Shown in pieces: positions 1 to 64,000 of a DNA stretch of 64,000 bases. The position numbers were made by a program, and so were the translations under genes. This stretch comes from Squalus acanthias (lineage: Eukaryota): the NCBI GenBank assembly GCA_030390025.1, contig CM059441.1, positions 40,486,001-40,550,000 on the forward strand, in the 5' to 3' direction. The number at the start of each line of letters is the position of its first letter. Within the stretch, counting starts at the first letter, position 1. Below the pieces are notes generated by a model, which was given only the letters and a program-made list of their open reading frames with translations, was not told where the DNA came from and ran no database searches.

Positions 1-169
1 AATTCCTTCATAAATTTAAAAGCCTCTATCAGGTCCTCTCAAGTCTTTCCTTTTCCAGATAAAAGAGCCCAGCCTGTTCAATCGTTCCGGATAGTTGTTG
101 TATCAGTTCTGGTATCATCCTTGTAAATCTTTTTAGCACTTTCTCCCGTGCTGCTCGATCCTTCTGCCT

Positions 170-318
170 GAGTTCCACACTGACATACTTTCCAGAAAGA
201 ATAACTGGATCAGAAGCTGGACCTCCTTCCTATCTCAGGAGGGGCCTAAGCCCATTGTGGTAACCTAACTGCCACACCAGCACATTCAGCACAGTGCAGG
301 AATTGAACCTGAGACCTT
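170..318 (-). mobile_element. LF-SINE-like fragment, interrupted by the element at 319-1323
   Basis: Reverse strand has a B-box-like ggttcaattcc followed by gtgctgaatgtgctggtgtggcagttaggttaccacaatgggc, resembling the other LF-SINE-like copies here. Confidence 0.45.
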
Positions 319-1323
319 GGGGGCGATTTTCGGTGGCTCCTTCAGGAGCTAAAGAGCCTCTGAGGTGGCCAAGATGAGGTTTTGAGCCGAATCGCCGATT
401 TAGCCCGCGTTTAGCGCAAGACGCCATCTTAGTAAAGGAGTTGTAGTGCGCTAGGAATGGCCGCCCGGAGGATTGTCAAGGGGCTGATTGCCACTTAAAT
501 TGCCTGCTAGCGCTCATTAACGAGGCTGCATTGCGCTTGACCTAATGCCCTCTCCTAACAGCGACCAGCTGATTGGGAGTAAACAAGTCGTTGCTGAGGA
601 TTTCCAGCGCTACTTAAAGGTGTATCACCTTTTACTGTTCACTTGCTGCTGGAGGTTTGAAGAGGACTTTAGAAACACATCGGGAGACTTTCTGGGACAG
701 TTTGTCAAAACATCACCAACACTCGAGCAACATTTATTTTGGAAATTCTCTGAGGACTTCACCTAAAAAGAGTGCATGCTGTGCTGCTCTACCTTATTGG
801 CCATCTTATAGGAGTCACCAGGAGAAAGGGAGTGCTGGGTCATCGGTATCTTGCGAGGGGTCTCCCTTGGTCTGCAGGAGGAATGAGGTGAGGACATGAA
901 GCCAGTCAGAGCAGCACCGGCTGCTGCAGGAGAGAGGGACAGGAGGGCGAGGCGGACTCCTTCCCCCCTGCGGGTACAGGACATCCCTCCTCCGCTGGAC
1001 CTCCTCCACCAGGACCTCCAGTGCCGTGTCCGAGAACCTGTGCGCCCTCTCCCTCGGTCCCTGAGCCATCCTGAAACCTGCTGCTGTGTGTCAGCCAGAG
1101 CTCTCCACATCTTCAGTGGAAGTGGGTGCGTGGAGCCCACATATACTGCTCCATGAAAATTGCTTCCAATCAGCACTTGCGTGCATCTCCATTAAGTTCA
1201 AATTATGGTAATCAGCAATTAGGACCAAAACTGTGTGCTAAATCCAGACTTTGAAACAGGCGTGTCTTATTAACACAGCACCCATTTAGTGCCCGTTTTC
1301 ACCCATTCACTAAAATAACCCCC
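319..1323 (-). mobile_element. Non-autonomous PIF/Harbinger-like element with Myb/SANT gene remnant
   Basis: Imperfect TIRs gggggcgattttcggtg ... cactaaaataaccccc. Internal ORF 815-1069 (-) MAQGPRERAHRFSDTALEVLVEEVQRRRDVLYP resembles the Harbinger Myb/SANT DNA-binding protein. Confidence 0.7.
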
Positions 1324-2785
1324 TTCTGTTATTATGCGGATTCAGTTCTGTAGTTAGTACTTTAAGAGTTCTTCCAACCCTTTGCTCTAGAAGGAATCCT
1401 GGATTAGACTTGCCAAAGTGAAATCATATTTCAGTGATGAAGCAGATCAGAGTTGGTCCTTGATAGAGTTTCACTGGCAACGAAAGTTTACGGCCCAAGT
1501 CTGCCACTTATCTGATAGCCGCAGACAGTTTCTAAAAATGGAATTGGGTCACTAGGCTAAAATAGGAAAGGAGAACACAATCAGATGGACAGACGCAGTA
1601 AAGTGTTCACTGATGGCTCCGGTCACTATCGTCAAGGTTAATGTGCAGCGTTGTGGTACCTCTCTCACAGCAAAAAGTGGCAGCTCAGTTCACCCATAAG
1701 GAAGCTTCTGTTACCAGAAACCGCATCATTGCTCACAATCTGACCTCCCGCTCTCTCCTGACTCCTTGCTGGGATAACGGCTCGAAAGAATCGAACACCC
1801 TTCGGTACCTTTTCCAAGTGGACACAATTCACTTGAATCTTGAAAGTAACTGCAGATATCACAGCTGAGCCTTGTTTTATTCTTCTATGTTGAACACTGA
1901 AAATCCACTTCCATCGCTGGATGGCGATCAGGAGTGGGAACTCTGGCTCATTGTCCTTCCTTATTCCAAATTGTTTTATTCCTACCAGCACCACTGGCTG
2001 AGATCACCTAACTCCGCACTGACTTCTCAAAAGCCCATTGTTGTAACGGGTTGCCACAAGGAGAAGGTGCAATGGCAGTCCCTGGCCTTCGCTTTTAAGA
2101 GCCATTATCAAAGCCAGCGGCAACCAGGAAACACGCCCGCTGCTCGCTTCGACAAGCTGAGGAACAACGACTCCCAGTGACCTCTGGTGCAGTCACATAA
2201 ATTTAGGGGCAATCCCCACTCCCCCTTGCGTATATACAAGTACGTCACCTCGCATATTTCTAGTTTTAAAAGAAATTATTTTGCCCCAAAACTTTTCCAT
2301 CACCGCGAGTCCGACTGTCACACCTCCGATATGAAGGCGAGCAGGAAGGCTCGGGTCATCAGGCCTGTGCGGCTGCGGCAGCTTCCCATCTTGTACCACA
2401 GTCCCAATTGGAAGGATCTGTATACAGTGCTATAAGCCGAGTATTAGACTGTGTGGGTTTGAATATCAGTATGCAGGTACTGGATGTACTGCAGTGCACT
2501 GAAACTGTTTTAATAGTTACACATTAAAGCTGGGATTGATTCACTACTGGCCGAAATACCCACCTTGACTTACCAGTTGGGTTTTTGCACAGAGAATGCA
2601 GCTGCTGGTGGATTAAAAGTGCGTTGAGTAAATAGTGAAAATGTGTTTGCTCAGCTGTCGCTGTGGACAACAAACAAGAGAAAACATGGAGGAATGGGGA
2701 TAAGACATTTAAAGAGAGAGAAAGGAGATATAAAGGAAAAGAGCAAAACCTAAAGTGGAAATAGATAGAAAGTAGAAAGAGAGGC

Positions 2786-3036
2786 TTCCCGAATAACTCA
2801 GTGGGTAAAGACTGCTCAATGTGGTATTGAACCAGCAAGGCCGCAGTGCAGGTTCAACCCCGCAGTCTACACTGAGTTAGTTGATGCCAAGCAGTGCGGT
2901 AATAGAGGGGTTACAATTTCTGGTGGAGGCCTTAGGCTAGGGAGAGGGAAGACCCTCCAGGGAGCCAGGGTTCCAGCTCCTGATTCCTATCCATTGGCCT
3001 CTGCTGGAAAGTGTGAATGTTTAGTGAGAACACAAT
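2786..3036 (+). mobile_element. LF-SINE-like element, split by a MITE (resumes ~3741-3790)
   Basis: tRNA-like head (taactcagtgg...ggttcaacccc) and body ctgagttagttgat...ggttacaatt...agccagggttccagctcctgat...ctgctggaaagtg. Confidence 0.6.
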
Positions 3037-3737
3037 GGGCTGGATTTTCATAGGGCCGTGGAGGCAGGTGGAGGGTTAAAATTGCGAAAAGTGGCGGGCG
3101 GACCTGATCCCGCCTCCATTCCGCCTCCACGCAATTTTGATAAAATCGTGTGCAGTGTTCCTGACTCCGTCCCGCCTCCAAGAGGCGGGAGAGGCCATTA
3201 AAGCCCTTAACAAGCCCTAAATTGGCTCTGTAATGCCATTTTGAAACATTTTAGCTAGTTTAACCCTTTTCCGATGTGAAACACGCCAGTGAAACCTGGC
3301 GGGGGCACAAGTTGATAGCTGACTATCAGCTGCAGGTCCACTATTACAATGGAGATGTGATGAAGGTAGTAGTAGTATTAGGTCTGATGCTGCTGCATTG
3401 AATGTCTTCAGAGACTGCCTGGCCTTTGCTGTGAGAGGACCTGGATGCAAAAAAAATTCTCTCTCTCTCTGAGCTGCTGCTCATTTTGCATCCAGGTCCA
3501 CTCACAGCAAAGGCCAGGCAGTCTCTGAAGACCTTCAATGCAGCAGCAATGATGACATCATCAGAGGTGACTTTCAGACTGAAAACACTAATTGGTTCAT
3601 GGATTCCCACATGCTGGAACTCAATTGCCCAATTAGGTGAAAATTGCATCAATCTCCCACATCCAAATGCAGTCAGGTGGATAACACGAAATGCGGATGA
3701 CACGACCCCAACCCGCCCCAGTATCAAAATCCAGCCC
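3037..3737. mobile_element. Harbinger-like MITE with AAT TSD and internal 65-bp inverted repeat
   Basis: aat|gggctggatttt ... aaaatccagccc|aat (12-bp perfect TIR, 3-bp TSD). Arms at 3388-3452 and 3484-3548. Confidence 0.85.
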
Positions 3738-4044
3738 AATGAATTTTGGTTAAACTGCCCCCATGGTTGAATAACCTGATGACCAGCAGAGTGTTCTGCT
3801 AAAGGGTCTGACCTAAAACATTAACCTGTCTTTGAGATGCTGGCTGACCTGTTGGATGTTTATGGACTTTCCTGACAGGGACACTCTCTCTTTAACAAAG
3901 GATCTTGAGAATGAAGCTCTCTCTTTAATATGGGTGCAGAAGAGGATAGTCTCCTGAACAGGGTTCTTGATGGCATGATTCCCTCTTTAACGGTGGGTGC
4001 TGATGCTTTTTTAACAGGGGTTCCTGCAGAAAGATTCCCTCCTG

Positions 4045-5148
4045 AATACAGAAAGAAAAGAAATAACATTTCAGGTCGATGACCTTTTGTCAAAACTGGA
4101 AAAAGTTAAAGATGTAACAGGTTTTGAGCAAGTGCAGGGGCAGGGAAAGTGGAGAGGGGAGGAAAGAAAAAGGGAAGGTCTGCGCTAGGGTGGAAGGCAG
4201 GAGTGATTAACTGACAAAAGGTATGATAGTACAAAGCAAAAGGAGATGGTAATGGGACAAGTAAAGAAACAAAAGATGGGTCTAGAAGAGGGTATAGCAG
4301 AATCAGCGACAGCTGCCATCTGAAAAAATAGGGGCAGAGGTTATAGTCTGAAATTGTTGAACTCAGTGATGAGTCCAAAAGGCTGTAAAGTGCCTCATCG
4401 AAAGATGAGGTGCTGTTCCTCGAACTTAGGTTGAGCTTCATTGGAACAGAATAAGAGGCTGAGGACGGTGAGATCAGAGTGGGAGTGGAGCGGAGAATTA
4501 AAGTGACAGGCAACCAGAAGCTCGGGGTCATGCTTGCGGACTGAACGGAGGTGTTCCGCAAAGCGGTCGCCCAACCTGCATTTGGTCTCCCCAGTGTAGA
4601 GGAGACCGCATCGTGAGCAGCGAATACAGTATACTAAATTGTAAGAAGTACAAGTAAATCGCTGTTTCACCTGGAAGGAGTGTTTGGGGCCCTGGACAGT
4701 GGGAAGGGAGGAGGTAAAAGGGCAGGTGTTGCATCTCCTGTGCTTGCACAGGAAGGTGTGTGGGAAGGGGAGGGGGTGTTGGGGGTGATTGAGGAGTGGA
4801 ACAGGGTGTCGCGGAGGGAGCGGTCCCTTCGGAATGCTGAAAGGGGAAGGGAGGGGAAGATGTGTTTGATGGTGGTATCATGGAAATGGAGGAGGATGAT
4901 CCATTGAAAGTGAAGGCTGGTGGGGTGAAAGGTGAGGACAAGGGGAACCCTATCGTGGTTCTTGAGAGGGAGGGGAAGGGCTGAGAGCAGAAGTGCGGGA
5001 AATGGAAAAGGACACGGTCGAGGACCATGTCAATCACAGTAGAGGGGAATCCTCTTTTGAGGAAAAAGGAAGACATATCGGAAGCACTAGTATGGAAGGA
5101 GGTATCGTCCAAATAAAAGGTGTTGCTATGGGAACCCACATGGGTCCT
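4045..5148 (-). mobile_element. Penelope-like retroelement 3' fragment (GIY-YIG endonuclease)
   Basis: ORF 4395-4670 NLVYCIRCSRCGLLYTGETKCRLGDRFAEHLRSV is a PLE GIY-YIG domain; homologous to the copy at 58259-60976. Confidence 0.85.
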
Positions 5149-6630
5149 AGAGTCATAGAGTCATAGAGCTATACAGCACAGAAAGAGGCCCTTCGGCCCA
5201 TCTGTGTCTGTGCTGGCCGTCAAGACCTATCTATTCTAATCCCATTTTCCAGCACTTGGTCCGTAGCCTTGTATGCTATGGCGTTTCAAGTGCTCATCTA
5301 AATGCTTCTTGAATGTTGCGGGTTCCTGCCTCTACCACCCTTTCAGGCAGTGAGTTCCAGATTCCAACCACCCTCTGGGTGAAAAAGTTTTTCCTCAAAT
5401 CCCCTCTAAACCTCCTGCCCCCTTACCTTGAAACTATGCCCCCTGGTTATTGACCCCTCTACTAAGGGGAAAAGTTCCTTTCTATCTACCCTATCTATGC
5501 CCCTCATCATTTTGTACACCTCAATCAGGTCCCCCCTCAGCCTTCTCTGCGCTAGGGAAAACAACCCCAGCCTGTCCAGTCTCTCCTCATAGCTGAAACG
5601 CTCCAGCCCAGGTAACATCCTGGTGAATCTCCTCTGCACCCTCTCCAATGCAATCACATCTTTCCTATAGTGTGGCGACCAGAACTGCACACAGTATTCC
5701 AGCTGTGGCCTAACTAGTGTTTTGTACAGCTCCATCATAACCTCCCTGCTCTTATATTCTATGCCTCAGCTAATGAAGGCAAGTATCCCATATGCCTTCT
5801 TAACCACCTTATCTACCTGTCCTGCTACCTTCAGGGATCTATGTACATGCACACCAAGGTTCCTCTGTCCTTCCTAGGGTCCTACCATTCATTGTGTATT
5901 CCCTTGCCTTGTTAGTCCTCCCAAAATGCATCACCTCACACTTTTCAGGGTTAAATTCCATTTGCCACTGTTCTGCCCATGTGACCAACCCGTCTATATC
6001 GTCCTGTAGCCTGAGGCTTCCCTCCTCGCTATTTACCACCCCCACCAATTTTCATGTCATCTGTGAACTTACTGATCATACCTCCTACATTCATATCTAA
6101 ATCATTAATGTACACTACAAACAGCAATGGACTCAGCACCGATCCCTGCGGTACACCACTGGACACAGGCTTCCAGTCACAAAAACAACCTTCGACCATC
6201 ACCCTCTGCCTCCTGCCACTAAGCTAATTTTGGATCCAATGTGCCAAATTGCCCTGGATCCCTTCTTATAAGTCTCCCATGCGGGACTTGGTCAAAAACC
6301 TTACTGAAGTCCATGTAGACTACATCAACTGCACTACCCTCATCCACACACCTAGTCACCCCCTCGAAAAATTCAATCAAATTGGTTAGACATGATCTCC
6401 CCCTGACAAAGCCATGCTGACTATCCTTGATTAATCCTTGCCTCTCCAAGTGGAGACTAATTCTGTCCCTCAGAATTTTTCCAATAATTTCCCTACCACT
6501 GATGTTAGGCTCACTGACCTGTAATTCCCTGGTTTTTCCCTACTACCCTTCTTGAATAATGGTACTACGTTAGCTGTCCTCCAGTCCTCTGGCACCTCCC
6601 CTGTGACCAGAGAGGTTCTGAAAATTTGTG
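5149..6630 (-). mobile_element. CR1/HER1-type LINE fragment
   Basis: Fragments QHGFVRGRSCLTNL, FNPEKCEVMHFGR, RPQLEYCVQFWSPHY; (actctatg)n-like 3' tail at ~5150-5170. Confidence 0.9.
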
Positions 6631-6699
6631 TAATTTTCAGTTTTTATTTCAAATTTCCAGCATTTGCAGTATTTTGCTTTAGTGAGGAAAGAAATAAGT

Positions 6700-7130
6700 T
6701 TCACGACCTCAGAACTTCACAAAGCATTTTACAGTCAATGAAGTGCTTTTTGAAGTGAAGTCCCTGTTGTAATGTAGAAAACGCAGCAGCCAATTTGCGC
6801 ATAACAAGGTCCCACAAACAGCAATGTGATAATGACCAGTTAATCTGTCTTAGTGATTATTGGTTGAGGGAAAAATCTTGGCCAGGACACTGGGGATAAC
6901 TCCCCTGCTCTTCTTTGAAATAGTGCCATGGTATCTACCTGAGAGGGCCGATGGGGTCTCAGTATATCATCTCATCTGAAAGGCAGCAACTCTGACAGTG
7001 CTGCGCTCCCTCGGTACTGCCCTGGAGCATCAGCCTGTATTATGAACTCAAGTCTCTGGAGTGGGACTGTGAACCCACAATCTTCTGACTCAGAGGCAGG
7101 ACTGCTACCAATGAGCCATGGCTGACACCT
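6700..7130 (-). mobile_element. tRNA-derived Deu-domain SINE (SacSINE1/AmnSINE1-like)
   Basis: Reverse strand: head ggtgtcagccatggctcattggtagc...gggttc, central ttgctgtttgtgggaccttg..gcgcaaattggctgctgcg, L2-like tail. Confidence 0.75.
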
Positions 7131-7189
7131 TAAGTGTTGCGACAAGGAAATTATCTCTTGATGGTATGGTTCCTCATTTAAATATATGC

Positions 7190-7480
7190 CCAAATAGACA
7201 AGTGAGTTACATCAGCAGTTGACCTCACCCAAGTGGTCAGTATCTATGTGCAAATCTTGACGATAAGTGCCAGTAGGCTATCTATGGAGGACATCTTCAG
7301 TCAGGCTTGACCTTGTCCTCATCCACCATCCGCACATGTGCTCTTTCAGTAGGGGTCACTGCATAACAATCAGGAGTAGCTCTGACTGTAGCGTCACTGC
7401 CACCACCTTGTTTGAGATAAGCTCACACAGCCCAGATCCAGGAGTGAACCGGACCTTCCCAGGCTTTATGGCTCAGAGAC
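7190..7480 (-). mobile_element. LF-SINE-like element, degenerate
   Basis: Reverse complement resembles the copy at 12585-12870 (ctcctgat, ggacaaggtcaagcc, atagcctactggcac, gaccacttggg). Confidence 0.55.
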
Positions 7481-7878
7481 AAACCTCTGAATCATCAGGT
7501 CAACTTGAACAGAAAAGGCCTGTCAAGGAAATAACCAATGAGAATAACTTGATGGGTTTCAAACTTCGGCATCTTAGAATAATAGATAAGTTTGGTGATG
7601 TCATTATTGGAACGTAGGAAGACCATAGGAACAGGAGTAGGCCTTGAGCCTGTTCCGCCATTCAATTGGACCATGGATAATCTGTACCTTTACTCCATTT
7701 ACCTACCTTGGTTCTGCAACCCTTAATACCCTTACCGAACAAAAATTTAGCAATCTCAGTCTTGAAATTTCAATTGACCCCCAGCTTTTTGGGAGGAGAG
7801 TTCCAGATTTCCACTACCTTTTGTATGAAGAAGTGCTTCCTGACATCACCTCTAGTTCTAATTTTAAGGTTATGCCCC

Positions 7879-8093
7879 TGTCATAAATCGCAAGTAACAA
7901 CTCAGGAAGTACTACTGGGTGGCCAGCTGGGGCGCCGTCCAGGGAGTATAAATACTCAGGCATGGGCCCACCTTGGGCAGAGACAATCTGGAAACAGGAA
8001 GCTAGTGACTGCTAACTAGACCGCCATGTTTTGTTACAAGTTGATTAAAGCCTTGCTTTATGTTCAAGTGCGTAGTGAGTCTTTGTTACGTCA
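7879..8093 (+). repeat. 5' LTR
   Basis: tgtcataaatc...gttacgtca; contains TATAAATA and ATTAAA. Confidence 0.95.
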
Positions 8094-8193
8094 ATTTAAT
8101 CAACTTGATATCGTCTCCACGCTTTGGGTGATTCGGAACAACCAGCTGCAACTCGAACCACAGAAGGGAACTTGGGCAAGAAACTGATCCATC

Positions 8194-11100
8194 ATGGAAA
8201 AACTCCTTAGACCCGCTCGTCTCGACCTGGACCCGAATGCACCTGCGGCAGCGAAGGTATGGAAGCATTGGTTTCGTACCTTTAGCAACTTTCTTGAAGA
8301 ATGTGGGGCGGATGTCCCTAATAAGTTACGAATGCTTATCAACTACGTGTCTCCTCATGTGTATGATTATATTGAGGACTGTATAGACTATGACACTGCT
8401 ATCGAAATCTTACAGCAGCTATATGTCAAGTCCCCAAATGAAATCTTTGCTCGACACCTACTGGCCACAACTCGGCAGCAGCCTGGGGAATCACTCGATG
8501 AATTTCTCCAGAAACTTCGCAGGCTCAGCAAGGATTGTAACCTTAAAGCAGTTTCAGCTGAACAGTATCAAGAGGAACTAATCCGCGATTCCTTTATCAA
8601 TGGAATCGCATCCCTTTTATACGTCAGCGCCTGCTGGAAAATAAAACCCTCAATTTACGGGCTGCTTATGACCAGGCGTGTTCCTTGGACTTGGCCAAGA
8701 AAAATGCAGACACTTATCTCCCACCACGTGCACGGGCGGCGGCTATCTCCTTTAATGAGTCTTTCGGTAGGTCTCGGGCGGATGCCCCCACTGATGTTGA
8801 CTCTACTCTAACAGACGATGACCCTACCCTAGAGGCCTTCGCTGATGACGACCCCGCCCTAGCAGCATCCTGGCAATCAGGAAGAAAGTGTTTCTTTTGT
8901 GGAGGGGCGTGCCATCACAGAAAATTTTGTCCGGCTCGTAATGTGACCTGCAATCATTGCAGCAAGAAAGGACACTTTTCCAAGGTATGCCAGTCACTGG
9001 CCTTTGCTAACAAGAAAGGCCGCTCCTCTAAAGTATACCGGTCGAGAGCTCCTGTTAGCTTCACAGCTGCTATCTATGGAGCTGCTCCTCCCCCAAGAAC
9101 TACTGTTAAGGCTACAGTTGCCGAAGGGAAAATTGCCCCTCCTCCCATCACGGCTGTTTTTCCCCAAAGTTTGTCCCATGCAGCCACGAAGGTTTCAGTA
9201 AATGGGCACACTCTAAGCGCGCTAATCGACTCCTGCAGCTCTGACAGCTTCATTAGTAAGCGGGCTGTCAACAGGTTAAAACTGCACATTTATCCCTCGG
9301 ACAGGGAGATTGCAATGGCTCTGACGACTCTGACCACCAATTCTTCTGGCTTCTGTCTGGTCAACCTCATCCTCAACGGCCGCACGTATCTCTCCACCCG
9401 GCTCGGAGTACTCGCAAACTTATGCAGCGATGTGCTTCTGGGACAGGACTTCCAGAAGCAGCACAAGAAGATCACTTTTGAGTTTGGAGGGTCAAGGCCG
9501 GAGCTTACCATTTCTAAGGTGCCGTTTTGTGCACTCTCGGCGGCCTTACTCGGTGAACCCTCCCTGTTTGCCAATCTTCCCCCCCGCTGTAAACCCATAG
9601 CCACCAAATCGCGACGCTTTAGCCAAGATGATCGAGCGTTTATTGAGGCGGAAATCTCTCGCCTTTTAGTCGACGGTATTATCGAGCCATGTTCATCTCC
9701 CTGGCGGGCTCAGGTCGTCATCGTGAGGAATCCCTTAAAACAACATAAACGTCTGTGTATCGATTATTCGCAGACTATTAATCTATATACCGATCTGGAT
9801 GCCTACCCGCTGCCACGCATAGATGACATGGTCAACAACCTTGCCAAATACAAGGTATTCTCGACCTTCGATTTAAAAAGCGCGTACCATCAGGTGCCAC
9901 TGCAAGACTCCGACAAGAAGTATACGGCCTTTGAGGCCAATGGTCGGCTTTTCCAGTTTCGCCGCCTTCCATTCGGGGTCACCAATGGGGTGGCCGTCTT
10001 CCAACGGGCCATGGATGGCCTAGTCCGGCAAGAGAACTTGACGGATACCTTTCCGTATTTAGACAATATCACTATTGCCGGCCATGATCAAAAGGAGCAT
10101 GACGCCAATCTTCAGAGATTTTTTGACGTCGCCACTTGACGTTAAACGAATCCAAATCGGTGAAGTCGGTGCCATCGGTGAACATTCTTGGCTACTGGGT
10201 GGGCAACGGTGTTATTAAACCGGACCCAAAGCGACTTCGTCCACTTCAGGAGCTCCCTCCCCTGACAAACCTCGGCTCTCTTCGTCGGGCACTTGGCATG
10301 TTTGCTTATTACGCAAAATGGATACCACACTTCTCCGATAAAATACAGCCCCTGCTCCATGCGAAGTCTTTTCCATTGGAAGCTACGGCTATTTCTGCCT
10401 TCAACCTCCTCAAACGACAGCTGGAGAAAGCCACGCTTCGCTCCATTGACGAAAATCTTCCTTTTGTGGTCGAATGCGATGCATCGGAGGTGGCGATCTC
10501 CGCTACCTTGAATCAAGGTGGCCGACCCGTGGCATTCCTATCCAGAACCTTGCAGGGTAGCGAGCTCCATTACCCCCCCCGTCGAGAAGGAGGCTACGGC
10601 CATCATCGAGGCTGTACGCCAATGGGGTCATTTTCTTGCTCGGCGTCATTTTACGCTTATAACTGACCAGCGCTCTGTGGCCTTCATGTTGGATAACCGG
10701 AGGCGCACGAAAATCAAAAATAATAAAATTCAACTCTGGAGGATGGAGCTGGCTGCCTTTGGATATACTATCTGTTACCGACCCGGCAAACAGAACGTGG
10801 CCCCAGATACCTTCACACGGGCATTTTGCTCCTCAATGTCAACGTCGACTCTGGCGGATTTGCATATGGACTTATGCCATCCTGGTGTGACCCGCATGTT
10901 GCACTTTGTGCGCTCCAAAAATCTACCATTTTCAACCGAGGACGTAAAGAAAACATGCTCCTCCTGTAGGATTTGTGCAGAATTGAAACCACAATTCTTT
11001 CGCCCATCAGATGGCTTACTCATACATGCAATGCAGCCTATGCAGAGGCTCAGCATAGACTTTAAAGGGCCATTGCCTTCGTCGACAAGGAACACCTACC

Positions 11101-12113
11101 TACTTACGATGGTGGACGAGTATTCACGCTTTCCCTTCGCCTTCCCCTGCCCTAATATGCTTACCTCTACGGTAATTAAATGCCTCGATCAGGTCTTTTC
11201 CCTTTGCGGGACGGCCAATTTTATCCACACTGATCGGGGTCCCTCCTTTATGTCGAGTGAACTTAAAAGTTATCTCTCCCAACGGGGAATCGCCTCAAGT
11301 AGGACGACACCATATCACCCAATCGGTAACGGACAGGTTGAACGATACAATGCCATCATCTGGAACGCTGTCCGTCTGGCACTAAGGTCACGCAACCTGC
11401 CGGACCAGCAGTGGGAAACGGTGCTCCCCGACGCGTTACACTCTATCAGGTCTCTTCTCTCCACATCTACTAATGTCACACCTCATGAGCGATTCTTCAA
11501 ATTCCGGCGTCGCTCTACACATGGGACGTCTCTACCGTCATGGTTGGTGGCTCCAGGCCCGGTACTACTCCGGAGGTTCGTCCGGTCTGCCAAAAACGAC
11601 CCTCTCGTTGACGAGGTGGAGTTAACGGAGGTAAACCCCACGTATGCACACGTACGGTACCCTGATGGCCGGGAGACCACCGTCTCGCTCCGAGATCTGG
11701 CTCCCTGCCCAACCGGTCACACGGGCCCGAATAATGAAGGATCCCCCGACAATGATATCAACACTCCGCACCCCTATGAAAATGACGCCCCGCCTGGGAC
11801 ATCGGGGATCTGCCGGCAACGCTACCGGATCAACTCAGGGAGCTGGACGCTCCCCGTAGGATGGCCACCCGAAACCAGGACGCCGGACAATCTCCAGCCA
11901 CGACCCGGGATGAGGCCAGCTCAGCACCTGTGGGGACCCGCACCCGGAGTCATGATATTCCCAGTCCTCCACAGGATGATCAGGATGATGCGGACTCTAC
12001 TGACTTACCGGTACGGGCCAAGCGACCCAGGGACCAGGACACGGTCCGGGGAGACGTGCCTTCCAGTCACAAGCAGAGAGCTAAACGTCTGCGGCTATTT
12101 CTGGTCCGCCTAG
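8194..12113 (+). pseudogene. Gypsy gag-pol polyprotein, broken by frameshifts (~8620, ~10137, ~10571)
   Basis: Gag with two Cys/His knuckles (CFFCGGACHHRKFC, CNHCSKKGHFSKVC); protease ALIDSCS; RT DLKSAYHQ...LPFG...YLDN; RNase H CDASEVAI; integrase HxxxxHP..CxxC, IDFKGP, HTDRG, GQVERYN. No chromodomain seen. Confidence 0.92.
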
Positions 12114-12159
12114 TCCGTTAAAGGAAGACTGGACTTCCAAACCTTTTAGGGAGGAAGAA

Positions 12160-12374
12160 TGTCATAAATCGCAAGTAACAACTCAGGAAGTACTACTGGG
12201 TGGCCAGCTGGGGCGCCGTCCAGGGAGTATAAATACTCCGGCATGGGCCCACCTTGGGCAGAGACAATCTGGAAACAGGAAGCTAGTGACTGCTAACTAG
12301 ACTTCCATGTTTTGTTACAAGTTGATTAAAGCCTTGCTTTATGTTCAAGTGCGTAGTGAGTCTTTATTACGTCA
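12160..12374 (+). repeat. 3' LTR
   Basis: Direct repeat of 7879-8093, followed by TSD gcccc. Confidence 0.95.
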
Positions 12375-12584
12375 GCCCCCTTGTTCTGAACTCCCAACTA
12401 TAAATGTTGAATCCTAAAAGAACTCAACCTGTGGCAATAAAATGCTTTACTGTGGCATTTCAATGAAAGAGTGGGGAAGGAGAAGAGGTGGGCATCACGA
12501 CACATGCAAGCGACGTCAGGACGCCTTAAGTTGCGTATTGATAAATAAACCAAGAGGAAAGGTTTGTCAATAGGAAGCGGTTAA

Positions 12585-12870
12585 GGTGCTGCAATTGGCC
12601 TCCGCACCTGCGCTAAAGAGAGGAAACTGTCAGCCAGGGTTCCTGCTCCTGATCGCTATCCAGAGACTCCTCCTGGAGAGTGTAGTGTGCATGACCATTG
12701 AGTAAGGGCAGGATCTGGTGGGGCATGTGATGCCTTATGTGATTGAATAGCCTGCCGGCCTTTATTGCCAAAGCTGGCACATGAAGCGCAGTCACTTGGG
12801 CAAGGTGCCAGCTGCAACCCATGGCACTGTACCCCAAGCAGAGTCAACGCCTTCAGGGAAGGAGTGAGGA
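12585..12870 (+). mobile_element. LF-SINE-like body upstream of APOBEC2
   Basis: caattggcctc...agccagggttcctgctcctgatcgctatccag...gaatagcctgcc...cacatgaag...cacttgggcaagg...gagtcaacgccttcagg matches the recalled LF-SINE body. Confidence 0.7.
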
Positions 12871-13103
12871 AATGAAAGGAAAGATTTGTTGTAAAGAGGA
12901 CCGTTCATTAAAAAACATAAACTTAATAAGAAACTAACTTAAATATTTGCTACATTAACTTAAGTTTTTCTTTTTCTTTTTTGGTAAAAGATTCAAACGA
13001 AGGTTAAAGAAGAAGTAAAGGATGAAGGGAAGGAACAAATGTGTTGGGAAGAAAGCATTGTGAATCCAGCTTGGAAAATGTGAGGATTAGGGAGAGCTGC
13101 CTG

Positions 13104-13185
13104 TGATTGACAGGGCCGATGGTGATGACATGGTTGCAGTTTATTTTGGGCTGGAAGACCTCTCCTCCTTCGCTCCCTTATTTAG
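13104..13185 (+). promoter_or_regulatory. Putative APOBEC2 proximal promoter motifs
   Basis: Exact PBX-MEIS/PREP decamer TGATTGACAG at 13104-13113 and an A/T-rich CCTTATTTAG (CArG/MEF2/TATA-like) near 13176-13185, 100-180 bp upstream of the ATG of a muscle-expressed gene. Motif match only. Confidence 0.4.
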
Positions 13186-13284
13186 TGTTTGAGGCAGTAA
13201 TGTGACAGGGACCTGTCGCTTGCTCAGTGCAGAGCTGCCTTCGGTCTGTCCACGTCGCACTGATCTGTCGGGTTTCTGTCCGCA

Positions 13285-13403
13285 ATGGCTGAAAACACCA
13301 AAGAAGATACCAAGAAAGTTGAGAAAGAGGGCGAAGTGGACGGAGAGGCGGTCACAGAGGACGTCGCACTCCCTGATCTGGGGCCTTTTGAAATAATTAT
13401 CGG
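13285..13403 (+). CDS. APOBEC2: APOBEC2 coding exon 1 (MAENTKEDTKKVEKEGEVDGEAVTEDVALPDLGPFEIII-G)
   Basis: ATG at 13285 (cgcaATGgct). Acidic N-terminus ends LPDLGPFEIIIG, matching the LPPFEIVTG motif at the end of mammalian APOBEC2 exon 1. Phase-2 donor GG|gtgagt at 13403/13404 joins in frame to exon 2. Not shown in the ORF track. Confidence 0.9.
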
Positions 13404-14621
13404 GTGAGTGTCGAACCTCTTTCTATACAGTGATGGCATGTCAGGAAAGAAGGAAACATTAGATAGAAATTTGACAAAAAACGTCTACAGACTGAACAAC
13501 TATTATTAAACATCTGAGCAAAATGAAATGACCAGAGATATCTACATTGCTAGCGCACTGTATAGAGAGAATTCTGACCACAGATCAAGAAGTGTCAGGC
13601 AAGGTTTAATTGTAACAAGAACAGTAGGAAATATCTTTGTCAGAAAGAAAGTGATGCACTGAATTTAAACTGGAGCCCATGTTAAAAACACTGTATTTAA
13701 GTGATATTAGTGAATGGCATTTATTTGTCTGCTGTTTCAGTGCAGGTATTAATCCAGGTAAAATAACCAGGCTAAGGCCTGCGTGAAGCATTCATTCATT
13801 AATATCACCAACAGTTATCTCTAGATTTATATGCCTGTGTGCGGAGTTTCTGAACAGGTTATTATTTGTGTTACAAGTACAGTATTGGGCTGGTTTGACG
13901 AATGCCTGGCACAGAGCCTCACCTGTCGGGAGATCATACCCCAGAACTGGCCAGTCCATGATGGGCACCACACCTGGAGTGTTCTGATGGGGACTGCCGG
14001 CAGGTTGTTGCAGGAACACATATTTAGGAAAACTGGCCCTCAAATAAGTATGTAGGAGTATGTAAGTGCTGTACGTTTGCAAACATGAATGAGGATAAGT
14101 ATGTGTACAGTGTATGATATATAGATATACATGTGCTTGCTACAAAGTAATTAATTCTATCTGAAGCACTTTGAAATGTTTCTGAGAGGTGTGATAAGAC
14201 GCTATATAGATACAAAACTTCTTTCTATGTACACTGTATAATGCAGTTTACATGAAATATATATATATAAAATTTCACCTGCAGACTGCCCATGTGCAAC
14301 TCAATGGATGTTTGACTAGGTATATGTATATATATATATGTACTATAGGGGAATTTCAGTGATCCCACACTCTCAGCCTTGCTTGAAGTAAATGCATGTC
14401 AGAGAATCGGCACTACAATCTAGTAACCCTTTCTGTGACCTGCATTCTCTTGGAGCAAGACTCCTCACTGTGTGCTTAGGAGTTCACATGTGTGTGTGTT
14501 CAGATGTTCAAATAAACCTTTCATGCTAAGAAGGCCTGGTTCTAGTCTATTTCGCCATTTTTCCTGTTATTTATTGAGATTATTCTCTCCTTTAATTGGC
14601 TGCGACAGGGATAGAGCCAGT

Positions 14622-17600
14622 GGGCTAAATTCGATCGCCCCCCCCCCCCCCCCGCGAAAACGGGTGCGGGAATCGCGATTAACCCACACCTGTTGCTTCT
14701 GATGCAGGCAGCACGCCAACTTCGTGCTGCATGCTAATTAATATCATTGGCGTGTGCAGCCAGCGCTGTTGAGTGGCTGCAGGTCTCAGCAGGAGGGCCC
14801 AAAATTGTGAGAGGCTAGCACCACTTAAAGCTGGCCTGCACTACTTAAAGCCAGCCTGCGCTTCTTAAAGGGGAGGTGCATTGTGGCTGGAGCAGGTGGT
14901 GGAAGTCGTTGTGGAACTCATTCTGACGTGGAAAAAGACGTAATAATGGCACAACATGGGAGAGAGTGAACTCTGATTTCCTGACGCTGCACTGGAGGCC
15001 TTGGTGGAGGAGGTGGAAGGAGTAGAGATGTGTTCTATCCACACAGGGCCAGGAGGCCCTCCAGACACATGCTCAGAAGGCAATGGGAGCTGATAGCCAT
15101 GGCGATCAATGCCAGGAGTCAAGCCCCGAGGACTTGGATACAGTGCCATAAGAAGTTAATGGCCTCACATGAGTGGTCAAGGTCAGTGAATGCATCTTCA
15201 AATGCCATATCGTATCAACTACAACATTAGCCTCAGCCACTGCTCAATGCACCACACCCCCAATGCTCACCTACCAACAATCTCTATCAATCAGGACTCA
15301 TACCTAACATTCATAGCTTCATAGAATCATAGAAGCGTAGAAATTTACGACATGGAAGGAGTTCATTCAGCCCATATGAACATAAAAACATGAGAAATAG
15401 GAGCAGGAGTAGGCCATTCAGCCCCTCGAGCCTGCTCCACCATTCAATAAGATCATGGCTGATCTTCTACCTCATCTCCACTTTCCTGCACTATCCTCAT
15501 ATTCCTTGATTCACTTAATATCCAAAAATCTTATCGATCTCTGTCTTGAATATACTCAACGACTGAGCCTCCACAGCCCTCTGGGGTAGAGAATTCCAAA
15601 GATTCACCACCCTCTGAGTGAAGAAATTTCTCCTCATCTCAGTCCAAAATGGCCGACCCCTTATTCTGAGACTGTGACCCCTGGTTCTAGACTCCCCAGC
15701 CAGGGGAAACATCCTCCCTGCATCTACCCTGTCAAGCCCTGTAAGAATTTTGTATGTTTCACCTCTCATTCTTCTAAACTCCAGAGAATATAGGCCTAGT
15801 CTACTCAATCTGTCCTCATAGGACAATCCCCCACATCCCAGGAATCAGTCTGGTGAACCTTTGTTGCACTCCCTCTATAGCAAGTATATCTGAGGCCCAA
15901 GCACTGATCCTTGCGGTACACCACTAGTTACAGCCTGCCAACCCGAAAATGACTTGTTTATTCCTACTCTCTGTTTTCTGTCCGTTAACCAATCCTCAAA
16001 TATGCTAGTATATTACCCCCAATCCCATGAGCCCTAATTTTGTTTAATAACCTCTTGTGTGGTACCTTATCGAATGCCTTCTAAAAATCCAAAAACACCA
16101 CATCCACTGGTTCCCCCTTATCTATTTGCTAGTTACAACCTCAAAAGATTCATCAAACATGATTTCCCTTTTATAAATCCGTATTGACTCTGCCCAATCC
16201 TATTATTATTTTCTAAGTGGCCTGTTACCATGTCCTTAATAATAGGTTCTAGCATTTTCCCTACTACTGATGTCAGGCTAACTGGTCTGTCGTTCCCCGT
16301 TTCTTTCTTCCTGTGTAGATGCTGAGAGGTTGCTTCCCCTGGCTCGAGACTCTAGAACTAGGGGTTATAGTCTCAGGATAAGATGAGGAGGAATTTCTTC
16401 ACTGAGAGGGTTGTGAATCTTTGGAATTCTCTACCCCAAAGGGATGTGGATGCTGAGCCTTTGATTATATTCAAGGCTGTGTTAGATTTTTTGACTCTAG
16501 GGGAATCAAGGGATATGGGGATCAGGCGGGAAAGTGGAGTTGAGATCGAAGATCAGCCATTATCTTATTGCATGGCGGAGCAGGGTTGAAGGGCTGTATG
16601 GCCTACTCCTGCTCCTAATTCTTATGTTCTTATGTTCTAAAATTCTCCAGTCCTGGCAACATACTCGTAAATCTCCTCTGTACCCTCTCTAGTGCAATCA
16701 CATCTTTCCTGTAATGTGGTGACCAGAACTGTAGGCAGTACTTTAGCTGTGGCCTAACTAGTGTTTTATACAGTTCTAGCGTAACCTCCCTAATATTCTA
16801 TGCCTCAGCTAATAAAGGAAAGCATCCCGTATGTCTTCTTAACCACCTTATCTACCTGTCCTGCTACCTTCAGGGATCTGTGGACATGCACTCCAAGGTC
16901 CCTTTGTTCCTCTACTCTCCTCAGTCATTATCATGTATTCCCTTTCCTTGTTAGCCTGCCCCAAATGTAGCACCTCACACTTCTCCGGATTGAATTCCAT
17001 TTGCTACTTTTCTGCCCACCTGACCAGTCCATTGATATCTTCCTGCAGTCGACAGCTTTCTTCCTCACTATCAACCACACGGCCAATTTTTGTATCATCT
17101 GCAAACATCTTAATCATGCCCCCTACATTGATGTATGCCACAAAAAGCAAGGGACCTAGTACTGAGCCCTGCAGAACCCCACTGGAAACATCCTTCCAGT
17201 CACAAAAAACACCCATCGCCCATTACCCTTTGCTTCCTGCCACTGAGCCAGTTTTGGATCACCCTCACACACTTAGCACTGCTGCAAGCTTCACACCCAC
17301 ATCTCACAGCATACACACACTGCCAGCTATTCAATCATGACAGGCACATCACCCAAACAGATTGCACCACACTCACTGACACACTTCCCTCTCTCTTGCA
17401 GGACAAGGTGGCGCAGAACCGGAGGCCGCAGGAGCTAACTGGCGGGGGACAGGCGCGCCTCCATGTCCTTACTCCCACGGAGGAGACGGTGCTCGCCATC
17501 ATTGGAGCAGTCATTGCTGAGGCCGTGGCCAGCGGCGGGGCTAAAACCATAGAAGATGATGGAATCCTCATAACTAATCCTCCTTCTCACATCCCACTTC

Positions 17601-17832
17601 CCCCTCATCCCACAATTTCTTCTGATTTACAGGCTGCAAATGGATGTCATGATCTGCCTACTCAGCATACTTCCGGTGGACGCTCACTGTGCGCACGCTA
17701 AGGCCCTCTCCAATATGGCGTCTGGCACGACTCGCACCAGAGGTGTATGCACGTGCCGTGGATGCCATTTTGGACCTCTAAGGGCACTCGTACCACCCAA
17801 AAAAGGGGCGCCACGGATCCGAATTTTGTGCC
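14622..17832 (+). mobile_element. Harbinger-like element with a spliced Myb/SANT gene remnant, interrupted by CR1 fragments
   Basis: Ends gggctaaattcgatc ... gatccgaattttgtgcc. Exon 14946-15181 (MAQHGRE...ALEALVEEV..., decayed; donor AAG|gtcagt) and exon from 17402 (acceptor ctcttgcag|, DKVAQNRRPQELTGGG). Confidence 0.7.
15320..17260. mobile_element. Cluster of CR1-type LINE fragments (mostly - strand; + strand piece ~16310-16637)
   Basis: ORFs MRRNFFTQRVVNLWNSLP, GVLQGSVLGPLLF, FADDTK; catagaa and ttcttatg tails. Confidence 0.85.
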
Positions 17833-18700
17833 AGAGTGTCTGCAGGTACAGGCCGATACCTGTAGGTGGACAAGATTCAGCTGGAGGGACAGTGAATTTG
17901 CAGAGTGTACTGGATTTACTAATAGAGGCAGGGTTCCACTTTCAGACATTTAAACGAAATCAGGACTTTTTTTTAAAAGGATTATTTCAACGTTTATAAT
18001 AAGGTATGTTTGGTGAGTTACTGTGGAAACCTTGTTTATCTGATGAGTTATGATGTCTGAGTAACTGATGATAAATGAGCTAATTTTTAAGTTGTGAGGG
18101 TCTTTCTTGGTCAGTGAGATAAACATGGAATTCTGTACTATACCCACTGACTGTTCTAATGTATCAGTGGGCGCTGTATTTTCCTACAAAGGAAGCAAAC
18201 AGAGTTTGCCCAATCTCAAAATTTTCAAAATAAGTCCCAAGAGTTTAAATATCGGTCAGTGGTCATTTAGATTTAAGGTTCGGACTCGCCATAACCCCAG
18301 ATTATGATTTTCCTACAGTTATGGAGCTATTTCAGCCCTTTAACCCTGTCACTCGGCACTTGCCCCAGTTGTGTGTTTCACTGTGAAATGTGAATACTGC
18401 GAATCCCAGTGCTGCTGCAGACAAAGACTGACTCAGTGTTCCTCAACCATTTCATATCAATTTTTTCCTCCCATCTTTGTTGGTCTGTCTTGTGCTGATT
18501 GTCCCTCTTTCAATTTGATAAAGCATAAAGGCAAAAGGCAACCCATTACCCAGTGAGGACTTTGCATCTGTCTTCACAAAGGAAGCGGATGATGTGAAGG
18601 TTACACTAAAAGAGGAGAGGGAAGTTATGGACAGGATAGTAATAGATAGAGGACGTACTAAAAGAGTTAGCATTACTGCAAGTTGGTAAGTCACCTGGTC

Positions 18701-21700
18701 ACCCTTGCCATTGGACCAAGACCTTGCTCTCTCAAGCCCGTGTGGTAGCTGGTGTGCAACGGCCACCCCACGTTAAAAGAATTCACACACAGGCATCTTC
18801 CACCCTTTAAAATGAAGTTCGGGACCTGGAACGTCAGGACCCTCATGGACAACCCCAACAGCGACAGACCGGAATGCCGTACTGCTATCGTTGCCCGGGA
18901 GCTCAAACGTTTCGACATAGACATCGCCGCCCTAAGCGAGACCCGGCGGGCAGGGGAAGGCCAGCTCAAGGAGCAAGGCGGTGGCTACACCTTCTTCTGG
19001 AAAGGCAAACCTGAAGAAGAACGCTGCCTCCATGGGGTAGACTTCGCCATAAAAAATGAACTAGTTGGGCATCTCATAGACTCCCCTAGTGGTATAAACG
19101 AGCGCCTCATGACTCTTCGGCTCACCCTAGCCCGGAACTAGTGCGCTACGGTCATCAGTGCGTATGCCCCAACACTGGAAGCCACAGACGAGACCAAAGA
19201 GGAATTCTACTCCAGCCTCGAACAATCCCTGTCCCAAGTCCCAACGGGCGACAAGCTGATCCTCCTTGGAGACTTTAACGCCAGAGTTGGAAAGGACATT
19301 GACCTCTGGGGAGGTGTGATCGGCAGAGAGGGGGTAGGGAAAGCCAACTCCAACGGTACCCTCCTCCTGTCGAAATGCTTAGAACATGGCCTTGTCATAA
19401 CCAACACCTTGTTCCGGCAGAGAGACAAGTACAAGGCTTCATGGCAGCACCCTCGCTCCAAGCACTGGCATCTGCTGGACTACGTCATCATCCGAGTGAG
19501 GGACCGCAAGATCGTCCGCATCACCCGCGCCATGACAGGAGCTGACGACTGCTGGACAGACCGCCTAATCCGCTCTGTCACCTCCATCAACGTAGCCCCA
19601 AAACAGCGGCGGCAACAGAAACAATGCCGCAGGAAAATCAACGCTGGAGCACTCAAAGACCCCGCTAAGAAAGCCCCATTCAGCCTGCGCCTCACAAACA
19701 ACCTGATGACTCCCAGTGATGCAGAGACACAGAGTGTCCACAGCGCCTGGTCTGCACTCAAGGCCTCCATAATCAGCACCTGTGAAGAGACGCTCGGTCA
19801 CTCGACCAGGAAACACCAAGACTGGTTCGATGAGAATGACCAGGAGATCCAGGAGCTAATAAGCCGCAAGCGCAAGGCATTCCTGATCTGGAAACAGCAA
19901 CAGAACTCGAGAGCAAGAAAGCAGCTCTACAGATGCCTGAAGGACGAGGTCCAACAAAAAACTTGCGACCTAAAGAACAGATGGTGGGTGGAGAAAGCGC
20001 AGGAGATCCAGCAGCCAGCCGACAACCACGATGTGCGTGGATTCTTTAGCGCAGTCAAGACCGCCTACGGCCCAAGCACCCAAGGTCCTACCCCACTGCG
20101 GGCCAAGAACAGAGAGGTACTCATCAAGGACAGAGAGGCAGTCAGTGCCCGCTGGAAGGAGCACTTCGAAGATCTCCTTAACCGCGACTCTGTCTTTGAT
20201 GCGAGTGTCCTCAACTCCATCCCGCAGCATGCTACCCGCCACCACCTCAGCACAACCCCAGCCCGGCATGAGGTTGAAAAGGCCATCTGACAACTGAAGA
20301 ACAACAAGGCCTCAGGAGCAGATGGAATCCCCGCCGAGGCGCTAAAGCATGGTGGAGAAGCACTACTGGCGCAAATTCATGAACTCATTTCTCTTATCTA
20401 GAAGGAGGAGAGCATGCCAGGGGATCTCAGAGACACCGTAATCGTGACCATCTTCAAGAAAGGTGACAAGTCCGATTGCGGTAATTACAGAGGAGTTTCC
20501 CTGCTGTCTGCTGCAGGGAAAGTCATCGCAAGAATCCTCCTCAATCGCCTTCTCTCAATGGCCAAAGAGCTCCTCCCAGAGTCGCAATGCGGATTCTGCC
20601 CACTAAGGGGCACAATGGACATGATCTTCACCGCACGTCAATTACAAGAGAAATGCAGGGAACAGCACCAACATGGCCTTCTTTGATCTCACAAAGGCTT
20701 TCGACACTGTCAACCGTGAGGGATTATGGAGTGTCCTCCTCAAATTCGGCTGCCCTCAAAAGTTTGTCACCATCCTCCGCCAGCTTCACGACGACATGCA
20801 AGCCGTGATCCTGACCAATGGTTCCACCACAGACCCAATTCACGTACGAACCGAGGTCAAGCAAGGCTGTGTCATCGCACCAATGCTCTTCTCGATCTTC
20901 CTTGCTGCAATACTCCATCTCACTCTCAGTAAGCTCCCCGCTGGAGTGGAGCAAATTTACAGAACAAACGGGAAACTGTTCAACCTCCATCGCCTCCAGT
21001 CCAGATCCAAGGTCATCCCATCCTCTGTCGTCGAATTACAGTATGCAGACGACGCTTGCGTCTGCGCTCACTCGGAGGTCGAACTCCAAACCATCGTCAA
21101 CACCTTCACCGAAGCGTACGAGAGCATAGGCCTTACACTAAACATCCGTAAGACAAAGGTCCTCTACCAACCTGCCCCCGCCACACAGTACTGCCCCCCG
21201 ATTATCAAAATCCACGACAAGGCCTTGGACAACGTGGACCTCTTTCCATACCTCGGGAGCCTACTGTCAACAAGGGCAGATGTCGACGACGAAGTCCAAC
21301 ACCACCTTCAGTGTGCCAGTGCAGCCTTCGGTCACCTGAGGAACAGAGTGTTTGAAGACCAGGACCTCAAACCCGGCACTAAGCTCATAGTCTACAGAGC
21401 AGCAGTGATACCCGCCCTGCTGTATGCCTCAGAGACATGGACCATGTACAGCAGGCACCTCAAAGCACTGGAGAGGTACCACCAACGCTGCCTTCGCAAG
21501 ATCCTGCAAATCCATTGGCAGGATAGGCGCACCAACGTCAGTGTTCTTGCTCAGGCCAACATCCCCAGCATCGAAGCTTTGACCACGCTCGATCAGCTCC
21601 GATGGACGGGTCACATTGTCCGCATGCCTGATACGAGACTCCCAAAACAAGCGCTCTACTTGGAGCTCCGGCACTGCAAGAGAGCCCCAGGTGGGCAGAG

Positions 21701-22035
21701 GAAACGCTTCAAGGACACCCTCAAAGCCTCCTTGAAAAAGTGTAACATCCCCACCGACACCTGGGAATCCCTGGCCCAAGACCGCACAAAGTGGAGGAGA
21801 AGCATCCGGGAAGGCGCCAAGCACCTCGAGTCTCTTCGCCGGGAGCAAGCGGAGGCAGTGCAAGGAGCGCACGTCAACCCAAGCACCCCACCCACCCGTC
21901 CCTTCAACCACCGTCTGCCCCACCTGTAACAGAGACTGTAGGTCCCGCATTGGGCTCATCAGTCACCTGAGAACTCATTTTTAATGTGGAAGCAAGTCAT
22001 CCTCGGTTCCGAGGGACTGCCTAAGAAGAAGTAAG
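18701..22035 (+). mobile_element. Near full-length RTE-clade LINE (single APE-RT ORF, disrupted) in APOBEC2 intron 1
   Basis: MKFGTWNVRTL endonuclease start, GDFNARVG, GNYRGVSLLS, QGCVIAP, LQYADDA, C-terminal CPTC..C...HLRTH; (aag)n tail; several stops and frameshifts; flanked by a 98-bp duplication. Confidence 0.92.
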
Positions 22036-22319
22036 ACACTAAAAGAGGAGAGGGAAGTTATGGACAGGATAGTAATAGATAGAGGACGTACTAAAAGAGT
22101 TAGCATTACTGAAAGTTGGTAAGTCACCTCGTCCGGATGGAATGCATTCTAGGTTGCTGAAAGAAGCAAAGGTAGAAATAACGGAGGCATTAGCACAATC
22201 TTTCAATTAGCATTGAATACAGGAGTAGTGCCGGAGGACTGGAGGGTTGCTAATGTTATACCACTATTCAAGAAAGGGGAAAGGGATAAACTAGGAAACT
22301 ACAGGCCAGTTAGTCTTAT

Positions 22320-22575
22320 TACCATCTCGTCTCGCCTTGAGCATCTCTTAATGTCTCTACTCCTCACAGACCTCCCCTTTTGTTCTTTTATTCCCTCCCC
22401 CAGCCTCCAACTTCATCTGTTTCATTTCCTGCTTTTTTCTCAGTTCTGACGAAAGGTCTTCGACCTGAAACGTTAACTCTGTTTCTCTCTCCACGGATGT
22501 TGCCTGGCCTGCTGAGTTTTTCCAGCGCTTTCTGTTGTTATTTCAGTTTTCCAGCATCCGCAGTATTTTGCTATT
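22320..22575 (+). mobile_element. Penelope-like terminal repeat fragment with minimal hammerhead motif
   Basis: cagttCTGACGAaaggtcttcgacctGAAACGTTaact (22441-22478), then gatgttgcctggcctgctgag..tccagc, homologous to the 3' end of the PLE at 58259. Confidence 0.75.
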
Positions 22576-24057
22576 GTATGGGTTACTTGGGTTTATAAAT
22601 AGAGGAATAGAATATAAAAGCAAAGAGATCATGCTAGAACTTTATAAATCACTGGTTAGGCCTCAGCTGGAGTATTGTGGACAATTCTGGGCACCACACT
22701 TCAGGAAAGATGTAAAGGCCTTAGAAAGGGTACAGAGGAGGTTTACCAGAATGTTACCAGGAACGAGGGACTTCAGTTATGCAGAATGGTTGGAAAAGTT
22801 AGGACTGTTCTTCTTGGAACAGAGAAGGTTAAGAGGTGACCTAATAGAGGTTTTCAAGATGATGAGAGGTTTTGATAGAGTAGAGAGAGAAAAACTATTC
22901 CTTCTGGCGGGTGGGTTAATAACCAGAGGTCACAGCTTCAAAATCATTGGCAAAAGATCTAGAGGGGAGATGAGGAGAATTTTTTTCACTCAGAGTTGTC
23001 GGGATCTGGAACGCTCTACCTGAAAATATGGTGGAAGCTGATTCCAGAAATAATTTAAAAAGGGAGTTAGACAGCTGCTCGAGGATAAGGAACTTACAGG
23101 GTCACGGACAAAAAGCGGGGTCATGGCCTCCTTCTGTGCTGTAACATTCTATGATTCTATTACTGGGTCTCTGCAGTGTTGCTTGAGGCTGGTATTCTGA
23201 AAGGTTGGGATCAAATGGGCCAAAAGGTCTCCTTCCTCTGAATCGGACTTGTGTGTGCGAGAACAGTCCAGGCAGATTCCCCCCTTAACTCTGCCTTGCC
23301 TCCCTGTGCTGGGTTGCTGGGTAAGTGGTGATGGAAGATAACAGTGCCGATTCTCTGATGACTTTTCCTGCCAGCACAGCTGAGATAAGGAGAGTTAAAA
23401 ATAAGTCTGAAATTCCATTCATTCAGATGCCGCTGAAAGTACAGAACAATGTGTCACAGGCTTCACAGGAGAGTGTGGTTTGGGGGAGAGTGAAGATTGA
23501 GAGAAGCAGAACCTCAGTTGTGAGCTTCAGATGACACCAGAATTGGTGGGGCACATTACATACGGCTTGTTAATGTTAGCTGAACTGTGATATAGAACAG
23601 AGTCTTCAACCTTAGAGTGCTGTTTTATTGCTCATGATATATAATCAGAGGATTAACTTCCTTATTAAACTGGTTTAATTACTGTCACAATACAGCGTAG
23701 GCACTCTGACAGCATATTGTGGGAATTTTTTATGACTTATAAAGAAAAAACTTCAATTATATAGACGTTTTATCAGTTCTCAGAAATATCTCAAAATGCT
23801 TCACACACAATGAATTGTACTGAAGTGTACTGACTTTTATGTAAGCAGTCATTTTTGTCGACAGCCATCTTATACACAGCAATGTCTCATAATCAGCAAT
23901 GAGACATGTGACTGGTTGATCTGTTTTCGGTGGTGTTGGTTGAAAGATGAACGTTGGCCAGGTTTTTCTTTCATTATTGCCCTGGGATCTTTAGCTGCAG
24001 TGTAGTTAGTGTCACTTTTGCCTCTGAGTCAGAGTTTTTGGGTTCAGAAGATTGTGG

Positions 24058-26461
24058 ATTTTTTTTTTAATTCATTCATGGGATGTGGGCGTCGCTGGCA
24101 AGGCCAGCATTTATTGCCCATCCCGAATTGCCCTTGAGAAGGTGGTGGTGAGCCACCTTCTTGAACCGCTGCAGTCCGTGTGGTGAAGGTACTCCCACAG
24201 TGCTGTTAGGGAGGGAGTTCCAGGATTTTGACCCAGCGACGATGAAGGATCGGCGATATACTTCCAAGTCAGGATGGTGTGTGACTTGGAGGGGAACATA
24301 GAAAAATAGGAGCAGGAGTAGGCCATTCGGCCCTTCGAGCTTGCTCCACCATTCAATATGATCATGGCTGATCCTCGATCTCAATACCATATTCCCGCTC
24401 TCTCCCCATACCCCTTGATGCCTTTTGTGTTTAGAAATCTATCTATCTCCTTCTTAAATATATTCAGTGACTTGACCTCCACAGCCTTCTGTGGTCGAGA
24501 ATTCTTGGAGGTGGTGATGTTCCCATGCGCCTGCTGCCCATGTCCTTCTATGTGGTAGAGGTCGTGGGTTTGGGAGGTGCTGCCGAAGGAGCCTTGGTGA
24601 GTTGCTGCAGTGCATCTTGTAGATGGCACACACTGCAGCCACGGTACGCAATGATGGAGGGAGTGAATGTTTACGGTGGTGGATGGGGTGCCAATCAAGC
24701 GGGCTGCTTTGTCCTGGATGGTGTCGAGCTTCTTGAGTGTTGTTGGAGCTGCACTCATCCAGGCAAGTGGAGAGTATTCCATCACACTCCTTACTTGTGC
24801 CTTGTAGATGGTGGAAAGGCGTTGGGGAGTCAGGAGGTGAGACACTCGCCGCAGAATACCTAGCCTCTGACCTGCTCTTGTTGCCACAGTATTTATGTGA
24901 CTGGTTCAGTTAAGTTTCTGGTCAATGGTGACCCCCAGGATGTTGATGATGGAGAATTTGGTGATGGTAATGACATTGAATGTCAAGGGGTGGTGGTTAG
25001 CCTCTCGCTTGTTGGAGATAGTCATTGCCTGGCACTTGTGTGGCGCGAATGTTACCTGCCACTTATCAGCCCAAGCCTGAATGTCGTCTAGGTCTTGTTG
25101 CATGCGGGCATGGACTGCTTCATTATCTGAGGAGTTGTGAATGGCACTGAACACTGTGCAGTCATCAGCGAACATCCCCATTTCTGACCTTATGTTGGAG
25201 GAAGGTCATTGATGAAGCAGCTGAAGATGCCAGTGTTGTAGCTGTACCCAGCAACCCAGCACAGGCCTAGGACACTGCCCTGAGGAACTCCTGCAGCGAT
25301 GTCCTGGGGCTGTGATGATTGACCACCAACCACCACAACCATCTTCCTTTGTGCTAGGTATGACTCCAACCAGTGGAGAGTTTCCCCCCTGATTACCATT
25401 GACTTCAGTTTTACTAGGGCTCCTTGATGCCACACTCGGTCAAATGCTGCCTTGATGTCAAGGACAGTCACTCTCACCTCACCTCTGGAATTCAGCTCCT
25501 TTGTCCATGTTTGGACCAAGGCTAAAATGAGGTCTGGAGCCGATGGGCCTGGCAGAACCTGAACTGGGCATCAGTGAGCTGGTTATTGATGAGTAAGTGC
25601 CGCTTGATAGCACTGTCGACGTCACCTTCCATCACTTTGCATCTACTAGAGAGTAGACTAATGGGGCGGTAATTGGCCGGATTGGATTTGTCCTGCTTTT
25701 TGTGGACAGGACACACCTGGGCAGCTTTCCACATTGTTGGGTAGATGCCAGTGTTGTAGCTTTACTGGAACAGCTGGACTAGAGGCGCGGTTAGTTCTGG
25801 AGCACAAGTCTTCAGCACGATAGCCGGGATGTTGTCGGGGCCCATAGCCTTTGCTGTATCCAGTGTGCTCAGCCATTTCTTGATATCATGTGGAGTGAAT
25901 CGAATTGGCTGAAGACTGGCTTCTGTGATGGTGGGGACCTCGGGAGTAGGCCGATATGAATCATCCACTCGGCACTTCTGGCTGAAGATGGTTGCAAACG
26001 CTTCAGCCTTGTCTTTTGCACTCAAATGCTGGGCTCCACTATCATTGAGCATGGGGATATTCATGGAGCCTCCTCCTCCTGTTAGTTGTTTAATGATCCA
26101 CCACCATTCAGGACAGGATGTGGCAGGACTGCAGAGCTTTGATCTAATCTGTTGATTGTGGGATCACTCAGCCCTGTCTATAGTATGCTGCTTCCGCTTT
26201 TTAGTATGCATGTAGTCCTGTGTTGCAGCTTCCCCAGGTTGGCACCGCATTTTTAGGTACGCCTGGTGCTGCTCTTGGCATGCTCTTCTACACTCCTTAT
26301 TGAACCATGGTTGGTCCCCTGGCTTGATGGTAATGGTAGAGTGAGGGATATGCCGGGCCATGAGGTTACAGATTGTGGTGGAATACAATTCTGCTGCTGC
26401 TGATGGCCCACAGCGCTTCATGGATGCCCAGTTTTGAGCTGTTAGATCTGTTCTGAATCTG
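24058..26461 (-). mobile_element. 5'-truncated copy of the tRNA-headed CR1/L2-group LINE, with a nested CR1 tail (~24296-24503)
   Basis: [28 protein letters not shown]; 3' end gggcaataaatgctggccttgccagcgacgcccacatccc plus poly(A). Confidence 0.85.
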
Positions 26462-27000
26462 TTCAGGCCCCACTCTAGGTCTTCAGCATATAATCTAGAC
26501 AGGCATTCCAGTGCAACACTAACAGAGTGCTGCATTGTCAGAGGTGCCGTTCTTCGGATGAAACATTGAACCAATGCCTTGTCTGCCTGTTCTGGTGAAT
26601 ATCAAAGATCCTGCCCTAGAATAATCCTTCAACCAACATCATCAAAAAGATGAGTTGGCAGTTCTCTCATTGCTGTTTGTGGGACCTTGTGTGCAAATTG
26701 ACTCTTGCATTTACTACATAACAACAGTGATTACACTTCAAAAGTAATTTGTGTGGATTGTGTTGCGCTGTTTCTCAGAGATGTGATATATAAATTCAAG
26801 TCAACATCCATATGAAACCACCAGAACAGAGAGGTGTGGCCTCTGTTTAACCTGTCTCCTGGAGGGTGACAGCTGACAAGATAGCACTCTCTTTGTACTG
26901 CATTGGAGTGTCAGCCTGAATTACGTATTCAAGTCTTGGAGCTTCTGACAACCTTCTAACTCAGAGGTCAGGGTGCTACTATCTGAACCAGGCTGACACA
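26462..27000. mobile_element. Deu-domain SINE fragments (+ ~26462-26790; - ~26830-27000)
   Basis: ttgctgtttgtgggaccttgtgtgcaaattg; reverse-strand head tgtcagcctggttcag. Confidence 0.6.
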
Positions 27001-27015
27001 GCTTAAATCGGAATT

Positions 27016-27690
27016 AGATGACAAAGGTCATCAAAAAGGCAAATGGAATGTTGGCCTTTATTGCAAGGGGGCTGGAGTATAAAAGCAGGGAAGTCCTGCT
27101 ACAACTGTACAGGGCGTTGGTGAGACCACACCTGGAGTACTGCGTACCGTTTTGGTCTCCTTATTTAAGGAAGGATATACTTGCATTGGAGGCAGTTCAG
27201 AGACGATTCACTAGGTTAATTCCTGAGATGAGGGGGTTGACTTATGAAGAAAGGTTGAGCAGGTTGGGCCTATACTCATTGGAATTTAGAAGAATGAGAG
27301 GTGATCTTATTGAAACATATAAGATACTGAGGGGGCACGACAAGGTAGATGTTGAGAGTATGTTTCCCCTTGTGGGGAAATCTAGAACTCGGGGGCATAG
27401 TTTCAGAATAAAGGGTCGCCCTTTTAGAACTGAGATGAGGAGGAATTTCTTCTCTCAGAGGGTCGTAAATCTGTGGAATTCTCTGCCCCAGAGAGCCGTG
27501 GAGGCTGGGTCATTAAATACATTTAAGGTGGAGATAGACAGATTTTTGCAAGATAAGGGAGTGAAGGGTTATGGGGAGTGGGCAGGGAAGTGGCTTTGAG
27601 CCCAAGATCAGCCATGATCTTATTGAATGGCGGAGCAGGCTCGAGGGGCCAAGTGGCCTATTCCTGCTCCTATTTCTTATGTTCTTATTG
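27016..27690 (+). mobile_element. CR1 LINE 3' end
   Basis: ORF 27018-27599 RPHLEYCVPFWSPY...RRNFFSQRVVNLWNSLP; ttcttatg tail. Confidence 0.9.
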
Positions 27691-27744
27691 TATATATTAG
27701 ATGTAAATCCTTATGCATAGTGGTATCATGCATACCTATTTCTA

Positions 27745-28210
27745 TTACATCCTCCAGCACTACAACCCTCTGAGATCTCCAATTCTGGCCTCTTGCGCAC
27801 CCCCGATTTTCATCACTCCATTATTGGCGGCCGTGCCTTCAACTGCCTGAGGCCCTAAGCTCTGGAATTCCCACCCTAAACCTCTCTACCTCTCTCCCCT
27901 TTTAAACGTTCCTTAAATCCTAACTCTTTGATCAAGCTTTTGGTCACCTGTCCTGATATCTCCTTAGGTGGCTCGGTGTCAATTTTTTTTTGATAATCGC
28001 TCCTGTGAAGTGCCTTGGGCCCAATGTTCCTTTTAAGCTGCGTGGCCGCGCGGTGCTCCAGGGGTCCCGCGCAGCCGGTGAGCCGACTTTTAAATTGAAA
28101 AAAAAACGTGCATGCAGAGAATTTTGAATGGTCCGCGCAGCCCCCAAAAAATTACAGGGAACTTTTCTCGGGACGTTTTACCACTATATAATGGCAAGTT
28201 GTTGTTGTTT
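27745..28210 (+). mobile_element. L2-type LINE 3' end interrupted by a small hAT-like MITE (~28021-28166)
   Basis: ggcggccgtgccttc...ctctggaattccc...gtgaagtgccttggg|...|gacgtttt..ctatataatggcaagttgttgttg. Insert ends caatgttcc...gggaact resemble the 32529 element. Confidence 0.6.
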
Positions 28211-28277
28211 TTGTAGGCCTTTTTCAATCATTGTATTTTATTTTATAAGCGCTGTGTTGGTGAGACTGAAGTACTTT

Positions 28278-29043
28278 GGCCCGGAATTTGCGGTTGTGAT
28301 GACGGTGAACCTGTCAGCATTTACCGTCACTACTCTGTGAAACTGACAGCAATTTCTGGCGTCCGCACGTGCGCAGTTAAATGAGGAAATCCTGAAGTTG
28401 CTGTCAGAGATTCCCCGCTCCTCCACAGGGTCCGCTGTTGAAGTTCTCGCAGATGAAAATCTTAGAAATCACTTGAATTGACGTGAACTTCCACTTTTTG
28501 CTCTCTGATCTAGCCGTAAAAACCCACAAAAAAGTTAAGCCTTGTTGAATGAGGTGTAACTGGGTTTTTAATGGTATACTAAGTCATATTTACTGCTGAA
28601 CAGCCTATCTGGCCCTGAAAAACTAATTTTATATTTGTGGAATGCCAAATTTCACCATTATGATAAAAATTCCCATAGATTTTTAAAATAATAAAATGTT
28701 TTTAAGTTGTTTTATGATATTTCATCTTCTACCTTAAACCCATGTGTATGCCCCAATCTTTATTTTGTTCTCTATAAAATGATTAAAAAGTGAAGGATAA
28801 TCAGTGCTTTTTACTTCCGGGTTTGCTGTCTGTGAGAATTCTTCAATGTGATTGGCTGCTTAGCCTGCTTGATGACGTCACTGTTGCTGAACGGTGGAAA
28901 TCCCCACTAGATGGCACCAGAATGAAATTAACGTCAGGAAAGGTGAAATCGACGTCACAGAGATCGCTAGATCTTTGTGGGCAGCTTTCTTCGAGGTCAG
29001 TGGCAAATGCCGTCACTTCGTCACTGACCGCAAAATCCGGACC
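28278..29043. mobile_element. Harbinger-like MITE ending 47 bp upstream of APOBEC2 exon 2
   Basis: TIRs ggcccggaatttgcggt ... accgcaaaatccggacc; flanks ttt and att. Confidence 0.75.
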
Positions 29044-29090
29044 ATTGTATCCTTGCTATGTCCACTAACATCTGCTTCTTTCTTTTCCAG

Positions 29091-29625
29091 ACAACGCATG
29101 GCATCCCATTACTTCAAGTTCCAGTTCAAAAATGTAGAATATTCTTCAGGAAGGAATAAAACATTTTTGTGCTATTCAGTGGAGCAACAGGGCACGGAGT
29201 GCGAGAGGTTGGAGGGATACGTGGAGGATGAGCACACAGGCACACACGCAGAAGAGGCCTTCTTCACAAACATCTTCCAGAGGTGCGATGGCAGCCTGAG
29301 CTACTCCATCATTTGGCATGTGTCCTCCAGCCCTTGCAACACGTGTGCTTCTAAAATCGCTGAGCAACTGAGCAAGTGCCCCAATGTTCACCTTACCATC
29401 TTCACGGCCCGCTTGTTCATGTGGGAAGAGCCCGAGATCCAGCAAGGCCTACGGCAGCTGCAAGCAGCCGGCTGTCGATTGAGGATCATGAAGGCTTCGG
29501 AGTATAATTACTGCTGGAACACCTACGTCGAAAACGAGGGGGAGGCTTTCGCGCCTTGGGAGGACCTTCAAGACAGCAGCATGTTTTACGAAGGGAAACT
29601 AAATGAAATTCTGCAACATGCCTAG
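29091..29625 (+). CDS. APOBEC2: APOBEC2 coding exon 2, zinc-dependent cytidine deaminase fold
   Basis: Branch-like ctaac (29065-29069), polypyrimidine tract and ttccag| acceptor at 29090. Translation has FKFQFKNVEYSSGRNKTFLCY, HAEEAFF (HxE), SSSPCNTC (PCxxC) and RLFMWEEPEIQ, all diagnostic of APOBEC2. TAG at 29623-29625, then donor AAG|gtgaga at 29629/29630. Spliced CDS is 654 nt = 217 aa. Confidence 0.97.
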
Positions 29626-30109
29626 AAAGGTGAGACATTCTGACATTTTCCCAAATTTGGGAGTTGCCACACTGTGGATGTTTCGCTGCTTTTTCCAGCG
29701 CAGTCTTTGCCGTGGGCACTCTAGTTTGATTTTATTGATTTACAAAAGGTAAGGAAAGGTAAGAGCCAACACTGGCAGTTTGGTTAACGTCTTATTGATT
29801 TTGTACCATGGCGCCCACGTTTGGAATTCACAGGAATAGAGGGACTGAGCCTTTGGCTTGGTGATAGAATTCCCCCCTCTGAGTCAGAAGGTGTCGGGTT
29901 TGAACCTCACTCCAGACAATGTTGGTGAGTGGAGACCGGAGCTCCAACTGTACCCCCGCATCCAGTGAGCGTGGGTGGTCCCTCCACCTCATCGTATGGG
30001 TTGTGGGAGTCCATTAAACCCTCCTGCCGTGGAGGACTATAAGTAGGTATAAAGATGGTTATGGCCATTGAAGGAGAGTTCATGTTGCGGCCTGTCAGAC
30101 CTGTGGATG

Positions 30110-32040
30110 ATCAGGGAGAATACGAGAAGATTAGGAGAGAAGTCAAAAAAAAATTAGGGAGGCAAAGACGAACTATGAAATTAAATTATCAAGGAACATA
30201 AAACAAAATAGTAAAATATTTTATAGGCACATCAATAAAAAAAGGAAGGTTGGGATGGGAATAGGGCCATTAAGAGACAGACAGGATAATACCACAGGTA
30301 ACGATAAAGAGATGGCAGAAATATTAAATAATGATTTTGCTTCAGTATTTACCAGGGAGATAGAACAAGTGGACATGACATTGGATGATGAGATAAGTGC
30401 ATTTAAAATAAAAAAATGGGATATATTAAATAAACTAATCAAACTCAAAGAGGATAAAACCCCTGGTCCGGATGGATTGCATCCACGCATTTTAAAAGAA
30501 TCTAGAGAAGAGATAGCAGAGGCATTACTACACATATTTAATAATTCGTTAGAAAAAGGTATAGTGCCAGAGGACTGGTGGATAGCTAACGTAATACCTA
30601 TATTTAAGAAGGGAGATAGAACATGTCCAGGGAATTATAGACCAGTCAGCTTAACATCGGTGGTAGGAAAAATAATGGAATCCCTACTAAAGGAGAAAAT
30701 AGAAGAACATCTAGAAACCAAAAATATAATAATGAATACTCAGCATGGATTTCAAAAGGGAAAGTCTTGCTTGACCAACCTCATTGAATTTTTTTGAAGA
30801 GATAACAGAAAGAGTAGACAATGGTAATGCAGTAGATGTAATTTATCTAGATTTTCAAAAGGCCTTCGATAAGGTACCCCATAATAGACTGATGAACAAG
30901 GTCAGAGAATGCTGAGTCAGGGGACAAGTAGCAGAATGGATTGCTGGCTGGTTTCAGGACAGAAAGCAGAGAGTTGGGGTAAAGGGTAGCTATTCACAGT
31001 GGCAGAAGGTGGGTAGTGGTGTTCCACAAGGATCAGTGCTGGGATCACTGCTGTTCACAATTTACATTCACGATTTAGATTTTGGAATCTAAAAAACAAT
31101 TTCTAAATTTGCGGATGATACCAAATTGGGGGGGGGGGGATAGTCAATACTGAGGAGGACTGCAACAAATTACAGGAGGACATTAATAAACTTGCAGATT
31201 GGGCATTTAATTGGCAAATGAAGTTCAACACAGATAAATGTGAGGTATCACATTTTGGTAGGAAGAATAGGGAGGTCACCTATCACTTGGAGGGTGCGAG
31301 TCTAGGTGGGGTAGAGGAACAAAGGGATCTCAGAGGACAAATACACAAATCACTAAACGTTGCGACACAGGTTAGCAAAGCCATAAAAAAAGCAAATCAA
31401 GCACTAGGGTTTATTTCTAGAGGTGTAGAATTGAAAAGTAGAGAAGTTATGCTAAACCTGTATCGAACCTTGGTTAGACCACACTTGGAGTACTGCGTAC
31501 AGTTCTGGTCACCATATTATAAAGAATATAGAGGCACTGGAGAGGCTGCAGAGAAAATTTACAAGGACGATACCAGAAATGCGAGGGTATACATATCAGG
31601 AAAGGATGAAGAGGCTGGGTCTCTTTTCTCTTGAAAAAAGAAGGCTGAGGGATGACCTAATAGAGGTCTTTAAAATTCTGAAAAATGTTGATAGAGTGGA
31701 TACAGAGAGAATGTTTCCACTTATGGGGAAGAGCATAACTAGAGGCCATCAATATAAGATAGTCACCAAGAAATCCAGGGAATTCAGAAGAAACGTCTTT
31801 ACCCAAAGAGTGGTGAGAATGTGGAACTCGCTACCACAGGGAGTGGTTGAAGCAAATAGTATAGATGCATTTAAGGGGAGGCTAGACAAGCATATGAGAG
31901 AAAAGGGAATAGAGGGTTATACTGATAGATTTAGATGAGGAAAGACAGGAAGAGGCTCGTGTGGAGCATAAACGCCGGCATGGACTGGTTGGGCCGAATG
32001 GCCTGTTTCTGTACCGTATATTCTATGTAATCCTATGTAA
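30110..32040 (+). mobile_element. CR1 LINE fragment
   Basis: PGPDGLHPRILKE, NYRPVSLTSVVGK, FADDTK, RPHLEYCVQFWSP; (ctatgtaa)n tail. Confidence 0.9.
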
Positions 32041-32528
32041 AACCATTAATCAGCCTGCAAATCCTTCCACTACTTCACATTGTTCTCTGAAGGAAGAGCG
32101 TGAGATACAAAAACAACAACAACAGGAATGGATAGAAAAAATATATCTCTTTCCCTTTTTTTTTTGAACTGTGTACATTGATACAACAGGGCAAAATCCA
32201 TAAATTGTTCACCAAACTGCTAGTGTTAGCAATGCTGCTAATGTCACAACCAGGTACGAAGGAACACATCCTACAGAGTTTTCACTAAAAAATCAGCATA
32301 GTGTTGTGATGTGAATTTCTAGTACTACTAATCTCTCTCCCATAGCCTTGCTCATGATTAGTCAAAACAAATGGTTTGTTGTTATTAGGCTATAATGACA
32401 GGCTGACCTGGGCGACGTTCACCACAGTGCCACCAGTGGTGGGAAGAATGAATAGCAGGCATTACAGTATTACCTATCAGAAGTAATTGAGGCAAGCTTT
32501 AACCTTACACTTTAGATTTACTTGTAGG

Positions 32529-35101
32529 CAATGTTCCCTGTAAGCTGCACTTTGTTCTGCATGGCCTGTTTCTTTTTTGTTATTCTTTCATGGGATGTGG
32601 GCGTCGCTGGCAAGGCCAGCATTTATTGCCCATCCCTAGTTGCCCATGAGAAGGTGGTGGTGAGCCGCCTTCTTGAACCGCTGCAGTCCGTGTGGTGAAG
32701 GTACTCCCACAGTGCTGTTAGGGAGGGAGTTCCAGGATTTTGACCCAGCGACGATGAAGGAACGGCAATATACTTCCCAGTCAGGGTGGTGTGTGACTTG
32801 GAGGGAAACTTGGAGGTGGTGGTGTTCCCATGCGCCTGCTGCCCTTGTCCTTCTAGGTGGTAGAGGTCATGGGTTTGGGAGGTGCTGCCGAAGAAGGTTT
32901 GGCGAGTTGCTGCAGTGCATCTTGTAGATGGTACACACTGGACCAAGGCTGTAATGAGGTCTGGAGCAGAGTGGTCCTGGCGGAACCTAAAACTGGGCAT
33001 CAGTGAGCAGGCTATTGGTGAGTAAGTGCTGCTTGATAGCACTGTCGATGACACCTTCCATCACTTTGCTGATGATTGAGCGTTGACTGATGGGGCTGTA
33101 ATTGGCCGGATTGGATTTGTCCTGCTTTTTGTGGACAGGACATACCTGGGCAGTTTTCCACATTGTCGGATAGTTGCCAGTGTTGTAGCTGTACTGGAAC
33201 AGCTTGGCTAGAGGCACGGCTAGTTCTGGAGCACAATTCTTCAGCACAACAGCCGGGATGTTGTTGGGGCCCATAGCCTTTGCTGTATCCAGTGCACTCA
33301 GCCGTTTCTTGATATCATGTGGAGTGAATATATTGGCTGAAGACTGGCTTCTGTGATGGTGGGGACCTCAGGAGGAGACCGATATGGATCATCCACTCAG
33401 CACTTCTGGCTGAAGATGGTTGCGAATGCTTCAGCCTTGTCTTTTGCACTCACGTACTGGGCTCCACCATCATTGAGGATGGGGATATTCATGGAGCCTC
33501 CTCCTCCCGTTAGTTGTTTAATGGTCCACCACCATTCACGAATGGATGTGGCAGGACTGCAGAGCTTTGATCTGATCCGTTGATTATGGGATCGTTTAGC
33601 CCTGTCTATAGCATGCTGCTTCCGCTTTTTAACATGCATCATGCATGTAGTCCTGTGTTGCAGCTTCCCCAGGTTGGCACCTCATTTTCAGGTACGCCTG
33701 GTGCTGCTCCTGGCATGCTCTTCTACACTCCTTGTTGAACCAAGGTTGGTCCCCTGGCTTGATGGTAATGGTAGAGTGAGGGGTACACCAGGCCATGAGG
33801 TTACAGATTGTGGTGGAATACAATTCTGCTGCTGCTGATGGCCCACGGTGCCTCATGGATGCCCAGTTTTGAGCTGCTAGATCTGTTCTGAATCTGTCCC
33901 ATTTAGCACTGGGTAGTGCCAGACAACACGATGGAGGATATCCTCAGTGTGAAGACGGGACTTTGTCTCCACAATGATTGTGCGGTGGTCACTGCTACCA
34001 ATGCTGTCATCGACGGATGCATCTGCGACAGGTAGATTGGTGAGGATGGGGTCAAGTAGGTTTTTCCCTCGTGTTGGTTCTCTCACCACCTGTTGCAGGC
34101 TCAGACTGGCAGCTATGTCCTTCAGGACTCGGCCAGCTCGGCCAGTAGTGGTGCTACCAAGCCACCCTTGATGATGGACATTGAAGTCCCCCACCCAGAG
34201 TACATTCTGTGCCCTTGCTACTCTCAGTGCTTCTTCCAAGTGGTGTTCAACATGGAGGAGTACTGATTCATCAGCTGAGGGAGGGCGGTAGGTGGTAATC
34301 AGCAGGAGGTTTCCTTGCCCATGCTTGATCTGAAACCATGAGACTTCATGGTGTCCATAGTCAATGCTGAGGACATCCAGGGCCACTCCTTCCCGACTGT
34401 ATACCACTGTGCCACCACCCCTAGTGGATCTGTCCTGCCGGTGGGACAGGACATACCCAGGGATGGTGATGGAGGAGTTTGGGACATTGGCTGAAAGATA
34501 TGATTCTGTGAGTATGACTATGTCAGGCTGTTGCTTGACTAATCTGTCGGACAGCTGTCCCAATTTTGGCACAAGTCCCCAGATGTTGGTGAGGAGGACT
34601 TTGCAGGGTTGACTGGGCTGGGAGTGCCGTTGTCGTGTCCGTAGCCGGTGCCGAGGTCGATGCCGGGTTGTCCGTCCAGTTTCATTCTTATTATTTTGTT
34701 TCATAGCGGTTTGTTAGAACTGAGTGGCTTGCTAGGCCATTTCAGAGGGTAGTTAAGAGTCAACCACATTGCTGTGGGTCTGGAGTCACATATAGGCCAG
34801 ACCAGGTAAGGATGGCAGATTTCTTCTCCTAAATGACATTAGTGAACCAGATGGGTTTTTACGACAATCCGATAGTTTCATTACTGATCCTAACTTTTTA
34901 TTCCAGATTTATTTAATTAACTGAATTTAAATTCCCCAGCTGCCGTGGTGGGATTTGAACTCACGTCTCTGGATCATTAGTCCAGGCCTCTGGATTACTA
35001 GTCCAGTTTTAATGCGCAGTCCCTTTAAATTTCTGCACATGCACAGTATTTACAATGTAAAAGCCGGTGAACGGCCTGTGCGAGACCTTGCAGAAACATT
35101 G
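32529..35101. mobile_element. hAT-type MITE interrupted by a LINE
   Basis: 8-bp TSD CTTGTAGG (32521-32528 and 35102-35109); imperfect TIRs caatgttccctgtaag ... cttgcagaaacattg. Confidence 0.8.
32573..35006 (-). mobile_element. tRNA-headed LINE copy with internal deletion (junction ~32940)
   Basis: APE ORF 33877-34704 (VLLTNIWGLVPK, ILTESYL, VGDFNVHH, SSDHR); B box GAGTTCAAATCC at 34951-34962 (-). Confidence 0.88.
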
Positions 35102-35350
35102 CTTGTAGGCTTTACCAATGTCACAAGTACATTACTGAATGATGACAACAGGAAATAAGCACAACAAACAGGCAGTCTGAAGAGTTTTATAGAGATACTA
35201 AATGATTTCCTGTGATATTGCACACAGAGAGTCCAGGCCATTTGTAGCCTTCAGGTGAAATAGGATTAGCGGGTGAGGGACAATTGAAACAGGGTGCACC
35301 AAGTTCAGTCCCTATTTTAAAATTATACATGTTGTCTTTATTTTTATATA

Positions 35351-36352
35351 CAGGAAACTCTTTGGTATCCGGCACCGACGGGACCGGCGTCATGCCGGTT
35401 GATCAAAAGTTCCGGATAACAGAGAGTTATATCTACCGAGGCTATTTTTAACAAAGAAAAATAAAAAAATCAAGAAATGTGCAGTATACAGTAAACATAG
35501 AAACATAGAAACATAGAATCTAGGAGCAGGAGTAGGCCATTCGGCCCGTCGAGCCTGCTCCGCCATTCAATACGATCATGGCTGATCATCCAAATCCAGT
35601 ACCCTGTCCCTGCTTTAATCCCCACAGTACACATATCCCACCCTACCCCCGTAACCCCACGTATTTAATTCCCCCTAACATATCCCATCCTATCCCCACA
35701 TATTTAATCCCCCCCTAACACTAAGGGTCAATTTATCATAGCCAAATCAACCTAACCCGCACATTTTTGGACTGTGGGAGGAAACCGGAGCACCCGGAGG
35801 AAACCCACGCAGACACGGGGAGAATGTGCAAACTCCACACAGACAGTCACCCGAGGTCAGATTCGAACCCAGGTCCCTGGCGCTGTGAGGCACCAGTGCT
35901 AACCACTATGCCACCATGTTGCCCTAGTATTTGGGTACTCACCTACAGAATGTTGTGTTAAATGGATGGTGGAAGATGCTTGATTAAGTACAGTACTGCC
36001 AGTTGAGAGTAATCCATAACTCTTTAATTACTTAACAGTAAGTGAGACTCCCGGCAGCGCGGGAGAATCAACTCCTGCTACTGCAGTGTTTCGGACTTCC
36101 GACAGCGCCAGGAGGCCGAGTAGTGGCACTTTTGAAAACTACCCCTACTGACTAAATCGGCGTTCGCGGACTCGGGATCGGCAACATTGCCGGTTATTTG
36201 AGAGGAGTTTTCGGAGTACTCGCCGTTCGCGGAGACTCGGACTGCGACTCGGCAACATTGCCGGTTATTTGAGAGGAGTTTTCGGAGGATGATTTTTGCC
36301 GGTTAAGCGAGAATTCCGGATATTTGGGGGCCGGATAAACAAGAGTTTCCTG
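35351..36352. mobile_element. Tigger/pogo-like MITE with nested HE1 SINE
   Basis: TA|caggaaactctt ... aagagtttcctg|TA; internal imperfect tandem duplication at ~36160-36290. Confidence 0.8.
35494..35924 (-). mobile_element. HE1-type V-SINE with CR1/HER1 tail
   Basis: Reverse strand gggcaacatggtggcatagtggttagc...gggttcgaatc; V domain gtggagtttgcacattctccccgtgtctgcgtgggtttcctccggg; (tttctatg)n tail. Confidence 0.85.
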
Positions 36353-39244
36353 TATATTGATTTTATATTATTATTTATAGTTAAATTGCAAAACTTGAGG
36401 CACTTTGGAAGTATAGTAGTTTCTCTATAGTACAGAGTGATGAGCTGGGAAATGCAAAACTGAGGTGCTACAGCACCACCACTGGTAGGAGGATGTAATT
36501 ATGACGTGACGAGTTTACACGGTTTCCATTATAAATGTGGATATTGAAATTTAGAATGGAAAAAAGTTGACACAAAAGTGTGACAAAAATATAACAACAG
36601 GAAGTGAGATATTTTTGGACAGGAAGTGTGCACAGACTTAAGATTTTTTAATATTACAGTTATGTAATTACATTGTGAAAAACACACAGTGGTGCAATTA
36701 TAGATTTTTCCTACCAAACTTGAGAGCATTGAGTTGCATAATGCCAGGGCGAAATATTGGCGCTTGCAGGTTTATCACTGGTGGGAGTGAGAGCAATTTC
36801 TGGTGAAGGATTAAAGGCATCACATGAGAAACAGAGTGCAGAACATTGACTTGAGTGTGATTTTTTTCTACCATGCTGAAAACCCCGAGTTACACTGTGC
36901 ATAATTTTGCAGGGGATATTATAATTTTATAACAGTGCTCAGAGGTGTTCATAACTATATTGAGAGCAGCTTCCTGACACTCCGCCCTGTGCTCCAGCTC
37001 AGTGAGGCAGAAGCTGAGTACTTGTATGAGAGGCAGCTGGGAGAATGCACTCTCTCTGCTGAGGTAAATGTCCTCATTAGGAAGTTACTAGAATTTTACA
37101 AAGTGTCCATATTTTACAAAAACAGGAAACAACATTTTGCTGTGAAAGCTCTTGAAATTTAAAAAAAAATGTACTTGGTACTACAGTCTAGTGTTGGGTT
37201 CTTAACTACTGAGAGTTGCCGTGGAAACAGAACACAGTGGCATGGAGAGTTTACATTTCAGACATCTCTCTTTACACTGAGAATGCTTTCTAAACTTGTA
37301 AAACGGTGCCTTCTGATTGATTAACAGTTTGGACATGGCAGCCATTTTGAATTATGACATAAGTAAAGTCTAGGACGGGGAAAGGTCATTCTGCTCATCC
37401 ATCTGCTGCTGTAAATGCGCCCTCTTAGTGTCCAACTGCACTTTGAACAACCCTAATGTTTGCCTCAACTAACCTGCCATGCAGATTATTCTAGATATTT
37501 TTTCCGTCACTCTTTGAATAAATAAGTTCTTCCCAATATTATTTTAAATTTACTTTTTACTCATTTAAATTTATGTCCTCTGGCCTACTTTCCTGGCTTA
37601 TTTGAAGGCAATGAAGTGGATTTACCTTTCAACACCATTTAATATTTGACATACCTCAATCACAACCCACCTTTTTTCTACTATACACCCTGAGTGTCTC
37701 CAAACAGTGATTACATGCTGTCTGGTAACATTTGTATTGAGGTAAACAAAGCAACAGCTGAGTCTGGTCCTGTTCTCTCCCAATGTCCTAAACCCAGACT
37801 TCCAGCAGGGGTTGCTGGATAATGACCCTGGCCGATTTTTCCCCTTGTTAGCCAAGGGCTCTGAAGCCTGCCGCTACCTGGCTGAGATCAACTTTACCTG
37901 CCCAGTCCCAATCACATCTTTATTGGTCTTGGACTTGGCAAAAGCAGCCAACTATAATGCAGGAGTGAAGAAGATGAGAGTTGATAGAAAACAGAAGTTC
38001 ATCTTCTGTGACGTTTTCATCTGATAAAGGTGAACCACTAGGTGGATGAAGGATCATTTTATGAAGGCTTAATATTCAAGACATTCTTCAAATTTTCAGC
38101 AATACTTGAAAAGCTGTTAATATTCGTGGAACCAAATACAGAAAATGCTGGAAATACATAGCTGATCCATCAGTATCTGTAAAAAAAAAAGTGAGGGTAA
38201 CGTTGAGTGTATTATCCTTCGTCAGAACCGAGATAATTTGTAGGCCTGGTGAATGAAATTCATAATGTCTGGCCTGCAACTGATCACAATTGGATAGGGT
38301 TGAAGATATCAGAACCTGATCCAAGCAGCATCAGCTGTTCCTTTCATGTATAGTTTTCATTACATCAGAGTGTCTGCAGCAACACCAGCTGTTTCTGTTT
38401 CATTTTAGCTTTAGAAGGTCGGTAACTCCAATTGTGCGAGGTGGCTACCATTGGACCAAGGTTGGGACTGTCCCTTTGACAGTTTTCAACTGCTCTTATA
38501 TATTTCATGAGCCACCTTAATGAGAGCTTTTGAGAAAGAGGTTCATCTGTCAGTATGTTTTGATGAAGATTTGTTCTGGCAAATCACAGCAGTGTTGCAA
38601 AGTGCAGCAGTTACTCAGCAGATTCTCTTATCAGATGTAGAAATTAGGAACTGAAACATACACAGGGCAGTGCTGCTGTCACCATGGAGTCAGTGGCAGG
38701 CAAAGAGAGCCAACAATAGCCTAAAACCTGTGATTAGTCACCATTTCAAGGCCTCCATATTGGATAGACAGCAAGGAATTTGGATTCCCTCACAAGGTGT
38801 TAGCTTTTTTATTCCTCTTTAAAATGGCCTGTTTAATCCCCTGAAGTAAATGTCTCAATTATTCATGGTTAGCAGTTTTTACTGTAAAAAGCACAAAAAA
38901 GAAACATAAATTAAAAATAAAATATTTAGTGTTAGTACAAGTGAATCCATTAAATCCAACAATGAATGACATTGAACAATACATTTTCATAAAATGTTTA
39001 ATGTCTTGACTCTTCAAAGATTAGCATAAAAATGACTAATGCATAGTGTGAAATTCCTTTAACTGCCATTTTAAGAGGTACTAACTTAAAATAAACAAAT
39101 TAATGCCTCTGATACAGTTTGGACTTTTTCCCAACACTTTATTTATGTGTTCACAGAGAAAGTGCAGCTTCCACAAGCAAACCAATCCTTCTATGAACCT
39201 AAACCTGCACCATTATTCCTTAATAAGAGTATTTAAAAAAAACA

Positions 39245-42200
39245 TTTTTTTTATTTGTTTATGGGATGTGGGCGTCGCTGGCAAGGCCAGCATTTATTGC
39301 CCATCCCTAATTGCCCTTGAGAAGGTGTTGGTAAGCCGCCTTCTTGAACCGCTGCAGTCCGTGTGGTGAAGGTGCTCCCACAGTGCTGTTAGGGAGGGAG
39401 TTCCAGGATTTTGACCCAGCGACGATGAAGGATCGGCGATATACTTCTAAGTCAGGATGGTGTGTGACTTGGAGGGGAACTTGGAGGTGGTGGTGTTCCC
39501 ATGCGCCTGCTGCCTTTGTCCTTATAGGTGGGAGAGGTTGCGGGTTTGGGAGGTGCTGCCGAAGAAGCCTTGGCGAGTTGCTGCAGTGCATCTTGTAGAT
39601 GGTACACACTGCAGTCACGGTGCGCCGATGGTGCAGGCAGTGAATGTTTAAGGTGGTGGATGGGGTGCCAATCAAGCGGGCTGCTTTGCCCTGGATGGTG
39701 TCGAGCTTCATGAGTGTTGTTGGAGCTGCACTCATCCAAGCAAGTGGAGAGTATTCCATCACACTCCTTACTTGTGCCTTGTAGATGGTGGAAAGGCTTT
39801 GGGGAGTCAGGAGGTGAGACACTCACCGCAGAATACCTAGCCTCTGACCTGCTCTTGTTTCCACAGTATTTATGTGGCTGGTCCAGTTAAGTTTCTGGTC
39901 AATGGTGACCCCCAGGATGCTGATGGTGGGGGATTCGGCGATGGTAATACCATTGAATGTCAAGGAGAGGTGGTTAGACTCTCGCTTGTTGGAGATAGTC
40001 AATGGCTGGCACTTCTGTGGCGCGAATGTTACCTGCCACTTATCAGCCCAAGCCTGAACATCATCCAGGTCTTGTTGCATGCGGGCATGGACTGCTTCAT
40101 TATCTGAGGAGTGGTGAATGGCGCTGAGCACTGTGCAGTCATCAGCAAACATCCCCATTTCTGCCCTTATGTTGGAGGGAAGGTCATTGATGAAGCAGAT
40201 GAAGATGGTTGGGCCTGGGACACTGCCCTGAGGAACTCCTGCAGCAATGTCCCGGGGCTGTGATGATTGACCTTCAACCACCACAACCATCTTCCTTTGT
40301 GCTAGGTATGAGTTAAGCCAGTGGAGAGTTTTGCCCCCAATTCCCATTGACTTCAGTTTTACTAGGGCTCCTTGATGCCACACTCGGTCAAATGCTACCT
40401 TGATGTCAAGGGCAGTCACTCTCACCTCACCTCTGGAATTCAGCTCCTTTGTCCATGTTTGGACCAAGGCTGTAATGAGGGCAGGAGCCGAGTGGTCTTA
40501 GTGGAACCCAAACTGGGCATCTGTGAGCAGGTTATTGGTGAGTAAGTGCCGCTTGATAGCACTTTCCATGACACCTTTCAACACTTTGCTGATGATTGAG
40601 AGTAGACTGATGGGGCGGTAATTGGCTGGGTTGGATTTGTCCTGCTTTTTGTGGACAGGACATACCCGGGCAGTTTTCCACATTGTTGGATAGATGCCAG
40701 TGTTGTAGATGTACTGGAACAGCTTGGCTAGAGGCGTGGCTAGTTCTGGAGTACAAGTCTTCAGCACGATAGCCGGGATGTTGTCGGGACCCATAGCCTT
40801 TGCTGTATCCAGTGCACTCAGCTGTTTCTTGATATCACGTGGAGTGAATCGAATTGGCTGAAGACTAGATTCTGTGATGGTGGGGACCTCAGGAGTAGGC
40901 CGATATGGATCATCCACTCGGCACTTCTGGCTGAAGATGGTTGCAAATGCTTCAGCCTTGTTTTTTGCACTCACGTGCTGGGCTGCACCATCATTGAGGA
41001 TGAGGATATTCATGTGGCCTCCTCCTCCTGTTAGTTGTTTAATGGTCCACCACCATTCACGACTGGATGTGGCAGGACTGCAGTGCTTTGATCTGATCCG
41101 TTGATTGTGGGATCGCTTAGCCCTGTCTATAGCATGCTGCTTCTGCTTTTTAGCATGCATGTAGTCCTGTGTTGCAGCTTCCCCAGGTTGACACCTCATT
41201 TTTAGGTACGCCTGTTGCTGCTCCTGGCATGCTCTTCTACACTCCTCATTGAACCAGGGTTGGCCCCCTGGCTTGATGATAATGGTAGAGTGAGGGATAT
41301 GCTGGGCCATGAGGTTACAGATTGTGGTGGAATACAATTCTGTTGCTGCCCCACAGCGCCTCATGGATCCCCAGTTTCGAGCTGCTAGATCTGTTCTGAA
41401 TCTATCCCATTTAGCACAGTGGTAGTGCCACAGAACACGATGGAGGGTGTCCTCAGTGTGAAGACAGGACTTCGTCTCCACAATGACTGTGCGGTGGTCA
41501 CTCCTACCAATACTGTCATGGACAGATACATCTGCGACAGGTAGATTGGTGAGGACGAGGTCAAGTATGTCCTCTCACCACCTGTCGCAGGCCCAGACTG
41601 GCAGTTATGATCTTCAGGACTCAGCCAGCTTGGTCAGTTGTGGTGCTACTGAGCCACTCTTGGTGATGGACATTGAAGTCCCCCACCCAGAGTACATTCT
41701 GTGCATCTTCCAAGTGGTGTTCAACATGGAGGAGTACTGATTCATCAGTTGAGGGAGGGCGGTAGGTGGTAATCAGCAGGAGGTTTCCTTGCCCATGCTT
41801 GACCTGAAGCCATGAGAATTCATGTGGTCTGGAGTCAATGTTGAGGACTCCCAGGGCCACTCCTTCCCGACTGTATACCACTGTGCTGCCACCCCTGGTG
41901 GGTCTGTCCTGCCGGTGGGACAGGACATACCCAGGGATGGTGATGGAGGAGTTTGGGACATTGGTTGAAAGGCATGATTCTGTGAGTATTCACTATGTCA
42001 GGCTGTTGCTTGACTAGTCTGTACGACAGCTCTCCCAATTTTGGCACAAGTCCCCAGATGTTGGTGAGGAGGACTTTGCAGGGTTGACTGGGCTGGGTGT
42101 GCCATTGTCGTGTCCGTAGCCGGTGCCGAGGTCGATGCCAGGTGGTTCGTCAGGTTTCATTCTTTTTATTGTTTTTTGTAGCGGTTTGTTATAACTGAGT

Positions 42201-42517
42201 GGCTTGCTTGGCCATTTCAGAGGGCAGTTAAGAGTCAACCACATTGCTGTGGGTCTGGAGTCACATATAGGTCAGACCAGGTAAGGACAGCAGATTTCCT
42301 TCCTTAAAGGACATTAGTGAACCAGATGGATTTTTACGACAATCCGATAGTTTCATGGTTACCATTACTGATACTAGTAATTATTCCAGATTTATTTAAT
42401 TAACTGAATTTAAATTCCCCAGCTGCCATGGTGGGATTTGAATTCACGTCTCCGGATCATTAGTCCAGGCATTCTGGATTACTAGCCCAGTGACATTACC
42501 ACTACGCTACCGTTCCC
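39245..42517 (-). mobile_element. Near full-length single-ORF (APE-RT) LINE with tRNA-derived 5' head
   Basis: Head at 42421-42517 (A box TAGCGTAGTGG, B-box-like GAATTCAAATCC); APE and RT in ORFs 41621-41881, 40498-41481, 39823-40467 and 39307-39822; poly(A) tail. Confidence 0.9.
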
Positions 42518-42844
42518 ATAATGGACTGGAGACCATGTGCATTGCCCACCATGTTATTGTGCCTACTCCAAATGGCAGTAAATACCATGCTATCAGACCA
42601 TTCCATTCAGGCTAAATCTATTAGTCAGTTTTATTTAAAAAGATCACATGGCACTGTTCAGGTTAATTGCATGAAATCAGTAAGAGACTGAAATAGATGG
42701 AGGATACAAATATTTTTTAAAAAACATATAGATTCATAATATAGATATAGAAAATGCCCTTTTCTAGATAATATATCTTGCACAGTTTGCTATGAAACTT
42801 GTGGATGAAACAGACTTTTGACAATATAATGCTGTGCATGGGCA

Positions 42845-45490
42845 GTATAAGAACATAAGAAATAGGAGCAGGAGTAGGCCATTTGGCCCTTCGAGCCTGC
42901 TCCGCCATTCAATAAGATCGTGGCTCATCTTCTACCTCATCTCCACTTTCCTGAACTATCCCCATATCCCGTGATTCCCTTAATATTCAAAAATCTATCG
43001 ATCTCTGTCTTGAATATATTCAACAACTGAGCCTCCACAGCCCTCTAGGGTAGAGAATTCCAAAGATTCACCACCCTCTGAGTGAAGAAATTTCTCCTCA
43101 TCTCAGTCCTAAATGGCCGACCCCTTATTCTGAGACTGTGACCCCTGGTTCTAGACTCCCCAGCCAGGGGAAACATCCTCCCTGCATCTACCCTGTCAAG
43201 CCCTGTACGAATTTTGTATATTTCAATGAGATCACCTCTCATTCTTCTAAACTCTAGAGAATATAGGCCTACTCTACTCAATCTCTCCTCATAGGACAAT
43301 CCCCCCATCCCAGGAACCAGTCTGGTGAACCTTCCTTGCACTCCCTCTATGGCAAGTATATCCTTCCTTAGGTAAGGAGGCCAAAACTGTACACAATACT
43401 CCAGGTGTGGTCTCACCAGGGCCCTATATAATTGCAGTAAGACATCTTTACTCTTATACTTGCTTTCCTAATTGCTTGCTGTACCTGCATGATAACTTTC
43501 AGTGATGCATGTACAAGGACACCCAGATCCCTCTGAACACCAACATTTCCCAATCTCTCACCATTTGAAAAATACTCTGCTTTTCTATTTTTCCTACCAA
43601 AATGGATAACTTCACATTTCCCCCCATTATATTCCATTTGCCATGTTCTTGCCCACTCATTTAGCCTGTCTATATCCCCTTGAAGCCTCCTTGCATCTGT
43701 AGCACTTTCTCTTCCTACTGTTTGGACCTCGAGAATTACGAATTAGCTTAACAATGACAGACAAGGATGTGATCAATAAAATTGATCTTTTAATCAGACG
43801 ATAGTTCAAAATTCAAGTGTACATAGAAGCACCTTTGGCAATAAATTCAAAGAACTCCCGGCAATAAATATGCCTGCAACTTAGCAATTCAAAGTATATA
43901 ACCGTGCCCCTTTAATGATTCAAATGTACATAAAAGTACCCCCTTTAACTTTATCTAAGCCTGTGTCCAATTCTCATACATACTCCTTCATTTCTGGGTG
44001 ATCGGTCAAAGGAAACTGTAAGTCGAAACATGAACTGGCCAGCTTTCTCACTTCAATCTTCCTCCTGCTTTGTCTTCTCTGTTCTTCTTCTTATCTCTGA
44101 AAACTCCCGCCACTGGGTTATAAGGACTCGTTGATCGTAAATTACTCTCTGCCTCCCTTGGCTAGGTCTGTCCACTCCAAACCTTCCCTAATTGGAGTTC
44201 CATCCGCATGACACGTTCCTGTTCCTGTGAGATGTGTGTTCTCCCCTTCTTGTCCAGGTGGCCTCTCAAACAAAGAACGCACACTGACCACCATTGTGTG
44301 TCTTCACAGACAAAGAACACCTGCTGATTTCCTACATTTTAAATCCGTCCGTTATCATCTTACAATTTGTTCGCAATTTCGATCTCCACACGGTAGCAGC
44401 GGTTGTATTACACTTTTCAGAATCTTACACATCCTCCTCACAACTTACATTCCCACCCGGCTTTGTATCATCAGGAAACTTGGATATATTACATTTGATC
44501 CCCTCATCCAAATCATTGATGTAGATTGTGAATAGCTGAGGCCCAAGCACTGATCCTTGCGGTACCCCACTAGTTACAGCCTGCCAAAACGAAAATGACC
44601 CGTTTATTCCTACTCTCTGTTTTCTGTCCGTTAACCAATCCTCAATCCATGCTAGTATATTACCCCCAATCCCATGAGCCCTAATTTTGTTTAATAACCT
44701 CTTGTGTGGCACCTTATCAAATGCCTTCTGAAAATCTAAATACACCACATCCACTGGTTCCCCCTTATCTATTCTGCTATTTACAACCTCAAAAAAGTCT
44801 AACAGATTTGTCAAACACGATTTCCCTTTCATAAATCCGTGTTGACTCTGCCCAGTCCTATTATTATTTTCTAAGTGCCCTGTTACCACGTCCTTAATAA
44901 TAGATTCTAGCATTTTCCCTACTACTGATGTCAGGCTAACTGGTCTGTAGTTTCCCATTTTCTCTCTCCCTCCTTTCTTAAATAGTGGGGTTACATTTGC
45001 TTCCTTCCAATCCACAGGAACCATTCTAGAATCTATTGAATTTTGGAAAATGACAACCAATGCATCCACTATCTCTATAGCCAACTCTTTCAAAACCCTA
45101 GGATGTAGGCCATCAGGTCCAGGGGATTTATCAGCTTTCAGTCCCATTAATTTCTCCAGTACTACTTTTTTACTAATACTAATATCTTTCAGTTCCTCAT
45201 TCTTGCTAGACCCTTGGTTGTCCACTATTTCCGGGAAGTTTTTTACGTCTTCTTCCGTGAAGACAGACACAAAGTATTTGTTTAATTTCTCTGCCATTTC
45301 CTTATTCCCCATTATAATTTCTCCTGTCTCAGCCTGTAAGGGACCCACATTTACTTTTGCTAATCTTTTTCTTTTTACATACCTATAGAAGCTTTTACAG
45401 TCTGTTTTTATGTCTCTCGCTAGTTTACTCTCATTCTATTTTCCCTTTCTTTATCCTCCTTTGCTGAATTCTAAAATCCTCCCAATTCCT
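42845..45490 (-). mobile_element. CR1 LINE fragment split by a solo LTR
   Basis: ORF 44425-45348 KSPGPDGLHPRVLKE...[10 protein letters not shown]; continues 43045-43637; ttcttatg tail. Confidence 0.92.
43698..44429 (-). mobile_element. Solo LTR (732 bp)
   Basis: TGTA...TACA ends and 4-bp TSD CATC (43694-43697, 44430-44433); removal restores the CR1 sequence gcatcctcctcacaac. CCAAT then TATAA on the - strand suggest orientation. Confidence 0.8.
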
Positions 45491-46149
45491 GTATCAGGCC
45501 ACAGAATCCAAATGTTAATTCCAGAAACTAAACTGAACTGAATGAAAGACATGGGAAAAGTCAGTAGGATATACATTCCCAAGCAAAAAGGTCTGCCATT
45601 CAATTGAGTTCACAGGTGCAATGCAAGAGATGTTTGCATTCCATACTAATGAGCAGGTGTTCACACACCAGTTGTTTTCCCAGGACTTGTTAATCTATTA
45701 AACAATGTATATTTTGAACAACTTCTACAATGAACCGCCATTGATGGTTCGGCCATTTAAGATGTAATGCATTCATCTGCAAGAGCTTGTTTACTTTGAG
45801 ACTTGCTAGTGGTTAAAGTCTTTCCCATGTCTGATTGGCATGAGTTGGAGCCTACAAATAAAGTACCTATCATCCTTCAGAGAACCAAAAATATGGATTA
45901 ACACCTAAAACCAAGGTTTTGCATTTAGGCTTATAAAATAGTCCTATACCTCTCCCGATTTTCATTTCCAGTGAAGTCAATAGAAATGAAAATTGGGAGA
46001 GATGTACAACGGACGATGGAATCGATATCGCCCATTTTGCACTATCGTCCAAAGTCCCAATTCCCCTCATTGAGTGGCATTTGCTCAGTAATATATGAGA
46101 AAGCCGTGTGATTCCTGGAGCTGGAGCCTGCAGTCTAGCAGTAGACATT

Positions 46150-46883
46150 GGCCCTGAAATTCGCCTCTCCGGCTTGCCGCGGGGGTAAGGATCGCGCGCG
46201 CACTTACCTACCGCGCCTGCCGTTGACCTCTGGGCCCACGGGAACTTCAGCTCCTGGGCCTGCTCCAAGTGCCGGCGCGCAGTGCTTGCGTGTTCCAGGG
46301 GCGCAGTTAGTGCGATGCGTCCCCTGGGATCACGTGGGCCATGGAGAGCCAATGGCAGCAGACCATCTTTCATTCATAGATTTGACAGGATTGAAATCGG
46401 CCCCAAAAGAACAGCTAAACTTAAAATAAATTTTTTAAAAACCATCACATTTATAAAATAACTATAAGTTAAATAAATTAACTACTTTAAACAAAAATTT
46501 AAATTTTTGAAAAAATTAAAATACTTTTTAAGAGTGCTAAAAATAAACTTACCTTTCTTTAAAGTATCTAAAAAAGATAAACTTGTTGAAAATTTTTTTA
46601 AATTATAATTAATTAACCACTTACCTTGTTGAAAACGGGTCCTGCGCCTCCTTTTTAAAAGCGCAGGTTCTTCAATACTTACCCTCCCGTAGAAACCTGA
46701 AAAAAAACCTAAGTTTGCTGCATGCGCGCAGCCTCTACCGCGCACGCGGTTCACCTCTGAACCGCTCCCTTCACCAGACTGGAAGTTCCAGTTTCCCGCG
46801 CATGCAGGAAACCGGCACTTCAGGAGGCCTTATGGGTGAGTACACAGCGCGTACTCACCCGGCAAGGGCCGAATTTTTGGCCC
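46150..46883. mobile_element. Harbinger-like MITE, family copy A
   Basis: att|ggccctgaaattcg ... cgaatttttggccc|att. Confidence 0.85.
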
Positions 46884-47769
46884 ATTCTGTGTAAGTTGGG
46901 ATGATTTCCTCGGGCTGTTTTTTGAATGCATTTACAGTTTAAGCTAGAAGCACCAACCAGCCAAAATATTTTTGCATCTATTTACAATGTCGTCACCAGA
47001 CGAGATCATTCCAAAGGTATTGCCAAAAGTGACACACATATTAAAATCTAGCTAAATGCACATTTTGAATGAAAGTTCTGTGACTGAAATACTATGGAGT
47101 TAGCCAGTAGACCGTAGATAGAATTGTCCTTTGAAACTGGCCACAATTCAAATACTCTTCTGATATACCAGCTTTTTATTTCCTAATGTTCCAGTAATCC
47201 TAACAAAATATTACAGGGAACTTAATCCTAAAGTTCAGAAAGCAGAAATTAATTTAATTGGTGCAAATTGATATTCACATTTTAGGCACTTAATAGAAAT
47301 AGCCATCTAAAGGATTTTGATAGTACTGGGAAACACCTAGGCTAAAGCAGTAGCCCTGGGTAACAGCTTTAGACTTCATTGCTATATCCTGTACTGCCTT
47401 ACTCTTTATTGCATTGTTTTATGACATATGAGGGTCTCATATTTCCTTGTACGATTTCAGCTGTCCCAGTATTTATAGGTCAACCAGTCTAGGGGAGGGT
47501 ATACGAAAGACCAGGGTAATTCAGTCAGGACCACAATGAGGATGGAAACTTTTCTAATTATGTGGTAGCGATGAGTTGGCTGCAGTTAGCACTAATAGTC
47601 TTTTAATCTACATGTGGCTATCTGGTCTGGAATGCTTTGCAAACGTGTATGCAGTTCTGCATCAACTTAAAGCTAGTGTGCGTACGATAGGTGCAGCCTG
47701 AAATAAACAGGAGCTGCCAACCAGTACAGGACCCATTCACCCCTGCAATCCACGCCTAATAATCCTTTG

Positions 47770-48232
47770 TGACAGCCTTAGCTCAGCAGTTGTGCTCTTG
47801 CCTCTGAATCAGAATGTCATATGTTCAAACCCCACTCTAGGAGACTTCAGCATATAATCTCGGTTGATCCTTCAGTGCAGTACTGAGGGAGTTGCTACAC
47901 TGTCAAAGATGCCGTCTTTCAGGTGAGATATTAAACCAAGGCCCTGTCTGCGCTCTCAGGAGGATGTAAAATAACTCATGGTACTATTCAAAGAAGAGCA
48001 GGAGGAGTTCTCCCGGTGTCCTGGTCAACATTTATCCCTCAACCAATAATCACTAAAACAGATAATCTGGTCATTTATTTCATTGCTGTTTGTGGGAGCT
48101 TGCTGTGCACAAATTTGCTGCTGCGTTTCCCTACATTACAACAGTGACTACATTTCAAAAGTACATCATTGGTTGTAAAGCACTTTGGGACATCCTGAGG
48201 TCATGAAAGGTACTTTATAAATGCCAGTTCTC
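47770..48232 (+). mobile_element. Deu-domain tRNA SINE, near full length
   Basis: Head tgacagccttagctcagcag...gttcaaaccc; ttgctgtttgtgggagcttgctgtgcacaaatttgctgctgcgtttcc; L2-like tail. Confidence 0.8.
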
Positions 48233-48524
48233 TCTGTTTAACTTTTACAATATCCTATATAGAACTGCAGCGAAAAAAATCCCTACAAATAAAATTTGTT
48301 GGGATCGCATCTGTGATTTGATTATGTGGGTGACTCAACAGTTCAAATTGAGTGTATTTGTATGCCTTTTAAAATAGGTGTACAAAGGAATACTGCATTG
48401 ACTATCACAGTACCTAATATAAGACTGAAATACATTCCCATTAAGTCTATTGAAATGTTAATCTAAGGAAAACGCATTTGTTTCTATTAAGCCAAAAGTC
48501 AACCAGAAAAAGCAACAGAACAGG

Positions 48525-48790
48525 ACAGAAATGAGGAGGAATTTCTTCACCCAGAGAGTGGTGAACCTGTGGAATTCTCTACCACAGAAGGCAGTAGAGG
48601 CCAATTCATTAAATATATTCAAGAAGGAGTTGAATATATTTCTTAAGGCTAAAGGGATCAAGGGATATGGGGAGAAAGCAGGGACAGGGTACTGAATTTG
48701 GATGATCAGCCATGATCGCATTGAATGGCGGAACAGGCTAGAGGGGCCGAATGGCCTACTCCTGCTCCTATCTTCTATGTTTCTATGTAA
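48525..48790 (+). mobile_element. CR1 3' tail
   Basis: gaaatgaggaggaatttcttcacccagagagtgg...ggccgaatggcctactcctgctcc; ttctatgtttctatg. Confidence 0.85.
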
Positions 48791-49751
48791 CACCTTTCCA
48801 ATGCTCTACACTCACTATGATATATAAACAGTAATTGTATACTTTTCTTTATTATAGAATATTGGGTGCTGTATGCCAATCACTTCAATAGCTCTACGCG
48901 ATGGGACATCTGGGAAGAAGCTAAACTCATTTATTCTGTTTCACTTGGATTGAACTGAAAGAATTTGCTTTAACTTCTCTTACCATGCATCTTAAGTTTA
49001 TTGAACTACCATTTTCTGTTTGTTTCCAACTTCAGTTCTTAGAAAGTAGTCATTGTGACCTGTACCTTAGGAAAGGAGGTTCAGAGCCGTCTCATAATGC
49101 ACTGTTATTTCAAATATAGGACTGCCTTAATTCTGTAAAGTTTGTTTTTATATAGGTTTAGAATGTGGTAATAAAATGCTATGTTTCACATATAGAACGC
49201 CTGTGTTATATAGCAGATATCATAGCTGCCAATATGGGACTATATTCAATATCCAAAATAAGTCAGTCATCACCGACACTTTGTGTTTTACAATAAAATA
49301 TCGACTGCGTACCTTTGTGCTGCTCAGTTCTTTCATCGTCCAATGAAACTATTTGTCCTCCTAAGCACCAGATGTAAGTACCTTTAAATGCCTCTTCTCC
49401 AGGTTTAACACACTGCAGGCATTAGGGGCGCTGTATCTGAAATTGAGAAACTGGCTCCGACTATAAGGTTCCTGCTACGATTTTCATTTCTGTCCTAAAA
49501 CCTACACAAACTCATGAATTTCAAACCTTTCACAAAAAATTCTGTTCAGTCTAGAAATAATTGTTTTTTTGCTGCTGATTTCTCTTTCAATAGCAAGCAT
49601 TGCAGTTTATCCCCTTTCTACTCATACTTTGTTTTATTTAATAAACAGAATGGAATTCATACTAATAAAGAGCAATTTACATTAATAAACAGCATGTACA
49701 ACAGCCATAACTAATTCTCTAATAGACCAATGCATTTTTACAACATACATT

Positions 49752-51004
49752 GGGGCAGAAATTCGGGTCTCCACGGGTGAGTACGCGCTGTGTACTCACC
49801 CGTAGGGCCACCGGAAGTGCCGGTTTTGCGCATGCACTGTGCATGCACGGGAAACCGGAACTTCCAGTCTCGTGAAAGAAGGGGTTCGAGGGTGTTGAAG
49901 TTTCGACTTCCGAGTAAGACTCTTGAAACAATATCGTCAAAGAAGGCTTTATTATTATTTACTTGCTTGCAAGGAGAATGCAACCGTAGTCAAATAGCTA
50001 CGATGACACACTGAAGAATCACAGAAAATGGAAGATCTTATACACTGAAAATACAAGCTTCCCATATCACATGACATGTTGTTTAAGGTAAGCTAAGTTA
50101 AAAATTAAAAAAATAGAAATGCCTTACGATAAGACTAGCTAATCTCTACAGTAATTGGAGTCTGTCTGTCTGTTCTTCTTCTCCCACCAAGGCCAAGGCA
50201 CCTGGCTGTTTACTTCACTAGTCCTTGGTTATCTCAAGTTGATTAGAAGAAGCCTTTTTTTCTCTGTACTAGCAGACTTTGCAGACAGCATAGTCTGCAA
50301 GTTTAAATTCATCTCCATGAGAAACATAACAACTTTATCTTTTCCCAAACAAGTCAGAGTCGGCCATTTTGTATCACTCTTTTTCTCTAGGAAGCCATTT
50401 TGTCCGAGACAAAAACGACACTTCCACAAGGGTCAACCGCGTACGCCGGAGAGGCAGCGTGCATGCAGCGCACTTCCATTTTTTTTACAGGTTTTGGAGT
50501 GAGGGTAAGTACGGAGAAGCTGCGCGGGAAAAAAGGAGGCGCAAGGCCTGCTTTTAACAAGGTAAGTGGTGAATTAAGTACAATTTAAACATTTTTTCAA
50601 CAGGTTTATCTTTTTTACATACTTTAAAGAAAGGTAAGTTTATTTTTAGCACTGTTAAAAAGTGTAATTAATTTTTTCAAAAATTTAAATTTATAGTTAT
50701 TTTAAAAATGTGATTTAAAAAAAAAATTTATTTGAAGTTTTAGTGAGGTTTTGGGGCCGGTCTTCCTGTCAAAATCTATGAATGGAGATTCCCTGCTCCG
50801 ATTGGCTCTCCATGGCCCACGTGATCCCAGGGGACGCTTCGAACTAACTGCGCCCCTGGGATACGCAAGCACTGCGCGCCGGCAGCTGCAGGAGGCCCAG
50901 GAGCCGAATTCCACACGGGCCCGAAGCACAACGGCAGGCGCGGTATGTAAGTACGCGCGCGATCCTTGCACCCGCGGGAAGCCGGAGAGCCGAATTTCTG
51001 GCCC
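49752..51004. mobile_element. Harbinger-like MITE, family copy B (inverted, with ~0.5 kb extra internal segment)
   Basis: att|ggggcagaaattcgg ... ccgaatttctggccc|att. Confidence 0.85.
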
Positions 51005-51109
51005 ATTGTTTAGGGCTTCCTCATTAGTGAAATGGTCACTCCCTCTCAGTATGTTGTTGCTATGGCCGACGTGGTCTTTTGTTTAGAGAGGGGCTGCATA
51101 AGTTGTTCT

Positions 51110-51460
51110 CACTATGGGCTGTCTTCTGATGGATTGCATAGTGCTGTCCAATGTGGAGCTGAGCAGTGCATCCAGGCCTCAGGTTCATTGTGTGGTCTGC
51201 GTTGACTTTAGCTGAGCCCTGCTGGGGAGGCAGCAGAGGAGTTACAATTGGCATCCACACTCCTGGGCTCGCAAGAGGGGTCGGGGCGGGAGGGAAATCA
51301 CCCAAGGCTCCTGCTCTCTACCACCACCCAGTGACTTGTAATGCAAAGTAACTGCGTGTGAACAGAATCAGTTGTCTGCTTGTTGCCGCACAGCTGAATA
51401 GCTGGTAAACAATAACTGTCAGCTAGAACATGCACAAGTTACAGAAAACTAGAGTTCAAA
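51110..51460 (+). mobile_element. LF-SINE-like element, degenerate
   Basis: ggttcattgtgtggtctgcgttgactttagctgag...gttacaattggcatcc...cccaaggctcctgctc...gaatagctgg. Confidence 0.55.
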
Positions 51461-51488
51461 CAAAAGGAAAGATGTTTGCTGAGATAAT

Positions 51489-52237
51489 GGCCCAGAAATT
51501 GGACTTCGATGGTTGCCGCGGGGGTAAGGATCCCCCGCGATATCGCACTCCGCGCCTACCTTTATGGTTTTGGCCCACACGAACTTCAGTTCCTGGGCCT
51601 CTCCCTGGTGCCGGCGCGCAGTGTGTGCGTGTCCCAGAGGCGCAGTTAGTTCGATGCGACCTCTGGGATCACGTGGGCCAGTTAGAGCCAATGGCAGCAC
51701 ACCATCTTTCATTCATAGTTTTGACAGGAAGAGCTGTCAAAGCTATGAATACAACTTGCCCCCAAAAGAACAGCTAAACCTCACTTAAATTTAAAAAAAA
51801 ACCATCACATTAATAAAATAACTATAGTTAAATAAATTAACCACTTTAAACAAAAATTTAAATTTTTGAAAAAATTTAAATTCTTTTTAAAAGTTATAAA
51901 AATAAACTTACCTTTCTTTAAAGTCTCTAAAAAAGATAAACCTGTTGAATTTTTTTAAAATAATACTTAATTAACTACTTACCTTGTTAAAAGGGGGTCT
52001 TACGCCTCCTTTCTTCATGTGTAAAATCTTCAACACTTACCTTCGCGTTCAAACCTGAAAAAAAAACTAAGTGTGCTGCGTGCGCACAGCCTGTAGTGCG
52101 CACGCGGTTCACTTAGGAACCGCCCCCTTCGCAATATTGGAAGTGCCGGTTTCCCGAGCATGCGCAGTGCACTTCGGGACCGAATATGGGTGAGTACACA
52201 GTGCGTACTCTCCCGTATTCGGACGAATTTCTGGGCC
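51489..52237. mobile_element. Harbinger-like MITE, family copy C
   Basis: aat|ggcccagaaattgg ... cgaatttctgggcc|aat. Confidence 0.85.
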
Positions 52238-52555
52238 AATACAAAAATATGCATTTTGTGGGATGTTCCAAAAATAATCAGCCATGTCACTAAATATAGT
52301 TGACCCCAGCAATGGATGGTTGTTCGTGGACTTTCTCTTTATCATAGGCATGTTCTCAGAAACCAATTGATTTCCAATATATTTAAATCACTAGTGATTC
52401 ATTTTGCTTAATTGAGGTAATCTTATATATTGGAATATTTAATTTCCCTCGGGCTCTACCATCCACACCTAGATCTTTGTCATCTTAAAGTAACGACTAT
52501 ATATTATATCAAGGATATCCAAGAATATGGCCAATCAGTCTGATTTGCACTGAAA

Positions 52556-55262
52556 GGGCTGAATTTTGCCAGCGCTCAGAGTGCGGGTTTGGAGGTGGGT
52601 CCGCTGTCAAAATCGCAATGATTGACAGCAGGTTGGGAACCCGTTGGGAACCCGCCTTCATGTAAGTTTCCAAAGTGTTGGGTCTGCGATTTCAGAACAG
52701 ACCCGACACCAAGTGGCAGGGGAGGCATTTAAGATAGTTAAATGCTTGTTAAGCGCTTGTTAACTACTATTTTGCCAGCCTATTTCTATTTTCCCACTTT
52801 TTTAACAGGGTTCACGTCATTCGGAGATCACGTCAGGTAAGTAGGTCGGGTTCTCTAGGTCTCCCCATTGCTGTGAATAGGTGACAGCTGCAAAAGTGGT
52901 ATGAAAGCTACCATTTCACAGCTGCTCACTTTCCAATGTCAGAAGCTTGAGTCTTCAGGACTTGGAAGACACTTTTGAGCTTTATGCAATTTCATAGAAT
53001 CATAGAAAGTTACAGCACGGAAGGAGGCCATTTTGGCCCATCGTGTCCGCGCCGGCCAACAAAGAGCTATCCAGCCTAATCCCACTTCCCAGCTCTTGGT
53101 CCGTAGCCCTGCAGGTTAGAGCATCCCAAGTGCACATCCAAGTACTTTTTAAATGTGGTTAGGGTTCCTGCCTCTACCACCCTTTCAAGCAGTGAGTTCC
53201 AGACTCCCACAACCCTCTGGGTGAAGAAATTTCCCCTCAAATCCCCTCTAAACCTTCCACTAATTACTTTAAATCTGTGACCCCTGGTTTTTGACCCCTC
53301 TGCTAAGGGAAATAGGCCCTTTTTATGCACTTTATCTATGCCCCTCATAATTTTATACACCTCAATAAGGTCTCCCTTCAGCCTCCTCTGTTCCAAGGAA
53401 AACAGACCCAGCCTATCCAGTCTTCCCTCATAGCTAAGATTCTCTACTCCCGGCAACATCCTTGTAAATCTCCTCTGAACCCTCTCCAGTGCAATCACAT
53501 CTTTTCTGTAATGTGATGACCAGAACTGCATGCAGTACTCTAGCTGAGGGATAACTAGTGTTTTATACAGTTGAAGCATAACCCCCTGCTCTTGTATTCT
53601 ATGCCACGGCTAATAAAGGCAAGCATTCTGTATGCCTTCTTAACCACCTTATCTACCTGGCCTGCTACCTTCAGGGATCTGTGGACATGCACTCCAAGGT
53701 CCCTTTGTTCCTCTACACTACTCAGTGTCCTACCATTTAATGTGTATTCCCTTTCCTTGTTAGCCCTCCCCAAATGCATTACCTCACACTTCTCCAGATT
53801 GAATTCCATTTGCCACTGTTCTGCCCACCTGACCAATTTATTGATATCTTCCTGCAGTCTACAGCTTCCTTCTTCAGTATCAACCACACAGCCGATTTTA
53901 GTATCATCTGCAAACATCTGGAAGCGTTTGGAGTAAACTCTCTATCCACGGTCACCTCCTTGGAGCAAGCTCTCTCACCATTGTCAGATCGCTTCCGTCA
54001 TCTCAACTTAAGCTGCCATCTATTCCAGCCCTTGAAAAAATCTCACCTTGGTCCTCTGAATCCCTCCACGATCAGCCCCAGCACCAACATCACCAGGCAG
54101 ACCAACATCACCAACAACAATACCAACCTTCTCCGCAATCACCTGATGCTGCACAGGACACAGGGCATCAGCACCCAACAAAATTGCTGCCCGGGAAGCC
54201 AGCGATGGCATCACCATGGCCAGATTTACTTCACTTGACGCTGTACACCCTGGCTGCCACATGATGCACCAGGTTGACACCACCCCACACCAGCACCATA
54301 AAGCATCCCTACAATGTCCAAGCCATTCCTTTCACACTCATCACAATTGGCGGGGGTTGCGGGGGAGTTATGTCTCAACATTCACTGGAACTCACTAAGA
54401 CACTTCCAAAGATGAGCACAGATCTGTCCAATAAGGTAAAGTGTTGAAAATATAGATTTCAATGCTTGACAACACATTAACAGAAATTTCACATGAACAT
54501 TGGCTAAACCACCCAAGTGCCTACCCTTGTGTGTTATTAGTTGGTATGCTTGCAGTAGGTTGAGGGTGAGTGTGAGGGGTGGCTAGTGAGATGGGGAAGT
54601 GATAATGTCAATAGAGAGGGATGGGTGGAGGTGCAAGGTAAGTTGGTGTGAGTAAAGATGTGCAGGAGTAGGGTAGGGAAAACATAGTGATGAGGATGTG
54701 ATGAGAGGCACAGCAGGATGAGGTTGAGTGTGGCTTGGCAGTAACATTTCGTGATCTACTGAGATCATTGAAAGGTTTGCGCCACTGCAGCCTGGTCCTC
54801 CTGATAACATCCCTGCTTGTGCCCTCCTGTGCAATGTGCAACCAGGCTGCGTTGATCTCCTGGGGAGGTCTCTTCCGTCTGTGGGAAGGGAAGAGAACCT
54901 CCCTGTGTGCTGTGACTCCCTCCATAAGCATATGGACGGAGTCATGGGAGAGCCTGGGTGCAGCCGTGCACCTTTGTGCACTGCTTGTCAGTGTTTGTAG
55001 CACCTCAATGCTGTAGAACACTGACAGCATAACTGTCAAAATCAATTTGGACATGGCCACTTTAAGGAAATTGGCTGATGACGCGTCATCAAATGACGTC
55101 ATCAGACCCGCTTCCTATTAATTGGCCGGGAACCTCGCAGGGTGAGCTTAACAAGCCCAATCAATGAAAAATCGCTTGGAGAGTGCGGGCTGGAGCAGGC
55201 AGCGGGCTGGGACCGCGACACCGACCCCCCCGGACCTGCCTCGGTCGGCGAAATCGTGGGCC
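52556..55262. mobile_element. Degenerate Harbinger-like element with Myb/SANT remnant (- strand ~54745-54990) and nested CR1
   Basis: Ends gggctgaattttgcc ... ggcgaaatcgtgggcc; ORF 54608-55102 APRLSHDSVHMLMEGVTAHREVLFP...AAWLHIA...QWRKPFNDL. Confidence 0.65.
52990..53918 (-). mobile_element. CR1 LINE 3' fragment
   Basis: MFADDTKIG, PQLEYCMQFWS, NFFTQRVVGVWNSL; (attctatg)n tail. Confidence 0.9.
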
Positions 55263-55909
55263 AGAGTTGTTATTTACTGGTATGGACCTGGAGATTTGAA
55301 ATGGGCTGTTCTTGGTTCTGTTGCCTCATATGTTGGATAAGTTCTAAATTAGACCAAGATCTGTTAGTATCTAGTTGTTGGGATATGTTACAGGTCACCA
55401 GATCAGAGCGAGGCAACACCTGCTGAGCTGTGCAAACAGGTTAGGGAGGTATGTTTGAGCACAAATGTTATTGTCATGGGGCATTTTAATCTAATGGAAC
55501 TAACAGGGAGCAGGAGCAAAGCAATTTACTTTCTGGACATGCTAGTATATTTGACCCAGAGCGTGAAGAAGCACGAGAGGTGACTTGATCCGGTGTTGTG
55601 TAACAAACAGAGATGATTGAACAAATGACCTTAACCTTAATGAGTTTGGCATCTTTCTCACTATGGATAAGTACAATGAAAACTCTAAATTTTAGGAAAT
55701 AGACTTTAGGGGAAGCAGTTCATGGAGCTGGACTGACATAGTTTGTCAGAGCGAAATGGGATACTTTTAAATGCACAATACAAGAATTACAAAGTTAATT
55801 TATGCCGTTGTGCAAGAAACACAATAGGAAACAGAGTGAGCAGCAAAGGAGATAATGTAAAACATCAGATAGCTAAACTACAAGGAGAGACTACACAAGC
55901 TGATTTTGC

Positions 55910-56985
55910 TTTTTTTGTTTTTTTATTCATTCACGGGATCTGGGCGTCACTGGCAAGGCCAGCATTTATTGCCCATCTCTAGTTGCCCTCGAGAAGGTGG
56001 TGGTGAGCCACCTTCTTGAACCGCTGCAGTCCATTTAGTGAAGGTACTCCCACAGTGCTGTTAGGGAGGGAGTTCCAGGATTTTGACCCAGTGACAATGA
56101 AGGAACAGTGACATATTTCTAAGTCAGGATGGTGTGTGACTTGGAGGGGAACTTGGAGGTGGTGGTGTTCCATGCGCCTGCTGCCCTTGTCCTTCTCGGT
56201 GGAAGAAGTCAGGGGTTTGGGAGGTGCTGCTGAAGAAGCCTTGGCGAGTTGCTGCAGTGCACCTTGTAGATGGTACACACTGCAGCCACGGTATGCCAGC
56301 GGTGGAGGGAGTGAATGTTTAAGGTGGTGGATGGGGTGCCAAATCAAGTGGGCTGCTTTGTCCTGGATGGTGTCGAGCTTTTTGAGTGTTGTTGGAGCTG
56401 CACTCATCCAGGCAAGTGGAGAGTATTCCATCCCACTCCTTATTTGTGCCTTGTAGATGGTGGAAAGGCTTTGGGGAGTCAGGTGATGAGACACCCGCCG
56501 CAGAATACCTAGCCTCTGACCTGCTCTCGTTACCACAGTATTTATGCGGCTGGTCCAGTTAAGTTTCTGGTCAATGGTAACCCCCAGGATGTTGATGGTG
56601 GGGGATTCAGCGATGGTAATGCCATTGAATGTCAAGGGGCGGTGGTTAGACACTCGCTTGTTGGAGATAGTCATTGCCTGGCACTTGTGTGGTGCGAATG
56701 TTACCTCCCACTTATTAGCCCAAGCCTGAACGTCATCCAGGTCTTGTTGCATGGACTGCTTCATTATCTGAGGAGTTGTGAATGGCACTGAACACTGTGT
56801 AATCATCAGTGAACATCCCCATTTCTGACCTTATGGTGGAGGGAAGGTCATTGAGGAAGTAGCTGAAGATGGTTGGGCCTAGGACACTGCCAGAGGAACT
56901 CCTGCAGCGAAGTCCTGGGGCTGTAATAATTGACCTTCAACCACCACAACCATCTTCCTTTGTGCTAGGTATGACTCCAGCCAGT
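55910..56985 (-). mobile_element. 3' fragment of the tRNA-headed LINE family
   Basis: ORF 55979-56806 QAWANKWEVTFAPHKCQ...MEYSPLAWMSAAP; same 3' tail as the 39245 copy. Confidence 0.88.
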
Positions 56986-58258
56986 GTTGTGTTACAGAAG
57001 ACTGAGACAGGATTTTATTGAGGTATTCAAGATCCTTAAGGATATCAGTAACCCTGAGAAACTCTTTACCACCACCCTGAGAACAATGATGAGCGGGTAT
57101 GAGATGAAGCTCAGAAGAGGGCAGGTAAATGGACAGTTGATATATAACTACTTTACACAGAGGGTACTGAATGTTTGGAATGAACTGCCCCGGGAAGCAA
57201 TCAAAGCTGTTCATGAGTAATTGCAAGAGGGAGTTGGACAGGACTTTGGCACAAAAGCAATTGAGGGAAGACAGGCAGTGAACTGCGTGTTCAGTGTTTG
57301 AATGCTGAGTCAGCCAGGTGGAGTAAAATGCTTTTTTGTTTCCTTCAGCAACTTGATGCCAATTAGTGGCAACATGGCTATGGGGAAAGAGCGAGGGAGT
57401 GGGACTAATGGATAGCTCTTTGGAAGAGTCGGCACAGACTCGATGGGCTCTTTCTGTACTATTCTATAAATTAACTCACGGTCTTAGATCAAGCATACCC
57501 TGCTCCCTTATTTCTAAGTATGCTTGCTTCCCTTAGGAGGGTGTGTTTGGGGCCCATCAATGATTTTTATTAAAAGTTCTTACGAGTTTATTTTGTTTGT
57601 ATTTTATATTAGTAACGTTATGTCCTCCAGACTCCAGTGCACACAATGTTGGATAGTTCTCATCCTTGTGTCCTACTGTAATCTCGATGCAGATTACGCC
57701 ACACTAGACCAAGGGTCAGGGCTGGTCCCGAGTTGTTGTAAATTTGAGAGCAAACCTGCAGTTATTTTGTTCCAAATATTTGACCATTTGTGGAGTTGTT
57801 ACTTTCTCCTATCCTGGTGAACTGGTTCAACAGCTAGCTGGGCTTCTATATCCAGTCCCTCTGTACTGATCCAGCATTTCCCAGGTATGGCTGTAGTCCC
57901 TCTAAACTACATCACATTTTACAGAGCTCTCAGTTGAAAATCCGATCTTCAATAATAAATCATGACATCATAATGCAGCAGCACATATCTAACATTGTCA
58001 TTTACTTAAGTAAAAGAATTTAAAACTTTACAACCGTTATGTGCGCGAGGGTTACACTAAATGCTAAACCCCAGAGGACTGAATGGCCTTTTCAGCCTTC
58101 ATATTTTCCTTTCATACCATGTCTGTGAGTGCAACAAGGTAAATGTTGCAAAACAGGGACAACGCTGAACCGAATTTCACCTTGGTTCTAAGATGGCAAT
58201 AGCGCACCATTTCTACAACTTGCTTCAGCTGAGCAAACCATCAAGTCATTTCAGGATA

Positions 58259-60976
58259 AAAACAGAAAATGCTGGAAATACTCAGCAGGTCAGGCAGCAT
58301 CTGTGGAGAGAGAAAGAGTGTTAACGTTTCAGGTTGATGACCCTTCGTCAGAACTGGGAAAAGCTGGAGATGGAATAGGTTTTTAAGCAAGTGCAGGGGC
58401 AGGGAAAGGGGGGAGGGGAGGAAAGAACAAAAGGGAAGGTCTGATAGGATGGAAGGCAGGAGAGATTAAAAGACATTAAGAGATGATGCAAAGCAAAAGG
58501 AGATGGTAATGGGACAAGTTAAGAAACAAAAGATGGCCCTAGATGAAGTGTAAATGGCATCGGCAGAATGAAAGACAGCTGCCATGTGGGGGAGAAATAA
58601 ATAAATAAATTAAATGAGAGAAAAAAGGAAAGGGGCAGAGGTTATGGTCTGAAATTGTTGAACTCTATGTTGAGTCCAGAAGGCTGTAAAATGTTTAATC
58701 AAAAGATGGGGTGCGGTTCCTCGAGCTTACGTTGAGCTTCACTGGAACAGTGTAAAAGGCCGAGGACGGTGAGGTCTGAGTGGGAGTGGAGCGGAGAATT
58801 AAAGTCACAGGTGACCGGAAGCTCGGGGTCCCCCTTACGGACTGAATGGAGGTGTTCCGCAAAGCGGTCACCCAATCTGCGTTTGGTCTCCCCAATGTAG
58901 AGGAGACCACATCGTGAGCAGCGAATAAAGTATACTAAATTGCAAGAACAACAAGTAAATCGCTGTTTCACCTGGAAGGAGTGTTTGGGGTCCTGGACAG
59001 TGGGAAGGGTGGAGGTAAAAGGGCATGTGTTGCATCTCCTGTGCTTGCACGGGAAGGTGCCGGGCAAAGGGGATGGGGTGTTCAGGGTGATAGGGGAGTG
59101 GACCAGGGTGTCGCGGAGGGAGCAGTCCCTTCGGAATGCTGAAAGGGGAGGCGAGGGGAAAATGTGTTTGGTGGTGGGATCACGCTGGAGGTGGCGGAAA
59201 TGGCGGAGGATGATCTGTTGAATGTGGAGGCTGGTGGTGGGAACCCTATCGTGGTTCCGGGAGGGAGGGGAAGGGGTGAGAGCCAAAGTGCGGGAAATAG
59301 AACAGACACGGCCAAGGGCCGTAACAACCACATTAGAGGGGAATCTTCGGTTGAGGAAAAAGGAAGACATGTCGGAAGCACTGGTATGGAAGGTGGCATC
59401 GTCAGAGCAGATGCGGCAGAGATGGAGAAACTGGGAGAATGGAATAGAGTCCTTACAGGAAGCGGGGTGGGAGGAAATGTAGTCCAGGTAGCTGTGGGCT
59501 TGTAGTAAATGTTTGTCGATAGCCTATCCCCAGAGATGGAGACAGAGAAGTCAAGGCAGGGAAGGGAAGAGTCGGAGATGGACCATGTGAAGGTGAGGGA
59601 AAGTGAATGAAATTTTCTAGAGCAGGAAACAGCACCGATACAGTTATCAATGTACCGGAAAAAGAGGTGAGGGAGGGGACCGGAGTAGGACTGGAACAAA
59701 GAATGTTCCACACATCCCACGAAAAGGCAGGCATAGCTGGGACCCATGTGGGTTCCCATAGCAACACCTTTAATTTGGAGGAAGTGAGTGGAGTCAAAAG
59801 GAGAAGTTGTTCAATGTGAGAACAAGTTCAGCCAAGTGGAGGAGGGTGGTGGTGGATGGGGACTGGTTGGGCCTCTGTTCAAGGAAGAAGCGGAGCGCCC
59901 TCAGGCCATCCGGGTGGGGGACGGAGGTGTAGAGGGATTGGACGTCCATAGTGAAAAGGAGATGGTTGGGGCCAGGCAACTGTTAAAGTGACGGAGGGCG
60001 TCGGAAGAGTCGCGGATGTAGGTGGGAAGAGACTGGACAGGGAGAAAGGAGAGTCAAGATAGGAAGAGATAAGTTCCGTGGGGCAAGAACAGGCTGAAAC
60101 GATGGGTCTACTGGGGTAGTCCGGTTTGTGGATCTTGGGAAGGAAGTAGAAGCGGGCTGTGCAGGGTTGGGGAATTATGAGGTTGGCGGCCATGGGAGGG
60201 AAGATCTCCAGAGGAGATGAGGTCAGTGACGGTCTTGGAAACGGTGGCTTGATGTTCGGTAGTGGGGGTCATGGTCCAGGTGGAGGTAGGAGGCGGCGTC
60301 AAAGAGTTGGCGTTCAGCCTCCGCTAGGTAGAGGTCGGTTTGCCAAACAACAACAGCACCACCCTTGTCAACAGGTTTAATGACAAGGTTGTGGTTGGAT
60401 CTGAGAGAATGGAGTGCTGCAAGTTCAGAGGGAGGTAGGTTGGAGTGAGTGAGGGGAGCAGAGAAATTGAGACGGCCGATGTCACGCCGGCAGTTTGCAA
60501 TGAAAAGATCTAGAGAGGTTAAGAGGCCAGAGGGAGAGGTCCAGGTAGAACGAGAATTCTGAAAACAGGAGAAAGGGTCAGCTGTGCAGGGGACAGGGGA
60601 CCGGGGGGGGGGGGGGGGGGGGAAGGAGAAGACTCCTGGCCAAAGAAGTGGGCACGGAGACGAAGGTGGCGGAAAAAGAGCTCAGCATCGTGCCGAGCTC
60701 GAAATTCATTGAGATGGGGGCATAAGGGGATAAAGCTCAGGCCTTTGCTAAGGACTGATCGTTCGGGGTCAGAGAGGGGGCAAGGTCAGAGGGATAGTGA
60801 AAACACGGCAGGGGGTGGATTGGAAAAAGGGATGGGGTCAGAGGAAAGTGAAGGGGAAGAAGGTTCCAGATGGAAGTTGGTGTCCAAGAGTTGTTGAAGC
60901 TTGCGATCCATGTCACCTGAAAAGGAAGAAAAAAAGTTTTTTGTTAAAGTGTCGGATGAGGCGAAGGATGAAATGG
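58259..60976 (-). mobile_element. Penelope-like retroelement (RT + GIY-YIG, disrupted) with 15-bp TSD
   Basis: LPKIHKPD..RPIVS, TMDVQSLYTSVP, MGTHMGPSYACLF, FRYIDN, NLVYFIRCSRCGLLYIGET; TSD agtcatttcaggata at 58244-58258 and 60977-60991; hammerhead motif at 58320-58356. Confidence 0.9.
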
Positions 60977-61499
60977 AGTCATTTCAGGATATCAGTGACT
61001 CTGCTATTCCCCAGAGCCAAAAATACGACAAGAGATGCACAGTTTTAGAAGGCTCCAGGAATAGTAATCAAAGTAATGTCCCACGATTGTGTATTTTGTA
61101 AATATCACTTTCTAAATACCATATAAATTTACAGAGAATCAACCTCTTAAGTGATCAGAAGCACAAAAAAGTGTTAAAAATTAACATCTTTGAAAAGAGT
61201 TAAAATTCAGAGAGATGCACGAACAACGTTATGGAGTCCACAGCACTTCAGCATATGGTATGCTGCTTCAGATACACTATAGCCTAGGCATGAAAGGCTG
61301 TGTCCAGATAAATTTGATGCAACACTACACCAGGACTAGAATGACACAGCAGGCAAGGGCTATTCATATGCAGCAGCAATATTACAGCCTCACTACATCA
61401 CAAACTAAGTTTATAAACAAAAAAAAAAATTAAAACCCACGGGCTATCTTCAAATCTAAAACCAGCACGGTAGAAATATATTTTAAACACCTTCAACTA

Positions 61500-61850
61500 T
61501 AGCTTGCTGCAAAACCTACTTTCTAGATGGTTCTGTTACCATTTACACCTCCTCTAGACCCATCATTTGTTTCTTTACTTGTCCTATTATCCCTTTTGTT
61601 ACTTACTCACGCCTACCCTCCACCCTCTCACAGACCTTCCCCTTTGTCCCCTCCCCCATCCCTGGCTCTATACTTGCACATAAACTGTTAAATCTCTAAC
61701 TTCTTCCAGTTCCAATGAAAGGTCATCAACCTGAAACGTTAACTGTTTCTCTCTCTCTCTCTACAGATGCTGTCTGACCTGCTGAGTGTTTCCAGTATTT
61801 TTCTTTTTTAAATTTCAGATTTCCAGCATCCGCAGTATTTTGCTTTTGTT
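61500..61850 (+). mobile_element. Penelope-like terminal repeat, inverted relative to the 58259 copy
   Basis: Reverse-complement match to ~58260-58570; degenerate hammerhead cagttccaatgaaaggtcatcaacctgaaacgttaactg. Confidence 0.75.
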
Positions 61851-62164
61851 CCAGTATCGCACTGGCTGGTTGTCCAAGGTTTTTCCATAAATCCCATTTT
61901 TTAATTGTAATCCTGCAGGATTTTGATGCCCGCCCTAATTCTGTGCTGCAGTCAGGTTTTGAAGATTATTTTTGTGTAGAGCTGATGGTATAATTGAGAC
62001 CCCTGGCCTGGAAGGTTAACTAGCCTTATAATGCAGGCAGCTGAACACACAATTGATACTGAATCATCCCGGGTTTATTACTAGCACTATCAGTTTACAG
62101 GGAAATAGTTGGCAACTCCTTCAAGACAGCACCATAATGTCATCAATACTTTGAACAGAAATTG

Positions 62165-63178
62165 AAGCCCATGGGATTAAAGGGACAGTGGCTGTGTGGA
62201 TACGAAATTGGCTACAAGACAGAAAGCAGAGAGTAGTGGTGAACGGTTGTTTTCAGACTGGAGGGAAGTATACAGTGGCGTCCCCCAAGGGTCAGTGTTG
62301 GGACCACTGCTCTTTTTGATATATATTAATGATCTGGACTTGGGTACACAGGGCATAATTTCAAAGTTTGCAGAAAGCATGAAACTCAGAAATGAAGTAA
62401 CCAGTGATGAGGATAGCAACAGACTTCAGGAAGACATAAGCAGCCTGGTGAAATGGGCAGACACGTGGCAGATGAAATTTAACAGAAGTGTGAAGGGATT
62501 CATTTTTGTAGGAAGAATGAGGAGAGGCAATATAAACTAAATGGTACAATTTTAAAGGGGGTGCAGGAAGAGAGATCTGGGGGGTGGGGGTGTACAAACA
62601 CAAATCTTTGAAGGTGACAGGACAAGTTGAAAAGGCAGACAGAATCCTTGGCTTTATAATTAGAGACAAAGTATAAAAGCAAGGAAGTTATTTTAATCCT
62701 TTATAAAACACTGGTTAGGCCCCAGCTGGAGAATTGTGTCCAATTCTGGGCACGACACTTTAGGAAGGACATCAAGACCTTAGAGGGCGTAGAGGAAATT
62801 TACTAGAATGGTACCAGGGATTAAAAACTTCAGTTATGTGGAGAGACTGGAGTTGTTCTCCTTAGAGCAGAGAAGGTTAGGGGAGATTTGATAGAGGCGT
62901 TCAAAATCATGAAGGGTTTGGATAGAGTAAATAAGGAGAAAATGTTTCCAATGGCAGAAGGGTCAGTAACCAGAGGATAAATTTAAGGCAATTAGCAAAA
63001 GCAGAGGCGACAGGAGGAAAAAAATGTACGCAGCAAGTTATGATCTGGGATGCACTGCCTGAAACTGTAGTGGACACAGATTCAATAATAACTTAAGGGA
63101 ATTGGATAAATAGTTGGAAGGGAAAAATTTTGGAGAGCTATGAGGAAAGAGCAAGGGAGTGGGACTAATTGAATAGAT
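62165..63178 (+). mobile_element. CR1 LINE fragment
   Basis: [20 protein letters not shown]; ctggttaggccccagctggag..tgtgtccaattctgg. Confidence 0.85.
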
Positions 63179-63180
63179 CG

Positions 63181-64000
63181 CCGCCCCAGGGAGAGCCCGG
63201 AGGTTTTCCGAGGAAGCTTTGGAGGCATTGGTTTTAGCTGTGGAGAAAAGATGAGTTGTCCTGTACCAACTGGCAGGAGGCCCTCGCCACAAGTCTTCTG
63301 CACCATGTGGAGGGAGGAAGCCCAGCGGGTCTCAGGCAGCACTGTGGTCCCAGGACACACACACAGTGCAGGAAGAAATTTAACAACCTCACTTGGGTGG
63401 TCAGGGCAAGTGAATGCTTCAACAAATGCTACATACCATAATCTTCACACTGCCCAAAGCACCACACCCCCAGCACTCACTTAACAATCTCTACCTACCA
63501 ACACTCACATCTCACACCTTGCACACAATGACAGCTATTCAACTATGGCAGGCACATCACTCCACACTTTCCTTTCTCTTGCAAGCCAAGGTGGCGCACA
63601 ATAGGAGGGAGCAGGAGCGCACAGGTGGGGGACAAGCTGACACACAACCACTGTCTGTGCTGGAGAATCGAGTGCTGCAAATCATTGGGCGCCAGGTGGT
63701 GGGCGCTGTGGCCACCGGCGACGTTGACCCCTTTGGGGACAACGGTATTTTCATTCCTACTCCTTCTCACATCCCACTTCCCCCTCACCCCATAAGCGTT
63801 TTGCACTTTCCAGCTAATCATGCTGTACACATGCATTTCTCCCTTCCTGCCCCCCTCCCCTCACCTTAACCCAACTCTTGTGCCTTTATGCTTTCAGATA
63901 AATCAGCAAGCACTTGAGCAGCCTGTCCCTAGGGCACGGTGGAGAGCGAGGCGGGAGAAGAGGAAGAACACACCGTCACTGCATCTCACCTGCAGACACC
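63181..64000 (+). mobile_element. Harbinger-type multi-exon Myb/SANT gene remnant (runs off the window end)
   Basis: RPRERARRFSEEALEALV...RKKFNNL; second exon AKVAHNRREQERTGGGQ...GDN|gt; acceptor ctttcag at ~63897; paralogous to 14946-17560. Confidence 0.7.

Follow-up and report, generated by a model that had tools for sequence, protein, structure and literature searches.

Positions 7879–12374 of the 64,000-nt stretch of Squalus acanthias DNA analysed here (the window) hold a complete Ty3/Gypsy retrotransposon with 215-bp LTRs, which is young yet frame-broken. Its features, together with those that bear on priming, are as follows (all on the forward strand, except for the target-site duplications, which have no strand; family counts refer to the relatives described below).

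7874–7878: left target-site duplication, GCCCC
7879–8093: 5′ LTR, 215 bp, TG...CA, 98.1% identical to the 3′ LTR
7947–7954: candidate promoter, TATA-like TATAAATA, placed 92 nt before the AGT motif
8037–8049: LTR arm CAAGTTGATTAAA, candidate self-primer with its 3′ end at 8049
8039–8041: AGT, initiator-like, candidate transcription start, −11 to −9 from the arm end
8044–8049: ATTAAA, poly(A)-signal-like hexamer at the arm end (a sequence match only)
8050–8053: GCCT directly past the predicted cut at 8049/8050, the 5′ side of a hairpin conserved in relatives
8094: one base separating the LTR-terminal CA from the primer-binding site, A in 18 of 20 families
8095–8107: primer-binding site (PBS) TTTAATCAACTTG, complement of 8037–8049
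8194–8811: beginning of gag and first ORF piece, with a frame break near 8600
8562–10139: ORF piece with the Gag C-part, protease and RT (YLDN), frame break near 10130
8889–8930 and 8949–8990: two Gag zinc knuckles, CX2CX4HX4C
10127–10666: ORF piece holding the end of RT and the beginning of RNase H, with a frame break near 10570
10512–12113: ORF piece with the RNase H end and an integrase without chromodomain, tail out of frame near 11800
12148–12159: polypurine tract AGGGAGGAAGAA, 12 nt
12160–12374: 3′ LTR, with its own arm copy at 12318–12330 and no PBS behind it
12375–12379: right target-site duplication, GCCCC

The coding region lies in four overlapping pieces, with frameshifts close to 8600, 10130, 10570 and 11800; relatives, by contrast, carry a single ORF of about 1200 aa. 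The domain order protease–RT–RNase H–integrase is that of Gypsy elements, and direct TG...CA LTRs, a 5-bp target-site duplication and a polypurine tract before the 3′ LTR likewise place the element in the Metaviridae; the best PDB match was Ty3 Gag-Pol. As described previously, Gag has two zinc knuckles and a chromodomain is absent, a search of the window integrase ORF having returned no chromodomain match. The two LTR copies (7879–8093 and 12160–12374) differ at 4 of 215 positions, none of them inside the stem discussed below, and the element is covered by contigs from three sequencing runs; the one raw RNA run gave 0 reads, an outcome that carries no weight. Between 70 and 84% of sampled 31-mers from 7879–12374 occur in sequencing runs under six organism codes, which points either to a young family common to close relatives or to one recently moved between hosts. 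The third catalytic aspartate of RT is often asparagine in the relatives (YxDN in 38 of 50 motif matches and YLDD in 12, among proteins of more than 600 aa), and the window RT (ORF 8562–10139) likewise reads YLDN. A short palindrome surrounds the TATA-like motif at 7943–7960 and 12224–12241 (3′ LTR: GGAGTAT-AA-ATACTCC).

Elsewhere in the window, the left flank of the element (7600–7878) is a very high-copy repeat in other runs, with several copies within the window, and resembles a piece of a CR1-type LINE. No contig extended over the right flank (12375 onward). An APOBEC2-like coding exon, preceded by an acceptor-like ttttccag and suggestive of a vertebrate host, lies at 29070–29625 on the forward strand (Pfam APOBEC2, E 3e-60 on ORF 28891–29622). 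ORF 58699–59523 on the reverse strand, which gave a weak GIY-YIG match just under the Pfam cut-off (E 1.7e-4), is perhaps part of a Penelope-like element.

A preliminary description of the locus had reported a 13-nt segment behind the 5′ LTR that is complementary to the LTR itself and leaves a 45-nt loop. We found this match to be exact: 8037–8049 and 8095–8107 are perfect reverse complements over 13 bp, the loop (8050–8094) is 45 nt long, and the segment in PBS position begins one base past the LTR end at 8093. When mock PBSs from random window positions were compared with the same LTR, a 13-nt complement was obtained at 0 of 39,533 positions and a 12-nt complement at 5. The 13-bp stem was present in both the MFE and centroid folds of 7975–8200, with predicted duplex energies of −13.3 kcal/mol for 13 bp and −9.8 kcal/mol for the last 11. 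The region as a whole was no more stable than shuffles (z +1.73), and a further pairing of the sequence behind the PBS, examined in the window copy, appeared in the MFE fold but was absent from the centroid.

Relatives were fetched by Gag alignment, yielding 80 metagenome loci and 3 genome loci. Nine loci with less than 120 nt upstream of gag were left out, and 73 loci together with the window copy (74 in all) were analysed and sorted by shared gag words into 24 families. Perfect inverted repeats of at least 12 nt were found in 48 of the 74 loci, 42 of them beginning at position CA+1 behind the LTR, and 20 of the 24 families had at least one copy with a perfect 12–18-bp match (median 15) at CA+1. 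Three of the remaining families (L057, L042 and L061) pair at 10 of 12 positions in register, and one (L039) shows no arm. An unselected scan that allowed G-U pairs and mismatches returned at least 10 of 12 Watson–Crick pairs in 63 of the 74 loci; 10 of the 11 loci without a match in register belong to families with a perfect sibling. Across the 20 families, whose representatives have Gag pieces 33–78% identical, loop length ranges from 24 to 72 nt, yet the partner starts exactly at CA+1. In three of the loci left out (L014, L016 and L019) the match was visible by eye, in L014 only when two contig ends were placed side by side.

Several observations concern the sample itself. In one short contig (L050:1-1049), a truncated gag is combined with two LTR copies, each about 120 bp long, and the stem is kept; the contig is possibly a non-autonomous deletion derivative, or may be an assembly artefact. 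Three members of this animal clade (L081, L082 and L083) sit in contigs filed as bacterial MAGs, and polyproteins P0197 and P0283 carry bacterial labels; clade elements under such labels are host DNA in bacterial bins. Scans of viral contigs found no relative, and an ESM Atlas search returned unnamed Gag clusters only.

Next, we examined whether the two arms change together. The 20 family representatives were picked for a stem of at least 12 bp, so that pairing at −1 to −12 from the arm end is built in, whereas letter variety is not. Over 16 pairs, 94.7% of cells were paired, against 30–46% in registers slid by 1–3 columns. Both-sided changes occurred in 15 of the 16 pairs (76 cells), and none of 500 shuffles reached these figures. 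Among the 20 families there are 16 distinct PBS 11-mers, every one of which finds its match in the LTR of the same element; of 380 combinations of arm and PBS taken from different families, only 10 were fully paired. One 11-mer, TTTAATCAACT, recurs in several families. Two loci 91% alike in gag DNA (L029 and L065) differ by a single concerted T-A to C-G change mirrored on both arms. Pairing extended to −13 to −16, with 58 of 80 cells paired within families against a fraction of 0.42 across families (0 of 20,000 permutations), and dropped to background at −17. Covariation in related families, proposed earlier as a check, is thus present, and absence of the complementarity from sister families, which would have spoken against it, was not seen. 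Together, these results confirm that the complementarity between LTR and PBS is a real, clade-wide feature.

The best reading of these data is that the window element very probably primes minus-strand DNA synthesis with its own RNA, as the preliminary description had suggested; the matched families, the both-sided changes and the variety of PBS 11-mers all argue for it. The polarity of arm and PBS is correct for priming. The arm ends in A in all 20 families, and the next three bases are G, C and C, each in 16 of 20. A hairpin starting at the base after the arm (the +1 hairpin) had a summed stem length of 80, compared with 57.7 ± 4.7 in shuffled sequences (0 of 2,000), with several pair types at its positions 4–5. 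These features place the predicted 3′ end of the primer at AAA/G (8049/8050). By analogy with Tf1, we propose that in the genomic RNA the 5′-LTR arm (8037–8049) would fold onto the PBS (8095–8107), and that the element's RT/RNase H would cut at AAA/G, at the foot of the hairpin. The new 3′-OH would then be extended over 8094 to 8050, yielding a strong-stop DNA of about 45 nt, which could jump to the 3′ LTR via the stretch that separates the cut from the poly(A) site. Poly(A) sites lie some 10–30 nt behind the hexamer. Later, plus-strand synthesis would copy 12–18 nt of the primer into the PBS, so that the PBS stays its exact complement. Consistent with this last step, G-U pairs are few in the main duplex (4 in 756 cells over 63 loci, compared with 14 in 66 pairs of the adjacent +1 hairpin), which favours the arm as a primer copied into the PBS, because a helix recopied from its partner rejects G-U pairs while one kept for RNA shape tolerates them. 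[quoted passage not shown]

Some observations count against self-priming. First, the match in register is missing from 11 of the 74 loci, and family L039 lacks it altogether. Second, the +1 hairpin is only 2 bp long in the window copy and in 3 other families. Last, copying of the primer into the PBS is no general rule, since in Ty1 and Ty3 the PBS is reported to be inherited rather than copied from the primer (PMC7472051).

The 5′ end of the primer may lie either at the AGT motif, giving a Tf1-like primer of 11–12 nt, or further upstream. AGT occupies −11 to −9 from the arm end (A in 16, G in 19 and T in 18 of 20 families) and resembles an initiator, by the INR consensus as given in the available text of PMC3601003. 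It lies exactly 11 nt from the arm end, but pairing runs on to −13 to −16. The additional pairs call for RNA upstream of AGT and favour at least some longer transcripts; such RNA could stem from the 3′ LTR copy, from scattered start sites, or from a start further away, for which there is the TATA-like motif at 7947. The distance of TATA-like motifs from the arm varies between families (about −27 to −31 in 4 of 20 and about −92 to −117 in 5 of 20). The AG at −11/−10 was also considered as a splice acceptor and rejected, with 5 of 20 families lacking AG and the preceding base being a purine in 11 of 20. A pyrimidine tract followed by YAG was seen 14–57 nt upstream of the arm end in L014, L019, L020, L042, L050, L081 and others, the sites of L014, L019 and L020 being judged by eye only. 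Such upstream acceptor-like sites occurred in 7 of 22 families against 3.4 ± 1.6 in shuffled sequences (18 of 500) in a post hoc comparison, and none was found in the window copy; we did not adopt them.

A variant of self-priming, whose probability forms part of that given above to self-priming as a whole, would take the primer from the other end of the RNA: the arm copy of the 3′ LTR, or a short LTR-only RNA, cut or ending at AAA would anneal to the PBS and thereby either circularize the RNA or act as a primer in trans. The 3′ copy always has bases upstream of AGT, so that a transcript starting at −11 would still be compatible with the pairing at −13 to −16, and the +1 hairpin, being local, could arise in both LTRs alike. 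Starts that are dispersed or lie upstream account for the extra pairs just as well, however, the short loop to the 5′ copy favours local folding, and the self-primers described in the available portions of the literature all come from the 5′ LTR. We therefore regard the 3′-end source as rather unlikely.

Whether the stem could instead serve as a poly(A) switch only, hiding the hexamer of the 5′ LTR while another RNA primes elsewhere, was weighed against the position of the hexamer. The ATTAAA reported earlier to overlap the LTR arm is present at 8044–8049, and a canonical A(A/T)TAAA overlaps the arm end in 14 of the 20 families. A pairing partner exists only behind the 5′ LTR, and the 5′ signal of HIV-1, which is occluded by a hairpin, offers a precedent. 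Six families (L004, L024, L025, L026, L036 and L050) nevertheless keep a perfect stem without a canonical hexamer at the arm end, two of them with variant hexamers, so poly(A) occlusion, also put forward in the preliminary description, fails to account for the stem in general. Simple masking does not require a partner placed exactly at CA+1 despite such variable loops, nor does it fit a duplex almost free of G-U pairs. Moreover, the PBS start lies 15–28 nt from the gag start in 12 of 20 representatives, and leaders of this length have no room for another PBS. A stem with this sole function is very unlikely; hiding the 5′ signal is at most a side role of self-priming, and may be a by-product in the families that have a hexamer there.

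Priming by a host RNA, such as a tRNA half or another small RNA, with the LTR match as a by-product, is less credible still. No TGG follows the LTR in the window copy after 8093, in agreement with the preliminary description, or in any of the 20 family representatives, in contrast to tRNA-primed Gypsy elements. A search for tRNA genes in the window and the 83 loci found none, and no Rfam match at E up to 10 was obtained in 7800–8300. The recurrence of one 11-mer in several families would suit a shared host primer, and half-tRNA priming exists in Copia lineages according to the available text of PMC6317226. Against this stand the 16 different 11-mers, each with its own LTR match and none with TGG: one host tRNA end cannot be their common source, and a PBS that fits a host tRNA, the other finding that would have spoken against self-priming, did not appear. 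Covariation thus largely rules out a host primer. Finally, chance, or an old local inversion inherited without function, might draw on the AT-richness of both arms and the unremarkable stability of the region, but has a negligible probability in the face of the mock-PBS comparison and of a match kept, with changes on both sides, across Gag pieces so divergent.

The element had also been placed provisionally in a lineage other than Tf1/sushi. Searches for a Chromo domain in 11 relative polyproteins gave 0 of 11 matches at E up to 0.05, and the clade is therefore not filed under Tf1/sushi. Identity to polyprotein P0209 over RT–RNase H was 50–64% in six clade members among the long polyproteins and at most 37% in the other 114 Gypsy polyproteins listed. 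In both a FastTree of 125 rows and an IQ-TREE quick tree of 52 rows, the clade was a single, fully supported group with a long stem, and it fell outside the main chromodomain-bearing group, as did some chromodomain-bearing rows. Long branches reduce the reliability of these trees, and the sequences in them include no named Tf1, sushi, Mag or Cigr-1 element. When the clade was constrained to group with the main chromodomain-bearing group, the resulting tree exceeded that of the quick free search by 13.6 log units (p-AU 0.72) and placed the clade as sister to that group; in three trees its RT–RNase H was not nested among chromodomain elements. The earlier claim holds as far as membership is concerned, for a distinct clade without chromodomain, but a sister position to the chromodomain elements fits the data. 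With that position not rejected, an independent origin is unproven, and a self-priming ancestor may have been shared with chromoviruses.

Named hosts of the relatives, assigned from protein only and not from the LTR, are Xenia, Nematostella, Hydra, Macrobrachium, Palaemon, Oratosquilla, Caligus, Gigantopelta, Macrosiphum, Periplaneta, Trichuris, Clavelina, Myxine, Scyliorhinus and Narcine, and thus comprise cnidarians, crustaceans, molluscs, insects, a nematode, a tunicate, a hagfish and cartilaginous fishes. The clade may correspond to a MolGy or Cigr-1 clade as named in PMC6238403, in whose main text, as far as available, 'PBS' does not occur. A literature search for a name of the clade, including YLDN in a paper's supplements, gave no match, part of the sequence supplements being unreadable.

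Self-priming has been regarded as characteristic of the Tf1/sushi chromoviruses and of one Copia lineage in plants, and our literature search found it for Tf1/sushi, Tcn1 and plant TAR elements and for no animal Gypsy clade without chromodomain, although Repbase Reports and subscription journals may hold a mention. If the reading proposed here is true, a large non-chromodomain Gypsy clade would extend self-priming across animals, and how often tRNA-independent priming arose would become testable. Such elements would be beyond the reach of tRNA-fragment silencing at the PBS, to judge from the accessible part of PMC7472051, and host jumps may be eased by independence from the host tRNA set. Pipelines that demand a tRNA PBS score such elements as 'no PBS', and the conserved AAA/GCC boundary with its hairpin predicts an exact RNase H cut site. 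We tentatively suggest, as a possibility rather than the expected outcome, that this animal Gypsy lineage acquired self-priming independently of Tf1/sushi and uses a longer or internal LTR primer, possibly from the 3′ copy, instead of the capped first 11 bases; in it, the AAA/G cut would fall at the foot of a conserved hairpin, PBS length would reflect the extent of RT copying, and the duplex would also silence the 5′ poly(A) signal.

Among known systems, tRNA-primed animal Gypsy elements (Mag A/B/C, CsRN1, errantiviruses and mollusc MolGy) resemble the window clade in their short TG...CA LTRs, 5-bp target-site duplications, CCHC knuckles, lack of a chromodomain and marine-animal range, but differ in the TGG that the clade lacks and in RT–RNase H, where identity is at least 50% between clade members but no more than 37% with the other Gypsy polyproteins listed. 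The dictyostelid Skipper elements are Gypsy elements that have likewise lost the TGG site but, according to the available text of PMC5006619, they have a polypyrimidine stretch without LTR complement and a chromodomain. For the TAR lineage of plant Ty1/Copia elements (Houba, Osr-1) and for Tcn1 chromoviruses, self-priming has, like here, been predicted from complementarity between LTR and PBS, as the accessible part of PMC6317226 describes, and the TAR lineage indicates that self-priming exists outside chromoviruses. TAR elements are, however, Copia elements of plants with integrase upstream of RT, whereas the window element has the Gypsy order, with integrase last, and its named relatives are from animals. 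There is also a likeness to Tf1/sushi, in which Tf1 and Tf2 of Schizosaccharomyces pombe and Tj1 of S. japonicus are Ty3/Gypsy elements with an LTR-complementary PBS behind the 5′ LTR and no tRNA site (available text of PMC7175516, PMC4600332 and PMC10085805). The Tf1 primer is the 5′ end of the RNA, which the candidate primer of the window clade may or may not be. In the three-duplex 'pretzel' of Tf1, PBS-adjacent sequence pairs with the LTR (PMC10085805); the second helix enriched in the window clade is a different one, a local hairpin right past the predicted cut. It further differs from Tf1/sushi in the missing chromodomain (11 of 11 relatives scanned), and from Tf1 in a duplex of 12–18 bp rather than 11 and in an arm that ends, in most families, in a poly(A)-signal-like hexamer.

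Follow-up and report, generated by a model that had tools for sequence, protein, structure and literature searches.

A tRNA-like head on an ORF1-less Zenon LINE of elasmobranchs, a candidate for Pol III transcription

Introduction

LINEs are usually transcribed by Pol II into capped, coding RNAs, and SINEs by Pol III into short, non-coding RNAs. A LINE in a 64,000-nt stretch of Squalus acanthias DNA (contig CM059441.1; hereafter the window) has a 5' end that resembles a tRNA gene and leads into a coding frame, which raises the question of which polymerase transcribes it and how its protein would be made. A first-pass annotation proposed a LINE that had captured a SINE promoter and been purged of Pol III terminators. 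Here we compare the window copy with other copies, with other LINEs of the same genome and with published relatives.

Results

The LINE occupies 39245..42517 (3273 nt; minus strand, as do all features below). It is full-length but decayed, with a divergence of 3.7% from the majority at each column across 33 copies. Its single APE-endonuclease/RT ORF (39307..42188) has 973 codons in the family frame, with the first in-frame ATG at 41364-41362; in this copy, the frame contains four premature stop codons, has lost 18, 17 and 6 nt by deletion and has gained 1 nt by insertion. A short 3' UTR and an A tail follow (39245..39306), with AATAAA at 39298-39293; the signal and the tail are also compatible with Pol II. 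The annotated lack of ORF1 is confirmed, as frames other than the APE-RT frame have at most 120 codons.

From its sequence, we identify this LINE as an elasmobranch Zenon, a published family. One ORF encodes both an APE endonuclease and an RT, ORF1 is missing, and a poly-A tail is present, although tails here are short and often of the form T(n)A(m). The poly-A tail is unique to Zenon within the CR1 group, according to the available parts of PMC13343379. In the same parts, elasmobranch Zenon (CR1-Zenon), such as SquAca_Zenon-1 (Stuart et al. 2026, PMC13343379), is likewise ORF1-less, with APE and RT, a poly-A tail and a length of ~3.3 kb, and is stated to have had no earlier deposit in any repeat repository. 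The first 400 nt of the window copy, the region compared, match SquAca_Zenon-1 by eye. In an RT phylogeny that held no named Zenon reference, the element grouped with single-ORF invertebrate proteins of Amphiura, Branchiostoma and Sycon (support 0.85-0.92) and was separate from shark CR1. The ~3.3-kb, ORF1-less element makes up about 5.6% of the sampled DNA; for a genome of 3.7 Gb, its share is about 5%. No relative of it was found in viral contigs.

Three sister copies in the window are 5'-truncated. The copy at 32573..35007, which had been described as sharing the head-body-ORF junction, is cut inside the head; it starts at element nt 27 without the A box and has an internal deletion of ~840 nt. 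The copy at 24061..26460 is split by a CR1 fragment (24294-24504), and that at 55914..56986 retains the 3' 1.1 kb.

The head (42426..42517) aligned to the tRNA-Ser(GCT) genes of the same genome (loci L302 and L303) with z ~7 (7.0-7.5), compared with 3.7-5.0 for tRNA-Cys and 1.4-2.7 for tRNA-Lys. These alignments identify tRNA-Ser(GCT) as its source. By eye, the anticodon loop reads AGT, the variable arm is enlarged and the acceptor stem is broken. tRNA-Thr, suggested by the AGT loop and by a MetaSINE lead, lay outside the alignment set and was dropped in favor of tRNA-Ser. The A box TAGCGTAGTGG (42499..42509) and the B-box-like GAATTCAAATCC (42434..42445) are present as annotated. The A box is the same in 19 of the 33 full-length copies, where the commonest other forms are CpG changes. 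The B-box-like sequence is a private change of the family form GAGTTCAAATCC, which 26 of the 33 copies retain. The family thus carries tRNA-derived A and B boxes internally, as in a type 2 Pol III promoter.

Structural searches returned little. ARAGORN called no tRNA in the 64-kb window and one in 42 metagenome loci, antisense within an ORF. Rfam never reached the gathering score for tRNA in the window and 16 relative loci (the tRNA model gave only 20 bits, E=2.7, on the head of the second copy), and gave no ribozyme or IRES match (in the window, at E up to 10). A cloverleaf fold of the heads was not obtained, and folds of the head, 5' UTR and body had z values of +0.4 to -2.0, mostly not significant. 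The anticodon and variable-arm hairpins appear by eye to be kept across species although their sequence changes.

The head was claimed to belong to the element, and the copies bear this out. Among 29 other copies found by an endonuclease-anchored search, 11 reach nt 14 or closer to the element 5' end, 17 end at scattered points in the same head or body, and in one an insertion has displaced the first 39 nt; none has an alternative 5' sequence. We also sampled, by head, the 30 positionally first copies of each of two head subfamilies (60 in total). The younger head (a 42-mer) continues directly into the ORF in 24 of 30 copies; the older does so in 10 of 30, with 14 of 30 being short forms. Both subfamilies are attached to the ORF through a single fixed junction. 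The start lies at GGG in 42 of the 60 copies, and the first base of full-length copies corresponds to tRNA +1, as does that of the short SINE-like forms. A further G, a possible cap signature, precedes GGG in 6/46 copies of one set and 12/42 of another, and the first G itself could be cap-derived. Target-site duplications of at least 5 bp were scored in 4/29 full-length copies, compared with 6.8% of mismatched pairs.

All seven published elasmobranch Zenon consensuses, from five species, begin with the head, whereas two hagfish and one coelacanth consensus are headless and contain T4 runs (first 400 nt, by eye). The head is therefore integral to this ORF1-less LINE throughout the family and across the elasmobranchs. 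Over the same 400 nt, the body is better conserved between species by eye than the A-B region, so the conservation is not box-specific; the B box of the HypSab consensus looks degenerate by eye. ORF1 loss is clade-wide in Zenon, according to the available parts of PMC13343379, and is therefore not a result of head capture.

The annotated absence of TTTT from the sense strand across 39245-42517 is correct. The sister copies hold two private T4 runs (32989-32992 in the 32573..35007 copy and 25524-25527 in the 24061..26460 copy; both positions differ from their sisters) instead of the single one counted before. No two of the 33 full-length copies share a T4 column, and 23 have no T4 at all; a shared Pol III terminator inside the transcript is thus absent from these copies. 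The zero of the window copy compares with 4.7 expected in mononucleotide shuffles (P=0.003), but with only 1.8 in dinucleotide shuffles (P=0.15) and 2.1 in synonymous-codon shuffles (P=0.10); for the family, the synonymous comparison is not significant (P=0.114). The T4 zero alone is consequently not beyond codon-preserving shuffles (P ~0.11), which counts in part against the first-pass proposal. What holds, among the five run measures tested, is a graded depletion from TT upward, with no sharp threshold at four T. Against synonymous shuffles, TT numbered 74 observed vs 90.7 expected (P<0.001), T3 5 vs 11.4 (P=0.005) and 4-of-5 T 1 vs 5.8 (P=0.027), and A-runs were not significantly depleted. 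T-rich non-canonical Pol III terminators are known (PMC4333407).

The comparison with other LINEs also favors a specific effect, in part. Mononucleotide O/E values for TT, T3 and 4-of-5 T were 0.97-1.38 in RTE, CR1 and Penelope of the same genome. They were 0.71, 0.32 and 0.10 in Zenon, below the lowest of 133 control LINE ORFs (0.80, 0.54 and 0.27), none of which lacks T4. The reservation that the RTE here is also T-run poor is largely answered, as it is T-poor yet not run-depleted, and the nearby CR1, said to have many sense T-runs, has 13 sense T4 in 920 codons. However, T-poor controls trend low too (L389, TT 0.80 and one T4; L202, TT 0.83 and 4-of-5 T 0.27). Since most control LINEs are T-rich and the T-poor ones are low, part of the run effect is compositional. 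CR1 had a borderline TT and T3 deficit under synonymous shuffles (P=0.047 and 0.059). The real signal is a graded avoidance of TT, TTT and near-terminators that is specific to this family among the elements compared.

The start of the ORF is unusual. In the 973-codon frame, the first AUG is codon 287, past the endonuclease, and initiation should therefore be non-canonical; in the nearest relatives with DNA, a Met lies within 20 codons of the ORF start. At 42177..42191, the frame has a stop, TAA in all but one of the 33 copies and TAG in that one, and then CAA/CTA-ACC-GCT-ACG, the putative non-AUG start region, where the window copy has ACA. Of the 51 copies measured, 44 have a spacer of 9, 15 or 18 nt from GCT to the endonuclease frame; in four other species, it is 15 or 18 nt by eye. 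These 3-nt variants could stem from AAT slippage. Nine AUGs lie upstream of the main ORF. A 48-codon AUG uORF (42014..42160) overlaps it in another frame, and its AUG is kept, by eye, in all five elasmobranch species. The overlap contains no X-XXY-YYZ slippery site by eye, and its commonest shared variant (nt 414) does not change the amino acids of the endonuclease frame. Upstream lies a body of ~150 nt (42192..42342) that is near-invariant by eye in five elasmobranch species, a candidate IRES-like translation-initiation or promoter element. One of its stem pairs varies between A-U, G-U and G-C among species by eye, and its folding did not reach significance (z=-0.94). Independently, the missing AUG agrees with a non-canonical translation of the APE-RT frame.

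Internal deletions recurrently give SINE-like derivatives composed of head, body and tail. At ~450 nt, they are short and non-coding, as are SINE2 elements, whereas the full-length element, at 3.3 kb, has a frame of 973 codons. Across 600 kb of unselected DNA, the short forms outnumber head+ORF copies 8 to 1. Their junctions are variable, which marks them as derivatives; the SINE-like copies look derived from the LINE. Runs of up to 15 T in the T(n)A(m) tails were considered as built-in terminators and rejected, as T and A lengths trade off; among 54 tails, 35 of the 45 classifiable ones have 1-2 T, and nine were unclassified. A post-insertion A>T change of the boundary is a mechanism that fits such tails. 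Membership in MetaSINE or DeuSINE (SacSINE1) was likewise rejected: four body motifs were unmatched in two supplements, and the Meta and Deu alignments in the available printed parts are unlike the body by eye. SacSINE1 combines a Deu body with an L2-type tail that is homologous to L2-2_CM.

Three presumed-RNA contig runs and one DNA read run showed only that the element is present and that joints of the short forms occur, and contig coverage mirrored the genomic copy profile.

Discussion

We consider Pol III transcription with cap-independent translation to be the best reading of elasmobranch Zenon, with a probability of about 0.55 on the basis of the sequence. TFIIIC would bind the A and B boxes of every new full-length copy, so that the promoter would travel with the element, and Pol III would make an uncapped RNA of the whole 3.3 kb. 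Selection on master copies would have removed T4 and T-rich near-terminators, allowing Pol III to run through and to stop at the first T-run past the A tail, as happens with Alu. The conserved 150-nt body may place ribosomes at or near GCT/ACG, skipping the nine upstream AUGs and the cap requirement. The APE-RT protein would then use target-primed reverse transcription on its own RNA as well as on the deletion derivatives, which would behave as tRNA-SINEs born directly from their LINE. We hold only tentatively, at somewhat less than even odds, the fuller proposal that a vertebrate autonomous coding retrotransposon has run on Pol III since the shark-ray split, with a tRNA-Ser promoter, a terminator-free 3.3-kb transcript, an IRES-like non-AUG start and SINEs shed by deletion.

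It is possible, though rather unlikely, that the head was captured once and that Pol II transcribes the LINE, either from a promoter in the body or with TFIIIC-bound boxes opening the chromatin, while only the short derivatives use Pol III. Biased codon use or RNA processing (cryptic splice acceptors, U-rich cleavage elements) would then account for the U-run avoidance, and ribosomes would get to the ORF by leaky scanning to ACG, by reinitiating or by shifting -1 from the AUG uORF. All precedent has LINEs as Pol II elements (PMC5786205, PMC10886601), and Pol III is deemed too weakly processive for long elements (PMC10886601). AATAAA lies 45-50 nt ahead of the A tail, and the uORF AUG is retained by eye in five species. 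The nonsignificant T4 zero, the graded depletion and the same trend in T-poor control LINEs also agree with Pol II. However, the values of Zenon lie below all 133 controls, and the other LINEs of the genome, including the ORF1-less and T-poorer RTE, have no comparable run avoidance. Full-length copies share the tRNA-equivalent +1 with the SINE-like forms, and nine upstream AUGs with no in-frame AUG suit cap-dependent scanning poorly. A frameshift is opposed by the lack, by eye, of a slippery site and by the silent nt 414 variant.

The head might instead act as RNA, with RNase P cutting host read-through transcripts at the tRNA-like 5' end to leave an uncapped, fixed-start RNA for cap-independent translation, in the manner of the ribozymes of R2 and RTE. 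This would explain the sharp start near the tRNA +1, the anticodon and variable-arm hairpins retained by eye, and the missing AUG. We regard it as improbable: RNase P requires an acceptor stem, which by eye is broken here, the heads gave no cloverleaf and were rejected by ARAGORN, and U-run avoidance is left unexplained. The reading of head+ORF copies as chance chimeras, SINEs inserted at or template-switched onto truncated LINEs whose true master has another 5' end, might draw on the 8-to-1 excess of short forms but is close to refuted by the one fixed junction, the lack of another 5' end in 29 endonuclease-anchored copies, the attachment of two head subfamilies to the ORF, the same architecture in five species and the variable junctions of the short forms.

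If the Pol III reading is true, Pol III would make a multi-kilobase translated RNA in a vertebrate, and Zenon would be a natural Pol III protein-coding gene, against the rule that assigns LINEs to Pol II and SINEs to Pol III. It would also provide a natural element for cap-independent non-AUG initiation and a way from LINE to SINE in one step. Even with Pol II, a head built into the element, an AUG-less ORF and SINE-like derivatives that arise repeatedly stand as features not found in the literature searched. The search covered papers outside subscription journals, with the Repbase and Dfam libraries also beyond its range, and yielded neither a described autonomous LINE transcribed by Pol III nor a described Zenon with a tRNA head. 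The main text of PMC13343379 has no match to 'tRNA' or 'polymerase III' and its supplement none to 'tRNA'; its available parts do not mention the head, U-run avoidance or the short derivatives.

Several known systems share single features with this element. The intergenic (IGR) IRES of dicistroviruses and the LINEs with 5' self-cleaving ribozymes (R2, RTE, Ingi) are translated from uncapped RNA or from non-AUG starts, and Zenon would be alike if its RNA is uncapped and non-AUG-started. Unlike them, it has no Rfam ribozyme or IRES match and its full-length inserts retain the head; no start-codon pseudoknot is evident. The TRIMp3 elements Cassandra, Helenus and Ajax are also retrotransposons with a small-RNA-derived Pol III promoter (PMC10886601), but they are non-autonomous, non-coding, at most 1.3 kb and of the LTR class, and their autonomous partners are argued to need Pol II (PMC10886601). 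The Persaeus SIDE of lepidopteran Zenon also represents amplifying, internally deleted Zenon derivatives but has neither tRNA homology nor a Pol III promoter (PMC6740152). RTE-1_DAn and related elements, LINEs of a single-ORF clade, are said to hold tRNA-like sequence matching many SINE2 (PMC5786205); they belong to another clade and another host, and the comparison rests on a one-sentence description in the available part of that source. That paper names no sources for bipartite derivatives other than RTE, Ingi, Vingi and R2. The short forms described here share a tRNA head with A and B boxes, a body and a LINE tail with tRNA-derived SINEs (SINE2) that have LINE tails and with bipartite LINE-derived SINEs such as Bov-tA (Kojima 2018, PMC5786205). 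In contrast to SINE2 and bipartite SINEs, the Zenon head sits on an autonomous coding element, and deletion by itself produces its SINE-like forms, no head being captured afterwards.

The Zenon family and its copies in the window

The element at 42517-39245 (- strand) starts with GGGAAC. It has a tRNA-like head, whose A box spans 42509-42499 and whose B-box-like motif spans 42445-42434 (both - strand); a body of about 150 nt and a single ORF with an APE endonuclease and a reverse transcriptase (RT; Pfam) follow. The family is the already known Zenon because SquAca_Zenon-1 (PMC13343379) matches it by eye over the first 400 nt. Zenon is described in elasmobranchs, coelacanth and hagfish as ORF1-less and poly-A-tailed in the available part of Stuart et al. 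2026 (PMC13343379), the text of which gave no match for "tRNA" or "polymerase III". Its homologues are single proteins of 930-1050 aa, mostly from contigs of 3.1-4 kb; those named come from a sponge, a brittle star, amphioxus, crustaceans and a butterfly. Shark Zenon groups with these invertebrate proteins, away from shark CR1, in a tree whose reference set held no named Zenon. Phenylalanine accounts for 1.6-1.7% of two close relatives (P0019 and P0020), 1.8% of the shark family and at least 2.3% of the other listed full-length APE-RT homologues.

Zenon occupies about 5.6% of unselected DNA (33.6 kb per 600 kb, window removed) in this 3.7-Gb genome. Forty loci were fetched whole, and the 32 complete ones (3.1-3.4 kb) plus the window copy form a set of 33, diverging by 2.7-4.5% from the column majority. 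Zenon-derived stretches, 66-85% identical, also lie inside annotated shark proteins (P0014, P0089, P0096 and P0121; aldo-keto reductase-like, anoctamin-7-like, CBS-like and LRRC32-like), probably through either gene-model contamination or exonisation.

The window copy is decayed: four stops are premature, there are three deletions, and one insertion shifts the frame. All three sister copies (32573-35007, 24061-26460 and 55914-56986, - strand) are 5'-truncated. The first of these had been thought to repeat the junction of head, body and ORF; it does carry part of the head, but it begins at element nt 27, past the A box, and has lost about 840 nt internally. The four copies surround an APOBEC2-like coding exon on the opposite strand (28891-29625, + strand; Pfam APOBEC2, E=3e-60).

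A 98-bp duplication, unusually long as a target-site duplication and 98% identical, lies on both sides of a 5'-truncated RTE copy (18702-22035, within 18603-22133, + strand). An LTR retrotransposon with Ty3/Gypsy-like domain order (7879-12374, + strand) has 215-bp LTRs, 98% identical, and encodes protease, RT, RNase H and integrase in several frames. Penelope-like elements (RT and GIY-YIG) lie at 4050-5160 and 58257-60681 (- strand), one of which served as a control family. Three copies of a 600-750-bp repeat, 70-80% alike, occur in both orientations (46142-46892, 49743-51012 and 51482-52238).

Origin and integrality of the head

Alignment with genomic tRNA-Ser(GCT) (z about 7; tRNA-Lys and tRNA-Cys score lower) indicates that the head is derived from tRNA-Ser, and the wide spacing of its A and B boxes is explained by the long variable arm of this tRNA. 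The genome contains tandem tRNA-Ser(GCT) arrays with a period of 1623 bp (298 pattern matches genome-wide) and like-scoring tRNA gene arrays with a period near 1.78 kb, of which those sampled are tRNA-Lys. The arrays are located on contig C26 of the host genome (G000:C26, about 40.5-41.9 Mb) and on C29, C2208 and C1484.

The head is an integral part of the element, as the first-pass annotation had proposed. A search with the endonuclease only gave 29 other copies: 11 begin within the first 14 nt of the element, a further one has nt 1-39 displaced, and 17 stop at scattered positions within the same head or body. No alternative 5' end was common to their upstream flanks. A head-only search gave 29 copies, 28 of which continue into the ORF. 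By eye, the same head, altered in the variable arm, opens all seven published elasmobranch Zenon consensuses, which come from sharks and a ray (five species in all). It is absent, by eye, from two hagfish consensuses and one from coelacanth, whose 5' end is poorly supported, and lepidopteran Zenon derivatives also lack it in the portion of PMC6740152 consulted.

Exact 42-mer matches number 766 for a younger head variant and 1005 for an older one. Among the first 30 matches of each by position, 42 of the 60 start at GGG. The younger head runs straight into the ORF in 24 copies, two are classed as short forms (one resumes inside the ORF) and four are otherwise deleted or interrupted; the corresponding numbers for the older head are 10, 14 and 6.

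Short forms, in which head and body are fused to the last 60-230 nt, occur with both variants and number eight per 600 kb of unselected DNA, versus one copy with head and ORF. Their junctions are variable, with several recurrent types, and break mostly at the ORF start. Most SINE-like derivatives of head, body and tail (L305-L334 and L461-L490) break directly past the GCT-ACA codons. The most likely reading of the short forms is that internal deletion of the LINE produced them repeatedly and that they then behave as SINEs; the first source of the head may have been either a SINE or a tRNA directly. In the material available for comparison, the body is unlike the Meta and Deu domains, and both assignments were rejected, as was identification of the element with SacSINE1.

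Avoidance of T-runs

Sense-strand TTTT (T4) is absent from 42517-39245, as first reported; the LINE-derived sequence of the sister copies holds two T4, both private, where one had been counted. No T4 is common to any two of the 33 copies, and 23 have none. The zero of the window copy compares with 4.7 expected from mononucleotide shuffles (P=0.003), 1.8 from dinucleotide shuffles (P=0.15) and 2.1 from synonymous shuffles (P=0.10); it is significant only against the first of these. For the family, the commonest codons were compared with synonymous shuffles. TT (74 observed, 90.7 expected, P<0.001), T3 (5, 11.4, P=0.005) and four T in five (1, 5.8, P=0.027) are depleted, and the values for T4 are 0 and 1.8 (P=0.114) and for five T in six 0 and 1.9 (P=0.19). 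The same shuffle shows no significant depletion of A-runs. With CpG context excluded, third-position T occurs at 6/45 codons before T versus 74/256 before A or C (P=0.029); TTT encodes 3 of 18 Phe.

The RTE, CR1 and Penelope families of S. acanthias have observed/expected ratios of 0.97-1.14 for TT and 0.98-1.2 for T3. RTE had been noted as similarly poor in T-runs; it is T-poor rather than run-purged, because these ratios are near or above 1 and its single T4 lies at the stop codon, as does its only shared T-run, a T5. Among 160 metagenome and MAG loci, 133 control LINEs have an ORF of 450 aa or more and a BLASTP score of 120 bits or more, and none of these ORFs is free of T4. The ratios for TT, T3 and four T in five are 0.71, 0.32 and 0.10 in Zenon, and the control minima are 0.80, 0.54 and 0.27. 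Four controls in the clade of Zenon have 20, 28, 14 and 1 T4. Many prokaryotic MAG contigs (L381-L460) carry animal-type LINEs, probably by host contamination.

However, against a reading in terms of terminators, most controls are T-rich, three of six T-poor controls trend low, and the avoidance is graded without a step at four T. T-rich non-canonical terminators exist, according to the part of PMC4333407 consulted, and over 3.3 kb they would predict graded avoidance, which is not specific to Pol III.

Translation

Between an in-frame stop (TAG in one of the 33 copies, TAA in the other 32) and the final stop, the family frame runs uninterrupted over 973 codons. The first in-frame ATG is codon 287, downstream of the endonuclease, and nine AUGs lie upstream, one starting a 48-codon uORF in a different frame. 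Therefore, the Zenon ORF needs non-canonical initiation. An ACG codon reads ATG in 4/33 copies and ACA in 3/33, and these are the two codons into which ACG turns by CpG decay. The frame from GCT to the endonuclease is kept in 44 of 51 copies measured (out of 71) and, by eye, in four other species; it encodes an Arg-rich leader resembling the Met-initiated leaders of relatives. By eye, the 150 nt preceding the leader are nearly invariant between species, and one stem pair in the body reads A-U, G-U or G-C. The body folds no better than shuffles. We infer an IRES-like body with a start at GCT or ACG; a -1 shift or reinitiation linked to the uORF is an alternative.

Transcription and comparison with known systems

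We favor, with a probability only slightly above one half, transcription by Pol III. It would start at the internal boxes of the head, cross the terminator-free body and end at the first T-run of the flank; the uncapped RNA would be translated internally and copied by the element's own APE-RT. Transcription by Pol II, with the head as a relic or an auxiliary, is a less probable but serious possibility. RNase P-type processing of the tRNA-derived head is improbable. Chance chimerism of head and ORF is hardly credible beside the 5' ends of the endonuclease-found copies.

In the L1 system, Pol III RNAs do not require ORF1p, as stated in the part of PMC2666806 consulted. This is compatible with Pol III transcription of Zenon, but it is not evidence because headless Zenon also lacks ORF1. 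Although the family is known, its promoter and translation anatomy appears new as far as searched: it was not found in the literature covered, outside which lie Repbase, Dfam and subscription journals. The retroelements with Pol III promoters described so far, in the accessible part of PMC10886601, are non-coding.
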